A DNA stretch of 64,000 nucleotides, taken from positions 29,822,001 to 29,886,000 of the forward strand of contig NC_135761.1 of NCBI RefSeq assembly GCF_052425735.1. The letters run 5' to 3'. This document shows positions 1 through 64,000 of the stretch, piece by piece. Every line of letters begins with the position of its first letter. Within the stretch, counting starts at the first letter, position 1. The DNA is from Oculina patagonica (lineage: Eukaryota). A program made the translations under genes and the position numbers. Under the pieces are notes generated by a model. It was not told where the DNA came from. It saw nothing but the letters and a program-made list of their open reading frames with translations, and ran no database searches.

Positions 1-1449
1 ACAAAGCATAACTGTGATGAAGTCTTAATTACTAAATTTATTTTAGTAATTCCGTTTTTACACTCCAAAAAAGATATCAAATGCTCAAGAAGTGTCTAGC
101 GGCCTTAAATTTACTCGTTGTATTTTCAACTCTCTTCTCATTGAAAAACGAGAAACGCTATTCAAAAAAGTTTGTATCTTATAACATACCACCTGTTGAG
201 GAGTAAAAAAACGAACGCGACTCACGATGTAAAGTCTATTGGTCCAACAAGATCTCCAATGAGCAACTACACAAGAATAAACGCCACTCGCTGTCTTGCG
301 GAGTCATTTAACGAGTTTTGAGTCTGAAAATCCAATAAACGTTCATCTTTCCTATCTTACACCACGATGAACAATAAACGCATCTTAAATGATATTGTCA
401 TGAATTAAAATTGCAGATACAAAACAACATGAGAGCTCTGAGGGATATTTGCAAAAGTTTAGGAGAAATCTGTCGTCGGGTTTTTAAAAATATGTTTATA
501 TCTCAAGAGATTTTACTCCGACTGAAAAACGAATGTCATTTTCTTTAAATTCGAACATTTTTCATTCAGGACGCAAAAATGCGAAGAAATCGGTGAACTA
601 TTACCTGTCAAAAGGCGCGACTCAAAAACCATTACGTAAATAAAAAGGTTTGGGCCACTTTAAAGATATAAAAATCTTTTAAAAGCATTAAAACTAATCC
701 TAAATAAAACTAAACTCTAAAAAATAAAATTTACAAATAAAAATGCTTATTTAACATACTTTTAAAAGTATTTAAGGACGGGGCACTTTTAATACAGAGC
801 GGGTAATGAGTGAAAACATATTGTTCCGTAAAGAAATAAGGTGATTGCTACACTAGAATTGAGAGAAAAAACTCACCGTACTCGTGTACGAGAAAACGAC
901 GATTTATCTGTCTCGCGAGCCAAGCCGTAAATAAAAAGCTCAAACTGTGCGCCCGCCAATTACGCGTATAATTATGCGCAGTTAGGATGCAATACTAATG
1001 AATGACCTTCCGAAGGCATCTGGTCCAGGAAAATGTGACATGCATAAAACTCAAGCGTTGACAGAGAAAGCGCTCAAACCAGCTTATAAAGGCGTCAAAC
1101 CCAAGAGGAAAGGAAAAGTTGAAACCCATTTATATTATTATATCATTATATCTCATATTATATTATTATATCTCTCAGATAGTACGCGCGCAGTGATTGG
1201 TTAATTTTGCGGGCCGTACGAGCCAACTGCAAACTGTTTTCTAAAGCCAATAAAAAAATCGCCGTCTGTTTGCTTTCGACGCGCTTCATTCAAATGTAGC
1301 TACTTGCCCCGCGAGTGACTTGAAATGTTTTCTTCTCTCCAGAGTGAGAGATATAATAAATATCTTATTAACCTCGTTTTTCCTGTCGATTTATGGCGCG
1401 CTAGCGAGCTTGGGCCATTAATCGACATGGCAAATTAAAACTGACTTAC

Positions 1450-4400
1450 CATCCTTCATTTTACCAGCAGCCATGTCAGTAATTTCTCTTTGTTTCGGCT
1501 TCCTTTGTCCCCGTGTCGCTCTAAAGAATAGGTGGAAAAAAATATAGCATTCTGTTTTAAATGAAAATTGTTTTCGCCATAATTAATAAACCATCTTTGT
1601 TTTGATCTCTCTTTGGATAAGTTCAGTGTTTCATTTTTAGAACAATAGGCTAGTGTTTAAGATTGTCTAAAAATGTTTAACTGGTGTTGTAAACAATTCC
1701 CACCGGAGCCCTTACTCTCAATCACCCCGGTTATAGTTAAGTTATGGGAACGAGGCGACTCCGAAGGTGAGAGAGAGCGAGAGCTCCAATACGGCAAGTA
1801 CAGAGGTCATCGCTGCGGGGAGGTGGGTGGGTCGCCAATGCTTCAGTCCTCCAGCACTTCACGAAAAGACAGAATACACGTGTACTGAGAAGCTATATAT
1901 ATACGTGTACATAGTCAGCGGCATGGCTTGCAGTTGCCAAAGTAACTGGGCACGTGGAATGGGAAATTAGGGTATTTGTTCGCGCGGGCCCCGGTGAGAA
2001 TAGTAAACAATTCCCACCGGAGCCCTTACTCTCAATCACCCCGGTTATAGTTAAGTTATGGGAACGAGGCGACTCCTACGGTACCCGCTCACGTAAGCCC
2101 CAAGCTAAGAACAGCCAACCTCGTTCCGATGCTCTCTTTCTTTTTGCCTTCTTTGTTAAGTGGGTGATTTCTCGGTACATTTTCTTAAACTTGAAAGAAA
2201 ACAAGAGTCTTCCTCCCAAAACTCAGAAAGCGTGTAAGCATTTACAATAACATAATAACGGCAAGACACTAGAAAAACATAGCAAAATATGTCACTAAAA
2301 CGAAACTAAAGGAAACAGCAACAAAAAAGCAAGCAAATGGGCATTTCTAACTGAGTGCTGGGGCCCGCCATGCGGGGTTTTCCCCCTACCAAACGCAATA
2401 TAAGCTACCAAAAGATTAAAGCTCGAAAAATACCGCAACCTCGAGATCAAAACCGAAGTGAGCTCCCCGGAGTCAACCAGGACCACGAAAATAGTATATA
2501 AACGGTGTCTAAAAGATAACATATAACGACTTGGAAGGGGAAAAACCAACCACACGGCGAGCCCGGAAATACCCCGTCTAGGACAGAGTGCAAGGTTTAA
2601 GATAACCCCTTTCGGGACAAGCCGACGCGGCGGTTAATCTCGCCTCCAGATACAACGATAAGAAGTGATCTTTTTGTATTTTTCCAGTTCATTTTTCCTC
2701 TTTTTTAGTTCTCTTTTCTTGTAACTCATCTTGAGTTGAGAACTTGAGTCTTTTTGTTGATCTCTTCATTTCTTTTCTACTTTTTTTTTTTTTTTTTTTT
2801 TTTACCTTCTCATTTCTTTTTCTTACTTCTTCTTTCTCTTATTTTTATCTCTTCATCTCTTTTCTTTTTTTTTTATTTTTTTTATTTTTTTCCTTTTCCT
2901 CTTTTCTTTTTCTTACTTCTTCTTTCTCGTATCTTTTTTATCTTTTCATCTCTTTTCTTTTTTCTTTTCTTCTCTCCTTTTCTTTTTCTGACTTCTTCTT
3001 TTTCTCATTTTTTTTAACTCTTCATCTCTTTTCTTTTTCCTTTTTTAACTTCTTCTTTTCCATCTCTTAATTTCCATTTTTTTTCTTTTTTGTACATTTC
3101 TCCCATGTTTAAGCTTCTCCTTATTCCTCCTCTTCCCGTTTTACGCTTTTTATTTTGTCTGTTCCCTAAATAATGTAATTAAACAATAACACAAGAAAAG
3201 ACAAACAATACCGACAGCTAACGAAGGGACAATAGGAAAGTAGAACAAAAGGTGAGATCGCAACGCAACCAAAAAGGTGTGACAAACTAGTTGAAGAGGT
3301 AAACAACAAGCAATGAAATATAAAATACGAGAAACCACGCCAGAAATAAACTAAATACTGAAATACCATGCAAAAATACCGATAAATAAAAATATGTAGA
3401 ACAAATACCAAAGAAAACACTAAGGGGGGATGAATGAAAACACGTGGCGTGAGACAACGCGACGAAAACTAAAGGCCATGAAACGAAATATAGGGAGAAA
3501 AAACCGAGTAATGAATAAAACCTAAAAAACAAACAAACAGACAATAAAACCAGATCGGATAAGTAGAACCCAGCTAAAAATACAGAAAACAGGTAAAGGG
3601 AAAAAAACGAAAAAGCGAGGGAAGGGCCGCGAATGAGACAAATACACCATAACTCGGGACGCGAAGGTAGCCGCTTCACAAACACCGCAAACAACACAAT
3701 GCAAAATAAGTAGAATAGGCTAAAACCGTATAACAAACTAAACCTGGTCGAGGAACGGAAGACTAACATGCGAGCGAAGACCCAGATAACAGACCTCGGA
3801 CTCTTCCCTGTAGGAATAGCTAGAGCGCTAGCGGGTGGTGTATTTGCAGTTGGCACGCTTGAAATAGAGAAGCAGCGGCGAAGTGAGGATAAACATGTTG
3901 AACGTATAAACGAGTCAGACGAGTAGTAGCCAAAACTCCAGGATAAGAGAACCAGGACTTGTGTAATGGGCAGACGGAGGGCGCAGCGATGACGCTAGAG
4001 TAAACGAGGAGCCGATGCAAAAGTACGCCAGCACTTCACGAAAAGACAGAATACACGTGTACTGAGAAGCTATATATATACGTGTACATAGTCAGCGGCA
4101 TGGCTTGCAGTTGCCAAAGTAACTGGGCACGTGGAATGGGAAATTAGGGTATTTGTTCGCGCGGGCCCCGGTGAGAATAGTTGCCGGGGATTCATCGACA
4201 ACTTTATAATGATCTGTAAAGCCCCGTTTCAACTAGCAACTTTAGCTTCGTTGTTTGTAATTTTAATTTCGAAGCGCAAGGGGTCTGTTGAAGTGACGGG
4301 AGGTAATTCAGAGATATTTTAACCTGAATTTCAGACCTCTTTCTCTGGTCACCTGCTCCCAAGAAGAGCAGATCTTCTCGGGAGCAGGCGACTAGAGAGA

Positions 4401-7400
4401 GACGTCTGAAATTCAGGCTAGCTTGTTATACGGTTTAGATATTTTGTGATGTGTTGTATTCAGACTGTTTTCGTCTAAAAACACTTGCGTAAGCCTAATA
4501 ATTCAAGAAAAGTGGTTGTTTTCGATTAAGACAGTTCGAAAAATCATAAAATACCAGGCATTGGAGTTCTGACATCGCAGTTCTAGCTTCGTTTTTTGGA
4601 AGAAGTCTCGACATCTCTAATGACGCCTATCAGCGTGGAAAATGTAAATCTCAAAAAAGAGGCATGTTTTCCTTGACGACTGAGGCATTTTCTTCCCTTA
4701 TAAATAGGGAAAATTTGCCCGACATACTGCACTTTTCAGGCTTTGAAAAAATGTCTGATTCTCTGGAGATATTTGTTTAAAGCTCTGGAGTTAAACTTTA
4801 GGGTTATGTCAGTACCAGAAACTGGTTCCTGTGTTTTATTCTTATATCATCAACTGTTTTGTCAATACTGGTCATGCATCAGAATTCTTTTTGTTTCTTA
4901 GAGATGTCGAGCATGGATGTTCTTTATCGTACTGGCGATAGAGCTGCTTGATAACCATTTGTGTCTTTTTAAACTCAATAGAATTGAATCAAGACTATCT
5001 TTATAGCTGCAGACGATATTACTGCTTTTAAAAGATGAAACTTCCCCTAGTAATGTATCTCGTCTTCTAAACGACTTCAATTAAAAGCCTACTCAGCCCT
5101 TCAAATGAACTCTTTTCAAATAAAGCATGTGGTTGTTGAATTAAATCACCGTTGCTCTACCGACAGAGGTTACGGGACCGGACAAGAGCAGGTCATCTCA
5201 ATTTCTTGGGTAGGTTAGAGCACGCTAAATATTAATTACCCAAGAGTTGATTTTCTACTTTCCAATTTCACGCTTGCTGCTCGTGTTCCTACAGCATTAC
5301 CAAACCTCCGCTCGCGTTTCTTTGACTCGATAGAAAACGGAAAATGTTTTCCATTCCTTACTTGCCCCCCCAAAAAATTGTCAAGAAAAAATCTGGTTTT
5401 GAAAGGGCTGAGGTATTTTTCATGTTAAAATTTATCGAGCGGGAGGTTATCTCCTCACCACTCTTAGGGATTTTCAAGTGCGTTGCGGTCACTTGAAATA
5501 TTTTTTCACAAGCACAACACCACAAGCTTCTTTTCGTTATCCACATACAAACATGATTGAATGATAGTTGTCAAGAAATTTGTTTAAACCATAAACGATA
5601 CGACCTAGTGGCTTTCGGGGAAATGTGTAAGCTATATATCTATTTGCATTCTGAGACCACGTGCATGCACTAAAGCGTTAAATGAGATCAACAATGAGCT
5701 GTGATCATTAAATATCACAAGGAAAAGATCTTCCCATCATTCCATAAGGTCGCATCGTTTGCAGTTTATTTTCTGACAAAGTTCCTTCATTCAGGTAGAA
5801 ATAAGTTTGCTTTGCCCTTTACCTTTCTTCAAGTACCAGAGGATAACACACCTCCCGAGCATCTTTGTTCTTTTTCAGAACTAGGTTAGTAAAAGAAAGG
5901 TTGTCCTTTAGCCTCTCGGAGAGAGCACGCGTACCATCAATACCAATGTAGTTCTCGCTCACATCCAGATAAGTCAAAGAAGTGTTGACTTTGAAGACCT
6001 CGGAAAGAGAACGCGCACCATCTTCACCAATGTAGTTCTTGCTTACATCCAGATTAGTCAAAGAAGGGTTGCCTTTTAGCCCCTCGGAGATAGAACGCGC
6101 CCCATCATCACCAATGTAGTTCTTGATCACATTCAGATTAGTCAAAATAGTGTTGACCTTTAAGACCTCGGAGAGAGAACGCGCACCATCATCACCAATG
6201 TAGTTCTTGCTCACATTAAGATTCGTCAAAGAAGGGTTGCCTTTTAACGCCTCGAAGAGAGAACGCGCACCCTCATCACCAATGTAGTTCTTGCTGACAT
6301 CCAAATTCGTCAAAGAAGGGTTGACTTTTAACGCCTCAAAGAGAGAACGCGCACCATCATCACCAATGTAGTTTTTGCTCACATCCAGATTTCTCAAAGA
6401 AGTGTTGACCTTTAGCGCCTCGGAGAGAGAACGCGCTCCACCATAACCAATGTCGTTCTTGCTGACACCGAGCTTAGTCAAAGAAGTGTTGACCTTTAAC
6501 GCCTCGGAGAGAGAACACGCACCACTACAACGAATGTCGTTCTTGCTGACATCCAGCTTAGTCAAAGAGGGGTTGACCTTTAACGCGTCGGTGAGAGAAC
6601 ACGCACCACCACAACCAATGTCGTTCTTGCTGACATCCAGCACAGTCAAAGAAATGTTGAACTTTAACGCCTCGGAGAGAGAACGCGCACCACCACAACG
6701 AATGTTGTTCTTGCTGACATCCAGCTTAGTCAAAGAAGTGTTGACCTTTAACGCCTCGGAGAGAGAACACGCACCACTACAACGAATGTCGTTCTTGCTG
6801 ACATCCAGCTTAGTCAAAGAGGGGTTGACCTTTAACACCTCGGAGAGAGAATGCGCACCACCATCACCAATGTCGTTGTTGCTGACATCCAGCTCAGTCA
6901 AAGTAGTGTTGATTTTTAATGACTCGGAGAGAGAACGCGCACCAGCATCACCAACGTTTTTGCCGCTCAAATCTAAATAGGTTAAGGTGGTATTGATCTT
7001 AAAAGCCTCGTAAAAAGAATAGGCATCGACAGCGTCAATGTCCAAAGTTGGATTAAAAGCTGCAAGGGAAAAGAACAGTTATTGACAACTGTTTACCGTA
7101 TTTCCTTTTATAAGAGCCGGGGTGATCATTTTATTTTTCACCAAGAGAGGGCGGTTATTCGAGGAAAGGCAACTAATTGATCGGAAGGGGGGTTCATTCA
7201 AATATCGCTTATCTCATTTAATCATTACTACAACAAAATTCGAATCTGATTGGTTGTTTTAAAACACGCTCTATTTTTTTCACCAAATTGGAGCACGGGT
7301 AGCTTCAGTGTGTAATAACAGTGTCTACTGCATGCGCGCTCTTTATTTGGTTCTTTATTGAGACTGAACACTCCTTTAATAAAGATAAAATGTTCGTTAT

Positions 7401-10400
7401 GTCACGAGCATGGGACAAAGAAAAAACCTAAGTCCCCGATGGGAATCAAACCTATGGCCTCCCAGACACCGCTTAGGTGCTCTAATCAGTAAGCTACGAG
7501 AGACTTGTGGTGAGCTGGAACATTGATTAGGTTCATACGTGACAAACATTAAAAACTGCATACTGCTAGGATCAGCAAAGTCAAAAGCATCGGTCGTCAG
7601 ATTTTGTTGATCAGTCGTATAGTAATAGTCCGAATTGGACTCTACTTGGTCATAATACCAAATGGTTGTCTATTCTGAGTGCAATGCAATATAGAGGTGT
7701 CAAATAGTAAATGCGAGACTTTGCGCGACGGCGAGACTGATATCTTTTCTGTGAGCCCTAGACCTTTTTAGCCTTGCAAAAGAAATTCAGACTTCGAAAA
7801 GGCGCCAAAGAAAAATTCGAGACGACGATACCCCTGAAATTTGGCTAAAATTATGCGAGAAACGCATTTTTTGAATGACCATTCACCACCCCTCAATATT
7901 TTGGAACTTTATAAAATGATATTTTGGCGATATTTTGGGTACTTAAAAGAGTAGAGCAAAAGATGATTTTGGTATCGACAATAATGGCGGTAATGGTAAT
8001 TGATTTGTCCTTATGAACATTATCATTTAACAAAGAAATATCTTTACCATCCAAAATCAGTGTTTCACTTTGACTTTCTCTTCCTTCCGTTTGAGTCCAG
8101 GAATCCACAGGAAATTTGATCTGTGTATCCTCCGTGGGAGCAGTTGGAATCTGAGTTTGGTCGGTAGCCTGGGTCTCCATCTCTTTAGTCCAAATTTCTT
8201 TGGTAGATTGAGTCTGAGTTTCCTCTTTACGTAAGTTCGCACTTTCGTCAATGCCTTGGATGTGGATTTCTTCAGAAGATGGAATCTGAGTTTCTGCAAT
8301 AGTTTGGTTCTCTATGCCTTCAACAGTCAGTGTCCGAGTTTGCTGAAGAGAGGGAGTGAAAGTACTTCCTTCAGCCAGGGTCTCACATTCGTCAGCTGGT
8401 TGGATCTGGGTTTCCTCAGCAGATAGGATTGCAGTTTCCCGTGTAGTCAGGGTCTCGTTTCTGTCAGTAACCCGAGCCTGGGTTTCTGCTGAAGTTAGAG
8501 TCTCACTTTCGGCAGCAGCTTGGGTCTTAGTTTCCTCAATTGATGGCATCACAGTTTCCTGTGTAGTCAGGGTTTGACGTTTGTCAGTTTGCCGAGTCTG
8601 AGTTTCCTCAGGTGGTTGTATCTGCGTTTTCTCTGAGGCAAGGGTCCTACATTTGTCAGTATCCTGGGTCTGGGTTTCGGCAGAAGATTGTATCAAAGTA
8701 CCCTCAGTAGTCAGGATCGTAATTCCTTCAGAAGCGGTAGCCATGGTTGAGCCATCAGTGTTTTCTAACGAATTTGCAACAGGAAAGAGAGTGTTACTTT
8801 TACGTTGGATGAATCCAACTGTAAACAGCATTCTCTGCCTTTGAACTACTGTAATTTTCATTATTTTTTGATGGCCATTGAAAACAAAATAATTACACTG
8901 TTTTCCTCCTCATTGACCAGAAGGCCTGAAAAGTGAAACCTTTGATTATCTTTTTGAAATTGGCTTGATACCAGCTTAGTCATGCCTCAGGGCTCTCAAC
9001 TCAATGCAAGGGATTGAGTCATCGCAACCCGTTCGCTTCGAATGGACAAATTTTGTCAAAACAGACAAAACTTCGATGGTGCCGTTATCCTGCCTATCTG
9101 ATTAATGTTGTATTTAATTTTCCCCAGGAACAATTAATTTGCATTTTGTAACGCGGATTCACCAATTGTTCGATAAAATTTACTGTGGTCTCAGGTCAAC
9201 ATCACCAAAAGAGAATAAATATGAAGAGGGATATCATCAATTGTGTTTTAATATATTCGATGTTTTTATGATGATAAAGGCAAAGAGCCAGTTAGAAGGG
9301 GCGACACAAAGTGAAACAAGGAAACCGGTCGGCGTGACGGAAGTTTGTAAGGATGGCGTATCTGGGAAATTACTCTTTTCGTACTAGTTGCAAAACCATT
9401 TAAAATCGCGGTCTGTGTTTAGGCACAAAGTTTGTAGTTTCAAATTTAATGAAAATGGTGAAAGAAAAAAAAAAGAAACTAGGCCAACAACCCAAACGTG
9501 ATATTTAAATGTCACACCAAAGCAAAAATTGGATTCTGGGATTATCAGTTTGGTCAACTTCCAGTGATTGCTTCCGGGCTTCCGACTGCATTTTTTTGTC
9601 CTTTAAGCGACCAATTGAAAAAAGAAACAAACTTTTTTATTATCCCAGAGTTCGTCCCGGCGACGAAGAACCCAAGACTGAAGAGCCGATGGACTCTGGG
9701 TTTGCGATTGAAACCTTGTCCGCCGGATGGGACCTGCGCCGAAGGCTTTACTTCAAAACATATCATATCAAGGTAGTTTGGGGTAAAATAGAGTATAAAC
9801 ATATTAGTCTCATAACCATAAAAAATGTTATTTTCAGCTTACTTGGCTTGTTCAAGAGAAACTCTTTGCATGCCAAGTAATCTTCTTCTAGAATAGTTGT
9901 TGTTAAATCTACAGATTCCACCTGAAATTTCTTCTTTATATCATCTGTCACAAGGCGTTTCTCAGTTATTGCATCAAGCCGACCAGAGCGATAGTCTTCC
10001 CAAAGGCGTTCAAGACTTTCCAGATTGTGGCACTCCACTGCAATTCTTAAACTATTCTCGTTTCCTTCTCTTGGTGTTGAGTTATGGATTATTTTCAGAT
10101 GCCGAATGTACTGAGGTAATTCCTCAACATCAGTTGTTTTTTCCTCCAAAATGTCCCCAGACATCAGTTTTGGTCTTTCGTCCTTTTCTTCTTCTGCCCA
10201 ACATTCTCCTTGAGTGTTTGTTAGGTTGCGTCCGTCTACGAATTTTTCAATGAGTTAGGTACATGAAACAAAAGCAAAATACTGTTATAGGTTTGACTGT
10301 AGGATCTCAAATTAAAGTCATCGTGAATTATTATTAATAAAATCAAGGCCGGCCAAGTTTCACAGTTTCTCCCCTCATGGCTCGACATCTATTCGCATAC

Positions 10401-13400
10401 AAAAGGTGAACTGCGTTAACGAAACAGATTCTGAATTCAACGATATCTCATTGCTGGTTAATTTTTACCATTGTTTATATCTCTTTGTGGTGTGTTTGTA
10501 TTTCCTACCTTTGTAAGTGAATGGACATGGTCTTGCAATTGCCTCATTTCAGTTATGATTCGTCTGTAACGTTTTACTTTCTTTTCCCGATAATTTAAGT
10601 CCGTACTGCGCAATCTCGGCTGCAATGTTTATGTGAGCCCACACGAAGGGAATGTTTACAAGCAAAACTAAAAATTCCGCGACAAACTTACCTTTTTCTT
10701 CATTATTAGCTCATCGGAACTTCTTGAACGAAACGAACTGTAATGGCGGACTAAAAAACGTCATGTATGCTGTCACCGAAGTGTAACGTTTCAACGAATT
10801 CAAAACAACAAAAAAAAAAGTTCACTATTGTCTTTGTTTTACCCGATGAATGATTTGTTTCACGGTGTTTAAAAACTTTACAACGTACTTGCGATATGCA
10901 TCAAGGAGGCGCAGCCAAGTTGACGATTGAAAACAAAGCGAGTGGTCTTATTTTAAGGCAATGACGTCATACATCGCCTTATGTAGGCAGGCCATGTGGA
11001 GATATGTTACGATGTGATGCGCGATTTCTCTATGAATAAAACCGAAGAGCACTGGGTTCTCTTCTTCATTGCCTCTGCATGCTTTGCATGCCGTGTATTT
11101 TTACTAGACAACTCAAAGAATTGCTTCCGGCAATGCCCAAAATGTTGGTGTTTTTTAAGCCAAATCACCACGACTTGTTTTCCCTTTGAACAGAATGGCA
11201 GTGCGTACGCGATGGTGGCCTATTAGCGAAGTAAATAACAGCGAGTAACCAACAGATTTGCGGTTTTCAGAGTAACAGAACACGACAAGTATCTACTAAC
11301 TTGTTGCAAATACAATTTTAAAGACTCTCTATCTTTCTCCTTCCACTCATCTTTCAATTTTCCTTAAAAACTGAAGCATTAACAAGTCTGCAGTCAGTAT
11401 TTACCGGTATCGTTACGGATTTATTCGTGAACTGATTCGTTCTTATCCTTTACTAACTGTGAAAAGTTATCACTTACAATTTACCGCAAGCTGGACAGTC
11501 ATCGGCTCAGGTTTTTCGGTGGTCTGGGTCTGAGTTTCATCAGCAGCTTGAGACTGGTTTTGTGGCAACAATTCATCATCATTTACTGTTGAGTCGTAAT
11601 TTACTCCTAAATAAATATAGTTTGGGAGAAAACGTGTTATATGATGTTAGCAATTGCATTTGTCCAATAACCTCCTTTGTTTTCATACTGATTTTTTCGA
11701 ACGCATAACCAGTAATAGCAATGCGTTGAACTCAAATTATTTGTCGTTGACTTGGTTTTGGTTGTTAAACAAGCGCTTGTTGTTTTATGACTTAATGTGT
11801 CTAACATAATTTTAAAATTGAAGTTGCCTAACATTGAATTAATTGTGAGCTCTTAGTTGCTGATAACGTTTAAGAACTAAAATCATGATATCAAATATAT
11901 TCAGATAACCAGTACCCAAAGCTGTTGATTGACGACTCACTTGAAATATCCATTAGGAACAGTTTGCAAGCCAAGTAGTCTTCTTCCAAAATAATAGTTT
12001 TCAACATCACGGATTCCACATCAAACCTCGTCTTAATATCATCTGTTAAAAGACATTCCTCGGCAACTGCATTTAGGTTTCCAGAACGGTAGTCTTCCCA
12101 CAGGCGTTCAAGAATTTCCAAGGTGCTGCACTCGACTATTATCCGTAAACTCCCTTCGCTTGCCTCTCTTATTATTAAGTCGAGAACTCCTTTCAAATAG
12201 TAATGGAGGCAGAGAGGAATGTTCTCAGACGGAATTTGTGCTGCAGTTGTCTTAAGAAATTGTTTTGTCATCTCAGACATTATAATTCGCTTGGCTTCTT
12301 CTTGTTGCATTGGATCTCTGCTTTTCATCTTTTGAAATATAACGGTGTTTATTTTGATTTCCATGGGCACAGTACCTTAAAGAAAATCAAAGCATAAAAA
12401 TTTGCTCTGGTATTTATATACAGGAAGAAAATCCATTATTTGCACGAACCTAAAACTGCTTTAAATTCAACGAACATCTTCAGTTGTCAGTAAATTCTAC
12501 AAGTGACATTTAAATTTATGGTATGCTAATGTTACAGTGCTAATTGAAATAGTTAAGAAATAATAGAAACTGTCAAAATTTCGATAAACAAAAGAGCGCT
12601 TTAACGAAAAGTAACATGTGCAGTATGCATGTACCAGAAATTTTTAAGTTAACTAATTTATCGCATGAATAAAAATTAAATATTCTACATTTCCAGTTTC
12701 CTAATAAATTGGTCTTTAAAATGTCAAAGTATTCCTCAAATGCTGCAAGTGAGTAGAAGAGATGTTTATACGAACCATGTACTCTGAAGGTACTGTACCT
12801 GAAGAGTAGTCAGTCAAAACGTTTATTTCCTGCGTCGGTATTGTTCTTCCTGTCGAGCTCTGACAAGCTGCAGAAGCATCTGACAAAATAAAACATGACA
12901 GGTTACTTGTAAGTGTAAAAACATTTCCTTTCATCCGGCACCTGTGTCTGCACATGTATTCGTACCTCAAGTGTTTAAGACAAATGGAGGTTGGTACCCG
13001 GACCTTGGTCAGTCGAATAAACAAGGACCGAATAAACAAGGACCTAACGTGACTGGATCACAATTGTCTTTGGGTCAGTTCACGATTTTTAAGGTCCTGC
13101 GTACTCCACCGTTACAATAACTTCAATTAACAAAACTTGTCATACTGATATATATATTTTTTAAATCATACTATAATTGATTGTGTGGTGGTAAGACAAC
13201 TATTATGCAAGCAAACTTTCTGCACCAAGGTGTTCTGTTACGAGAGTTTTCCAATAGCCGAAAAACAGACGAGAGTACTTCAAGGTCTGTTATTTGAAAG
13301 GCTCTGGAAAGGTATTGCTCATAAGAAGACAAGAAGCGGTAAAAAGTAAAAATAGATGTAGTTAGTGGATAGCACTTCTATGAAACAAAAACAACTTCTA

Positions 13401-15532
13401 CTGAAAAAAATATCATACCATGAGCCAGGCTGACCATCTTATCAATGAGAGATTTAGTTTGCCTCTCCCAACTATACTCTTCCCTGTAAAACGTACGCAG
13501 CGATTTAGACTCCTGAAGTCGCTTTCTTCTTTCTTTGCCCGAGATGTGCTTGATTGATTTGGCCCATACTTCGGCTTCATCAGAATCAACCACAAATGAA
13601 GAACCAAATGACACTTTACTTAGAGCTTCTCCAAATCCAGAGTTTCCACTAACAAGGATGGGTAGACCAGCTGATAAGGCTTCAAGACCTGTCAAACCAA
13701 ATGCCTCTGTTCTCGAAGGCATTAATGCAAGATCGACTTCGCAAAGCAAGTTTTTTAAACTTTCCCGGCTTTGTAAAAAGCTTCGTACAGTTAGGCGTTG
13801 AGCAGCGATGCCACACTCGAGCAAACGATTTTTTACCTCGTCTTGCTTTCCATTAGGTGCACCGACGAAAACAAGATGGGTGCCATCTAACATAGCAACA
13901 GCTTTGGCTGCAATGTCAAACCCTTTCAGTTCAAAATCTTCTTTATCTCCACGCCCAAAAACAAGGACTTTGAACTTTTTCCTTTCATCATCAACCTGCT
14001 TGACGTCGGAAAACTCAGCAAAAAGTCCAGGAGTAAATTCAAAGACTATTTGATCTTTCTTACACCCGCGAAGATAAGAGCGAAAAGCGTCACTCAATTT
14101 GGGTCCAACTGTTACCACAAAGTCAGCCATTTCACAAAGTTCGACTTCAGTTTCATGTTTTTCCTCATTAACAGAAACTGGATTAGAATATGTCTTATAC
14201 ATTCCAAGTTCCTCAGGGGCTGTATGAACAACCTGAACCCATTTACAATTGTGAGACTCCCTTATTACTTGTGCTTGATGTCCGAGCTTCACACCATGAC
14301 CAACAACTACGTCAATTTGCAAATCATCTGGTGGGAAGCTCAGCCATTCAAGCTCATCGTAGCCAGGTCGCCTTTTTGCCTTGACAAGATCAATCCGGTG
14401 ACTAAGAGCAGCTTTTTGGTCTTCGTCGTTGCATTGTGGGACAAAAATAGTGACATGTACGTCAGGGTCTTTTGCCACGTTTATGGCTAACTCTCTGTTT
14501 ACGGTGGAAAGTCCTCCTTTACTTGATCCCCATTCTGATGCCAGGAAGGTAACTCTTAATTTCCTTGACGATGTGTCAGGACCACTACTCTCTTGATGTT
14601 CTTCTACACTGGTCATAAGAGGACAGCTCGAGGATTCTGATTCCTGAAATAAATCATGCAAACTTGTAACATCCAAACAACGTTACGGTCTCGTTTCCTA
14701 ATGGACGTAAAGAATTCAAATAGCTGTATTACAAAGATAAGATCCTGATCGCATGAGCTCTTATCAGAGTATACCTTCCATGTTTAACTGTACATGCAAT
14801 ATCTGATTAACATGTGTTTAAGGGTTCAAACATCAAACGTCTCATTTACAGTTTTATGCATAAGACAAGCGTTTTAAATGTTACTTTCTCGAGGACCCTC
14901 AGGAGAATTTGACTGAAGAACGCAAGAAAAGACTTGTTCAAAGGCGTACCCGAAAGCACCTTTAGCTTTTTAAATGCTCTCCAGCAATTGACCAAGTGCG
15001 TCCATAGCTCGATAGACGCACAGCAGCTTGAAGTGTAAGCAAGAATCAATTTTAATCGCCAATTTAAACCAAAATTCTCTTGATAAGGCTTCTGTTTCAC
15101 TGTCCGTATGTTGATGCTTCGTGGGGCTAGAAAAATTACACTGATAGTAATGTTGGGAAGAGCTTTTCTGTCGTTCCTTATTTTTAAAACAACATAGGTT
15201 ATTTTTGCCCATTAAGCGAACAAAACATATCTGCTTAGTGGTGATAAAGTTTGCATATGGTACACGTCAATTTATGGAGCTCGGGAGTGTGGTTGCGTAC
15301 TTGCGCTATTAAGGATTCACTGGCTGTGTTATAACGCTTTTTTGATACCTTAGTTAACGTGTTTATTAGGCCTCTTTCAACTTGAAGGTAGCAATAAAAT
15401 ACTTTCTGTAATACCCGAATTAAGTGATCTAGCGAATTCTTTGTGATTGCATGGGTTGACCCACAACATCATGAGTCCAGTGTCCCATAATTTTAAAAGG
15501 TTAACAATAAATACCTTTGTTTGCAAGGACAT
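1450..15532 (-). CDS. Multi-exon NLR-like immune protein, copy 1 (GT4 glycosyltransferase - 2x TRADD-N-like - T/E/Q octapeptide repeats - RI-like LRR; no NACHT); 3' end probably continues left of 1450
   Basis: Phase-compatible GT-AG exons read on the minus strand: 15532-15515 (MSLQTK), 14643-13419 (GT4), 12879-12799, 12375-11941 (TRADD-N-like 1), 11606-11478, 10235-9843 (TRADD-N-like 2), 8764-8048 (octapeptide repeats), 7059-5823 (LRR), 1520-1450. No in-frame stop across about 1435 codons. Every exon has a counterpart of the same phase in the paralog at 32.6-52.8 kb. Confidence 0.8.
1689..4181 (-). mobile_element. Non-autonomous split-direct-repeat element (Ngaro/PAT-like tyrosine-recombinase retrotransposon derivative)
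   Basis: 74-bp repeat at 1689-1762 and 2003-2076; 154-bp repeat at 1851-2004 and 4028-4181. Minus-strand order is A1-interior-B1A2-spacer-B2. No TSD; a GT dinucleotide is shared by both ends and the internal junction. Confidence 0.75.
2668..3160. repeat. Polypyrimidine (T/C) low-complexity tract with internal duplication
   Basis: Almost only T and C; the block ttcttttttcttacttcttctttctc...tcatctcttttc recurs near 2813 and 2903. Confidence 0.85.
4320..4420. mobile_element. Small hairpin MITE with TA(A/G)CCTG...CAGGCTA ends
   Basis: About 47-bp imperfect inverted arms with a short loop; no TSD seen. Confidence 0.6.
5823..7059 (-). CDS. Exon encoding about 13.5 ribonuclease-inhibitor-type 28-aa LRRs (NLRC3-like), copy 1
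   Basis: 84-bp tandem units encoding SLTxLDVSKNxIGxxGARSLSEALKVNT. Acceptor ttgcag borders 7059. AG|gtaaag donor at the apparent stop codon. Confidence 0.92.
7398..7587 (-). mobile_element. tRNA-derived SINE-like repeat (degenerate)
   Basis: Reverse complement of the spacer plus tRNA-like arm seen at 37930-38106. Confidence 0.65.
8048..8764 (-). CDS. Exon encoding Thr/Glu/Gln-rich degenerate 8-aa repeat region, copy 1
   Basis: ORF 7893..8861; acceptor cgttag borders 8764 and donor G|gtaaag borders 8048. Octapeptide register xEETQ(I/T)Qx. Homologous exon at 44777-45430. Confidence 0.8.
9843..10235 (-). CDS. Exon encoding TRADD-N-like domain 2, copy 1
   Basis: ENSLRIAVECHNLESLERLWEDYRSGRLD...ILEEDYLACKEFL, a clear paralog of the 11941-12375 exon. 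Phase 1-1 splice sites. Confidence 0.7.
11941..12375 (-). CDS. Exon encoding TRADD-N-like domain 1, copy 1
   Basis: Motif EGSLRIIVECSTLEILERLWEDYRSGNLN...ILEEDYLACKLFL resembles metazoan TRADD-like N-terminal domains (recognised from the motif, not searched). A 435-bp exon of the same length lies at 48105-48539. Confidence 0.7.
13419..14643 (-). CDS. Exon encoding GT-B fold glycosyltransferase family 4 (Glycos_transf_1, MshA-like) domain, copy 1
   Basis: ORF 13378..14676 contains EWGSSKGGLST, VVHT, FGR...KGFD and the GT4 ExFG...E signature PSRTEAFGLTGLEALSAGLP. Acceptor tttcag borders 14643 and donor G|gtatga borders 13419. Confidence 0.92.
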
Positions 15533-15630
15533 CACTGGAAGCGTGGAATTTGTTTTGATCCTTTGCAGGTCATACAGTTACTAAAATGATAAAAAAAAAT
15601 TAATTACCAATCCATGTTTAACATAATTTC

Positions 15631-15857
15631 AGGCCCCACATACGAGGGGACTAGTTGCCGGGACCGATCGCTTTGGTTTTTAGTCCTTGCGACCAGTCCC
15701 ACGATTTCAAACCCGTTTGAATTCGTGGGACTAGTCTCCGGAACTAACATTCGGTCGCTACGACTAGATTTCTTGACGAAAATGGGAAGGGACTTGGTCC
15801 TCGGGACGACCCTCGGGACTAGTCGCAGAGACTGGTCCCCTCGTGTGTACCTGCCTT
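15631..15857. mobile_element. MITE with imperfect TIRs and internal gggactagt motifs
   Basis: catacgaggggactagt near the left end pairs with actggtcccctcgtgtg near the right end; absent from the paralogous intron. Confidence 0.5.
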
Positions 15858-16032
15858 AATAGTGTCTCCAACCAGTTTAATACCGCACTGACTACGAAAA
15901 TTTTTAATAGTTCAAGATTTAATTCATTTTTTAATTTTATTATTAGAGTTTAAGTCTACGCACGTGCATATGTGCGTATATTGTAGCTACGCCGCAGACT
16001 CTATGAGGTTGTTTTGATTTACAAACTCTCTC

Positions 16033-16318
16033 ATGGTCAGCGTTCTTACCGCGCTGACCTGGACACTAGTTTTCACGTTTTGAAAAAAAAGTCCACCGTG
16101 GACTTTTTTCAAAACGAACCTTCAGAAATCTGCTTCAATCTTCTAAGTGTTTCACTTAATGGAAAAAATTTAGAAGATTGAGAAACTGAGAAGATTGAAG
16201 CAGATTTCTGAAGGTTCTCTACGCGTATTTTTGATTTCGGGTTAAGGTGGACTTGTTTCAAAACGTGAAAACTAGTGTCCAGGTCAGCGCGGTCTGAACG
16301 CTGACCATGTCCCTTTAA
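16033..16318. mobile_element. Palindromic MITE
   Basis: atggtcagcgttc..ccgcgctgacctggacactagttttcacgttttgaaa and its reverse complement ending at 16308. Inner inverted pair gaaccttcagaaatctgcttcaatcttct. Right flank ends in ...ccct-ttaa. Confidence 0.65.
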
Positions 16319-16697
16319 GCTGAAATATTATGATGACTGGATCTGTGCATTTGTTTTTGCAAGCCGTTGATCTGCAGTAAAGGGCACAAAGCAAAGTTGT
16401 CATTTTATACAGTTGGAAGGCATTCACTTTATCTTGCATGGGACATGTTTTATAGCGAGCTTGTTGTGTCTTTCCATGGTTAGTGTTTGCTGACCTGATG
16501 GCGGCCAAAAGGGAATAAGGGGGACCTTTGAACGTAATTGCGATTATAATTAAGAATAAAAAACCGTGGGTAAGAATTTGTTATGCCACTTGTATAATAT
16601 ACAATAATACAGTAAAAATTACAAACTTCAAGTACTAGAGCTGCAAAGTATGTTTTAGGGCAAAAAAACAGTCCTTGAAAGCATTGACTCTCAATAC

Positions 16698-16763
16698 CTT
16701 TCTTTTCGAGGACATCACTGGACATTCTGGTTCGAGGAGGCTCCCTTGCGTGTCGAAGAGTCA
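16698..16763 (-). other. 66-bp upstream exon homologous to the 15515-15580 start exon (5'UTR or alternative first coding exon MSSKRK)
   Basis: tttag acceptor and aag|gtatt donor. Same length and same 3' end (ccagtgatgtcc...aaag) as exon 15515-15580. Counterpart at 53932-54000. Confidence 0.5.
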
Positions 16764-18337
16764 CTAAATGATAAACAATAAACTTCAAACTACATGTGAA
16801 GATTTTTTAGTAGCCTGAAAGTGAGCACCCTGAAAAGTGTGTTATTGATTAGCATTATCACATTATTCCAGAGAAATTTTAGAGCAATGTCGCTGACAAT
16901 TCCAAAGAAAACATCGCTTTCGTTATTCCGTTATTCCCAAAAACCAGGGCCATTATGCCACTATTTATTCCACATCAAAATTTGTCGTTATTGTTAAGCT
17001 AATCATCTTTCGCAGACGTTCTCTTTGCTCATCGCGCAATCTGGGAGGAAAGATTGCGTGACCAGTCAAAAGAACGTCTGCGTAGGTGGCTACCGAAGCT
17101 ACGATATTAGAAACTTCTATAACGTTACCTACACTATATTTTACATTACTAACTTCTAAAATACAGTATTGAATAAAAAACCCAATTGGTAAACCAACCA
17201 TATCCGTTAAATATCCTTAATAGTTGTATTTCATGAATATAATACATAGTGGACAATCGCAAGCGATAAAACCCACATAACGCGGAATGTCGATAGGCTA
17301 ACCAGAGGTTCTGTAAGCTTGGGCAGGAAATCATCGACACTATTCGAAAGAACGCCTATATGCACTAGAGTTCCGAATATCAAGAATTGTATCTCGCATA
17401 GAGTTGAACCCAGTAAAGATACATGATACAGCTTACACTGCTTGCAGTCAACGGCCGGAACCCGACGAATCAAGAAGTATTAACAAATCAAGGTTCAAAC
17501 CTGTATTTTGACGGGCAGACTTGTAGACCATGGATCAAACCTTGTACAACAAGATCAGACTGTCCGCAGCTATTCACAACTGAAAGAGGAACTAAATTAG
17601 CATACTCATCAGTATGCTGCTTGAAAGACGTCAACAAGAGAGGGGAACATAATCGAAACATAAATAAGGAGACGCATGAATGCATACAACAAACTTAGAA
17701 GTATGACTTTAGTTCTTTGTTGCACAATTAACATTGACGAAATAATATGCTACTGGACTACGATCTTCGCTCATCTCGTTGGCTTGCGCATTCTCTCAAT
17801 GTTTATCTCATAGCTTCTCATGCATCAATGGCGCGGGGATGAGTAAAATAGGGAAAGCAAACCTTTGATATGTGGGATAATCTCCTCGCATAAGACCTGT
17901 CCAGAGTACAAGAAAACATTTTCAGGTCGAAGTGAAGTATATCCCTTGGTGAAGAAAGGGGCTATGGCCCCAACAACGATTGAATGAGATTGAACAACAA
18001 AGCCTGCGTCAGGAATGTAATATTATCTAGAGGGATTTTGAGTTTGACCTTTCACTTTCAAGTTCCTGTTATTCTAATTCTATACTAGCTGACAAAAATT
18101 TGTATCAAAACACAGGGAAACTAAATAGACTAGAATATATGCGCTATGTGAAATTAAATGCAATGGAAAAGATATGAAAATAGTCTGAAAATGATTTACA
18201 GCCCCAGAAACTTCCATTATATTCGATTCTTTTTCTGAGGCATTTCAAGGATTCCATAGGCAAAGACGGCGAGAGACTGGTAAAGAAAATAACTCAGTTG
18301 AAGGAGCAGCTACTGGTGACTAGAATGGGTCCAACTT

Positions 18338-18350
18338 CAAAATGGCGGAC
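18338..18350 (+). promoter_or_regulatory. YY1-type motif (CAAAATGGCGGAC) in the putative bidirectional promoter shared by USB1 and the NLR-like gene
   Basis: Matches the AANATGGCG consensus 25 bp upstream of the USB1 ATG; conserved at 56869-56881. Confidence 0.45.
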
Positions 18351-18374
18351 AAATTTGAGTCTTGAGGAGAAAAG

Positions 18375-21300
18375 ATGTCCATAAAACAAGATGGTTTATC
18401 GCAATTGTTGTCATCTTACGGATCCGATGAGTCTGATAACTCAAGCAGTGATAAAGAAGACTCTGATGAAAAAGAAAAGAAAACAATTATATCCGTAAGG
18501 AAAGGAAATTCGCACGAAGCTTGCGATGGTTGTCATGGTTGTGACCCGGCCGCGGGCTGTGAGGACTGCAGTGAGCAAGATAGCAAGACTGAAAGGTAAG
18601 CTTATGAAGTTTATAAAGGTCTTCTAAATGCAATACTCAGACACATTTTGAAACTGTAGTTGGTCAGTATAAACTGCAGGCCTCAACTGCATACTCCGTA
18701 TTAATTGTGATTTCATTTCATATCCCCCCCCCCCCCCATTGATGAACCGTAAGTTGTGCCGACATAATCCCCCCTAATTTTCAAAAACCCCTTCAGAAAA
18801 AAGGCAACTTTTCCCTAACTCCTTCAGAAATATTCGAAAGATCAAAGAATTCCGACAGGGCGACCCCCTCAGAAATGACTATCAAAATCTCGTCTATGGG
18901 GGGAGGGGGAGGGGGTGGATATAAAATAGAATGGCCCTTAGTGCTGAGTTTGGACCACTTTGGACTGGGTGACTTTGGTTGAAGGATTGCAGAGGAAGAG
19001 GATTGTTCTTTACAACTTGCAAGTCTGCAAGACATGCCAGCCATAATTTCTGGTTGGCCTGAAGAACACATTGGTTAGCCTAAATAGCAATCTGGTAACC
19101 TGCGATCAGGCTTTCTTTTTTTTCGCGGCGGAGGGAAGCAGAAAAAAAGGAAAGCCTGATACAATTACTTGTCAAGTCGTCTGCCGCCCACTAATTAAAG
19201 TATCTGTCAACGTTGTCGAGAATGTCGGCAATGCCATCAGATAAGCGTGCATGATTAGCGCCTTCAGATAATATTTTTACTCTCACAAACGTGTTTGAAT
19301 TACCCTTTTTGAACGAGCTGATCGGATGGTTTTTAAAATTTGTTTTCAGCAAAGGCTGATTTGTGTAAGGATCAGACATTTCAAGGTTGTAGTTTTCGTC
19401 ACTGGCACGATCGTCTGGCATCTTTGGTGGTGTGATGTAATAATCTTCGACACCATTGGTGATAGATCACGCTCTTGGCGAATCCCGTCGGAAGCACCGC
19501 CAAAACATCTTTTCTTTCACAAACTATTCATCGAATACACTCCCTTTGTTCGTCTTTAAATGTTTTGTGAACAAAACTGTTGAGAGATTTTCTAAAAACT
19601 AGAAGAACTTGCTCTCTACTTCATTCTGCTCGACACCCGCCATGATAACAATCATCTATGTGCGATATTTTTGGACCGGAAATTAGACTTGAACTCGTTT
19701 AGCCAATCAGGATAGAGTTCTAATGTTGCCTTTTGTTTTCTGACCAATCAGAAAAAAGTCCAGATTCTGGACTTTTTACAGACGACTCGACAAGTAATTG
19801 TATCAGGCGTTCATTTTTCCGTTGACCCCTCCGCCGCGAGAAAAATAACGCCTGATCGCAGGTTAGCAATCTGGAGCCTATAGTAGGCTAAGATAGCTTG
19901 CAGGTAGCCTTTATATTGGGATTTGGGATTTCTGGCTCATATGGCTCATGATTCATATACCGGTAGTAAGATTAATGTTTTACTCTAAAACGTTTGGCAA
20001 AGAAACTGAGAGTGCCAAACCTTTGTTAAATTTATTAGACGTTCTGACTGTAGACAACGTCTATCGTCTCGAAATATTGAAGTTCGCACATTCATGGCAT
20101 AATGGCCTTCTCCCTAGAGTATTTGACCATATATTTAAATATGCTAGAAATATGCATGGATACAACACAAGATATACAGCCAAAAAGAATTTTTATAAGT
20201 ATAGAGTAAACACTAATGTAGGAAAGCATTTCGTCTCTTTCATGGCAATTGATATTTGGAAAGACCTTCCATCTTCTTTGAAAGACTTAAGTGTGTTAGC
20301 ATTTCCCAAGCAAATAAAATGTTACCTCCTGTCAGAACAAAAACTAGGTAAATTGATTTTCCACTAAACTCAGTTTGTAAATTCGTAAGTCCTCTTACTT
20401 ATTGTTTCTTATTAATCACCTTTTTTCTATTCTATTCATAACATTAATTGTACGGAGAGCTAACTTGAAAACCTACCGGTTCATTTAGCTACACAGCTCA
20501 ATACTTAATTAACTACAAATTCCTGTAATATCTTATTTCTATCTAATTAAGAATACGAACACAACTGTAAACTTTAATATGATCGAGCTAAATAAAAAAA
20601 TAATAATTATTATTATTCATGCAAGTCATGCAAGCCACCCTGGTTAGCCTACATGACACATTGGTTAGCAACAACAACAACAGCAATCTTTATTGTACTC
20701 TTCTTGCCTTTTACAATTTACATTTCAAGATATTTTAAAAATAAGAGTTCTGGTTGCCTGGAATAACAATAGTCTGGCTAGTGGAGCCAATCAGCCAATT
20801 CATAAAAGCCTCTATAGTTAGTTTTAAGGTAGCTTACAGTTAACCTTTAAATTGGTATTTGGGATTACTGGCTCACACGACTCACCGGCTTGCATATTGT
20901 CCACACTCATGAAGGAAGCTCAAAGTTTAAAATAAATTACAAGACTATTTAACAGTTAGTTGGCAACTAGCTAGCTAACTAGCTTAATTTATATTTGCTT
21001 AAGCCCTGAGCCAACTATCAAAATCTGATAGAAATTGAGAGGGAGCCATCTTACTGTTTTAGCATAACCCAGAGACTGATCTATTCAGTAAAAAGTTCAG
21101 TGAAAGTGGTTTATGTACAATAATTTTATATGAGCTTCACACATTTTTCTCAATCCTATTAGTTAAAAACACATAGTTGATGTGTAACATGTATTTTTAG
21201 AATTCACTGATAGAGGATTTCACTATTTTAAATGACAGTTTGTGTCTTGTTATTACTGAACAGAGAGATGTTACCACTGCCTAGTAGAGTACTTGACATG

Positions 21301-24300
21301 TTTAAAGAAGGTAAACAATGAAGATTTGTTGCTCATTATTGATTTCTAGGCCTTTGAAGGGATACAATTTGAAGAACAGTGTGTATACCAGTAGGTTTAT
21401 ATTAAAGGTTTCTTTAAAATGCTCAAAAGGGATTCACTCTTGATGTGTTAAGTCTCTGTTCAAAGGTATAAATAAATGTAATTGTCAGAACTCAACACTA
21501 CATGTACCTTAGTGTAATTAAGATAAATTGGATGTTTTTTATATTCATGAAAGTTTAGTGGATCTTGAAACAGTTATGGGAGCATTAAGGTGATGCCTGA
21601 TGTGTTCTCATTGTCACACACTTCACTTTTGTGTTTCTTTAATTCTATAGACTTTCTGAACAAACTTGGTTTTTAGTCATTAAATATCACTACATTTTTA
21701 TCTCCAATAATTTTTTAAGCAGCAAATGCTCTTGAGAGTGGTTTCAGGAATTATGATTATGATAATTAATTAAAAAATAACAACTGAAGGTTTTTTTTGT
21801 AACATTCAAAGAGTTCTTTCTTGTAATTTTGTTCCCTATAGAACATGTTGCCTTTTCATAAAAAAAAACTTAGCTCTGAAAAAATTAGTTCACATGGGCT
21901 GTGCTCGTATAAACCTGCATGCAAGATTTCCCCAGCTCTTCAGTTATGGGCTGACTTCTCAAATTTTGTCCATTGTAGCTTTACGTGCCTTCTGTAAATG
22001 TATGTGTTTGATACTTTTGTTTAGATTCCATACCAGAGGATGAGCCATCTAAACATGATGGACGAGTTAGAACATTTTCACACTTTCCTGGTAACTGGGC
22101 CATGCATGTATTCATTCCATGTGAGTGATATAATTAATTAATAAAATTAATATCTTTTATTAGTTGTAGTATTTACAGTTCAGGGCTGTCACTAATTTTT
22201 CAAGTAGGTGGGGACACGAAAAATGTAGCCGGGGGACAAGATTTTTCTAGTGTTGGCTGTTGATGGGGGGGGGGGGGGGGGGGGGTAGACTTTAGGAAAC
22301 AACAAAATTGTTCCTAATATGAATTGGTTTTTATGCAATTTTTACACCACTGTAACCTACTACTTTCTCTTTCTCTACGAGGAAAATCTGTTTTTTCTTG
22401 GGAAGTTCTTGCCAAAATTGGGGTGCGTCTTATAGCCGAGTATTTTCGCCCAACTAAATCTTATAGTCGTCATTTTATAGGAACTTGCAGTTAAAACTAG
22501 AAAAAAGAAAACTCTTAGTGTTTGTCATTGAACTGTAAATTATTTTACACCTCCAGAACAAGAAACAGAAAGTTTCAACGAAAAGTTTATTATCCGAGTT
22601 GACAAGTTTTGGTACGTAACGACTGCTTACGTATACATGTCAGCATTATGTTGAAACAGACAAAGAAAATCAGGCATACTCATATTAAACAAATCTTCCC
22701 CATCTTGGAAAGTTGATAAATGACTTTAGAAGACAAGGAAACACCAAAAAGGCCTCAGAATCGTTGGAAATCACTCGATAAACAAAGTGCGAACAGGGCG
22801 CGAATCGCGCGAAGCAGTACGAAGCGTGCTTGAGAACTTGGTAACCAAGCTTCAAACTCAGTGGTCACTGGAAACTACACATTTGCCAGGTTACTAAGCA
22901 GCCAAGATCGAAGCAAAAACGATGGAAAAATGTTTACCTCGAGCTAATTTACGCCTTATATTAGCAAGAAATGTTACTTCTTTACCTGAAAATTGTACCA
23001 AGGAGTATGAGCAACATTCAAACATTCAAATTCTGTAAGGAGAACTGTCCTTAAATTGATGACTGCATCTTTTTAACTTCCAAACTCATGGTGCGTCTTA
23101 CAACCGAGTGTTTTCGGAACATTTTCAGTTTGGAAACTTAGGATGACAAAGTTGCCAAGTTTGGGGTGCGTCTTACAACCGAGTGCGCCTTATAACCGAG
23201 AAAATACGGTAATAATAATTTGCACTAATAAACTATTGGTTTGTTTTTTAATTTACGATTTTGTCATTTGATGTATTTTTCACTTTCCAATGTTTTGGTT
23301 TTGTATCAGTCAAAGTAGCCGGGGCTCAAAGTCGTTGTAGCCGGGGAAAATCCCCGGCCCCCGACCCTTAGTGACAGCCCTGCAGTTGTGTATATTTTGG
23401 TTAATTTTGCCCTTTTTACTGAATGGTAATGAAGGTATTAAAATGACTTTGGGGCTTTATTAAATTCACTCACTCACTCCATTCTGATATCAAACCGCAA
23501 TTAATTTATGCGCTAAACGATAAACGTGCTGACAGAAAGGTCCTTTAAACGCATTCAGCACATGTCAATCAGAAATAAATTATTCTTCAACCTCGTTCCC
23601 AGGGTCTCTCTCTTTTAGGGAACTAAATTGAATTTTCACAAAACAAATCGAAAGAGGATCACTTACACTTATCCTCTGGTGATAAAAGAGAATAGAATTC
23701 GCTCAACGAAGGTATACGTAGCGTGGAGGATGACTCGAGAGAAAATGCGGTTACGGGCTGAAATTCGATTCAGAGCAAAAAGCTGTGTGACGTCATTGTC
23801 ACGTGATATTCATTCCGATCTCCCAAAAATTTATATCATATTGCAGTTCAGTCTATGTGTAATCCATGTGATATAGTGGATATGTCATTGACATAAATCC
23901 CTTTAAGTATGAGGGTTTCAAAGTTGATAGGTATCGCTAGAAAAAGAATGGGTCGAGCCACCTTAAAGGAATTGACAGTGGCTGTGAAATTATTTCCGCC
24001 GCCACATAATTTCTCCAGTTTGAATTTGTAAATGAATTCAATTATCTTGCATAAATTGTGACAAAGAATTCATGTCGACTATCTCTACAGTTGCTTAAAT
24101 ACCATTTGATATTAATTATTTCGTTTAAGAGCAAAGAACGGAACAAAATCTGTGAAATGCTACTTACATTAGTGTAAGGCGTTTGCACCCCGAACCCCCA
24201 ACAGGGCGCTGCCCCTGTACCTTGCTAGGGGCCTGTCTAGTCCCCAGACCCCCCCGCATGATGGGGGGCCTCCAGCCCCCAATGCCGTCTTCTATTAAAA

Positions 24301-27256
24301 TATCTCCTGTTACTTTCAATCATTTTGACAACCCTACATACATATACATGCATACTCTGCTAATCAGTAATTGAGTGTATGTTTCTTCTTGACAGTTAAG
24401 GCCAGTGTGCATTTTGAGAGTCTTGTGGTATCAGTAGCTGAATGTGTGTCAGCTGTGACATCACGTGAGGTACACATGATACCATGTGACGAGTTACACG
24501 TGAGTGTATCCAGAACAGTACCCATTAGACATTACTGGATTGAGCCAATTGTACAACAGCTTAGGAATGGACTCAGCACTGTGCACAGGTAAACACTTCA
24601 ACAACAATGTTGTACACTATTTGTCTATAAAAGTAGACGGATGATGTCCAGAAGATGATTCATGGATTCATGGAATGTACTCACTCAGTTAGATACAGTA
24701 CCACATTTCCTTGATTGATGCCCCTCTTAAATAGTCACCCACTTCTAAGGAAAATAATCAAATTATTGCCACTCCTCAATAAGATGTGTGCATTCACAAG
24801 ACTCTAGGCCAAGTACTTTGCAAAAGCAGTTTGAAAATATGACAAATAACTGTGTAGATTCTTTAAGGTACAACAATTTAACATTTGTTTGTTTGTGTGC
24901 AGTGTTAGATGCATCATACTCGCTGTACCATTTTGAAAGTCCCCCTCAAATAAGCAGCCTTCCCAAAGTAGTGATACAATGTAAAATTTCATGTTTGTTA
25001 GCAAGTACCGGATAGCTAAGAACCTCTAAAAGTGGAAACCCCAAAACGTACATGTAACTTGACTTGTTACGGGAAATAATGAACTTACAGATGTTAAAGA
25101 TGTTAGGCTACTGAATTTGTTTAAGATGACCCTTGTTCCAAAGGTAGTATGTTACTCTTCTTTAGTGTCATATTAATTAAATTATTTTCCCAAAATTGTA
25201 ATCCTTTTTATCCCATTTATCTTGAAAACCTTTTTATTTTATTTAGATAATTAAACCCACACTTGGTGGTTACACATTTAGCTACCTGAAGGTAGCAACA
25301 TTTAACAGTAAAAGTAGTACCATTTGAACTTTACAGTAATGCAACCTGCCTTTTTTTACATTTTTAGTTTTGTGTCTGCCTTGCAATGGCCTGAATTGTA
25401 CACAAATGATGAGAAAACAAGGTAATTAATAGTGTTTATACAAACTTTCCTTTCAGCTCAATAAAATATCAATAATTATTCTTCTTGAACTGACTAATAT
25501 CCAATTGCTATCAATGTTATTTCTGATTGTGGTGTTAATCAAGTCATTTCTGTGTTTTTTTTTTTGTCTTTTTTGCAACCTATCACATTCTGTGCTCTTG
25601 AAGGCTGTAAACTTGTCTTACAACATGTGACATGCGATTTTATGTATTTCAGATCATTTGTAGCACTGAAAATCATGTCAGAATACAAGAAGGTAAGAAA
25701 GCAAACTTTAGTCAAACTATACACAATGCATTCAGCTTGTTTGAAGTATTAGCTCTTCCTTGAAGATGCACTGTACAGGCACAGATAATGATATTGGTAT
25801 GGGTGAAAACTAACCATTGTGTGGTTTTGGTTTTCAGTTCAAAGATGTTGTTGATTTAGTTAATGAAGTCTTTCAGGAATTTTCTCTCCCTGCATTCTAC
25901 AAGGTACGTACATTATACTGATCAAATCTAATTTTACTTTTTTTACAGTAACAAACTTGTATCTATGTTATGTTTTTGATGTAGTTAAAAATACTCTTCA
26001 TACATGTAGTTTTTAGTGTATAAAAATTTAATCAACATTTTGTGAGTATGTCAGTGCTTTTTGGAATGTTTAAATTAAAGGAGAGTTGGGGCAGATTGAG
26101 ATTAGAATACATGTACCCTTAAACTTAGAATACTATTAACTCTATGTGCTGTTGTATGAGGGTGGCCTACTTGTTTTTTGTCCCCTTTTTCTCCTTAACT
26201 CTTGTGCCAACCTTAATGTACAACTTGCCATAGGTAGAATTGGTTTTAATTTCAAATGTGACTTCATTTATGTTTGTACATTTTTACACTGTAGGATCCA
26301 TCATTCCATGTGAGTGTTGCATGGTTACTTGGTGACATCTGTTCTAAGAGTACACAGGACATACAAACTAAACTTCAGGTAATATATGTACCCAAGCTGA
26401 TCACAGGGTCCCCACTCACTGACTCATTCCATGGATGTTCAAATCTTAGAAAACCAATAGTAACTTTTTTAAAAGTTAACAAATTTTTGACTCTTAAAAG
26501 AGTCAACAATTTTATTACCAAGTTCTCAGGTTAAAGCCAAAAAGAGTCAACAATTTTATTACCAAGTTCTCAGGTTAAAGCCAAAAAGAGTCAACAATTT
26601 TATTACCAAGTTCTCAGGTTAAAGCCAAAAAGCCTGCATCTTGTCAAGAACAATCTGCATGTTTGAAGTCATTTCTTGAAATTGCAAACATCTTCTGAAA
26701 TCAGGAGGGCTTAGTAATGGGGTGGCATAAGAACCATGAGTTACATGTACTTAAAACAAAAATATACAATGTACAGGGCATTCAAAGGATGAACATATTG
26801 TAAAACAGGCTACTACAAGCGGTATTGTACAGAGTTTATTGTTATCAATGTATTGGGTGTTATTGTGAAATAAATAAAAAATTAAACAAACAAACAAACA
26901 AACAAATATAGACAGGGCTATGATTTTAAATTACAAAATACCCATATGATAAACATTGATGATTTATAAACAATTTATCGTCTTGCATTGCAGTTGTTTA
27001 TCATTTTAACTAATAAACATGATTAGAATATTGAAACCGTTTATTCCAAAAAAATGCGACTGTTTCTATGTCAGCATGTCCAAACCGTGTCTATGTTAAC
27101 ACGTTGAGTGAACAACTTGGGACCAGAAGAGCATTTTCCTGGAACCAGTAAAATTTGCCGAGCACCCACTTTTTATTGCGGTTTTCACTGAAATGCGAAC
27201 TCTGACATTCAATCCTGAACCAACGGTTTACGCCTTTTGCTGCCATCAATCAACTT

Positions 27257-27292
<36 letters not shown>

Positions 27293-27624
27293 AGGTCAAA
27301 AGGTCACGTCTCTTGATTGTGATTGGTAGATTTCGATCCATTTTGTTTGTTTCTGTTTTTCATGGTTCGTTTACTGTTGCCATAATTATGATTGACGGCA
27401 GCGAAAAACGCATTCGTTAGTTGGATTTTGAATTTCAGAGTTCGCATTTCACTGAAAATGGCAATATACTGATTGTACTGACAGTCATGTGATTCTCTTT
27501 GCAGGAAGTGTTTGATGCTCATGTTTGTGAAAAAGAGGTCGCCAGATCATTGGTGTTGGAGGCGACAGAAGTGCATTGTAAAATAGGAAATAAACATTTT
27601 GTGTTTCCTTTGGATGCGACGTGA
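18375..27624 (+). CDS. USB1: U6 snRNA phosphodiesterase USB1 (2H phosphoesterase), 9 exons, 306 aa
   Basis: Exons 18375-18595, 21264-21310, 22025-22120, 24396-24588, 25368-25421, 25653-25692, 25838-25903, 26295-26378, 27505-27624 join in frame (921 nt). Hallmarks: N-terminal [34 protein letters not shown], two HxS motifs ([15 protein letters not shown]), [11 protein letters not shown]-terminal [12 protein letters not shown]. Confidence 0.95.
19096..19865. mobile_element. 770-bp non-autonomous DNA transposon, TAACCTG...CAGGTTA ends, 9-bp TSD (possibly AcademH-type)
   Basis: About 87-bp imperfect TIRs. TSD gcaatctgg at 19087-19095 and 19866-19874. Empty site in the paralog at 63735-63743. Confidence 0.85.
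19957..20614 (+). mobile_element. 5'-truncated non-LTR retrotransposon (CR1/L2-group ORF2 C-terminus plus 3'UTR)
   Basis: ORF 19948..20367 with HGYNTR and IWKDLP motifs; A/TAA-rich tail; apparent TSD attcat (19951-19956, 20615-20620); absent from the paralog near 63820. Confidence 0.8.
22181..23382. mobile_element. hAT-like MITE with 5-bp TSD, containing a nested Tc1/pogo-like fragment
   Basis: TIR cagggctgtcactaa / ttagtgacagccctg. cagtt duplicated at 22176-22180 and 23383-23387. Internal ggtgcgtctta repeats ending aaatacggta at 23211. Confidence 0.75.
26496..26632. repeat. Perfect 44-bp tandem repeat x3 in USB1 intron 8
   Basis: Unit aaaagagtcaacaattttattaccaagttctcaggttaaagcca. Confidence 0.95.
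27174..27465. mobile_element. Degenerate inverted-repeat MITE in USB1 intron 8
   Basis: tattgcggttttcactgaaatgcgaactctga...gctgccatcaatca pairs with tgattgacggcagc...tcagagttcgcatttcactgaaaatggcaata. Confidence 0.6.
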
Positions 27625-28422
27625 TGAAACAAGTCAATCGCAGGTAGCATGATCTTCAATTGGATTGATAATGGAACTAGTCGTCACAATAGTACACCCC
27701 ACTCCAAGTTTCTTGTCAGACAGGAAAGCACGGTAAGTTCTGTGCTTCATTGTTCAGTGACTTGACAAAACTGATAATCTTCAGTTGGAATCCAGCTGTC
27801 AGCTGTGATTATGTGATATGCTAAAAAATGAAGGTTTCTTCCAAAGACGAACTTTAGGTTGCACAATACCTTCGCAGGTGTCCTTCGCAGAAAAGTCGTA
27901 CTTGCGTTGTTTTAAAGTTTACTGCCACAACCTATATATCAATAGAAAGGTAAAGAACTGAAGAAGTCTAAAAAAATATCCGATGTTTGGCAGAGCCATT
28001 CTCGAGAAGAAAGGAGCCGGTAAAGAGAAAACGACCGAGTGTCATTCCGCCGAAAAAATCGGGTACAAACATAACCACTATTGCAAAAGTACTGCAGAAT
28101 GTAAATCAGCAAGCATCGATCTCTCAAAGTGTGTCAGGCTTTTTCTTAATTCTTACTGGTTATCTTTTTGTAGACTCGTAAAGTTTAAGTATCGAATAAT
28201 TTTCCGACCCTGTTGCGTTCGCGGCTGTCACAAGCGAAATATCCAAAATAAAGGAAATCCCTGACACGTTTTTGTTCTTCGATGCTTTGTAAATGTTCTG
28301 GCCAAATTTTGTTAGAATCCGCCAGGTCTACATACGCAATTTCATTCAAAGAGAGGGTATTCTCGCGAAAAACGATTTCGAGTTTTCGCCATTCGAAGAT
28401 GACATGATGGCACCCCTACCGT

Positions 28423-28508
28423 TAACCTGCGATCAGGCTTTCTTTTTTTCGCGGCGGAGGGAAGGCGAAAAAAGGAAAGCCTGATACAATTACTTGTCAA
28501 GTCGTCTG
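28423..28508 (+). mobile_element. Solo terminal fragment of the 19096-19865 element family
   Basis: Near-identical to the left TIR starting at 19096. Confidence 0.75.
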
Positions 28509-30808
28509 AACTTTTTTTAAAAAAACTTTTTCGAAATACTTCGCGTGCGTTTATGATTTTAGTTTCATTTTTGGGGAAATGTTAGATTTATAGTTAACTT
28601 TTATTTCAGTCCCAAATTTTTTTTCCACAAAACTAGCCCTCTGAAGGTATTGTGTAGCCTTTCAACCTCTTTCAAAGCCGGATTGGGTTACTAGCAACCT
28701 TAGACAACTGTAGAAACAGAGTACGAGTACAACTTTTGAATTTGCTGAGTTCAGTTACGTTCCCAGAGCCCTCACTCTTCCCACCAGTTGAAAAGAAGAC
28801 TATCAGTACGAGAATTCTCTGGAACGCGGTAATCGAAAACATAGTACTAGGTTTAAAAGGTCATGCTAGTAAAAAATCTCGTACTCGTTGTCCAATGTTA
28901 AGGTCGCTTTCATGGCACATGACAAAAAACAATTAATTTCCTTTTTTATTCACATCTTGTACGTCACGTACACAACAACGCTCATGCGATTTTGAGCATG
29001 CGCACAAAAACAGTGATTTAAGTAAAATTTAGACAAAGCAAAGTCGTTTCACGGTCAATACTGCAATGAGGGTGGATTTCGTTGCTTAGCAACTATGGGG
29101 ACGAAAATCGCGAGCTCAGTCAGTCCACGGAGGTAAGTGTCCGTCGTGCTCGCCATCAATCCACCGTACGAAAAAAAAGTTGGTGACTGGTACACGAACC
29201 CATAATTCCTAGTGCAGGAAAACATGAAACGCATATTAAAGGTTCTGAAAAATTCAAACATGGCAAATGCAAAATACGTGCCTATTGGCTGTGTAAGAAT
29301 CGCAAGGTATATTGTAAAATGTACAGCCGATAATTATTTCCTTACTGTTTGTTTGCACTTGTTTACCCCATCGACATGTGCTATGCTATGTTATGACTAG
29401 GTTTGAGCACAGAAATTCAGAGACGGAATAGTAACGCATTATTCTTGTACTCAATTCTAAAACAAATCCACACTTTTTTTTTGTCTTTTCAGGTACTGAC
29501 GCGAGATCTGCTTATAAATTGTGCAGTGTTTTCCTGTGTTCAGTTCGATTGCAATCTCTTCTCACTTGTCTTATTCTTTGTCATTATTTTCCTTTTTCTT
29601 ATCTCGCACAACGAGAGTAATCTGCGTGTCGTATTTACTTATGTTCTCGTTATATAAGACCGTATATCATGTACAGTATTACTTCCTCATGTACATGTAT
29701 TGCATACTAATATCTACAAGATATTTTCACTGATAAACGAATAAATTTTGACAAAACAAAGTAGCATTATCGCCTATTATTATACCAAGTTACCCAAAGC
29801 CATGACACTTTGTATATACAGCCTTTTTATACCATAGAAGGAAGTGTCCAGGATCGCCAAAACATCGGTCCGAAAAAAACTAATTCATTTGGTTATGCGA
29901 TCAATAGTACCCTGCAGATTAGGTGGGGCCTGAACTCCGCTTGAGGACGAACAGTCTTTTAAAAATACAAGGAAAGAAACACAGTCATAGACTGTTTTTA
30001 AAATCTACACGCAAAAATCATCCCTTCCGGATCACTTGTCCCTTAACAATAACCGAAATGGTACAGACAGACCCTCCCTACCCCCCCGTTTCAGTCTGCG
30101 TGCAGGAGGCCGTCTCCTCTTTCGTTTGCTCACCTATAAATATTATAAAACACTGAAATCGATATCAATGACTTTGTTTAACGAGGGTAAAACATTACTG
30201 ATGACCCAGTGGTTTACGTGATGGCCCTTTATAGCAAAAAGAAAAACATAGATTACGAGATGGAAAAAACACGACAGCGGCTTGTCACATCAATTACCCT
30301 CCTTAGATTTGTTCAGTAAAATCTTTCGCCAGTTATCTTAACTTACTAGACTAAATATTTGAAAAATCCAATATTTACGGAAGTAATATGACATCGGATT
30401 CTCCTATAAACCCTTTGTCGATGATAAAGGCCAAACGTCGAACTTCACATCAGACGAACATAATGCAAATTAGTAAAAGCTATTGTTTTTGGTCATTTGC
30501 ATTAATTTCGATTCATGTGAAGTTCAACGTTTGGCCCGGGCCTAATTCTTGCGAGAAATGTAAACTTTGCGGTGACGAAGGGCCAACCCTCGAAACATCA
30601 AGCTTTCTAATTTCTGTACGGCGGTTTATTTCCCTTTATCAACTTGCAGTTGATAATCAACTAAGTGTTTCACTCGCCTGCCAACGAAGCACAACAGTTT
30701 CTTTGTTTAGAAACTATTAACTTTGTCCCAAATAAAGCCTTCACCTCCCGCGAGCTTAGATAAAAGAAGTACAGGTGTGGTCTCGAGGTAACATAAGCAT
30801 TATTCATT

Positions 30809-31683
30809 ATTAGTATAATTTCAGAGGTGATTATAAGAATTGAAGCATTCTGATTGATCGAGAAGCTCGGCTTATGAGGCTATATTCACCCTGCGCGAGG
30901 TGATTATAGCTTTGAAGGCTTGGTTACTTAGCCACGCCACCTTTGGCATCCAGGCAAGTAAACATGGCCGCTTTTGCTGAATGAAAATTTCTTTGATTTG
31001 AAAGAAACCAGTCCAAGTCCTGGATATTTTAAACACTGGGAATTTTTCAAATTAACTACCAAGGCTTTTGGACCTAAAATATTTTCAAGAGATGGTTCTC
31101 AAGGCATTAGAAATGATCGTAAACACGGCGGTTTTGGCAATCGATGAGAAACTCAGTCACATCGATTGAGCAAACATTATTTAGTTCTCTTCTCACCGGA
31201 GCTACTCATTTTTAGAGGATTCGCACATTCGCTTAGAAGTCATCCACAATCATACAAAGCGAATGTGGGAATCCTCTCGAAAATGAGTAGCTCCGGTGAG
31301 AAGAGAACTAAATAATGTTTGCTCAATCGATCTGACTGAGTTTCTCATCGATTGCCAAAACCGCCGTGTTTACGATCATTTCTAATGCCTTGAGAACCAT
31401 CTCTTGAAAATATTTTAGGTCCAAAAGCCTTGGTAGTTAATTTGAAAAATTCCCAGTGTTTAAAATATCCAGGACTTGGACTGGTTTCTTTCAAATCAAA
31501 GAAATTTTCATTCAGCAAAAGCGGCCATGTTTACTTGCCTGGATGCCAAAGGTGGCGTGGCTAAGTAACCAAGCCTTCAAAGCTATAATCACCTCGCGTG
31601 GGGTGAATATAGCCTCATAAGCCGAGCTTCTCGACCAATCAGAATGCTTCAATTCTTATAATCACCTCTGAAATTATACTAAT
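30809..31683. repeat. 875-bp near-perfect palindrome (foldback element)
   Basis: Arms 30809-31234 and 31257-31683 are reverse complements with only a few mismatches; 22-nt loop. Confidence 0.92.
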
Positions 31684-32760
31684 TGTTAAATAAAGCGAGA
31701 TTTCGATATAAGCAAAACAGCTATAGTATGTATCTTTTTATTTGCAATATTTGTTTGGTAATTTACAGTCTCCCAATTAGCAGAGTAGTGCTTAATACTT
31801 TGACAAGTGATCTATTTTTTTTTTATGAAACTGGCCATAATTTACCTAAAACGATATATAACAAATGCGTAGAATTTCTTGAGCCCCGCAAAAATACTGA
31901 ACAACAAAGATATTTGCATTCAGTTCTACGAGGTCAGGAATATAATAACGAATGTTTTTATTCAAACTCATTTTTTTTACAATTTTTTCACTTATAGTAT
32001 CATATCTACAAACTGTACAATTAAACTACTTCAGTTCGAACCCTTCTTACTTAAAATATGTCTAACACCAAGAGAAAAAACTAGCACTCAAGGTTAAAAA
32101 TCATTGTATTGTATTCTGCCATTCCAAAATGGAAGAATCTTATGCTTAAATTAAAAAAAATAATAATCTATTTTAACTTTCATGAAACATTTCCACGCTG
32201 TTTTTTGGTCTGCTCCACAAGCTGAGTGCAAATAAGACATATGACAGAACTATGTGGAGTTTACGGTACATCTAACATCAGCTAATTCGCAGGCATTGCC
32301 ACAAAAATAAAACGTGGTTGAAAAGTCATTTACAATATAGTACAAAAATTCTACAATTACTTTTTCTCTAATAAAAAATTGGAAATCTACATACTGATCA
32401 AACTTTATTATTGATCGGCGCTACAATGCATAACAAGTTCTCATTTCTAAGTTATTTGAGTAAAAGTGCTCTGCTTTGTAACGACCTGTATACACTGGTA
32501 TTTGGCATTTATTTGTTAACAATTTCTGCCGAGACAAACACCAGCGTTTTAACATGCCGTTGTCTTTCCCTTGTCTGGCTCTACTCCAATCATCAAGACA
32601 TTTTGTGACCTTTGAAAGGAATTGTCTCACTTGAAGTAACGTTTGACACCAACCTTTTCATACCCACCTGAAAGATTAATACAAACATGCTAATGATATC
32701 ACATGGCATTTCATTACCTTTCTGACTTAACGTGGTAGTACAAGATTGTTAGAATGATAT

Positions 32761-34200
32761 ATAGTTTATTCTATAATGTGTTCAATTTCAACAACGTATT
32801 GTGTGGGGAGTGGGATATATCCTTAAATTTTAGTTTACAATACATGAAGTGAAATAAAATGTAAAATGTAAAATATGTACACTAGCTATATATCAAAACA
32901 AAATAGAAAGAAATAAAAAGAAAAAAGGAAAGAAATATGAAAAAATTTAATTAAGAACTCGCTGAGAGGCTTTGTTTTCAGAGTTTTCTTACAATTTGCA
33001 TGACTCTCGCATAGTTTTAAGTCTTTGTCTAAAGAGTTCCATAGCTTGACTATTCTGTAATAAAAAAAGACCTTCGGCCAGCAGTGATTTTGAACAGGGG
33101 AATATTCAGTTGTTGTGAATTTCTTGTGGTTCTGCTTGATATTTGTTGCCTTTTGACAAATTGTGAAGTCAGATAGGTCGGGGCGCAGCCCGTCATGCAC
33201 TTAAAAGCGAAAACAGCGTCTCGGAGGTAAAGCTGTTTTTTTTTTTTTTTTTACGGGAAGCCACCTCAAATTCTTGAGTGATGGAGTTATATGCTCAAAT
33301 TTATATGTACCACTATAAATTACCGAGCAGCGAAGTTCTGAACGAGTTGAAGTTTTTGCACATTACAGGCAGTGGTGCTGGACCATACAGTAGAACAATA
33401 GTACAACTTACTGAAAACGAGCGCGTTGATGATAGTCACTAGTAGGTCGGAGTTGAATGCGTGCTTTGCCCGATTAATTTGAGCTAATTTACCCATACAG
33501 GATGAAACTGTCGCTAAAATGTGGTTTTCAAATGTCAGAGTGGGGTCGAATGTTACACCAAGATCTTTGATGGACTCTGACGGCAAGAGTTCCTTTCTGA
33601 GCAGCGAAAGCTTGAAATCAGATAGTCTACGGATCATCGGTCGGCTGCCGATGATCATGAACTTTGTCTTTTCAGGGTTGAGCAGAAGACAATTATCTAA
33701 ACACCAGTTACGGATTACATGTAAATCTTTTTGGATAGTGTCCTTTGCTTTGTCAGCATCACCAACTTTGAAAGACAAAAGAAGTTTGGTTTCATCCACG
33801 TAGCATTCGGTTGAACAACTTTCGCTGATTGCTGGAAGCCCCGAGTACGCTGCGTTGAAAGACGCCACAAGAAACGGATAGCGTCTGATAGCGTCGAGTT
33901 TATGCGAACAACTTGAGATCTTTGAGACAGATAGCTAGAAAACCGTGTTAACGCAGATGAGGAGAGGCCAATGTTCTTAAGTTTCTTTATTAAAAATTTC
34001 ATGCTTGATACTGTCGAAGGCCTTGCTCGTGTCTTGGTACACTACTGCTGTAACTTTAGTTTGATCAATCGCTCGTAAGATTGCGTCTGTAGAGGATATT
34101 AATGAAGTTTTGGTTGAATGCCACTTCTTGTTTCCGCTTTGATTAGATGCAAGTCTTTGTTTTTCAGTCAAATATAGTGTGAGCTGATCAAGTGTAATTT
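32761..34200 (-). mobile_element. Degenerate non-LTR retrotransposon fragment (CR1/L2-group reverse transcriptase)
   Basis: Frameshifted ORFs with HSTKTSL, DTSKAFDSI, YVDE (YADD site), LNPEKTK, KDLGVTFD, LQLVQNFAAR and KLWNSL. Lies in the last intron of gene copy 2. Confidence 0.88.
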
Positions 34201-35194
34201 TTTTTTACTCACCTTAGATAGAATAGGTAAATTAGGATCTGAGTCGTCATCTCCAACCTTCTTAAACACAGCTTCCTCTTTCTAAAGATCAAATAAAAAT
34301 GATAATTAATAAAGTTTTCTAACTCGATGATGTAGCATAAGAGATTGGGGAAATAGAATAATGTTAAAACTAAAGGGCACAAGTTTATCCGATCTTAGTC
34401 CTATATAATGGGTGGTTTTACGTTTCTATGACAACGGTGAATGGTAAGCACAGTGAGCTGCAGGTACTACGGTTATTTTTATTTTTTATCAAATGATGTG
34501 CTGTTTACAAGTTTTCCTTGGCATTTTATTGAAAAAAAAAAAAAAAAAAAAAAACGATCCCAGAACCATCACGAATGAAAACAAACAAACATAAGCGAGT
34601 GATGCACCCAGACACCGATCCACGGCCATTCTCTTACCTCGAGTCTTCGTCCCTTCTGCGCAGGCTTAAAGACCGCTGGTCAAAGGGAACGAAGACCCTG
34701 GGTACGAGGATGATCCACGGCTTAAACCCACGGCTTGGCCAGTACGTTACGCATGCGCATAAGCCAGTGGCAGTTATGGACAGCTTTTTCGGTCTTGTTA
34801 GGCCACATCATCATGGCATAGCTTGTCGCGCAGCAATAGGACTAAATGTTGTCCAGGCCGTGGTTTAGTGTTCGAGTGTGCCACTTCCTTTTTGTGTTTT
34901 TTTTTATATCTCTATAGCGTATCATAAATAAAAAAGTCACATAGAAGGCAAATGGCAAATGCAGTTTTTTTTTTTAAGTTTCGCAAATTGCCATCACCTG
35001 AATATATTCTGTACAACGTTGTGAAATATTGGTCATTCGCCAGCGTTTACAATTCAATGATTATTTGTCCAATGCACATAAAGGCAAACCCAGGAAAAAC
35101 AAAGTGAAAAGAAAAGAAAAACTAAATTTTCTTTTATGGCGTAATGAAATAAAAAGATCGCATGCAAATAGTTAGTTATGGGACCCAACTGAAT

Positions 35195-35650
35195 ATATTT
35201 CAAAGCTCCGCAAATTATATTCGCCTGAACTCTCTGCAATGTTAATTTAAAATCGAATACAGAAAATCACGAGTGCAAAAATTCACAAATTATTTGACCA
35301 TTACTTATCTGTACCTCTTCCTCTAGACTCGTTATTCCACGGGGTCTTGATATTTCTGGTCCTGTTGAACAGTTGAGAAGAATTTAAATTTTGAGAATTA
35401 AACCTCACTTGTCCTCAGTTATGTTTCATTGACTTTGTTGAATGTTATCAAGGAAGCGCCTGGACAGCGGCAAAAAAGGAAGGGAAAAAAGAAGTACATC
35501 TTGTTTTCAAGCTGGTAATGGTGTTTTGTGATGGTGTAACTGTTTTCACACTAAGCCGTCAATATTCATGTACTGTAATTGCATTTCTAGTTTTCTACTT
35601 GGCACATTACATTCAGATTATCATCGAACGACTGTTTTAAGCACACATGC
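35195..35650. repeat. Local duplication of 38309-38768 including a coding exon
   Basis: About 455-bp direct repeat with high identity; both copies keep the caacag acceptor and gag|gtacag donor. Confidence 0.88.
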
Positions 35651-35954
35651 ATGGCAAAAATGTCAAAATCGTTGAGTACACAGAGAATCGAACTTGCCAC
35701 GGAGAAAAGCAAAGCTAAAACTAAAATGTATGAAAATGGAATAATGGTTGACTTTGCATCCTTTTGATATATTTGGTCAAGAATATACGTGTGTTAAAAT
35801 TTTAACTTTATGATATAATATTCAATGCACACTATCCACGCACGTGAAATAAGTAGGAAACGACTGGTGTTATTGCAACTGCCAGAAGCAAAAACAACAA
35901 CAACAAAAAACAAAACAAATGAGACTTTGAGCATGTCAGTCTATTACGTCCAGC

Positions 35955-36187
35955 CCATTCTTGTCCCCAGAGTCAACGATCCTTCTGATCTGCGCCATGG
36001 ATCGAGACGTCTGGTCGGCTACAACACCGGTTGTCAGCGATTCACGGACTTATTGTTAAATATGACAAATCTAATTGGCTGAAAATAGAAAACGAGCACT
36101 CTGCGCATGCTCACAAATCGGGACCGGCCAGAGGTCTCGATCCCTGGCGCAGACCAGAAAGATTGTGGACGCTGAGCACGAGAATGT
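35955..36187. mobile_element. MITE with imperfect TIRs
   Basis: cattcttgtccccagagtc...tctgcgccatggatcgagac pairs with gtctcgatccctggcgcaga...gagcacgagaatg. Confidence 0.6.
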
Positions 36188-36610
36188 GGCTTGAAATGTG
36201 ACCACGTGAGTCGGGAGTTTTTGTCGTAGGGGTTATAACGTCGTCTCAATTTTGCCGCTCATACGCTTGTATATTCTTTTCACGAAGTAGCAGAAAATTG
36301 GCAAAGTGTGGGAATGGCGAAGAGAAATATTCGTGTTAAACGTAAGGTTGTTTTTTCGGTAAAGTTTGCTTTGAGAGTTGATAAAGGTGCACCTTTATAG
36401 ATAGATACATTATTTCCAGGCAAGAGATGAACATCACGTTACAACTAAACGCATACATCACTAACATCATCACTTTTATCTCCCTTTGAATTTACTAATT
36501 GATGCGGCTCACAGTGGTTTGAAGTTTTTGCAAATTACACTTGCCTTAAAAGGCTTCAAAAATTGTGAGAACTTCATAGTTTCACCAGTACCGCAATTCA
36601 AAACGTTTAA

Positions 36611-37630
36611 GGGACTGGTCAATAAGTACAGGGGGGGTGGGCCGGAGCAGAAAGGGGGTGGGTCATCAGTTTTTTAACCCTCAAAAAGGGGTGGGTTATG
36701 TAATTTTGATCTACACGTTGGGGTGGGTCATCTTATTTATTCACTAATTATAACTTTTAGCTGTTATAGTTCCAAGAAAAGTTGTATTCATCAGGATATA
36801 TAATTGATACATTTCTCCATGTAAGCAGTTTTAAATGAATTTCTAGCGATTTCAAAAGGCCCAAATATGAAAATTTCCCGGGGGAGCATGCCCCCTGACC
36901 CCCCTAGATGGCTTGTGATCATATCATCAGTTTTGCTTGACTCTCTTCAACCTGCATAGATTCACGCTGGGCTTTAGGCCTTTTAATTCCAGTAAACTCT
37001 TTTCTCAAACAATTTGCAAATATGAATGATGGACAGTGGTTATATTTTGTGTTATTAATTTCTGTATAAAAATATGAACTCTTCAATAATTGATTATGAA
37101 TTAATATATATATATGAACATATAATATAATATATTAATATATATATATCTGAACATATATATATGAAAATGCGCTATATAAATTCATTATTCATTATTC
37201 ATTCATATTCTGATTCAGTTTTTTGCATATGTTTGTGTCTAAATTTCCCCATGGACTTTACACTCAAATATATGGAAAACTTACAAAAGGCTAGTATGAG
37301 AAGTGATAAATTCATCCTTCTTTGGTGTGTTAAGAAATGGAAAAAGACATACGTGAAACAGTAGTGTCCATCAGGGAAAATGTCTATGTAGGGAATTTCA
37401 CTTTAAAAGCTAAAGTCAAATAAAAAATCTCCAACCCCTAACAGATGATAAAGAAATGATAGGTCCCTTAATTTTTTTAGCAAAGGGGGTGGGTCATGTA
37501 AATTTCAACCCCCTTTCAGGGGTGGGTCAGTCGGTTTTGAGCCAGAAGGAGGGGGTGGGTCACAAATTTTCGAGCCACCACTTTTCCAATTGCTCCGGCC
37601 CAGCCCCCCTGATACTTATTGACCAGTCCC
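36611..37630. mobile_element. PIF/Harbinger-like MITE, 1020 bp, TAA TSD
   Basis: TIR gggactggtcaataagta / tacttattgaccagtccc flanked by taa on both sides; subterminal ggggtgggtca repeats. Confidence 0.82.
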
Positions 37631-37795
37631 TAACTCGGGGTCGTGTGATTTGCTATCCTTGTTACAGCTACCGTATTTGTTTGTGTCTATCATTGGAATA
37701 CCTGCTTGAATAGAAAACATCGGCGGCAAAAGAGGTTCTTTTTCCTGGAGATCAAATAGCAACAAAAAGTAGTAATGAAGTGTTCAACATGACAC

Positions 37796-38106
37796 GAGCA
37801 TGGGACAAAGAAAAACTCTGAGTCCCCGACGGGAATCGAACCCATGGCCTCCCAGATACCGGTTGAGCGCTCTAACCAACTGAGTTACGAGAGACCTGAT
37901 GTGAGCTGGGCCATTTATTAACTTGACGATTTCGACATTGCTGATCCTAGCAGTATGCATGACGCGTGTCACATATCAACCTAGTAAATGGCCCAACTCA
38001 CAAGGCGTCTCTCGTAGCTCAGTTGGTTAGAGCGCCCAACCGGTATCTGGGAGGCCATGGGTTCGAGTCCCGTCGGGGACTCAGATTTTTTCTTCGCCCC
38101 ATGCTC
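37796..38106. mobile_element. Inverted (divergent) pair of tRNA-derived SINE heads
   Basis: Arm 37983-38106 has A box tagctcagttgg and B box ggttcgagtccc; arm 37796-37920 is its reverse complement. Confidence 0.75.
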
Positions 38107-39689
38107 ATCTTCATTATTTATTACCGAGCTTAAAATTTACCATCTTTATTATTTACTACAAAGAAGTATTAAAACACCGAAAAGTCCGAACTTAGCCGAT
38201 AGAGAGGTAATGGTTTAGATAATAATGTTTGTATAGCAGCAAAAGATAAACACAGGCAACGAAGGGTTTCATAAGTATCGTTTCTTTATTTGAGTTGTAG
38301 TACCCAAGATATTTCAAAGCACCGCAAATTATACTCGCCTAAACTCTCTGCAACGTTAATAAAATCGAATACCGAAAATTACGAGTGCAAAAAATCACAA
38401 ATTATTTGACCATTTCTTATCTGTACCTCTTCCTCTAGACTCGTTATTCCAAAGGGTATTGGTCTTGATATTTCTGGTCCTGTTGAACAGTTGAGAAGAA
38501 TGGCAATTAAATTTTGAGAATTAAACCTCACTTGTCCTCAGTTATGTTTCATTGACTTTGTTGAATGTTATCAAGGAAGCGCCTGGACAGCGGCAAAAAA
38601 GGAAGGGAAAAAAAGAAGTACATCTTGTTTCCAAGCTGGTGATGGTGTTTTGTGATGGTGTTTTCACACTAAGCCGTCAATATTCTTGTACTATAATTGC
38701 ATTTCTAGTTTTCTACTTGGCACTTTACATTCAGCTTATCATCGCACGACTGTTTTCAGCACACATGGGACAAGAATGCTTTTGTTTTCTTGTGTTTAAG
38801 CCTGGTTTCGTCTGCCGGCCGGCGATAAATACAACAAAGTAAAATGGATGTCGGAGCTCACTTTTTCATCCTTATTCCCCTCTCCTATCATGCACGTGGA
38901 TGAATCTTCTCTTTTTTTGTATCTTTTTTGTTGGGTAGCCTACACTCAATTGCCAAATAAAAAACATACTTACCGAGTCTTTTCCATGCATATTTCGTTC
39001 CACTCGGGCTAGCATCCACGTCAGCAATTTTTCTTTTTCCCGGTTTAATGAGTCTTGATGTAGTTCTAAAAAATTGGTGAGAAAAAAAGGTTGAGATCTT
39101 CGTATCTTTAGCTTTAATTTATTAATCATATTTCTATGGGAGATCAGCTCATCAACTATGCTATGTAAATGGCCAATTGGCCTTTTGCCATTTGGGATTT
39201 CAAATTATTTTGTGTTCATTTGAAATATTTGTTTCACGTACACCATTACACAAGCTTTTAGCTTAAAAAAAAACAAACTAAATGCAAATAAGGCCAAGTA
39301 AAAACAAACAAACAAATGTTTCTCGTCCGGATGTCTATAAAAAAAAGAAAGCGCGCGGGCGCATTTTTTTGTTATTTGATATTTCCTCAATGGTCATATT
39401 CTCCAGAAGCGAACTTGCAAAATAAATCCTGACCTCTCCAGTACGGACCTAGCCAGCCGATGCTTTAAAGTTTTGGTCTGAGTTCGTATTAACGCAGTAA
39501 AAAGCCATGTCTTACAGAATTTTCTTTGTACTTAATTGAGGAGTAACGCCTGTTGGTTTTTGTTCGTTCCAACTTTCCCAATAACAAATATTAAAAAAAA
39601 GAGAAGCGGCCCCAAAAAATGAAGCGGGCGGGGACTAGAAACATTTGTGTTTTTTTTTTACTTGGCCTAAGGTTGAGCTTTACGTTTAC

Positions 39690-41079
39690 CTTATTTTAAA
39701 AGTCCTGGAGATGGAACGTACTTTCACACCAGCGTTGTTCTCGCTCACATCTAGAACATTCAGTGTGGTGTTGTGCTGTAGAATCTTGGAAAGAGAATCT
39801 GCGCCGCGTTCGCCAATGTTGTTATTACTCACATCCAGATAAGTCAAAGTGGTGTTGTGTTTTAGAGCGCTGGAGAGGGAATCCGCACCACTTGGACCAA
39901 TGTTGTTCTTACTCATATCCAGATTAGTCAAAGTGGCGTTGTGTTTTAGAGCACTGGAGAGGGAATCCGCACCACTTGGACCAATGTTGTTCTGACTCAC
40001 ATCCAGATTAGTCAAAGTGGCGTTGTGTTTTAGAGCACTGAAGAGAGAACCCGCACCACTTGGACCAATGTTGTTCTGACTCACATCCAGATTAGTCAAA
40101 GTGGCGTTGTGTTTTAGAGCGCTGGAGAGAGAAATCGCACCATATGGACCAATGTTGTTCTGACTCACATCCAGATTAGTCAAAGTGGTGTTGTCTTCTA
40201 GAGCGCTGAAGAGAAGATACGCACCACCTTCACCAATGTCGTTATTACTCACATTCAGATTAGTCAAAGTGGTGTTGTGTCTTAGAGCACTGGAGAGGGA
40301 ATCCGCACCATATGGACCAATGTTGTTATTACTCACATCCAGATTAGTCAAAGTGGTGTTGTGTTCTAGAGCGCTGAAGAGACGATACGCACCACCTTCA
40401 CCAATGTTGTTATTACTGACATCCAGATTTGTCAAAGTGGCGTTGTGTTCTAGAGCGCCGGAGAGAAAATCGGCACCATCTTTACCAATGTTGTTCTTAC
40501 TGACATCCAGATTTGTCAAAGTGGTGTTGTGTTCTAGAGCGCTGGAGAGAAAATGCGCACCATCTTCACCAATGTTGTTATTACTCACATTCAGATTAGT
40601 CAAAGTGGTGTTGTGTACTAGAGCACTGGAGAGAAAATCGGCACCACCTTCACCAATGTTGTTATTACTCACATTCAGATTAGTCAAAGTGGTGTTGTGT
40701 AAGAGAGCGCTGAAGAGAGAATCCGCACCACCTTCACCAATGTTGTTATTACTCACATTCAGATTAGTCAAAGTGGTGTTGTGTAAGAGAGCGCTGAAGA
40801 GAGAATCCGCACCACCTTCACCAATGTTGTTATTACTCACATTCAGATTAGTCAAAGTGGCGTTGTGTTTTAGAGCCTTGAAGATAAAATCTGCACCACG
40901 GCGACCAATGTTATTCTCGCTGACATCCAGATTAGTCAGCGTAGCGTTGACTTTTAGTACTTCGGAGAGAGAACGCGCACCATTTTCATCGATTTGTTTG
41001 CCTCTCAAATCTAAATAGGTTAAGGTGGTATTGATCTTAAAAGCCTCAATGTCCAAAGTTGGATTAAATGACTTTTCAG
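39690..41079 (-). CDS. Exon encoding about 15.5 RI-type 28-aa LRRs, copy 2
   Basis: 84-bp units encoding TLTNLDVSNNNIGxxGADSLSSALxHNT. Acceptor tcacag borders 41079; donor AG|gtaaac borders 39690. Confidence 0.88.
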
Positions 41080-41367
41080 CTGTGAGGAAAACCAAAAAAG
41101 AATAAAAGAAATGGTTGAGACCAATCAGATAATGCGTACGCTATAGTCACCATCATGCATTCCGCTTATTCATCATTTTTTTTTAAACAAAGCATAACTG
41201 CGACAAAGTCTTAATTAGTATATTTATTTTAGATTTTATTTTTTATTTTTATACTCCTTCGTTTTAGCCTCGATATAGATATATTGAATTCTCATTGTTA
41301 ATGGGGTACAAAACATTTTGCATCACAGAATGAAGGGCGAGAGGGTAAAAAAAGTTTGGTTGACAAC

Positions 41368-43546
41368 TGTATCACCCATAAATGTAATAAGAACCATTAA
41401 TGTAATACCAACCATAAATGTAACACAAATTGACCATAAATGTAATACTAACCATAAATGTAATAACTTTTAACCACAAATGTAATAAATTCACTAACCA
41501 TAAATGTAATGAAATTTGCCCATAAATGTAATAAACTGAACAACCATAAATGTAATAAGGCTTAACCATATAGGTAATAAACTGGCTACGACTTCCAAGT
41601 AAGGGGCCACAAACTTTTCGAGAAATTGACTGTTAGATTATACCCCTAAAGGCCTGGCTCAAGCTCTTTGTGACCCCTTGAAGCAACAAAAAATACCATT
41701 TCTTCGTGTGCAATCCTAAACGAGGACTCTACTATATTGCGGTATATATATCTACTCAGAATTACGAAATTGTACTCTCCGGTTTGAATGTTTATGTGCT
41801 TCCGCGTTTCCGTGCGTCCATGCCAAAGTTATTCAAAGGTCTGAATGGGGGTATCCCGATAACCACTTAATTTTTTGGCTCTGTAACATGAAACAGTTAA
41901 TTTTTAGGTATTTTAACACTAAAACATTCACGGTTACAGTAAATTTTATCCAGAAAGAAACAAAAACGGCTCCAAAAAGGTCAACATTATTTTGTTTAGC
42001 AGTTCTAGCCCGAGGCTGCTATCTCTGTTGATTATTCTGGCTCCAATAGGGAACATCCAACCCCCTCCCCCCTTCCCCACCCTACCACCTTGCGTAACAT
42101 TGACTTGAAGGCCGAATAACGTCGGCACGGACGCATGGACGCGCGGAAGCGGAGAGCACAATTTTGCAAATCCGGTAGGATGTATGGGAAAATATAAAAA
42201 ATAAAACAGGCGTATTCCTTGTAATGTGATGTTTGACTGAATTCGTCTTGACTCAAAGAGAACTGCAAGCTCCTTCAAATGGATGGAATGTCATAAACCC
42301 CCAGTACTTCAAACGCTCTGGTATATAGACTTTTTAATCATACAGTGGAACCCCGCTTTACGGACACCCGCTTAATACGGACACCCCGGTATTACGGACA
42401 GTTTCGTTGGTCCCGACGAAAACCTCATACATTTTCTCTTAAATTAACCCGCTTAATACGGACACCCGTTAATACGGACAACGGACACTTTTTCGAGTCC
42501 CGAGTGACAAACTGTCATACATTGTTTACCCCGCTTTACGGACACTGTTTATCTGTGCACTGAAAATTTTCATTGTCGCGATTATTTGGTAACTTGAAGA
42601 CATTGACCCTGGTCAAATAATGACAGAATTTGACAAGTTAAACGATTTTAATACAAAGAGTAGCTTAATAGCGTGATGCAAAGGTTTTGTCGAATCTTCA
42701 GTCCGCCTGGTTATGTCGCAAGCTAAAAGCTTCCGTGCAAAGTAAAGTTACCATCTTTTTTAACGAGTTTAGAGTTTTAGAACGGTTACGGTGAGAGTTT
42801 CAGTTACAAAGGAAACTTTTTAAAAAACGTTCGTTGCTGTTGAAATACGTTTTATTTCTTGTATATAGTTAAGCTGCGACATTTTCAAATAATTGACTGT
42901 TAAATAAATTATAGTAAAGTTTAGTTCGAGTGTCTAAATAGATCGTGTAAAAACTATTTATTTTAGTCAGTTTTCACAGTTTTCATTTTTTTTACATTAA
43001 CAGTACAATGAAACAACGTTTTATTGTCTTAAAAACGTTTGCCTTCGTCCATGTGTCGATAAAACATGTATCCGTTACTTTTTTCTGAGACCCCGCTTAA
43101 TACGGACACCCCGTTAATACGGACAATTTGGCCTGTCCCCTTGGTGTCCGTATTAACGGGGTTCCACTGTACTTTGGATACTTTCTAAATGTTCGCAGAC
43201 CATAATTATAGCTTCTTGGGTTTTGTTCTCTGGGTTAAAATACTAACTTGATGAACGAGTCCCGTGTCCTGAAGTAAGAAGTGCACAAAGAGAATGACAA
43301 GTTTGTGGCCCCTTATTTGGAAGTCGTAGCCAGTTTATTACATTTATGGTTAAGCCTTATTACATTTATGGTTGTTCAGTTTGTTACATTTATGGGCAAA
43401 TTTCATTACATTTATGGTTAGTGGATTTATTACATTTGTGGTTAAAAGTTATTACATTTATGGTTAGTATTACATTTATGGTCAATTTGTATTACATTAT
43501 GGTTGGTATTACATTTATGGTTTTTATTACATTTATGGGTGATACA
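41368..43546. mobile_element. 2179-bp non-autonomous DNA transposon with TGT...ACA termini, about 249-bp minisatellite-like TIRs and a 6-bp TSD
   Basis: TIRs 41368-41616 and 43299-43546 are built of ccataaatgtaata units. gacaac duplicated at 41362-41367 and 43547-43552. Confidence 0.85.
42343..43169. mobile_element. Tc1/mariner (pogo/Tigger-like) MITE nested in the 41368-43546 element
   Basis: TA|cagtggaacccc ... ggggttccactg|TA; repeated taatacggacac motifs. Confidence 0.85.
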
Positions 43547-43805
43547 GACAACCACCTGATGTCTATTTTTAGTAATGTAAAGGGACATTTCTCTATACAT
43601 ATAACTCTGGCTAAGGTATAAACACATAAACAAATGACTGGTCAAATTTCTACCATTAGCTTACTTAACAATGTTCTATCAATGTTTTTCTATCAATTTA
43701 TCTAGTTAATCCATTATGGCTTGATGACACCTCCATTTAGAGGGTCACCTCACACCCGCTTCTTTAAGTCGCCGTTTTACATGACCTGGAACTGCGGGGC
43801 ACTAT

Positions 43806-43863
43806 GCACCTGTACGCCTTTCGTATACTTAAAAGCACCTGTACGCCTTTCGTATACTTAAAA
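43806..43863. repeat. 29-bp tandem duplication
   Basis: gcacctgtacgcctttcgtatacttaaaa x2. Confidence 0.9.
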
Positions 43864-44776
43864 AGTTGTGGCGTTAAGGTTGAAGTTGTCAAATTTAACA
43901 GCCTTGTCATATTCTATTTTGAAATGTAAATACTTTTTTAAAGGGCAGGGGGACAACAAAATTTAATAGAGATTGTTGTTGTTTATCGATATTAACCTGA
44001 ATGAATTTTATCTACCTAAATACATACACAATTCAATTTACACCTAAAACAGTTCATGCCAATCACAAGTTCTAATCTGTTGTAATTTGTCAGTAACAGA
44101 ATAAGACTGACTTTATGATGTTTGCGAGACATGTCTACGCAAGTTTCTTTATTAAAACTAGAAATGTTTTATTCAGATCGAAAATCAAAAGGCTTCCCAA
44201 AGCAAAATCGGTTTCTTAAAAGGTCTTGTGAGTTACATGTATAAAGCGGTTTTACTTTATTGATCAACATAACCAAAATTGACTGTAAATTACCTGAGAG
44301 AACGGATGAATTTCAGCCTATGCTGGAGAGGGAATAACGTCAAAAGTCGAGATTCTATAAAGGTACCAACATTTCGCTTTCTGTTACTATTACGATATGT
44401 ACATTACATGTTTTCCTGAGAGGTCCGCTTGCCAAAAGAAGCCATTTAAAAGACATAAACCTGTACTGGCACAAGGATAAAACTGAAAAACTATTTGATA
44501 ATTATAGCGACTTGTATCTCATTCTTTATGACAATGTCTGTTTTTAACTCATCTGCGCATCTACTTTGCTAGTAACGTTTGTACCTTACGAATTAACGAT
44601 ATTTTTGCTTCTTCAGTTTTTAATTAATTTTTGTTTTTATTTTATTTTATTTTTTGTGCGCGGTCCCTGTAATAATTTGTCCGTATGAAAAACGTTACTT
44701 TATTCCCAGCTAGCAGATGCTTTTTTTTAGAGGACTCTGCTAGCAAAGACGCTATTTTACAAAGGAATATCTTTAC

Positions 44777-45430
44777 CTTCCAAAGTCAGGGTTTTTCTTT
44801 CATTTTCACTTTCACTTCCACTTTCACTTTCTTCCATTTGAGTCCGGGTTTCCTCAGGATCTTTAATCTGAGTATCCTCCGTAGCCAGGATCTCAACAGC
44901 CTGGGTCCAGGTTCCCTCAGCAGTTGGAATCTTAGTCTGGTCAGTATCCAGGGTCTCCATGTCTTCAGTAGCTTGCGTCGGTTTTTTTTTGCCAGACTGA
45001 GGCTCAGTTTCCTCTTTAGGGCAATTCGTACATTCGTCAATGCCATGGGTTTGGATTTCCTCATGAGATGGAATGTGTGTTTCTGCAGTAGCTTGGGTCT
45101 TGGGGTCTTCTACACACTGTGTCCGAGTTTCCGTAGCAGATGGAATGTAGGCATTCCCTACAGTCAGAGTCTCACTTCCGTCAACACATTGTGTCTGGGT
45201 CTCCTCTAGGAATTGGATCACAGTTTCCTGTGCAGTCATGGTTTCACTTTTGTCAGTAACCCGAGACTGGGTTTCCTCAGGTGGTTGAATCTGCGTTGTC
45301 CTTGAAGTCAGGATTCCACTTTCTTCAGTAGTCCGGGTCTGGGTTTCTTCAGAAGATTGGATCAAAGTCTCTTCAGTAGCCTGGATCGTAAGTTCTTCAG
45401 AAGTCGTGATGGATGAGCTATGATTGCTTT
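44777..45430 (-). CDS. T/E/Q octapeptide repeat exon, copy 2
   Basis: ORF 44757..45464, homologous to 8048-8764; splice sites conserved. Confidence 0.7.
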
Positions 45431-45731
45431 CTAAAAAAATTGTGAGTGAAAGAAACAATATCATTTAAACGTTAGATGAATCCAAAGAAATAACTGTGAA
45501 TTTCGTAAAATTTCTATAAAACAACTGGTGTCAAGTTTGAAGATAGATTATACTGTTCTCCTGATATGTTTTCGATATAATATGACTGCCGTGGGAAAAA
45601 AGCACCGCACATCCATTGTAAATTCAATGCAGCACATCCTCCTAAATAGAAGACTTTAACACTAATTAGTTTGCGTGACGTGTCACCATACTAGAGACAT
45701 ATTTATACAAAAAACCTTTTTCTCAGCTTAC

Positions 45732-46133
45732 GTGTCTTATTTGTGAGAAACTCTTTGCACGCCAAGTAATCTTCTTCCAGAATAGTTGTTGTCAAATTTA
45801 CAGATTTCACATGAAATCTGCTCTTCATATCATCTGTCACAAGGCGTTTCTCGGCTATTGCATTAAGGCGACCGCAATGATAGTCTTCCCAAAGGCGTTC
45901 AAGACTTTCCAGATTGTGGCACTCCACCGCAATTCTTAAACTATTCTCGCTTTCTTCCCTTGTTGTCGAGTCAGGAATTACTTTTAGATGCTGGAAGTAC
46001 TGAGGTAATTCATCTTCATCAGATGTTTCTTCCTCCAAAACAGAACTTCCTCCATCAGACACCAAATGCTGCCTTTCGTCTTCTTGTTGCTGTGTACGGT
46101 TGTCTCTTTGTGTGTCTGTGAAACCGTCTCTGT
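45732..46133 (-). CDS. TRADD-N-like domain 2 exon, copy 2
   Basis: ENSLRIAVECHNLESLERLWEDYHCGRLN...ILEEDYLACKEFL; phase 1-1. Confidence 0.65.
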
Positions 46134-48104
46134 CTACAAAGTTTTCAACGAGCCAGGTACATGAAACAAAAGCAAAAACACCAAAGTTACGCTTGGCAGT
46201 TTTATTCTACCGAAGAAATTCACTTTGATCGTGAGTTTTAAATAAACGACCAAATTAATACATTATTTATTTGTCCAACTTTGAGATGGACACCCTCGAG
46301 AACAGCTTTAGCCGACTGCCTTAGAGAGATGGGGACATAGACATGTAGCCTGCGCAAAGGAAATTTGTAAGTGGGTAGCATCAGAACTAGCGACTGAGTG
46401 CTTTTGGTCGATTCCACCCTAAAACAAAGTAATTCGGCCGGAACCATCTAACTACTTCCGTCTTACAGTGGTTACTATGAGAGAGCTGATTGTAGTTCCC
46501 ACCTCCATTTAAGGGCACCTAGTTGCACATAAAAAAGCGTTTAAAGACGTCAATCATGTTCTGGCCATATTCTTCACTAGTTGTAAAATGTTAACACTTA
46601 CAATTTATTGCCAGGTGGACAGTCAGTGGTTCGGGTTCGTCTGCAGTCTGGGTCTGAGTCTCATCGGCAGCTTGAATCTGGTCTTGGGGCGACAATTCAT
46701 TGTCCTGATTCACTTCTAAAGAAATGGAGATAAAACGCATCAGCAACAGTACTTTAATGATGTAATTTGTATCTGTAACAAATCTGTTTTCCTATTATTT
46801 TAGGCGCCCTATAAAGGATAAATAAAAAGAAAAAGTTCGTCTACCTCTAAGGCAACTGATTCTAGTGTAGACCAGAATGGCTGTGGTCACATAAACGCCG
46901 CAAACTCGGTTAGATCGGCTTTTCACCACGGTCAAACGTCTCAGGCAGGTTTTTTTTTCATTTCGCCGTTTTTTGTTCAAATTGAAGTGATTACGAGCAA
47001 CGATAGATAAAAATAGTTGCCGAGTGAAAGCATAATCCCATTCCCTCAGGTAAACACGTGTTTTTACTTTTTAAATGTTTCGCATCCGAACCAAAGGTGC
47101 TTTGACAAATGGCGCCGACAAGTCCGCATATCGCTATTTTCAAACACGTAGAACTTTTTTAGTAAAGCTCCAAAAAACTTAGTAAACCCTTAGGATACCG
47201 GTTATGTATCGAGCTTTGAACTGTGAAAATTAAAACCTTATCTTTGCAGTACTTTTCTTATTTTTTGCATATTTCTGTCGTTTGACCGCAGTGGAGATCG
47301 GCTTAGTCTTTAGTTATATGACGTCATACATAGCTGTTATTAGTGCTTGTGGTCGACTGTGCAGTCACACCAACGCAGTTAATACTGTTAGCTCTGATTA
47401 CCATTTGGATGACACATGGCAACCTTAAATGTAAGCATTGCTGACGGGAGTAAGTTTTGTCAGGCTATTTTTTTTGTTTTATATCTTCGTGCGGGAAACC
47501 CTTGTTGAAATTTCATAAAAATGGTTTAACTTTTACAGCATGCTTGACACCGCAGAATGCAACGTTTGTTGTTTGATTTTGGTTTCTTAACCCTTGGCCC
47601 CCTTTTTTCACGCTTACTTTTTGGTTTTTCACATTTATGTTCACCTGGCATGTGCACATGCCAAAAGAAACATCAAAGACCGCATTCTTATTGGTTGTTT
47701 GTAAACTAAGGTTTAACCCATGCACCCTGTTTGGGTATGCCTTTAGTTAGTTTGCATTGTTTTGGATAATCATGGCATAAATTTCGTAACTGTAGTTAGA
47801 GTGAGCAGAGAAGTGGTCGCATTACTGAAATAGCTAACTAATGTTTGTAGTCTCCATCGAGTCTTGACGTGACCACAATTAATAACTGGGATTTCCATCA
47901 TGTTCTAAATGCAAAACTGACTACCTAACGGACTACACAACAGACTACCTATTAAACGGAAGAAGGTCCTTAATATGTACATGCTGCTACTGATGCCGTA
48001 GCTGTGTATCAATAAATTAGAAGAAATAACACTGAATAAGTTGTCGATCAATTTTGTGAATCAAAATATTAAATCATCCAAGCTGTAGATTGTACGGTAC
48101 TCAC

Positions 48105-48539
48105 GTAAAATGCCCATTAGGAACAGTTTGCAAGCCAAGTAATCTTCTTCCAAAATATTTGTTTCCAACTTTACGGATTTCACATCAAATCTCTTTTTAA
48201 TATCATCTGTCAAAAGGCATTCCTCGACTACGGCATTGAAGTGACCGGAAGAGTAGTCTTCCCACAGGCGTTCAAGAATTTCCAGAGCACTGCACTCGAC
48301 TGTTATCCGCAAACTTCCCTCGATTGCCTCTCTTATTATTAAGTCAAGAACTCCTTTCAAATAGTAATCAAGGCAGAGAGGGTAGTTGTCGACTGGGACG
48401 TCAGCTGCACGAGTCCGAAGAAAATGCTTCGTCATTTCAGTCATTATAATCCGCTTGGCTTCCTCTTGTTGCACAGGATCTCCGCTTTTTGCCTTTTGAT
48501 ATGTTACGCTGTCAATTGTGATTACTATGGGCAGGGTAC
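48105..48539 (-). CDS. TRADD-N-like domain 1 exon, copy 2
   Basis: EGSLRITVECSALEILERLWEDYSSG...ILEEDYLACKLFL; 435-bp exon, same length as in copy 1. Confidence 0.65.
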
Positions 48540-49096
48540 CTTAAAAAGAAAATCCACAAATTTTAAGTTGTTTCAAACGAAACAACTGGTAGTTGTTACC
48601 AAGTTTCCTACCTCGGCTTTTCTTTTTTTTCTATTCTTCCTAAATTGTCTTTCATTATACAGTCCAATGCAGTATCCGGCTTTAAGTACTGGTGGTGGTT
48701 TGTGGGCTCTTCTGGTAATGAGTAGTCATGCACCCTAGCGGGCTTTTGTAAATACAGCCAATAATGCCCTAATTGTAAATGGCTGTTTAAGGTCGCGGGG
48801 GATACCTACAGCATGAATAAATTCATGAAGCGAAATTTTGCTTGACCTGCATCTTTTAAAACGCTTATTTCTCGGCTGTTATGGGTGCGATTAAGCTCAA
48901 ATTTTACAGAGACATAAAGAAATGATGAAAAAGTATGTATGTCATCTTTTATTTGGTAGATTGTACTTAACGGCGATGTAATAGCCACGTTAGTTCCAAA
49001 TTGGGAAGAACATGATTTTGTGGCAGAGTTTGTGGAACGAGTAAGAGGCAGCACACTGTGATCTTGTCAAAAACTAATCAGTCAATATCTCTAGAG

Positions 49097-49231
49097 TGTC
49101 ATAACAGAAGCGGATTTTTTAATTTAAAAGTTGCCAGCAAGTTATGGCTGTTTAAATGCGCAAATTTGAATTTAATGCCTTCTACCTCTTTCTAAAAGCG
49201 CTCTTTTAAAATTCCGCCTCTGTTATGACAC
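49097..49231. mobile_element. Small inverted-repeat element
   Basis: gtgtcataacagaagcgga / tccgcctctgttatgacac. Confidence 0.5.
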
Positions 49232-50725
49232 ACTACAATATCCATAGTTTACCTATCTGCAGTGGCAAGTCATGAAGGTCTGTATCCGCGCTGTATTCTC
49301 TGCCACAAAATTGTCGGAAAAGTCCAAACTTTGAGATTTCCGAAGGTGTCCCGACCAAAACACGATCAGTTTGCAAAGGAGAGATGTAATTATGGTAATT
49401 ATATTCCACGCTTTTATGGTGAGAACAATGCGTTTTTATGAAGGACACGATTGTTTATGCCCAATATTATTATGACTACTCTGAGTTGCAGAAACAAAAA
49501 TAAATTGAATAAAAATTAGCTCATAGACTTCCTACAATTCATATAAACGTATAACGCCAAGTGCTGTTTTAAATTGGTTAAAATATCAAAGAAACAGGAA
49601 TTTTTTTTTTAAAAAAAAATCACGCGCACGCACCCATATTTTTATCCAGTCATGAATATCTCGTACAGTTGTCGATGTCAGTCGTTGCACTTCGTGCATA
49701 CGCTTTAAATAAATGCATAATGATGAGCCTAAGGTGTCCCCCGCGACCTTAATGTTCAGTAGTTTTTCTTGGGAATTACATTTAGCAGAATTACAATTAG
49801 TAGTTTTTCTTGGAAATTATTTTTTTTGTTACTTCCATTGCCTGGAGTCAATATACCAGTCGACAAATCAGACATATAAACAACTGTGTGCTCGAAGGTA
49901 CGGTACCTGGTGGGTGCTTAGACTTGACTGCCGTTTGTGGAATCTGTACTGTTCTTCCTGTTGAGCTCAAGCAAGATACAGAAGCATCTACCAAAAAAAA
50001 AAAAACATTACAGTGTACTTGTCATTCTAGTTTGCAAACTATCTTTTTAAGCTGATTTTGCACATGTACTATTACACTGTTAGCTCTAAAACAAACTAGG
50101 AGGAATTTCCTAAAAGCTTTAGGATTCCTACTTTTTTTAATCAATGCTTAGCATGAAATGTTACCAGCAAACGCTGTGTTTAAGTGTTCGCTGTGACATT
50201 CCGGTAATAGCCAGCAAGGTTTTTGCTCTAAATTTGCAGTATTCTAGGTCGTTTTAATTGAGCTAGATTATTAAGGAAATAACCTCAACTTGAATCGATC
50301 ACTTTTATGATTTAAAATGTTATTCTTTTTGTCTGATTATATATTGGCAATAACCTATTATTAAATTTAAATATAATGTTTTCCTTTTGTTTGCAGTAAT
50401 TCAACATATTTCACATATAGGGATATTGTTCGTATCTTTGTCTCAACATCACTGAGATTATCGAAGTCCCTCCTCAATTTCACATGGATAAAAGCGCAGG
50501 TTCAGTGTTACATTCCCAACTTAAAGCAGATCAGGCTAAATGTTGAGGTCAGATTTTTCATCATGCCACCAGGCTGGCAAAATTCGGCAACTGCGTAACA
50601 AAGAAAGTCATATAATAAACTTCTAATCCCGGCTTCTTATCAACACTTTTTAGCTACTTACTAGTAAATAATTCATTTTCAGTCGGTCTATTAGTGAACA
50701 AAGTTGATACTAAAAAGACACCTAC

Positions 50726-51906
50726 CATGAGTCATGTTGACCATCTTGCTGATGAGAGATTTACTTTGCTTTTCCCAGCTGTACTCCTCTTGGTATGACA
50801 TACGCAATAGTTTAGACTCCTTAAGTCGCTTCACCCTGTCTTTGCCTGAAATATTCTTTATTGATTTGGCCCATTCATTTGCATTATCTGAATCAACCAC
50901 AAATGAAGAACCAAATGGCACTTTACTTAGAGCTTCTCCAAATCCAGAGTTTCCACTAACAAGGATGGGTAGACCAGCTGATAAGGCTTCAAGACCCGTC
51001 AAACCAAATGCCTCCGTTCTCGACGGCATTACTGCAAGATCGACTTCGCAAAGCAACTTTTTTAAACTTTCCCGGCCGCTTTGTAAAAAGCTTCGTACAG
51101 TTAGACATTGAGCAGAGATGCCACACTCGAGCAAACGATTTTTTACCTCGTCTTGCTTTCCATCTGGTGCACCGACGAAAACAAGATGGGTGTCATCTAA
51201 CGTAGCAACAGCTTTGGCTGCAATGTCAAACCCTTTCAATTCAAAATCTTCTTCGTCTCCACGCCCAAAAACAAGGACTTTGAATTTTTTCCTTTCATCA
51301 TCAACCTGCTTGACGTCAGAAAACGCAGCAAAAATTCCAGGAGTAAATTCAAAGACCATTTGATCTTTCTTACACCCGCGAAGATAGGAGCGAAAAGTTT
51401 CACTCAATTTGGGTCCAACTGTTACAACAAAATCAGCCATTTCACAAAGTTCGACCTCAGTTTCATGTTTTTTCAGGGGCTGTATGAACAACCTGAACCC
51501 ATTTACAATTGTGAGACTCCCTTATTACTTGTGCTTGATGCCCGAGCTTCACACCATGACCAACAACTACGTCAATTTGCAAATCATCTGGTGGGAAGCT
51601 CAGCCATTCAAGCTCATCGTAGCCAGGTCGCCTTTTTGCCTTGACAAGATCAATCCGGTGACTAAGAGCAGCTTTTTGGTCTTCGTCGTTGCATTGTGGG
51701 ACAAAAATAGTGACATGTACATCAGGGTCTTTTGCCACGTTTATGGCCAACTCTCTATTTACGGTGGAAAGTCCTCCTTTACTTGATCCCCATTCTGATG
51801 CCAAGAAAGTAACTCTTAATTTTCTTGATGATGATGTGTCAGGACCACTACTCTCTTGATGTTCTTCTACACTGGTCGTAAAAGAACAGCTCGAGGATTC
51901 CGATTC
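50726..51906 (-). pseudogene. GT4 glycosyltransferase exon, copy 2, broken by a 50-bp deletion
   Basis: Split ORFs 51463..51804 and 50691..51491. Copy 1 bases 14163-14212 are missing, giving HTAPEKT-stop. Confidence 0.85.
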
Positions 51907-53072
51907 CTATAAATAAATTATGCAAACTTGTAACACCCAACAACGTTACGGTTTCGTTTGCTAACGGACGTAAACAATTCAAATAACTGTATTACAACTG
52001 AAAAGATCCTGATTGCATAAGCTCTTATCAGAGTATACCTTGCATATGTAACTGTACATGCAATATCTGATTAACATGTGTTCAAGGGTAGAAACACCAA
52101 ACGTCTCATTTACAGTTTTACTACAAAAGACTAGCCTTTTAAATAACTACTTTCTCGAGGACTCTCAGGAGAATTTGACTAAAGAGCGCAAGAAAAGCGT
52201 TAAACTTGCTGATCGTTGCTCAAAGGCGTACCCGAAAGCACCTCTAGCTTTTTTTAAAAAAAATGCTCTCCAGCAATTGACCAAGTACGTCCATAGCTCG
52301 ACAGACGCACAGCTTGAAGTGCAAGCAAGAATCAATTTTATTCGCCAATTTAAACCAAAATTCTCTTGATATGGCTTCGTTTTCACTGTCCGTATGTTGA
52401 TGCTTCGTGGGGCTAGAAAATTTACACTGATAGTAATGTTGGGAAGAGCTTCACTGTCGTTCCTTATTTTTAAAATAACATTGGTTCTTTTTTCTCATTA
52501 GGCGAACAAAATAAATCTGCTTAGTGGTGATAAAGTTTGCATATGGTACACGTCAATTTATGGAGCTCGGGCGTGTGGTTGCGCACTTGCGCTATTAAGG
52601 ATTTACTGGCTGTGTTATAACACTTTTTTGATTCCTTAGTAAACGTCATTATTACACGCCTCTTTCAACTTGAAGGTAGCAATAAAACACTTTCTGTAAT
52701 ACCCGAACTAAGTGACCTAGCGAATTCTTTGTGATTGCATGGGTTGACCCACAGCATCATGAGTCCAATGTTCCATAATTTTAAAAGGTTAACAATACAT
52801 ACCTTTGTTTGCGAGGACATCACTGGAAGCGTGGAATTTGATTTGATCCTTTGCAGGTCATACAGTTACTAAAATGAAAAAATAAAAAATAAAAATAAAA
52901 TAAAAAATATTAAAATACATTTGACAGATAATGCCAATTTGGCCATTGTTACTGTTTTATGAACAAAATTATGATGTTAATATGGTTGAAAAATATATCA
53001 GTTGTTATTTATTAAACTTGATTTTCTATCTAAAATATATTTAAATACAAGAAAGAAAGGAAATATTTTATA

Positions 53073-53541
53073 TTATTATATGGCAACAATAGTACGCGCG
53101 CTCTGATTGGCTGCTGAGCGGGCATTATTTTCTTGTAATGACCGGGCATTATGAAAAACTTTGTCGGCTCGGCGGTTTTTTGAGTTGTGAGTAAAAGCTA
53201 CTAGCGCAATTGCGAGAACGACAATAAATACCGACAAAATGTAACTATCTTTTCAACAACTGAAAGAAAAATATTAGCATACCGATACTTCTTTAGTATG
53301 AGCGACGGAGAGAGCAACAGAAAGCGAGAGCGAGTTTAACCTCGGTGTTTTCTAGATATTTTAGTTTAGAATAGCGCTAAAAGGCCATATAATAAATAAC
53401 TTATTAACCTCGTCCGTTCGGTCATTACAGGGGAATCTCAGACCTCGGCCTTGATGTATTGACCTCGCTGTCGCTCGGTCAATACATCAAGGCCTCGGTC
53501 TGAGATTCCCCTGTAATGACCTCACACTCGGTTAATAAGTA
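53073..53541. mobile_element. Interspersed repeat ending in a long hairpin (related copy at about 1170-1425)
   Basis: Shares atagtacgcgcg..tgattgg and atataataaata..ttattaacctcgt with 1179-1377; hairpin at 53399-53540. Confidence 0.6.
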
Positions 53542-55111
53542 GTATGTATAATTTTTGATAATTTTAAATATCAGGAAAAATGTGTGGTAGTCTTGATCGA
53601 ACAGAAAGCAAGATATCACCATTTCTAATATGTTTCGTTGTATGAAAAATATCAAACAGCTCCTGTTTTAATAAAGTGTAACGTGTTACAATATTCTTCC
53701 TTTAACTTTTTTTTCTTTTACGTTGCCCTTTAATGCTTTGCATGTCACTTCCGTTGCACGAATTTTTTTTAGGCATAACCGCTTGCAGGAATTTTTTTAG
53801 ACAAGTTTCCCTTGCAGGAATTTTTTTTGGTAAAAGTCACCCCCCTACAGTTATATCTAATGATCCGTCCCTAAAGCTGTGGAGCATGTTTAGGAAAAAA
53901 AACAGTCCTTGAAAACATTGATTCTTAATACCTTTCTTTCAAGGACATCTGACACTGGACATTTTGGTCCGATAAGACTCCCTCGCGTGTCGAACAGTCA
54001 CTAAAATGATAAACACAATTAATTTCAAGCTATATGTGAGGAGTTTTGAGTAACCTGAAATTGCCTTCTACTCAGATTCTACCTGTTTAATACCATGCTG
54101 AATGAAGTTTTATTTAACATGCATTTTAAATTGTGCAAATCGTAGGCTTTGCTCGGTAATTCATGAATTCAATCAGTTGTCCATTTTGTACTGAAATGAT
54201 GCGAGTTTTAATTGTTATTTGAGCTATCATCGTTTTTCACCGCACATGTGAGCCCCTCTATGGGTATTTCCAAAGAAATCGAAATCGGGACGATAACTGC
54301 GGAAAAACGAAGATTTCTATTGAAGCGAAGATTTCAGCTTCGGGCTCGTGGGGTCGTATAAAAGTAAACTTATAAAGAAAATAAAGGACATCAAAAACTG
54401 AACAAACAGAACAACGTCGGCAAAACTTTCCTTGTTAATATACTGTTTCAGCAACTATCTGCTTTTCATTAATTTAAACAGTCATTTAAGCAATTTGTTG
54501 CTGAAGTGAGACATTTATTCGGCTGTGAATTACACTGACTACAATGCCACGCAGTTTCAATCCATAAAACAAAAACTCTGCTTTTAAATATAAGTCTGCG
54601 TGTACCAAGATAGGAAGGCTCACATGTAGCTTTTGATGGGCGCCAGAAAATGTACCTAACTGACTGTGAGTAAAGAAATTGAGTCTGCAGGAAATTTGTG
54701 CATGAAATATATTCCTTGATATAATTATTGGAAAGCGCGGTTATTCTACTAGCGAGACTAGATGGATGTCAACACGAACAAAGCAACGATTAGCTACTCA
54801 CATTATTCAAGAGAAATGTCGCCGATAATTCCAAAAGAAACATCGCTTCCGTTATTCCCGAAAACCAGGGCCATTATTCCATTATATTTCACCTCGAAAT
54901 TTTTTGTTATTCTTGTTTCATTTAATGGGATTCTTCTTCTTCAGTCCCCGTAGCTACGATAATAGAAACTTCTAAAACCTTACCTACACCATCTTTTAGA
55001 TTATTAACTTTCATGAACCTTAATGAATAATAAATCCAGTTGGTAAGTCGCCCTTAGCCAACCAATCCGAATCGAAAAACAGTAAGGTTTGTTACTAACC
55101 AACCTTACGTA

Positions 55112-55703
55112 CAGTCAACTCTCGTTATAGCGGACACGCTCGGGACTTCGTTTAGTGTCCGTAATAGCGAGAGTCCGTAATAGCGGGGTGTGAGGAAAAA
55201 ATGGCGTTAACATAGGTTAAATAGTAATAAGCTATGACAAGCTTATCAACAGTCGTGAAAAGACTCAGTAGTCGTTAGGTATGGAGAATGGCAATGGTCG
55301 AGGGTTTGAGGGTTTGATCTCTCAAAAGGAGTCGTCTGAAAGAAAAGGGCGCAAGCTGAAGTGAAAAAGCAAAGTCTGGTGTACAGCTACTGAAGCAATT
55401 GATGCGAAAATAATTATTGCAGAAGACTTCTGAAGTATGTTTCGACAAATAGTATTTAACACACTGCAATTTTCTGCAATAATGTTATGTGAGAAGTTCA
55501 TGGTGTCCGCTTTATCGAGAGTCAAAACAATAAAATTGTTCTTTTGGTACCACGAAAGTGTCCGTAATTCCGTAATAGCGAGAGTCCGTAATAGCGGGAG
55601 TCATTTCTAGTCAAACCTCTATAACTTTCGCCGGGGATCTGAATTTTGTCCGTAATATCGAGCGTCCATAATAGCGGGGTGTCCGCAAGGCGCGAGTTGA
55701 CTG
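55112..55703. mobile_element. Tc1/mariner (pogo/Tigger-like) MITE, TA TSD
   Basis: TA|cagtcaactc ... gagttgactg|TA; internal tccgtaatagcg repeats; absent from the paralogous region near 17200. Confidence 0.85.
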
Positions 55704-57030
55704 TACATGTATTTGTATTTCCTGAATAAATAATACATAGTTTTAACTGCGACAGACGAGAAAAAGAACCTCACAAAATGAGGAATATCGACAGGCCAAC
55801 TAAAGGTTCTGTAAGCCTGTGCAGAAAATCGTCGACACTAGTCGAAGGAACTTCTTAATGGTCCTTAATATGCAATATAATGCCGAATATCAAGAGTTGT
55901 ATCTTGTATACAGCTGAACCCAGTAAAGAGCTTGCAGTTTACCCGGAACCCCTAGCACCTCTTTTGCCGCCGACGTTCGTACAGGAATCGAGAAGTATCT
56001 TGTCTAAATACCCGGTGCATTAACTTTCAAGGATACAAAATCAATAGTCAAACCTGTATTTTGACGAGCAGACTTGTAGACCTTGGATCGAACCTTCTTC
56101 GATAAGATCAGACTGTCAGCGATTCACAAGTGAAAGAGGAACTTAATTTGCATACTCATCAGTATGCTGCTTGAAAGACGTCAACACGAAAGGGGAAGAT
56201 AAATAAGGAGACGCATGAATGCGTACATCAGACTTTGAAGTAGAACTGTAGATCTTTTTTTTGTACAATAAACACTGACGAAATAATATGCTACTGGTCT
56301 ACGATCTTCGCTCGTCTGGTTGGCTTGCGCACTCTCTCAGTGTTTATCATAGCTTCTCATGCATCAATGGCGCGAGCATGAGTAAAATAGGAAAAGCAAA
56401 CCTTTGATATGTCCATAGTTAGATATGTCGGATAATCTTCTCTCATAAGGCCTGTCCAGAGTAAAAGGAAACGTCTTCAGGTTAAATAAAGTAAATCCCT
56501 TGGCGAAGAAACGGGCTGTGGCCCCAACAACGATTGAACAACAAAGCCTGCGTGAGGAATGTGATACTATCTAGAGGGATTTTGAGTTTGACCTTTCACT
56601 TTCAATTTCCTGTTATTCTAATTCTATACGTGTAGCTGACGAAAATTTGTATCAAAACACAGTGAAGCTAAAGAGACTGGAATGTACGCGCTATGTGAAT
56701 AAAAAGGCAATGGAAAATGATTTACTGCCCCAGAAACTTCCATTATATTCGATTCTTTTTCTGAGGCATTCCAAGGATTCCATAGGCAAAGACGGCGAGA
56801 GACTGGTAAAGAAAATAACTTAGTTGAAGGAGCAGCTACTGCTCTGGTAACTAGAATGGGTCCAATTTCAAAATGGCGGACAAATGACGGTAATTTGAGA
56901 TTTGAGGAGAAAAGATGTCCATAAAACAAGATGGTTTATCGCAATTGTTGTCATCTTACGCATCCGATGAGTCTGATAACTCAAGCAGTGATAAAGAAGA
57001 CTTGGTTGAAAAAGAAAAGAAAACAATTAA

Positions 57031-60000
57031 GAGGCTCCGACGGAGAATATGGAGAATCGTTGGACAGGCTGGGAAAATCGAAAATCTTGAAACTTTGCCT
57101 GAAGAACACCTTTGGGGAACTATCTTCGAAAATATTATTCTCATCTTCTGGGAATTTTTGGTTTTCGAGAAAGTAAGAAAAAACGAAAATAACGGTTTTT
57201 AGCTCATTAAATATGCAAAAAATATACGTAAAAATGGCAAAGTTCTCGATATTCCTATAAGAGCAATTTTCAATGCTTTGAATCGAAATAAACGTAGAAT
57301 AATAGCTTTATCTTTCTTCTTTCAAGCAACATACACTTTTAATTTTTTCTAGCTATTTTAAGATTTTCATGGCCTTTTAAAATATTGCTCTATCTATTAA
57401 TTCTGGGAATCGGCGTAACCTACTGATTAAGGACATGTTTCACGGGGCTATTTTCCTTAAAACTTGTAACGCAACGATGATGACTAAAATCATTGCAATT
57501 TGACGAAGGAGAGTCACACGTCCGCAATTTTTATTTGTAACTTGCAACGCCGGCAGCCGCTAGAAATTACCATTCTGCGAACGAAGTGACACGTGAGCTC
57601 GAGCGAAGGACGAGCGATCTCCCTCTGATTGGCTCATTTTAATAAAATTACGTTGGAATGTCACATGCACATGTCTCGCAATCTTTTCTTGTATTCAGTT
57701 AATTCTGGACATCAATGCAACCTACAGATTATTCACTGACCTGTTAGAAGATTAGTGAATAATCTGTATGTTGCGTCGATTCCCAGAATTATAATTTACT
57801 CTAGGCTCTTAGCGAATGAGAAGTCAGTGACTACAGTTAAACTAATTATCCAAAGCGACTATATATATGTCACGGATTTTACCAGATTTTTGAACAGCCC
57901 TAAATTAAAATTTGTGTCGCAGGAAACCTAAAAATAATAGTCCATTTTATATATAAGAGCATTGAAGCTGTTAAGCTGTTTACGCGCATCTTTGGCTGCG
58001 GATGGCTCGGATGAAAACGTACGGATTGCAACTTAAACTTGCTGGAACAAGCATGCCCGTTTCTTTAAACACAAACCAAGATTTCTTTGCTATCTATTCC
58101 TCGGTCACCCCGGGTAAAGGAGGACTTGTGACCCGCAACTTCAGTTGGTACAGAACATTTTGTCTTCCCAGTTCGCCAGCGAATACCGAGCGTATTTCTG
58201 TGCTTTGGGCAAATCGTCATGTATTCTTGGCATTCTTGCCCTACGAAAATCCCCAGATGTATCGGATAGGTCAGCTTGTATCAATTCACAGTTTAGTTAT
58301 ACAGTAGTGTGATTCCAAGAAAAAAATATTCATTTAACCTTACCTGCACGGGTAAGCAACAATTTTTTTTCGTTATCAATGCTGTCCGTATTGGTCAAGA
58401 TGTTACAATACTTTAAATGTGCTTTGACATCACGGTCACAGTCTTGTGTGGGCTTGGGCCACAAGCCCCACCAACAAGAGAGGCAAAACTGCAAAGGGAC
58501 ATTATAGTTTTGAATTTTAGCCGAGAAAGTTCTTGCTTTCATGTTAAATGTCCTGTCGCTGTGTACGTGTTCGGTTTCTCAAAGGAAAGTTTAATTTAAT
58601 TTTGTGATCTGACGGAATGAATGGATTTTGCACGATCAAAGACTTTCTTTATAGTTATTGTAAAACAAGATAGGGAACTTTTGGCAACGGCGATATATGT
58701 ACATGACAGTTTTAATATTTGTGTACATTTATGTACACTAAAAAGTACATTGTGTCTAGATACCCGGCAGCCGGGAAGTGTTTTCAAAATACTACATACC
58801 CGGCAGTCTGAAATTATTCTAGAATTTCCACGGAAAAACCAATCCAATCCTCCTCAAAACTATAGATCTTTGCTTAGAAATGCCAAGCGATTTCAATTAT
58901 AGTTTTGGCTTTGTGTTTGATGAAATTTTCGAGCTTGGGCATACTACAAAATCTTGATTCTTCGACACTTAGAAAAAATTCGTACTCTGACGCCGGTGTC
59001 AACTCTTATAGAATAATTTCTACAAAAACTGAAGTTGAAACCCTGCGAGAGTATTCGATATTTGCTGAGAAATGCGAAGCGATTCTAAATAATGTTTTGC
59101 TTTTGTTGTGGACGAATTCTCTTGGCTTCGGCGTACTATAAAATCCTCGACTCACGGGCACGGTTGTTCAAAAGACTAGATACCCGGCAGTCAAAAATTC
59201 ATGAATAATCAATACATTCAATATCCACAAAAATGATGGTGCCCCGGAAAATTCACGGTTCCGCGAACGTAACGTGTATTTTACCTACCTATAGAACCCC
59301 GAAAGTACCGGCGCTTTGAAAAAGTCCTAAAAAGGGATACCCTTATTAGTTACTAGGTCCAGTAGGACCCAGACCTAGATCAACAGAACCTCAACGCTAT
59401 TAGGCACACGTTGCGAACTGATCTGAGAGTGGTCTCCTCACTGAGGGGACAAATCCACTGAATTTGAAAAAATCTACTTGAGTGACTATATATAGAGGAA
59501 CGCTTTGTATTTCTATTTAACCGAGAGCTTCGTCGCTTCCAACGCTAAGCCGTTTAGCCCACAGAAGAACTTCGTCGCTTCCAACACTGAGTTCGTTTTG
59601 GCGCGAAAACCAAAACCACGTGCCACCTTTGTCACGCCACTTAAGTGTCACACCGGAAGTTACATCGGTGGCGGACTTTCGTCACCGAACGCTCAAACGT
59701 TTTGTAGCTATTTTGTACTACTTTGCCGAGGCAATTGTTGAGGCCTTAAGTTGGAAAATCGCTTGGTATTTCTACACCGACATCTCAGCAGGTTCAAATG
59801 GAAATTTTGATGGAAAAACGGGAAGCATTTTTGACTGCCGGGTATGTAGTCTTTGAAAAATCGTGCCCGTGAGTCACATAAAGTTCGTACAATTTGTGCA
59901 AAACCAAACTGACATTGTAAAAACTCGCTTGGTATTTCCGACCAAAAATTGAAATACTGAAATACTCTCGGAAGCTAGGTTTCAATGATCATTTTTGTGG

Positions 60001-61466
60001 ATATTGAATGTATTGATTATTCATGAATTTTTGACTGCCGGGTATCTAGTCTTTTGAACAACCGTGCCCGTGAGTCGAGGATTTTATAGCCGAAGCCAAG
60101 AGAATTCGTCCACAACAAAAGCAAAACATTATTTAGAATCGCTTCGCATTTCTCAGCAAATATCGAATACTCTCGCAGGGTTTCAACTTCAGTTTTTGTA
60201 GAAATTATTCTATAAGAGTTGACACCGGAGTCAGAGTACGAATTTTTTCTAAGTGTCGAAGAATCAAGATTTTGTAGTATGCCCAAGCTCGAAAATTTTC
60301 TCAAACACAAAGCCAAAACTATAATTGAAATCGCTTGGCATTTCTAAGCAAAGATCTATAGTTTTGAGGAGGATTGGATTGGTTTTTCCGTGGAAATTCT
60401 AGAATAATTTCAGACTGCCGGGTATGTAGTATTTTGAAAACACTTCCCGGCTGCCGGGTATCTAGACACAATGTAAAAAGTAAACTTCCAAGTTAATTAA
60501 TAATTCCTTACTACATGCATGCGTTCTATTTTTGACTTAAGTAACGTGAGTAAATAAAATATTTATATCATTCCCAATTTCAGGTAAGTGAATGAAATGA
60601 TCTAACTGTTTACTTCTTAAATTTTGAAGTGCCAGAATCTAAACAAACTAATAATCTTTCCTCCGATCTTTGACAAAAAATTTCAGAACATGCACGTGAC
60701 ACAGGTCACGCAATGAGGAACTCAGTCGATAATTTTTACTATTTTCTTCTTTCTGAACCCCTATATAACCTAAGTATAGGCATAAGACGAAAAAAAAATA
60801 AAAGCGAGTTTAAACTTGCTTTATTTTGTGCAAATCATTTCTTCCAAATGGAAATAAAGCGAAGCAGATCTCTTAGCGGGGGACGTCTTTCAAAATAAGA
60901 ATATGCAAATTACGCACGAATACGTCGTGAACTTTCGTTTCTTATCGGTGTGAATCTCGAGTACCCAGATTTTTTATTTGATATTATAATAGTAGAGACA
61001 TAGAGCTTTTGCACAGTGTTTAGTTTGACTCGCTATCGGACATATCAAGGTGCTTTTTCGGCCTCTAAAGTTTCTCAATTTTTGCCGTTTCCCGAAGTGC
61101 TTGATAGAGCAATATTTTAAAAGGCGATGAAAATCTTAAGATAGCTAGAAAAAATTAAAAGTGCCTGTTGCTTGAAAGAAGAAAAATAAAGCTATTATTC
61201 TACGTTTATTTCGATTCAAAGCATTGAAAATTGCTCTTATAGGAATATCGAGAACTTTGCCATTTTTACGTATATTTTTTGCATATTTAATGAGCTAAAA
61301 ACCGTTATTTTCGTTTTTTCTTAATTTCTCGAAAACCATAAATTCCCAGAAGATGAGAATAATATTTTCGAACATAGTTCCCCAAAGGTGTCCTTCGGGC
61401 AAAGTTTCAAGATTTTCGATTTTCCCAGCCTGTCCAACGATTCTCCATATTCTCCGTCGGAGCCTC
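57031..61466. mobile_element. Kolobok-like non-autonomous DNA transposon, 4436 bp, about 364-bp TIRs, TTAA TSD
   Basis: ttaa|gaggctccgacggagaatatgg ... ccatattctccgtcggagcctc|ttaa; TIRs 57031-57394 and 61103-61466. Purine-purine termini with TTAA fit Kolobok rather than piggyBac. No transposase ORF. Confidence 0.88.
58748..60473 (+). mobile_element. 1726-bp non-autonomous element with about 490-bp TIRs and a 9-bp TSD (Mutator/foldback-like), nested in the Kolobok-like element
   Basis: Termini cattgtgtctagatacccggcag. TSD taaaaagta at 58739-58747 and 60474-60482. TIRs 58748-59237 and 59988-60473. Confidence 0.9.
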
Positions 61467-61853
61467 TTAAATCCTTAGGGAAAGGAAATTCGCACGAAGC
61501 TTGCGATAGTTGTGGGGACTGCAGTGAGAAAGATAGCAAGACGGAAAGGTAAGCTTATGAAGTTTATAAAGCTCTTCTAAGTGCAATACTCCGACACATT
61601 TTGAAGCTGTAGTTGGTCAGTATAAACTGTAGGCCTCAACTGCATACTCGGTATTAAGGGCGATTTCATTTCATATCCCCCCCCCTTCCTTAATGAGGTA
61701 AGTCGTCCCCCCCGAATTTTCGAAACCCCTTCAGAAAAAACTTCAGAAAAAAGCCAACTTTTCCCTAACCCCTTCAGAAATGTTCGAAAGATCAAAAAAT
61801 GCCAACAGGGCTACCCCCTCAGAAATGACTATCAAAATGGGGTATAAAATGAA

Positions 61854-63579
61854 CATTGTGTCTAGATACCCGGCAGCCGGGAAGTGTTTTCAAAATACTA
61901 CATACCCGGCAGTCTGAAATTATTCTAGAATTTCCACGGAAAAACCAATCCAATCCTCCTCAAAACTATAGATCTTTGCTTAGAAATGCCAAGCGATTTC
62001 AATTATAGTTTTGGCTTTGTGTTTGAGAAAATTTTCGAGCTTGGGCATACTACAAAATCTTGATTCTTCGACACTTAGAAAAAATTCGTACTCTGACTCC
62101 GGTGTCAACTCTTATAGAATAATTTCTACAAAAACTGAAGTTGAAACCCTGCGAGAGTATTCGATATTTGCTGAGAAATGCGAAGCGATTCTAAATAATG
62201 TTTTGCTTTTGTTGTGGACGAATTCTCTTGGCTTCGGCTATAAAATCCTCGACTCACGGGCACGGTTGTTCAAAAGACTAGATACCCGGCAGTCAAAAAT
62301 TCATGAATAATCAATACATTCAATATCCACAAAAATGATCATTGAAACCTAGCTTCCGAGAGTATTTCAGTATTTCAATTTTTGGTCGGAAATACCAAGC
62401 GAGTTTTTACAATGTCAGTTTGGTTTTGCACAAATTGTACGAACTTTATGTGACTCACGGGCACGATTTTTCAAAGACTACATACCCGGCAGTCAAAAAT
62501 GCTTCCCGTTTTTCCATCAAAATTTCCATTTGAACCTGCTGAGATGTCGGTGTAGAAATACCAAGCGATTTTCCAACTTAAGGCCTCAACAATTGCCTCG
62601 GCAAAGTAGTACAAAATAGCTACAAAACGTTTGAGCGTTCGGTGACGAAAGTCCGCCACCGATGTAACTTCCGGTGTGACACTTAAGTGGCGTGACAAAG
62701 GTGGCACGTGGTTTTGGTTTTCGCGCCAAAACGAACTCAGTGTTGGAAGCGACGAAGTTCTTCTGTGGGCTAAACGGCTTAGCGTTGGAAGCGACGAAGC
62801 TCTCGGTTAAATAGAAATACAAAGCGTTCCTCTATATATAGTCACTCAAGTAGATTTTTTCAAATTCAGTGGATTTGTCCCCTCAGTGAGGAGACCACTC
62901 TCAGATCAGTTCGCAACGTGTGCCTAATAGCGTTGAGGTTCTGTTGATCTAGGTCTGGGTCCTACTGGACCTAGTAACTAATAAGGGTATCCCTTTTTAG
63001 GACTTTTTCAAAGCGCCGGTACTTTCGGGGTTCTATAGGTAGGTAAAATACACGTTACGTTCGCGGAACCGTGAATTTTCCGGGGCACCATCATTTTTGT
63101 GGATATTGAATGTATTGATTATTCATGAATTTTTGACTGCCGGGTATCTAGTCTTTTGAACAACCGTGCCCGTGAGTCGAGGATTTTATAGTACGCCGAA
63201 GCCAAGAGAATTCGTCCACAACAAAAGCAAAACATTATTTAGAATCGCTTCGCATTTCTCAGCAAATATCGAATACTCTCGCAGGGTTTCAACTTCAGTT
63301 TTTGTAGAAATTATTCTATAAGAGTTGACACCGGCGTCAGAGTACGAATTTTTTCTAAGTGTCGAAGAATCAAGATTTTGTAGTATGCCCAAGCTCGAAA
63401 ATTTCATCAAACACAAAGCCAAAACTATAATTGAAATCGCTTGGCATTTCTAAGCAAAGATCTATAGTTTTGAGGAGGATTGGATTGGTTTTTCCGTGGA
63501 AATTCTAGAATAATTTCAGACTGCCGGGTATGTAGTATTTTGAAAACACTTCCCGGCTGCCGGGTATCTAGACACAATG
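61854..63579 (-). mobile_element. Second, inverted copy of the 1726-bp 9-bp-TSD element, in intron 1 of the USB1 duplicate
   Basis: TSD taaaatgaa at 61845-61853 and 63580-63588. Reverse complement of 58748-60473 including TIR-specific variants. Empty site in copy 1 near 18920-18935. Confidence 0.9.
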
Positions 63580-64000
63580 TAAAATGAAATGGCCCTAAGT
63601 GCCGACTTTCGACCACTTTGCACTGGCTGACTTTGTTTGAAGGATTGCAGGGGATTGGTCTTAACAATGTGCGAGTCAGTGAGACATGCGAGCCATTCTG
63701 GTGAGCCTGAAGAACACATTGGTTAGCCTAAATAGTAATCTGGAGCTTATAGTAGGCTAAGATAGCTTGCAGGTAGCCTTTAAATTCGGATTTGGGATTT
63801 CTGGCACACATGGCTCATGTGTCATGCAAGCCATGCAGGCCATTCTGGTTAGCCTACATAACAAATTGGTTAGCAAAAACAGCAACAATAAAGACAATCT
63901 TTACAATTTACATTTCAAGATATTTTAAAAATTAGAGCACTGAATGCCTGGAATAACTATAGGGGCTAGTGGAGCCAGTCAGCCAATTGATAAAAGCTTC

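Follow-up and report, generated by a model that had tools for sequence, protein, structure and literature searches.

The intracellular, immune-type genes of corals form very large families that shuffle fast, and to our knowledge no member headed by a GT4 glycosyltransferase has a known substrate or trigger. Proteins with GT4 ahead of TRADD-N and LRRs behind have been described in cnidarians, cephalochordates and hemichordates, with the GT4 domain read as the effector, and among the cnidarian GT4-TRADD-N-LRR proteins the exact version with tandem TRADD-N domains has been tabulated for Stylophora pistillata (Kaur et al., 2021). Acropora also has proteins that combine glycos_transf_1, NACHT and LRR domains (DNA Res 2025, PMC12314368).

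The gene described here lies in a window of 64,000 nucleotides of the Oculina patagonica genome and is best placed in the GT4-TRADD-N-LRR class of Kaur et al. (2021), with which it shares an N-terminal conflict-type GT4 domain followed by two TRADD-N domains. Since this architecture has been published before and the gene is already annotated, no new category is called for, and the novelty implied by the initial annotation falls away, the same layout having already been catalogued by those authors. As annotated, the Stylophora protein (LOC111341950) and this one have their domains in the same order and lack a STAND NTPase, and sizes are comparable (1516–1560 aa against 1829–1883 aa in Oculina), in a comparison based on the published table, in which the octad-repeat linker has no entry. 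The two differ in family (Pocilloporidae and Oculinidae), and the Oculina models are extended by a second block of LRRs, to which a single isoform adds a pair of Death domains.

The coral GT4-NACHT-LRR NLRs (for example Oculina ACROYT_G012414/5, here P0378/P0382; the Acropora millepora 'NLRC3-like' protein P0383; and P0011) have a homologous GT4 head (60–68% identity, 68% with the Oculina proteins) and a homologous RI-type LRR tail (45–53%; 48% with the Oculina proteins and 53% with the Acropora one). These relatives carry a central NACHT domain (PF05729), whereas the Oculina gene has its pair of TRADD-N domains and a repeat predicted to be disordered in the same place. Both kinds of gene occur in tandemly expanded, immune-type clusters.

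Results

Gene structure and extent

The locus is an already annotated stony-coral gene, LOC144652231 in RefSeq (isoforms X1–X5) and ACROYT_G013969 in GenBank. Its nine exons in the window, read on the minus strand (Table 1), encode exactly residues 1–1435 of the annotated protein P0332 (and residues 7–1435 of six annotated O. patagonica proteins), in the order GT4-conflict glycosyltransferase, TRADD-N, TRADD-N, a 238-residue T/E/Q-rich octad repeat and 13 RI-type LRRs. All eight introns are GT-AG, with one unique canonical solution each, and phase 1-1 is kept throughout exons 3–7.

Table 1. Features of the gene (copy 1) and of its second copy, in window coordinates
Feature	Position	Strand	Remarks
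Exon 1, coding part (MSLQTK)	15515..15532	-	ATG 15532-15530; GT donor after 15515; phase 0
Exon 2, complete GT4-conflict glycosyltransferase	13419..14643	-	PF20706 1.3e-89; equals P0332 residues 7-414 exactly; ends in phase 1
Exon 3, short linker	12799..12879	-	phase 1-1
Exon 4, TRADD-N domain 1	11941..12375	-	PF20694 5.4e-09; phase 1-1
Exon 5, short linker	11478..11606	-	phase 1-1
Exon 6, TRADD-N domain 2	9843..10235	-	PF20694 2.2e-06; phase 1-1
Exon 7, T/E/Q-rich octad (8/24-residue) repeat	8048..8764	-	predicted disordered; phase 1-1
Intron 7, between repeat and LRR exons	7060..8047	-	988 bp; no coding potential or NTPase
Exon 8, N-cap and 13 RI-type 28-residue LRRs	5823..7059	-	phase 1-2
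Exon 9, short linker	1450..1520	-	GTAAGT donor; annotated models splice onward
Copy 2, same exon layout	39689..51906	-	
Copy 2, GT4 N part	51906-51466	-	
Copy 2, GT4 C part	51359-50727	-	
Copy 2, further part	49988-49902	-	
Copy 2, TRADD-N1	48540-48106	-	
Copy 2, further part	46713-46603	-	
Copy 2, TRADD-N2	46131-45733	-	
Copy 2, repeats	45428-44778	-	
Copy 2, LRR	41080-39689	-	

The initial annotation had joined nine phase-compatible exons into one gene with a GT4 domain carrying an intact ExFG...E motif, two TRADD-N-like domains, repeats and about 13 RI-type LRRs, and this description is borne out: the canonical splice solutions, that of the 8048/7059 junction included, match the annotated protein exactly, the RefSeq and GenBank annotations of the O. 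patagonica genome make identical joins through residue 1764, and the expected domains are found by Pfam, which gave, in five large minus-strand ORFs, GT4-conflict, TRADD-like_N twice (E-values in Table 1) and LRR_6 (6.8e-59), and no NACHT. Of the span that it had given, from 15532 to 1450, the nine exons stand, but 1450 is not the end of the gene: every annotated model continues, by a further splice, into another LRR block lying to the left of the window. Isoform X1 has two Death domains in addition; Death-domain exons are absent from the window and from the locus of a further paralog (L003, protein P0333). The RefSeq range of LOC144652231 is 134.6 kb and overlaps other genes, so that some isoforms may be over-joined, at least at the 3' end.

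The GT4 domain

Exon 2 covers positions 2–385 of the 385 in the PF20706 profile and thus both Rossmann halves. The sequence features of CAZy GT4 retaining GT-B enzymes were all found by motif alignment: the EX7E motif TEAFGLTGLEA, the phosphate-binding GRGD..KG (GRxxxKG) motif FGRGDKEDFELKG and the N-terminal glycine-rich KGGLST align with 6kih and 2iv7, and EX7E and GRxxxKG line up with solved GT4 enzymes (WaaG, MshA and sucrose-phosphate-synthase-like). The domain is like the bacterial 'conflict-system' enzymes of PF20706 and the metabolic WaaG and MshA in its full-length profile match and retained motifs, but differs from them in its fusion with adaptor and sensor domains of animal type. 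Purifying selection acts on GT4 and TRADD-N1, with dN/dS of 0.24 and 0.25, respectively, against the paralog at L003; values for TRADD-N2, the repeats and the LRRs are 0.60–0.73.

The TRADD-N domains

Both domains match Pfam TRADD-like_N, and AF2 models reached pLDDT 80–96 for domain 1 and 70–93 for domain 2. Domain 1 is predicted to adopt the TRADD-N alpha/beta sandwich fold, its best structural match by VIA-align being human TRADD-N (1f3v_A, rank 1), with a modest score (Z 7.0, rmsd 3.1, 107 residues). Foldseek on the 586-residue model returned weak ferredoxin-like matches only, and TRADD-N topped the list only after re-ranking by VIA-align. In human TRADD the N-terminal domain (PDB 1f3v) binds TRAF2 and is accompanied by a C-terminal Death domain, and isoform X1 likewise pairs TRADD-N with Death domains; identity to the human protein is, however, ~16%, and the Oculina TRADD-N is tandemly duplicated and set between an enzyme and LRRs. 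TRADD-N1 is 74% identical to that of Orbicella LOC110059861, classed as TRADDN-DEDD2 (Kaur et al., 2021), and the DEDD2-clade label is given to the Oculina domain by transfer from this protein.

The repeat linker and the LRRs

In exon 7, residue identity peaks at lags of 8, 16 and 24 residues (0.165, 0.198 and 0.238, against a background of ~0.08), and the composition is rich in T (21%), E (14%) and Q (11%). TRF detected no DNA-level tandem array in this exon, so the octad periodicity is a feature of the protein and not of the DNA. The repeat had no match in Pfam or in the PDB sequence search; a folded beta-solenoid was considered and rejected, the AF2 model having pLDDT <50 and no secondary structure. 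In exon 8, on the other hand, TRF detected an 84-bp unit repeated in tandem 12.7 times at 86% identity, encoding 13 full repeats of 28 residues, a C-terminal LRR sensor of RI/NLRC3 type. Intron 7 carries a repeat element that is also present at 37.8–38.1 kb of the window.

Absence of a STAND NTPase

The search for an NTPase covered exons, introns, copy 2 in the window and the third paralog elsewhere. Pfam detected no NACHT, NB-ARC, AAA or nSTAND domain in the full proteins or in 109 ORF pieces (47 + 62) that covered the gene together with its introns and, in addition, the intron of copy 2 and that of the paralog, and tblastn with the NACHT regions of GT4-NACHT relatives matched LRRs only. A regex scan found no in-frame Walker A motif, its three matches being spurious (two lie within TRADD-N2 exons in another frame, and the third runs over the exon-9 donor), while neither the PDB sequence search nor the fold search (AF2 with Foldseek/VIA-align) revealed a P-loop or NTPase fold. 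The largest domain-free stretch is the low-complexity repeat of exon 7, and a NOD module could not be concealed in so short and simple a sequence. The central STAND NTPase that defines an NLR is thus absent from this gene, and the earlier claims of a missing NACHT or P-loop, and of an NTPase-free intron under 1 kb before the LRR exon of copy 1, agree with motif, tblastn, Pfam and fold searches. This intron is contiguous in all three loci (2.75 kb in L003, 3.7 kb in copy 2).

Copy 2 and other paralogs

The initial annotation had also described two paralogs of one layout and argued against a one-off decay. The shared layout is upheld, although copy 2 is not intact: its GT4 exon lacks 50 bp that are found in copy 1 and L003, shifting the frame near 51472, and GenBank splits it into two models, ACROYT_G013972 (153 aa) and ACROYT_G013971 (1493 aa). 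The argument against decay is strengthened by the same NACHT-less layout in the Oculina paralogs P0333, P0394 and P0395.

Discussion

The locus is probably one of a tandem cluster encoding cytosolic, innate-immunity-type GT4-TRADD-N-LRR proteins, in which the LRRs would act as sensor, TRADD-N as assembly domain and GT4 as effector, with no STAND NTPase. The LRRs would recognise a ligand derived from an invader or from damage, the TRADD-N domains (with Death domains where present) would assemble or recruit TRAF-like or death-fold partners, and the GT4 domain would glycosylate an invader or host target. Activation may then proceed via ligand-induced release or clustering, not nucleotide exchange. 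The family most likely arose by exon shuffling inside the coral GT4-X-LRR superfamily, TRADD-N and repeat exons standing where relatives hold the NACHT exon.

A bolder version, possible but rather doubtful, makes the protein an NTPase-free counterpart of an NLR, whose LRR ligand frees or clusters the TRADD-N/GT4 head with glycosylation as the immune output, in a cluster that may diversify itself. Taken together, an LRR exon and its linker exon leave the reading frame unchanged (phase 1 to 1), and such cassettes could allow self-diversification. Distant Death-domain exons may likewise serve several GT4-TRADD-N 5' modules via alternative or long-range splicing, and the RefSeq model extending over nested paralogs is a hint of such sharing.

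The same long model may instead be taken as a sign of over-joining, whereby GT4-TRADD-N and the LRR exon(s) would be separate transcripts or proteins and their fusion an artefact of annotating genes in a dense tandem array. This would fit the Death exons of X1, which belong to a separate gene in GenBank (ACROYT_G013962), two nested paralogs in Oculina (874 and 892 aa) modelled with GT4 and TRADD-N only, the RefSeq model LOC144652233 with TRADD-N, LRR and Death domains but no GT4, and the orthologous region of Orbicella, which RefSeq divides into a 587-aa GT4 + TRADD-N1 gene and an 875-aa downstream gene. We nevertheless consider it unlikely, since the two independent pipelines agree on the joins, every junction is canonical and keeps the frame, the LRR exon begins in phase 1 straight after the AG and lacks a start codon context by which it could stand alone, the three Oculina paralogs named above are joined alike, and both RefSeq and GenBank models of Stylophora show the same architecture. 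The predicted join between GT4-TRADD-N and LRRs rests on these annotations, junctions, homology and phase logic; a search of the protein collection for O. patagonica-identical short ORFs, as transcript evidence, returned none.

That the gene is the remnant of a GT4-(TRADD-N)-NACHT-LRR gene which lost its NACHT exon and is turning into a pseudogene is very unlikely. Proteins with GT4, TRADD-N, STAND and LRR domains do exist in Acropora and Montipora, the GT4 of copy 2 is already frameshifted and its GenBank model ends in a reverse-transcriptase fragment, but all nine copy 1 exons are open, the catalytic motifs are intact, and the NACHT-less layout is shared by no fewer than three other paralogs in Oculina and by one Stylophora gene. 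Purifying selection on GT4 and TRADD-N1 relative to an intact paralog argues in the same direction, that this is not a decaying NLR.

That a NACHT exon does exist between the repeat exon and the LRR exon, and was merely left out by the assembly, is barely credible: tandem clusters are difficult to assemble, and in Orbicella faveolata, where the exons follow one another in the same order as far as that point, a 4.9-kb gap falls at exactly this place, but the Oculina window has no N runs in a chromosome-scale assembly (64.4-Mb contig), and the contiguous introns of the three copies hold no NTPase signal.

The preferred reading remains that of a GT4-TRADD-N-LRR protein with a putative sensor, assembly domain and effector. 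The locus is a clean, contiguous example of this class, with intact and broken paralogs side by side and the NACHT position filled by TRADD-N and repeat exons of phase 1-1, and this makes it a convenient model locus. Two questions may be addressed with it: whether a nucleotide switch is dispensable when an enzymatic effector is driven by an LRR sensor, and in what way receptors of this kind are put together by exon shuffling.

Gene structure and annotation

The window, which has a GC content of ~38–41% and no N runs, carries five long minus-strand ORFs at 15.5–5.8 kb. It codes exactly for residues 7–1435 of annotated Oculina patagonica proteins, namely RefSeq LOC144652231 isoforms X1–X5 (1839–2099 aa) and GenBank KAL9976647.1/ACROYT_G013969 (1829 aa), with both models placed on the 64.4-Mb contig of GCA_052425735.1. 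This gene (copy 1) had therefore already been annotated by two pipelines. When a GT (or GC) donor, an AG acceptor and exact translation to the annotated protein were required, each of the 8/8 copy 1 junctions had a single solution, reproducing the nine exons, the span of 1450–15532 and the 8048/7059 junction of the initial annotation. A single mRNA covering the whole model is a predicted join, taken from the annotations. Exons 3–7 are every one of phase 1-1, the pattern classically associated with exon shuffling of domains, and E8 and E9 as a unit also run from phase 1 to 1.

Exons of copy 1 and other features in the window, with dN/dS per module between copy 1 and the locus of the third paralog (L003)
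Feature	Position	Strand	Content	3' phase	dN/dS
E1	15532–15515	-	MSLQTK	0	
E2	14643–13419	-	GT4	1	0.24
E3	12879–12799	-	linker	1	
E4	12375–11941	-	TRADD-N1	1	0.25
E5	11606–11478	-	linker	1	
E6	10235–9843	-	TRADD-N2	1	0.73
E7	8764–8048	-	repeats	1	0.72
E8	7059–5823	-	LRR	2	0.60; alignment ambiguous
E9	1520–1450	-	linker	1	
Direct repeats, E8–E9 intron	1954–2000, 4131–4180	+	short ORF start MEWEIRVFVRAGPGENS		
Low-complexity tract	2744–3070		F/S/L		
Repeat copy, 988-bp intron	7399–7586		related to tRNA-Thr-like repeat		
HVSL/USB1-like gene	18375–~25600	+	PF09749		
Retroelement fragments	33491–33925, 33320–33868	-	reverse transcriptase		
Inverted pair of repeat copies	37789–38106				
tRNA-like sequence	38007–38082	+	tRNA-Thr(GGT)-like		
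Copy 2 linker exon	38972–39067		linker		
Copy 2 LRR exon	39689–41080		LRR		
HVSL/USB1-like duplicated pieces	56038–57029, 61511–61838, 63577–63819				

In both copies a short linker exon coding for a similar peptide (..K.EITD....MKD) comes after the LRR exon, and this LRR+linker cassette (phase 1 to 1) appears tandemly duplicated in the annotated protein of copy 1. The direct repeats of the E8–E9 intron, ~2.2 kb apart and sharing the same short ORF start, flank a long low-complexity tract. The tRNA-Thr-like sequence, detected with ARAGORN, lies inside the inverted pair of repeat copies; as a related copy is also present in the 988-bp intron of copy 1, these repeats are likely to be a tRNA-derived SINE or MITE family.

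The gene had been taken to end at 1450, which proved incorrect: exon 9 terminates at a GTAAGT donor and 6/6 annotated proteins run on. All six possess a second LRR block (residues ~1437–1790) outside the window, with ~72% identity to the copy 2 LRR exon. Isoform X1 has two additional Death domains, which GenBank assigns to a separate gene (ACROYT_G013962); the Death-domain exons that it splices are left of window position 1, and no Death exon was found in the window. The RefSeq gene range of 134.6 kb crosses two GT4+TRADD-N paralogs nested within it (874 and 892 aa, neither modelled with LRRs) and HVSL/USB1-like genes, and the far 3' end of LOC144652231 may therefore be over-joined, the isoform X1 model reflecting either over-joining or long-range splicing within the cluster. 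A related RefSeq model, LOC144652233, consists of TRADD-N+LRR+Death, with GT4 absent.

Domains and absence of an NTPase

The GT4 ORF matched GT4-conflict over its full length in Pfam (PF20706, 1.3e-89), and the catalytic motif is intact as proposed, with EX7E, GRxxxKG and the N-terminal glycine loop all kept and aligning with sucrose-phosphate-synthase-like, WaaG and MshA structures. Two further ORFs each gave one TRADD-like_N match (5.4e-09 and 2.2e-06), and the LRR ORF matched LRR_6 (6.8e-59). The LRR exon (84 bp x 12.7 copies, 86% identity) holds 13 full 28-residue RI-type repeats, agreeing with the ~13 counted initially. The T/E/Q-rich ORF had no Pfam match; its exon has a clear periodicity of 8/16/24 residues and a composition of T 21%, E 14% and Q 11%.

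An AlphaFold2 model of residues 415–1000, built from an alignment of 30 sequences, contained two confident modules (TRADD-N1 pLDDT 80–96, TRADD-N2 pLDDT 70–93) and a structureless repeat region (pLDDT <50). The best solved match, ranked top after VIA-align re-ranking, was the human TRADD N-terminal domain (1f3v_A; rmsd 3.1 Å over 107 residues, with a modest Z of 7.0), which is consistent with the Pfam result.

The claim that a NACHT is missing was upheld. Used as tblastn queries, the segments of two GT4-NACHT-LRR relatives that include NACHT matched LRR exons alone in the window and the paralogous locus. No NACHT, NB-ARC, AAA or nSTAND domain was found by Pfam in 47 minus-strand ORF pieces (5600–15700), in 62 ORF pieces from the copy 2 intron, the paralog intron and 1–5822, or in the full-length annotated proteins. 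For residues 415–1000, a search of PDB sequences was empty except for one chance match, and the structural search results contained no P-loop fold. Three Walker-A regex matches were rejected, two being out-of-frame within TRADD-N2 exons and one spanning the exon-9 donor. The sole long domain-free stretch in the copy 1 protein is the disordered repeat; a cryptic NOD module would have nowhere to fit.

Copy 2 and other paralogs

A diverged copy 2 with the same domain order lies at 39.7–51.9 kb, in a segmental duplication extending to 63.8 kb. The conserved, duplicated layout stands in copy 2, in P0333 (ACROYT_G013983, the third paralog) and in P0394 (ACROYT_G013999), which shares the architecture of copy 1, but the copy 2 GT4 exon is frameshifted, having 50 bp missing relative to copy 1 and the third paralog. 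Owing to this deletion, copy 2 is represented in GenBank by two models, a 153-aa fragment (ACROYT_G013972) and a 1493-aa protein (ACROYT_G013971), the latter with an internal Met start, the N-terminal Rossmann half missing and a reverse-transcriptase fragment as its C-terminus, probably a chimeric gene-model end. P0333 keeps the exon order of copy 1; it has just one LRR exon, and its 2.75-kb intron is free of NACHT. At the closest non-Oculina locus, on an ENA coral contig (GT4 82% identity), a LINE (endonuclease + RT; 12966–15975 of that locus) occupies the intron that separates the GT4 and TRADD-N exons. The HVSL/USB1-like gene, ~2.8 kb upstream of LOC144652231, is transcribed in the divergent orientation, and since part of it is within the duplicated segment, the tandem unit carries both this gene and the GT4 gene.

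Relation to known systems

Contrary to what had been implied, the architecture is not novel: GT4 before TRADD-N, with LRRs after, is common to cephalochordates, hemichordates and cnidarians, and the GT4 has been read as an effector recruited from the conflict systems of bacteria (Kaur, Iyer, Burroughs and Aravind, eLife 2021, PMC8195603). As modelled, copy 1 belongs to this published class; it comes from a coral whose genome was recently sequenced, and is annotated as an uncharacterised protein. For Stylophora pistillata the table of that study gives the tandem-TRADD-N form itself; it also lists GT4+TRADD-N+STAND+LRRs in Acropora, and Orbicella LOC110059861 as GT4+TRADDN-DEDD2. The latter, the Orbicella gene in the table most similar to copy 1, lies at a locus whose exons follow the order of copy 1 as far as an assembly gap; the region is split into two genes by RefSeq. 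In Acropora, NACHT is frequent but not universal among glycos_transf_1 proteins with LRRs (2025; PMC12314368). A representative protein search with the GT4 exon returned a very large coral family of diverse architectures, with partners including a second GT4, caspase, NACHT+LRR and ankyrin repeats. The copy 1 modules share 68% (GT4) and 48% (LRR) identity with those of Oculina GT4-NACHT-LRR proteins encoded on this chromosome, and this, together with the phase 1-1 exons, fits an exon-level swap within one superfamily.

Selection and proposed mechanism

By the Nei–Gojobori dN/dS values, the enzyme head is under constraint and evolution is fast in the C-terminal parts, the LRR alignment being ambiguous because of internal repeats. 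This pattern is as expected for a fusion of a conserved effector with a diversifying sensor. The LRRs may act as the ligand sensor, with assembly or recruitment mediated by the TRADD-N domains, plus the Death domains should isoform X1 be real. A flexible tether is one possible role for the disordered Thr-rich linker; more speculatively, it could be a substrate of the GT4 enzyme. As the STAND module is absent, activation would proceed via ligand-driven release or clustering, and the GT4 would glycosylate an invader or host molecule.

Follow-up and report, generated by a model that had tools for sequence, protein, structure and literature searches.

GT4-TRADD-N-LRR proteins that lack a NACHT domain have been described from cnidarians, cephalochordates and hemichordates, and in the part of that work considered here the GT4 domain is regarded as an effector that acts on invader molecules (Kaur et al. 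2021, eLife 10:e70394; PMC8195603). A second related group is formed by the 'tripartite' glycos_transf_1-NACHT-LRR genes of Acropora (DNA Res 2025, PMC12314368). The gene analysed here lies in a 64,000-nucleotide stretch of the Oculina patagonica genome (contig NC_135761.1, positions 29,822,001 to 29,886,000; hereafter the window). It agrees with the proteins of Kaur et al., as presented in the portion of the paper considered, in having an N-terminal GT4-conflict domain (PF20706), then TRADD-N (PF20694, here twice, in two exons), then a C-terminal LRR, in the same order and with no NACHT. It differs in having a periodic Thr/Glu/Gln-rich linker between TRADD-N and LRR, encoded by a dedicated phase 1-1 exon and unmentioned in that portion, so that the full order in the gene model is GT4-conflict, two TRADD-N domains, repeat, LRR. 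The Acropora tripartite genes likewise belong to clustered, expanded coral families with an N-terminal GT-B glycosyltransferase and a C-terminal RNI-type LRR, but they carry a NACHT in the middle, whereas this gene has the two TRADD-N domains and a disordered repeat instead (PMC12314368).

The gene model consists of seven exons that form one open frame of 1417 aa. In the order of transcription, its features in the window are:

13419 to 14676, minus strand: GT4-conflict glycosyltransferase exon (PF20706, E = 1.3e-89, profile positions 2-385 of 385)
12799 to 12879, minus strand: predicted small exon between the GT4 and TRADD-N1 exons (AG/GT borders, frame)
11941 to 12375, minus strand: TRADD-like N domain 1 exon (Pfam E = 5.4e-09, RNA joint, frame)
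11478 to 11606, minus strand: small linker exon between the TRADD-N exons, containing DETQTQTTE (RNA joints)
9843 to 10235, minus strand: TRADD-like N domain 2 exon (PF20694, Pfam E = 2.2e-06), upstream of the repeat
8048 to 8764, minus strand: repeat exon, 717 nt, phase 1-1, 238 in-frame codons (RNA joints, open frame)
8049 to 8762, minus strand: in-frame reference of the repeat exon
5819 to 7059, minus strand: LRR exon, an RNI-type array running to the stop codon (PF13516 LRR_6, E = 6.8e-59)

RNA joints establish the splicing from TRADD-N1 to the LRR. Spliced RNA contigs join the repeat exon in frame to the TRADD-N exon upstream and the LRR exon downstream, and canonical minus-strand GT..AG joints (7059|8048 and 8764|9843) make its borders exact; the TRADD-N2 exon is bounded by joints 8764|9843 and 10235|11478, and the linker exon by 10235|11478 and 11606|11941. 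The repeat exon supplies residues 766-1004 of the model, and its sole open frame is the T/E/Q-rich one, in phase with both adjoining exons. Because all introns of the model are phase 1, the repeat exon can be duplicated or lost with the frame unbroken. The GT4 exon has an intact E-x7-E motif (EAFGLTGLE) and a donor GT at 13418-13417 in a compatible frame; from the splice sites, the frame, a paralog-like RNA loose end and the gene order at locus L015, we infer that it belongs to the same transcript. With up to 3 mismatches allowed, this 30-nt loose end, beyond 12377, matched nothing in either the window or the genome. It resembles the 3' end of exon 12799-12879 with 6 mismatches, for which reason it probably derives from a paralog or allele. 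Paralogs of the gene are clustered with it in tandem, which fits a lineage-specific expansion.

The original prediction described exon 8048-8764 as an octamer array with a 24-residue super-period and an unbroken register. We compared the autocorrelation of the 238-aa translation with that of 1000 shuffles, whose maximum was 4.4-4.7. Values of z rose from 3.3-4.4 (lag 8) through 4.9-5.0 (lag 16) to 6.8-7.7 (lag 24), and were 5.5-6.6 for lag 40 and 7.0-7.1 for lag 48, confirming that the 8-residue/24-residue repeat is real. Tandem Repeats Finder, run on the DNA, did not report the array in 8048-8764 and gave a 24-nt period only in the paralog (45345-45403), and so the demonstration rests on autocorrelation instead. 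The consensus octamer is [T/S]-[E/D]-E-T-[Q/E]-[T/I]-[L/Q]-[T/S/A]. The parts of the array and its paralog are:

8205 to 8756, minus strand: periodic core (exon residues 3-186), with about 23 octamers sharing one phase (autocorrelation, phase tracking)
8048 to 8204, minus strand: C-terminal tail, in which the phase slips and periodicity fades (local phase tracking)
8358 to 8477, minus strand: block of 40 residues, or 5 octamers (alignment A1, pairwise gaps)
44777 to 45430, minus strand: paralogous repeat exon in the second gene copy of the window

Phase tracking showed a constant octamer phase from residue 1 to about residue 185 (about 23 octamers), followed by a one-residue slip, so the claimed register is true of the core and fails over the final 50 or so residues. 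The 24-residue super-period is dominant as predicted yet irregular, with one two-unit block and strong signals at lags 16 and 40 as well. The paralogous exon is 56% identical to the repeat exon, with dN/dS of 0.86 and z of 9.0 at lag 24, and keeps its octamer phase to about residue 160.

Third codon positions show the periodicity just as strongly. At a lag of 24 codons, nucleotide identity at positions 1, 2 and 3 was 0.575, 0.538 and 0.562, compared with a baseline of 0.25, 0.28 and 0.23, and pairs of the same residue 24 codons apart used the identical codon in 35 of 47 cases (74.5%), compared with 35% at control lags (p = 4e-8). The third-position signal and the codon sharing together identify the protein periodicity as a trace of 24/72-nt duplication. 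We also considered an origin of the repeat from the LRR array and rejected it: Tandem Repeats Finder gives the LRR exon a period of 84 nt, in contrast to 24/72 nt, and no similarity was seen.

The array varies in length. Paralogs differ by one indel of 40 residues (5 x 8) and also by indels of 1, 2, 3, 4, 6, 10 and 11 residues; a deletion of 12 nt (4 residues) at 8430 is seen in one RNA contig, which is 99.7% identical across 380 nt, and a second contig suggests a 72-nt duplication. Indels that are not multiples of 8 thus occur in paralogs and in one transcript allele. The 8/16/24 signal is still present in homologs of only 32-37% identity. Neither the aligned paralogs D, E, C and F nor the foreign homologs contain the 40-residue block at 8358-8477; matching sequence is visible among the ORFs of a broken copy at C4:29.778 Mb. 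The repeat-exon frame is open in 5 of the 6 copies of this genome and in all foreign copies, which, with the persistence of the periodicity in distant homologs, indicates some constraint. In 10 of 10 paralog pairs dN/dS of the repeat exon was 0.56-0.86, as against 0.19-0.45 for the GT4 and TRADD-N exons of the same gene pair; values below 1 (down to 0.56) mean that evolution of the exon is not strictly neutral, as judged from these alignments.

Relatives of the array are few. Pfam assigned no family to the repeat exon or its paralog, and a profile of alignment A1 found no match at E <= 1 among PDB sequences. Look-alikes in the ESM Atlas (best score 0.77) fell in unnamed clusters and were uninformative. 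Among 1.84 billion representatives the repeat exon matches only 8 clusters, and its relatives are confined to a few coral-derived clusters, so the repeat is not a core part of the GT4-TRADD-N-LRR architecture. An Ig-domain protein with an ERTQVLGF/EGTQGLES repeat (P0007, 843 aa) was set aside, since the match is attributable to chance similarity of low-complexity sequence and the contexts have nothing in common. Wherever the flanks of a foreign locus were readable, a TRADD-N exon comes before the repeat exon. What comes after it is an LRR exon in loci L016, L017 and L023 but a different C-terminal region in Desmophyllum pertusum (L015), a species that has the order GT4, TRADD-N, repeat in common with this gene. 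In two lineages (L015 and L023) the whole repeat exon has been duplicated in tandem.

Taken together, these observations lead us to favour the reading that the repeat exon is probably a disordered, acidic, Thr/Glu/Gln-rich linker left by DNA tandem duplication and serving as a length-tolerant spacer. A 24-nt unit and its 72-nt triplet, duplicated in tandem time after time, would have built up the array, and the 8/24-residue periodicity would mainly be the still-visible trace of that history. The linker would tether the effector/adaptor part (GT4 and two TRADD-N domains) to the sensor part (the C-terminal LRR). Selection appears to keep an open frame, a polar acidic composition and a length within a broad range; the precise sequence, the register of the octamers and single motifs appear not to be kept by it. 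The role of flexible spacer or tether between modules is one that we infer, spacer being the default reading. Monomer modelling with AlphaFold, proposed in advance as a check, gave a disordered chain: on a 13-sequence alignment mean pLDDT was 49.5, with 153 of 238 residues below 50 and no strands in five models. The sole helix (residues 89-118) has modest confidence and lies within the copy-specific block 8358-8477. Mean hydropathy of the exon, 0.399, falls short of the 0.456 charge-hydropathy boundary; the exon has a net charge of -28, hydrophobic residues make up 17%, and aliphatic residues number at most about one per octamer. Thr and Ser (51 and 18 residues) account for 29% of the exon, Thr alone for 21%, and acidic residues for 19%. 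A mucin-like secreted PTS domain was considered and rejected, given that P+T+S reach only 33%, that 19% of the residues are acidic, and that the neighbouring domains belong to cytoplasmic types.

The short motifs of the array bear on several of the alternatives. As predicted, there are four TQT motifs in exon 8048-8764 (residues 30, 54, 182 and 223; shuffle mean 1.19, P = 0.029), and TQTQT occurs in exon 11478-11606; the paralogous exon has two TQT (P = 0.17). The four sites are:

8667 to 8675, minus strand: TQT site 1, context SSAETQTQD, kept in 7 of 12 homologs
8595 to 8603, minus strand: TQT site 2, context PPEETQTRQ, kept in 4 of 12 homologs, prolines at -5 and -4
8211 to 8219, minus strand: TQT site 3, context RKEETQTQS, unique to this copy, charge-dense with K-E-E before the anchor
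8088 to 8096, minus strand: TQT site 4, context DSWTQTEG, unique to this copy, bulky Trp at -2

Many TQT peptides do not bind LC8; favourable flanks have a hydrogen-bonding residue at -4, a positive residue at -3 and Pro, Asp or Glu at +2, and unfavourable ones have prolines before the anchor, dense charge or a bulky residue at -2 (Jespersen et al. 2019, PMC6607443). The sites here depart from these rules, with an unfavourable feature in three of the four. Site 1, alone among the four in being kept in most homologs, is also the only one free of a listed unfavourable flank; it has S, A and E before the anchor and Q after it, and position -4 is its only favourable feature. A positive residue at -3 is absent from all four, and a strand-breaking Glu at +2 is present only in site 4.

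Two alternatives would make the array an oligomerisation device. It could form a beta-solenoid or cross-beta polymer, with three 8-residue strands per 24-residue turn, that oligomerises the receptor. The 3 x 8 periodicity fits this, as do Thr and Ile at the alternate octamer positions 4, 6 and 8, an alternation that would also suit a strand formed only on partner binding, and short amyloid motifs are used by fungal and bacterial NLR-type proteins. We nevertheless consider it extremely improbable. A stack of strands calls for an inward hydrophobic ladder, and the exon is 17% hydrophobic, with about one aliphatic residue per octamer at most, a net charge of -28 and not one strand in the AlphaFold2 models (a shallow alignment can cause AlphaFold2 to miss novel repeat folds and folds formed only in an oligomer). 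Coil register would be kept by whole-coil indels, and here indels of 1-4 residues break it in intact paralogs and, through the 12-nt deletion, in one transcript allele; the super-period is irregular, one cluster copy lacks the periodic core, and the profile found no PDB relative. The other proposal was multivalent docking of LC8 (DYNLL), in which TQT-recruited LC8 dimers would zip two chains together and so provide the dimerisation otherwise given by NACHT. In its favour are the four TQT (P = 0.029) and the TQTQT of exon 11478-11606, all four anchors lying, like those of LC8 clients, in a chain predicted to be disordered, and a genome with two canonical LC8 genes on C3, both intronless and 89 aa long. 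Site 1 carries Ser at -4 and Glu at -2, the latter as in the dynein intermediate chain. A complex prediction with two copies each of LC8 (L012:1498-1764:-) and exon residues 19-66 (score 0.02, mark 0.34) was counted neither way. Against docking, the motifs turn over among homologs (0-4 TQT in each; site 1 in 7 and site 2 in 4 of 12, sites 3 and 4 in this copy only), sites 2, 3 and 4 each have one disfavoured feature (PMC6607443), and no site has a positive residue at -3. TQT moreover follows from the consensus E-T-Q-T/I, so the sites are not independent events. ASCIZ/ATMIN-type LC8 clients are alike in their disorder, several TQT and many S/TQ (PMC6607443; Biomolecules 2023, PMC10046861), but the flanks in the exon mostly lack favoured and contain disfavoured features, and its sites are not conserved. 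We judge the LC8 proposal quite improbable.

The remaining alternatives treat the array as a substrate. It contains 16 S/TQ sites over its 238 residues, with as many as 8 per 100, compared with 7.5 +/- 2.2 in shuffles and with 5 in the other 1179 residues of the model, and as an S/TQ cluster domain it might be a phosphorylation platform for ATM/ATR/DNA-PK-type kinases that links the receptor to stress or damage signalling. Such a domain is usually defined by at least 3 S/TQ in 100 residues, which the exon matches in a formal sense only, and these kinases prefer S/T-Q in acidic contexts. The enrichment, however, follows from repetition of the ETQ unit, conservation is lacking at individual sites, and we know of no link between a TRADD-N/GT4 protein and PIKK kinases; on the sequence evidence this role is very improbable. 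A further possibility is that the Thr-rich array is O-glycosylated in cis by its own N-terminal GT4-conflict domain, as a signal or autoinhibitory switch. The GT4 match (E = 1.3e-89, E-x7-E kept), the 51 Thr and 18 Ser of the 238-residue array and the order GT4, TRADD-N, repeat common to Desmophyllum pertusum are in line with this. GtfA is a member of family GT4. Intracellular glycosylation of Ser-rich repeat proteins is documented in bacteria, in the part of the literature considered (PMC5578698), and GT4-domain enzymes are present in such gene clusters. Serine-rich-repeat adhesins, to the extent that the sources considered here describe them (PMC5578698, PMC6291802), are alike in having a repeat rich in hydroxy amino acids beside a GT-B glycosyltransferase, here fused to it. 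They are bacterial and secreted proteins, dominated by Ser and glycosylated in the cytoplasm by separate enzymes before export, whereas the array here consists of 21% Thr and 19% acidic residues and is predicted to share one polypeptide with the glycosyltransferase. Against cis-glycosylation, Kaur et al., in the part considered, have the GT4 domain act on invader molecules, the window paralog retains an open repeat exon despite a frameshifted GT4 exon, and Thr positions are not specially conserved (dN/dS 0.56-0.86). We regard cis-glycosylation as unlikely. The same holds for the broader view that the array is a functional modification or docking platform, in which cis O-glycosylation would be the most attractive form and S/TQ kinases or LC8 the others, and not a passive spacer; were it true, a receptor lacking NACHT would pass on the detection of ligand by its LRR as a covalent or multivalent signal.

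Among the roles put forward for the array in the original prediction, only that of a spacer therefore fits the evidence, while LC8 multivalency, a beta-solenoid or cross-beta assembly and replacement of NACHT found no support. NACHT-less GT4-TRADD-N-LRR proteins had already been published (PMC8195603, in the part considered). The position 'where NACHT should be' is an analogy and not a replacement, and nothing ties the descent or role of the repeat to NACHT. No NACHT was found between TRADD-N and LRR in the three nearest loci outside the six repeat-bearing copies, a result uninformative on replacement. At locus L020 the TRADD-N relative continues into a DEAH helicase-RBR ORF, the second (L021, L018) holds a core-less exon and transposon debris, and the third, locus L022, has no gene-attributable ORF of at least 90 aa within about 9 kb downstream.

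In corals and other marine invertebrates, putative immune receptors of the GT4-TRADD-N-LRR type make up a large gene class, whose modules have to communicate in the absence of a NACHT. In a few coral lineages a transcribed linker exon lies between adaptor and sensor; it evolves fast, tolerates changes in length and gives no sign of a fold or of conserved binding motifs. The seven-exon model, with all introns in phase 1, is usable for expression constructs. Oligomerisation through LC8 or a solenoid, being unsupported, drops out, and the TRADD-N domains or the LRR remain as candidates for assembly of these receptors.

Contigs from four public sequencing runs cover only the exons of the gene that carries the repeat, and they join these exons across canonical minus-strand GT..AG introns (7059|8048, 8764|9843, 10235|11478 and 11606|11941), which identifies the runs as RNA and shows the repeat exon to be spliced, with borders exactly as the original prediction drew them. 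Joining seven exons gives a single 1417-residue open frame, with residues 766-1004 coming from the repeat exon; for the two joints that precede the first TRADD-like exon, the prediction rests on splice sites, frame and a paralog-like loose end. The main features are:

13378-14676, minus strand, GT4-conflict domain (Pfam PF20706, E = 1.3e-89)
11941-12375, minus strand, TRADD-like N domain, upstream copy, TRADD-N1 (Pfam PF20694)
9843-10235, minus strand, TRADD-like N domain, second copy, TRADD-N2 (Pfam PF20694)
8048-8764, minus strand, repeat exon, with one open frame only (window:8049-8762:-, 238 codons)
5819-7059, minus strand, LRR_6 (Pfam, E = 6.8e-59)

Two intron stretches (7268-8003 and 10580-10947) show RNA contig depths in the thousands with numerous variants and loose ends, and probably represent highly expressed repeats or pieces of transposons that do not belong to this gene.

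The translated repeat exon is 21% Thr, 14% Glu and 11% Gln, and its periodicity is real. Residue autocorrelation compared with 1000 shuffles, whose maximum z over all lags was 4.4-4.7, gave a z of 3.3-4.4 for a lag of 8 residues; for lags of 16, 24, 40 and 48 it was about 5, 6.8-7.7, 5.5-6.6 and about 7. The octamer consensus reads [T/S]-[E/D]-E-T-[Q/E]-[T/I]-[L/Q]-[T/S/A], with six of its eight positions significantly non-random. The unbroken register originally described holds for the first 23 octamers, from residue 1 to about residue 185, where the phase slips by one residue; the proposed 24-residue super-period has a strong signal but is irregular. Likewise, the repeat exon of the second gene copy in the window (44777-45430, minus strand) reaches z 9 at lag 24 and keeps its phase to about residue 160. 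The four TQT motifs (1.19 expected, P = 0.029) and the TQTQT in the small exon 11478-11606 were both confirmed.

At a lag of 24 codons, identity at codon positions 1, 2 and 3 is 0.575, 0.538 and 0.562 against baselines near 0.25, and identical residues share the same codon in 74.5% of pairs, versus 35% at control lags (p = 4e-8). Third-position identity and codon sharing place the repeat signal in the DNA, and the periodicity stems mainly from 24/72-nt units having been duplicated or homogenised rather than from selection favouring a periodic protein.

Within this genome the repeat exon is confined to one tandem cluster of contig C4 (29.78-30.15 Mb), where six minus-strand copies share conserved AG and GTAAAG borders. 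One of the six, the nearest paralog (G000:C4:29777862-29778579, minus strand; L002/L003), 81% identical in the first half, is broken by a frame change (two frames plus a TGA), through either pseudogenisation or faulty assembly. A seventh member (L021:8058-8393; G000:C4 ~29.7357 Mb, minus strand) keeps the exon start and a tail of about 90 residues, the entire periodic octamer core being missing. A reverse-transcriptase ORF lies downstream; because the gene is transposon-filled and the next 13 kb (locus L018) revealed no LRR, it may be dead. Between the two window copies lie a perfect 44-nt tandem repeat (26496-26632, 3.1 copies, 100% identity) and ORFs resembling non-LTR retrotransposon reverse transcriptase fragments (33320-33868, minus strand; 19948-20367, plus strand). 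Elsewhere in the genome, L020 (G000:C12:19656000-19665999, plus strand) has two TRADD-N exons followed by a 1708-aa ORF in which, by eye, DEAH-helicase motifs are combined with a zinc-finger tail of RBR type; this would be a further TRADD-N architecture.

A HMMER search of 1.84 billion representative proteins matched the repeat exon to only eight clusters. One (P0007) was ruled out as a chance low-complexity match, and the remaining seven are single-exon ORFs from coral-type DNA, including an annotated protein of assembly GCA_029204205.1, which is listed as Desmophyllum pertusum in a review table. No described family matching the repeat was found, and it is undescribed as a sequence family. 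A TRADD-N exon precedes the repeat exon in every locus with readable flanks, and an LRR exon follows it in three (L016, L017, L023); the D. pertusum gene instead runs from GT4 through two TRADD-N exons and two repeat exons into a different C-terminal region. Tandem duplication of the entire repeat exon has taken place independently in two lineages (L015, from D. pertusum, and L023), which fits the layout of our gene model (5819-14676, minus strand): all six introns are phase 1 and nearly all domains are single-exon, an arrangement that permits exon shuffling. Upstream of its TRADD-N exon, the coral-type metagenome contig L016 has an ORF (4145-4792, plus strand) of about four Cys/Asp/Glu-rich repeats of ~45 residues, with the motif CRLFNPDGDCSHCGCDDEQQ and no Pfam entry on record.

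AlphaFold2, given a 13-sequence alignment, returned a mean pLDDT of 49.5 and pTM of 0.23 for the repeat exon, with no beta-strands predicted and a single helix of modest confidence within a block of 40 residues that the aligned homologs lack. Net charge is -28 and hydrophobic residues make up 17%, on the disordered side of the charge-hydropathy boundary. The repeat exon has a dN/dS of 0.56-0.86 in each of ten paralog pairs; comparing the two window copies gives 0.39 for GT4, 0.19 for TRADD-N1 and 0.45 for TRADD-N2. The paralog repeat exons differ by one 40-residue indel, equal to five octamers, and by others of 1, 2, 3, 4, 6, 10 and 11 residues; one RNA contig has a 12-nt deletion at 8430 but is elsewhere 99.7% identical, and one foreign homolog peaks at lag 21, not 24. 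The original prediction had taken indels outside multiples of eight, with periodicity lost and with no LC8 binding, self-assembly or glycosylation, as marks of a neutral linker. The indel evidence agrees with this in part: indels are indeed not so limited, but local periodicity survives.

Self-glycosylation, in which the fused GT4 domain would act on the repeat, is unlikely, and is weakened by the window paralog, which has kept its repeat exon despite a frameshifted GT4 exon. That exon (50691-51804, minus strand) is split over two frames, has lost a short stretch around the equivalent of residues 157-160 in the first copy's GT4, and then meets a premature stop ('...HTAPEKT*'); the glycosyltransferase of the paralog may be dead, whereas the repeat, TRADD-N and LRR exons of that copy remain open. 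Canonical LC8 genes are encoded in the genome: two Dynein_light genes (L012 and L013; G000:C3:13496456-13499571, minus strand) are intronless, in tandem, 89 aa long and 2.9 kb apart. LC8 docking on the TQT motifs is nonetheless quite improbable: homologs carry 0-4 TQT motifs, site 1 alone is widely retained (7 of 12 homologs), two sites occur in no other copy, and sites 2, 3 and 4 each have one LC8-disfavouring feature. Numerous TQT peptides fail to bind LC8, and binding is disfavoured by pre-anchor prolines, dense charge and a bulky -2 residue (Jespersen et al. 2019, PMC6607443). An S/TQ phosphorylation cluster, for which the exon offers 16 sites, ranks just below LC8 docking in probability, and a beta-solenoid or amyloid-like polymer is the most doubtful reading of all.

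The repeat exon is rather likely to be a disordered, acidic, length-tolerant tether, which would join the GT4/TRADD-N part to the LRR part; tandem duplication would have both created and reshaped it, with selection acting mainly on the open frame and composition. The suggestion that the array sits where the NACHT should be, as an oligomerisation or spacer module, drew on an analogy with the glycosyltransferase-NACHT-LRR genes of Acropora genomes (PMC12314368). The NACHT is theirs, whereas here the repeat serves as linker in a family that has no NACHT; the spacer part of the suggestion survives in the favoured tether, but we saw no sign that the array replaces a NACHT in function or descent. 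Kaur et al. (2021, PMC8195603) place GT4-TRADD-N-LRR proteins without NACHT in cnidarians, cephalochordates and hemichordates and interpret the GT4 domain as an effector. A lineage-specific disordered repeat linker in such a known receptor family is an ordinary kind of object.

What the first reader, a model, noticed from the sequence alone, without database searches (positions are those of the whole stretch)
50726..57030. Copy 2 looks like a chimera from unequal crossover inside the GT4 exon; predicts a third paralog to the right
Seen: from about 50890 rightward (13583 in copy 1), the GT4 exon, the next intron, the promoter and USB1 exon and intron 1 are closely alignable between cassettes. 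Left of that point the GT4 C-terminus diverges sharply (EAEVWAKSIKH vs NANEWAKSIKN), introns no longer align by eye and the LRR consensus differs. Inference: an ancestral A-USB1-B arrangement recombined between paralogs A and B, giving A - USB1 - (B body + A head) - USB1' - B. This explains why a housekeeping gene was duplicated and shows a way to swap enzyme heads onto new sensors.
Basis: partly seen in the sequence, partly recalled or inferred. Interest (0 to 1): 0.7.

Follow-up and report, generated by a model that had tools for sequence, protein, structure and literature searches.

The report
Recombination hinge in coral immune-gene array
The sharp change in similarity inside the glycosyltransferase exon is a real, old recombination junction, but it is one of several in an eight-gene tandem array that keeps re-pairing diverged sensor bodies with a shared enzyme-head, promoter and USB1 module, and copy 1, not copy 2, most likely carries the foreign head.

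Summary
Observation confirmed. Copy 1 and copy 2 differ by 27.7% left of 13582/13583 = 50889/50890 and by 5.5% right of it (max-chi-square p=0.001). Synonymous divergence is about 1.0 left and 0.10 right.

Interpretation partly supported. Right of the junction the copies stay alike for at least 19 kb, through the whole USB1 gene (K about 0.05-0.10). Left of it only exons align. That scale fits crossover or duplication, not a short conversion tract.

The single-event model fails on four counts:
- The window lies in a tandem array of at least 8 GT4-TRADD-N-LRR genes and 5 USB1 copies, which are all the USB1 copies found in the genome.
- Every pair between body lineage A (copy 1, Pm1) and lineage B (copy 2, Pp1, Pp3) shows the same junction, so it predates copy 2.
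- Distances to two other lineages point to lineage A, hence copy 1, as the one that acquired a B-like head.
- Other members have their own breakpoints in the same exon (about 13810-13900, 14420-14450, 14570), and PHI tests show further exchange.

The predicted B-like paralogs exist. Pp1, 70 kb to the right, has the same head and its own USB1. Pp3, 283 kb to the right, has a different 5' flank and no USB1.

Copy 2 itself is decaying: a private 50-bp frameshift deletion sits in its GT4 exon and a transposon sits in USB1' exon 1.

This is ordinary tandem-array dynamics in an unusual gene family.

The parts
13582..13583 (-). Junction J1 in copy 1 (lineage A): old tail to the left, young head to the right
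   Evidence: Alignment; max-chi-square breakpoint 13583 for c1-c2, c1-Pp1, Pm1-c2 and Pm1-Pp1, all p=0.001
50889..50890 (-). Junction J1 in copy 2 (lineage B)
   Evidence: contigs of runs X1 and X3 span it (records 2 and 17)
13419..14643 (-). Copy 1 GT4 exon (exon 2): acceptor CAG| before 14643, donor G|GTATG after 13419; open frame
   Evidence: PF20706 GT4-conflict E=1.3e-89; splice motifs conserved in five paralogs
13419..13582 (-). Copy 1 tail (last 54 codons of the GT4 exon), lineage A type. Identity: 92% to Pm1, 95% to the eighth member, 72% to copy 2
50726..50889 (-). Copy 2 tail, lineage B type. Identity: 100% to Pp3, 99.5% to Pp1
50726..51906 (-). Copy 2 GT4 exon, broken by a private 50-bp deletion
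   Evidence: Two ORFs in different frames; PF20706 hits split 3-119 and 135-385; premature stop at codon 154 in the exon1+exon2 model
51472..51473 (-). Site of the 50-bp deletion (copy 1 bases 14163-14212 are missing); it shifts the frame. The other six paralogs are undeleted
   Evidence: contigs of X3 and X7 carry extra letters here (table 5)
13583..15603 (-). Copy 1 most-homogenised block: GT4 head, intron 1, 5' mini-exon
   Evidence: K about 0.05-0.07 to copy 2 and 100% identity over 14286-14385; mosaic nearest neighbours
50890..52892 (-). Copy 2 counterpart of that block; 98.8-99.2% identical to Pp1
15515..15532 (-). Copy 1 putative 5' coding mini-exon (ATG TCC TTG CAA ACA AAG | GTA), in frame with exon 2; the conserved island runs to about 15603
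   Evidence: Conserved in Pm2, Pm1, c1, c2 and Pp1. Inferred; no direct RNA read
52803..52820 (-). Copy 2 putative 5' coding mini-exon. It rescues the ATG>ACG change at the internal Met
   Evidence: An X11 contig stops at 51905, the predicted acceptor, and its depth accounts for 67 nt in bin 52767-52963
18375..18494 (+). USB1 (copy 1 cassette) first coding exon, [24 protein letters not shown]...; its 3' end is uncertain
   Evidence: Conserved island and open frame. The match to the N-terminus of human USB1 is from memory, not tested
21268..21310 (+). USB1 exon [14 protein letters not shown]
   Evidence: Conserved island with AG/GT borders
22033..24640 (+). USB1 HVSL-domain exons (22033-22170 and 24335-24640), including the first H-x-S motif
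   Evidence: PF09749 hits; exons open and conserved in four copies
56915..57030 (+). USB1' (copy 2 cassette) first coding exon, cut short by a transposon at a TTAA
57027..61470 (.). 4.44-kb non-autonomous element with 383-bp inverted ends and a TTAA target duplication, private to copy 2. Pp1 holds the empty site
   Evidence: This explains why alignability ends at 57030

Best explanation
The window holds two units of a tandem array on contig C4 (about 29.74-30.24 Mb). The array has at least eight GT4-TRADD-N-TRADD-N-repeat-LRR genes, all on the minus strand. Five of them are followed by a copy of USB1 on the plus strand.

Each unit has two parts with different histories. The left part is the sensor body: LRR, repeat linker, two TRADD-N exons and the last 54 codons of the GT4 exon. 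It falls into four old lineages: A (copy 1, Pm1 and an eighth member), B (copy 2, Pp1, Pp3), Pm2 and Pp2. The right part is the GT4 head, intron 1, a 5' mini-exon, the intergenic DNA and USB1. It is young and similar in most units.

The two parts are joined inside the 1.2-kb GT4 exon, at a different place in each lineage. I infer that this long, conserved exon is the preferred site of non-allelic homologous recombination between array members. Repeated unequal crossovers there copied the head-promoter-USB1 module next to different bodies and multiplied USB1 as a passenger. Short gene conversions then kept patching the head.

It arose once, at about the time the USB1 copies multiplied (K or dS about 0.1), and was inherited by all A and B members. 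Lineage A, and so copy 1, most likely received a B-like head, not the reverse. Copy 2 has since begun to decay.
For: Shown:
- Array content. 7 GT4 exons lie on C4 between 29741451 and 30156882. An eighth A-type TRADD-N exon and tail lie at 30242562-30244008. Five USB1 (PF09749) copies were found, all inside the array and none elsewhere.
- A one-sided step. Left of J1, 21% of the sequence is alignable and only in exons (K 0.26), with dS 0.53-1.0 in the tail and TR1 exon. Right of J1, K is 0.05-0.10 over about 19 kb including introns.
- A shared junction. Max-chi-square gives 13583 for all four A x B pairs tested.
- Topology. The tail tree groups (c1,Pm1) at 100/100 and (c2,Pp1,Pp3) at 99/96, with a patristic distance of about 0.38. 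In 13583-14075 the topology is the same but the distance is about 0.06.
- Other breakpoints: Pp2 at 13811-13899, Pm2 at 14418-14449, Pp3 at 14569-14574, c1-Pm1 at 14320, all p<=0.002.
- Further exchange. PHI p=0.0005 even within the head alone. Triplet runs show c1 as Pm1-like up to about 14060 and c2/Pp1-like over 14080-14500. The AU test rejects (c1,c2,Pp1) in the tail (p=6e-6) and marginally rejects (c1,Pm1) in 14076-14616 (p=0.04).
- Polarity. B-Pm2 dS is 0.24-0.37 and B-Pp2 is 0.30-0.39 in TR1 and tail. In head II the same pairs give 0.25-0.28 and 0.28-0.36. A-Pm2 falls from 0.73-0.92 to 0.24-0.29, and A-Pp2 from 0.49-0.81 to 0.29-0.32.
- Star-like, mosaic USB1 copies, with pairwise K 0.058-0.104.

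Inferred: that crossover rather than conversion moved the long module, and that exon homology fixes where exchanges start and stop.
Against: - No outgroup could be fetched to root the trees. The polarity rests on distances from only 54 tail codons and about 150 TR1 codons.
- Only 264 kb of the array was readable, plus 10 kb each for Pp2 and Pp3 and 4 kb for the eighth member. The order of events cannot be reconstructed.
- The native lineage of the young module is unknown.
- Long-tract conversion, or selection against exchange in the bodies, could give a similar picture without many crossovers.
- The eighth member's contig stops at a 500-N run 3 nt from J1. The assembler therefore had trouble at this exact repeat boundary, and its head is unknown.
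- No raw reads were laid on copy 1's junction.
Confidence: 0.68

Rival explanations
1. One unequal crossover between an A gene and a B gene inside the GT4 exon produced copy 2 (B body plus A head) and duplicated USB1, leaving the original B to the right.
For: The step at 50890 is one-sided, and similarity to copy 1 continues through USB1'. B-bodied paralogs lie to the right. Pp3 has a different 5' flank and no USB1.
Against: - Pm1, Pp1 and Pp3 share the junction.
- Distances to Pm2 and Pp2 indicate that A, not B, changed partner at J1.
- The adjacent paralog Pp1 has copy 2's head and its own USB1.
- Copy 2 and Pp3 part company near 51100-51830, not at 50890.
- There are five USB1 copies and four body lineages.
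Confidence: 0.12
2. A short gene-conversion tract of about 2 kb (13583-15603) between otherwise old whole-cassette duplicates. J1 is simply its left end.
For: The block is the most similar part (K about 0.05, against 0.10 further right), with stretches of 100% identity. There are mosaic nearest neighbours and a significant PHI test inside the head. For Pm1 versus lineage B the similar stretch is bounded on both sides (dS 0.07-0.09 in 13583-14075, then 0.31-0.34).
Against: Past the right end of the block, divergence rises only to about 0.10. It stays there for 17 kb, introns included. Left of J1 introns do not align at all. The apparent fall to 79% was caused by gap columns in the BLAST identity. 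Conversion explains the fine patchwork but not the main asymmetry.
Confidence: 0.12
3. No recombination. The tail evolves fast under diversifying selection and the GT4 domain is conserved by purifying selection.
For: dN is higher in the tail (0.20) than in the head (0.02) for c1-c2.
Against: Synonymous divergence steps ten-fold at the same point (1.0 against 0.10). The flanking intron is unalignable on the left, while non-coding DNA on the right is 90-95% identical. Tree topology changes across the exon.
Confidence: 0.02
4. Assembly artefact: contigs mis-joined through the near-identical head repeat, or haplotypes laid out in tandem.
For: The eighth member's sequence stops at a 500-N run 3 nt from J1. 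Copy 2 and Pp1 are 99% identical around the exon.
Against: - There are no N in the 264 kb read.
- The heads differ between copies by 1-13%.
- The junction recurs in five genes, each with private differences.
- Copy 2 and Pp1 diverge to K 0.1-0.14 elsewhere.
- Short-read contigs of two samples cross 50890.
Confidence: 0.04

Closest known systems
Plant NLR (R-gene) clusters shaped by unequal crossing-over and gene conversion, with chimeric paralogs and birth-and-death evolution (for example Rp1, Cf-4/9, RPP8; from general knowledge, not tested here)
   Same: A tandem array of immune-type LRR genes. Members are chimeric, with breakpoints inside coding sequence. Homogenised segments sit beside diversified ones, and some members are pseudogenes.
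   Different: These genes have no NB-ARC or NACHT domain. Their head is a GT4 glycosyltransferase. The homogenised side includes the promoter and a whole neighbouring housekeeping gene (USB1). The host is a stony coral.
GT4-TRADD-N-LRR proteins of cnidarians, cephalochordates and hemichordates (Kaur, Iyer, Burroughs and Aravind 2021, eLife, PMC8195603)
   Same: The same domain order: GT4-conflict, TRADD-like N-terminal domains, LRR. The same kind of lineage-specific expansion, with more than 100 GT4 exons in this genome.
   Different: In the passages I read, the paper catalogues architectures and expansions. It does not describe how array members exchange segments.
Concerted evolution of tandem arrays by non-allelic homologous recombination (opsin, globin and KIR arrays; general knowledge)
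   Same: Recurrent exchange at a conserved segment produces hybrid genes and copy-number change. Passenger sequence is duplicated with the unit.
   Different: Here only one side of the hinge is homogenised. The other side keeps four old lineages.

Membership tests
Chimeric gene from homologous recombination between paralogs | An abrupt, statistically supported change in divergence between two paralogs at one point | tested here: met
   Max-chi-square breakpoint 13583, 27.7% against 5.5% differences, p=0.001
Chimeric gene from homologous recombination between paralogs | The change is also seen at synonymous and non-coding sites, so it is not due to selection | tested here: met
   dS 1.0 against 0.10; left intron unalignable, right non-coding DNA 90-95% identical
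Chimeric gene from homologous recombination between paralogs | Different, well-supported tree topologies on the two sides | tested here: met
   Trees. AU test p=6e-6 against (c1,c2,Pp1) in the tail and p=0.04 against (c1,Pm1) in 14076-14616. The groups were chosen after seeing the data
   The same junction appears in Pm1, c1, c2, Pp1 and Pp3 comparisons
   Pp1's head is 98.8% identical to copy 2's, and Pp1 has its own USB1. Only the distant Pp3 fits, and it has a different switch point
   K is 0.05 in the first 2 kb and 0.07-0.2 beyond, with mosaic patches
Short-tract gene conversion | A similar tract bounded on both sides by old divergence, up to a few kb long | tested here: not met
   For c1-c2 the right side stays at K about 0.10 for 17 kb. 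The feature is met only for sub-tracts, such as Pm1 versus B over 13583-14075
GT4-conflict / TRADD-N / LRR immune-type gene (PMC8195603) | GT4-conflict domain, then TRADD-like N domains, then LRRs, in one gene | tested here: met
   PF20706 E=1.3e-89; PF20694 in two exons; PF13516 E=7e-59. Splicing of the exons is inferred
USB1 (HVSL, 2H phosphoesterase) | HVSL domain with its H-x-S motifs | tested here: inconclusive
   PF09749 positions 19-137 were found in five copies, above the cut-off, and the first H-x-S motif is intact in four copies. The C-terminal half was seen only weakly, in one copy

The most novel reading that the evidence does not exclude
The pairing may not be accidental. The GT4 exon could serve as a selected exchange hinge that lets a coral re-pair one effector head, its promoter and a USB1-type 2H phosphoesterase with many sensor bodies. 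The multiplied USB1 copies would then be working partners of these immune genes, for example by acting on nucleotide signals or RNA ends, rather than passengers.
Probability: 0.08. Interest if true: 0.65.

Novelty: new member of a known kind. Interest (0 to 1): 0.4.

Why it matters
The finding shows in detail how a large, poorly understood family of coral immune-type genes diversifies. Sensor bodies persist as old lineages. The enzyme head, the promoter and a neighbouring housekeeping gene are copied and homogenised across the array through exchanges inside one long exon.

This explains the five USB1 copies without invoking selection on USB1. It also warns annotators that some array members are pseudogenes: copy 2's GT4 exon is frameshifted and USB1' is interrupted by a transposon.

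The mechanism itself is the familiar one of plant resistance-gene clusters and other tandem arrays. The value is a well-resolved example in a cnidarian, not a new principle.

Tried and rejected
- My first reading was a 2-kb gene-conversion tract bounded at 15603/52892, with USB1 only 79% identical. I dropped it when substitution-only counts gave 89-92% (K about 0.10) through the whole USB1 region. The 79% came from gap columns. Alignment breaks at 15603/52892, and multi-copy repeats lie close by on the right in both copies.
Outgroup loci from the C4:13.8 Mb cluster could not be cut out either, so the trees are unrooted.
- Searches with the tail alone (182-184 nt) did not reach the outgroup.
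- The eighth member looked at first like an A-type gene that ends at J1 without a head. In fact its sequence runs into a 500-N stretch there, so nothing follows from it. I did not try to fill that stretch.
- All sequencing runs were available only as contigs. They show that the junction, the undeleted form and the transposon-free forms exist in other samples. They cannot show expression levels or confirm that copy 2's 50-bp deletion is transcribed.
- Paper searches found no description of exchange within coral GT4 arrays.
- The earlier-findings search by words returned nothing relevant.
Full report
WHAT IS THERE

The window is G000:C4:29822001-29886000 of a 529-Mb eukaryotic genome. An earlier scan note calls it the stony coral Oculina patagonica; I did not check this.

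Two paralogous genes lie on the minus strand. Each has:
- a large exon with a GT4-conflict glycosyltransferase domain (PF20706, E=1.3e-89 in copy 1);
- two exons with TRADD-like N domains (PF20694);
- a repeat-rich exon;
- an LRR_6 exon.

This architecture was catalogued for cnidarians in PMC8195603. To the right of each gene, on the plus strand, lies a USB1 gene (PF09749 exons).

Aligning 12900-15900 with 50200-53200 gives about 72-75% identity over 13399-13582 / 50708-50889 and 95-100% from 13583 / 50890. Maximum chi-square puts the breakpoint at 13583, with 27.7% differences left, 5.5% right and p=0.001.

Synonymous divergence is about 1.0 in the 54 tail codons and 0.10 in the head. The intron to the left does not align. 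So this is a change of genealogy, not of constraint.

HOW FAR THE SIMILARITY REACHES

BLAST first suggested that high identity ends at 15603/52892 and falls to 79%. That figure was inflated by gap columns. Counting substitutions only, copy 1 and copy 2 differ by K about 0.05-0.07 in 13583-15603 and by K about 0.10 (range 0.07-0.2) all the way to 32235/76082. That stretch covers the intergenic DNA and the whole USB1 gene, introns included.

Alignment breaks at 15603/52892, and multi-copy repeats lie just to the right in both copies. 52964-53554 and 54934-55721 have contig depths of 10^4-10^5. 16032-16320 is a 287-bp repeat with dozens of copies that matches on both strands.

Left of the junction only 21% of copy 1's 13.6 kb aligns to copy 2. 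That part is all exons, with K 0.26, and dS is 0.26-0.61 in the TRADD-N exons. The main step is therefore one-sided and involves about 19-25 kb. That is too long for ordinary gene conversion and fits crossover or duplication.

THE WIDER ARRAY

The genome has more than 100 GT4 exons. Seven closely related ones lie in tandem on C4:
- Pm2 at 29741451
- Pm1 at 29782630
- copy 1 at 29835381
- copy 2 at 29872697
- Pp1 at 29942868
- Pp2 at 29986949
- Pp3 at 30155683

An eighth A-type TRADD-N exon and tail lie at 30242562-30244008. All five USB1 copies found in the genome lie in this array, after Pm2, copy 1, copy 2, Pp1 and Pp2. Pm1 keeps only remnants of one.

I read 264 kb of the array without a single N. 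I also read 10 kb around Pp2 and around Pp3.

LINEAGES AND JUNCTIONS

In the tail the genes fall into four lineages: A = copy 1 and Pm1 (92%), B = copy 2, Pp1 and Pp3 (99.5-100%), Pm2, and Pp2. Identity between lineages is 70-82%. In the head (13583-14616) all seven are 87-99% alike, and copy 1 is closer to copy 2 (96.3%) than to Pm1 (94.3%).

The breakpoint 13583 is recovered for c1-c2, c1-Pp1, Pm1-c2 and Pm1-Pp1. So the junction predates the multiplication of both lineages and is not a feature of copy 2 alone.

Other lineages switch elsewhere in the same exon, all at p<=0.002:
- Pp2 at 13811-13899
- Pm2 at 14418-14449
- Pp3 at 14569-14574
- copy 1 versus Pm1 at 14320

Further evidence of exchange:
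- The PHI test is significant even within the head alone (p=0.0005).
- Triplet site patterns show copy 1 as Pm1-like up to about 14060 and copy 2/Pp1-like over 14080-14500.
- Segment trees change topology.
- AU tests reject the discordant groupings: p=6e-6 in the tail, and p=0.04 for (c1,Pm1) in the 5' half of the head.

WHO IS THE CHIMERA?

Lineage B keeps the same synonymous distances to Pm2 and Pp2 on both sides of J1. In TR1 and tail they are 0.24-0.37 and 0.30-0.39. In 13583-14075 they are 0.25-0.28 and 0.28-0.36. Lineage A drops from 0.73-0.92 and 0.49-0.81 to 0.24-0.29 and 0.29-0.32.

The simplest reading is that lineage A, and hence copy 1, acquired a B-like head. No outgroup could be fetched, so I hold this at roughly two in three.

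THE PREDICTED THIRD PARALOG

Pp1, the next gene to the right, has a copy-2-like body (K 0.003-0.13). It also has copy 2's head (98.8%) and its own USB1. It is a copy of the whole chimeric unit, not an unrecombined B.

Pp3, 283 kb to the right, is 99-100% identical to copy 2 from at least 47000 to about 51100. Identity then falls to 82% and 75%. Pp3 has a different upstream region (74%) and no USB1. That matches a B body with a different 5' end. But the switch point differs from 50890, and this exchange is far younger than J1.

The USB1 copies are star-like and mosaic, with pairwise K 0.058-0.104.

GENE MODELS AND DECAY

A conserved island at 15380-15620 holds, on the minus strand, ATG TCC TTG CAA ACA AAG followed by a GT donor. 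It is in frame with the GT4 exon's acceptor (c1 14643; c2 51906) in five paralogs.

A contig of run X11 stops at 51905, and its depth accounts for 67 nt near 52803-52869. This supports the mini-exon indirectly. The mini-exon makes the ATG>ACG change shared by copy 2 and Pp1 harmless.

Copy 2 alone lacks 50 bp (copy 1 14163-14212). That shifts the frame and gives a stop at codon 154.

USB1's first coding exon starts at 18375 in copy 1 and 56915 in copy 2. In copy 2 it is cut at a TTAA by a 4.44-kb element with 383-bp inverted ends (57027-61470). That element carries a nested 1.73-kb element, and a second, identical copy of the nested element lies at 61853-63581.

VERDICT

The junction is real and recombinational. 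Unequal crossover is the right kind of mechanism for the long shared segment. But it is one episode in a recurrently exchanging array, the polarity is probably reversed, and short conversions overlie it.

The principle is well known from plant resistance-gene clusters and other tandem arrays (general knowledge). I found no description of it for coral GT4-TRADD-N genes.

Noticed in passing
window 51472-51473 (copy 2 GT4 exon): A private 50-bp deletion shifts the frame of copy 2's glycosyltransferase exon (stop at codon 154 in the two-exon model). The other six paralogs are undeleted. Copy 2 is probably a pseudogene.
   Followed up: yes
window 57027-61470 and 61853-63581: A 4.44-kb non-autonomous element with 383-bp inverted ends and a TTAA target duplication sits inside USB1' exon 1. 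It holds a nested 1.73-kb element with 387-bp inverted ends. A second, 100% identical copy of the nested element lies 380 bp further right. Pp1 has the empty TTAA site.
   Followed up: partly
window 15515-15603 and 52803-52892 (minus strand): A conserved 5' mini-exon with an ATG and six codons is spliced in frame to the GT4 exon. If real, the start codon of these genes is about 0.9 kb upstream of the Met at 14616, and the ATG>ACG change in copy 2 and Pp1 does not matter.
   Followed up: partly
just left of the window, C4:29804425-29821881 (window -17575 to -119): An orphan B-type LRR exon (window -1105 to -119) lies there with about 17 kb of 3' flank that is 92-97% identical to the flank of Pp1. 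No TRADD-N or GT4 exons follow it. It looks like the stump of a paralog lost by deletion between Pm1 and copy 1.
   Followed up: partly
C4:30242562-30244008 (loci L028, L029): This is an eighth array member with an A-type TRADD-N exon (89% aa) and tail (95% nt to copy 1). Its sequence ends in a 500-N stretch that starts 3 nt from the position of junction J1. The 1 kb beyond the N stretch is unrelated to the array.
   Followed up: partly
window 16032-16320: A 287-bp repeat matches on both strands (like a miniature inverted-repeat element). It has dozens of 88-96% identical copies on many contigs.
   Followed up: no
window 52964-53554 and 54934-55721: These very high-copy repeats (summed contig depth 10^4-10^5 in four runs) are inserted between copy 2's 5' end and USB1'. 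Contigs lacking 53073-53545 and 55109-55702 exist in other samples and match the Pp1 form.
   Followed up: partly
window 38007-38082: ARAGORN calls a tRNA-Thr (GGT) here. It lies next to 37775-38106, which matches 7385-7586 in both orientations. It may be a tRNA-derived repeat rather than a tRNA gene.
   Followed up: no
window 18490-18500 versus 61470-61480 and Pp1 (array position 126790): The GT of the candidate donor after USB1 exon 1 (TCC|GTAAGG in copy 1 and Pm2) reads TT in copy 2 and Pp1. Either the true donor lies further downstream, or these two USB1 copies splice differently or not at all.
   Followed up: no
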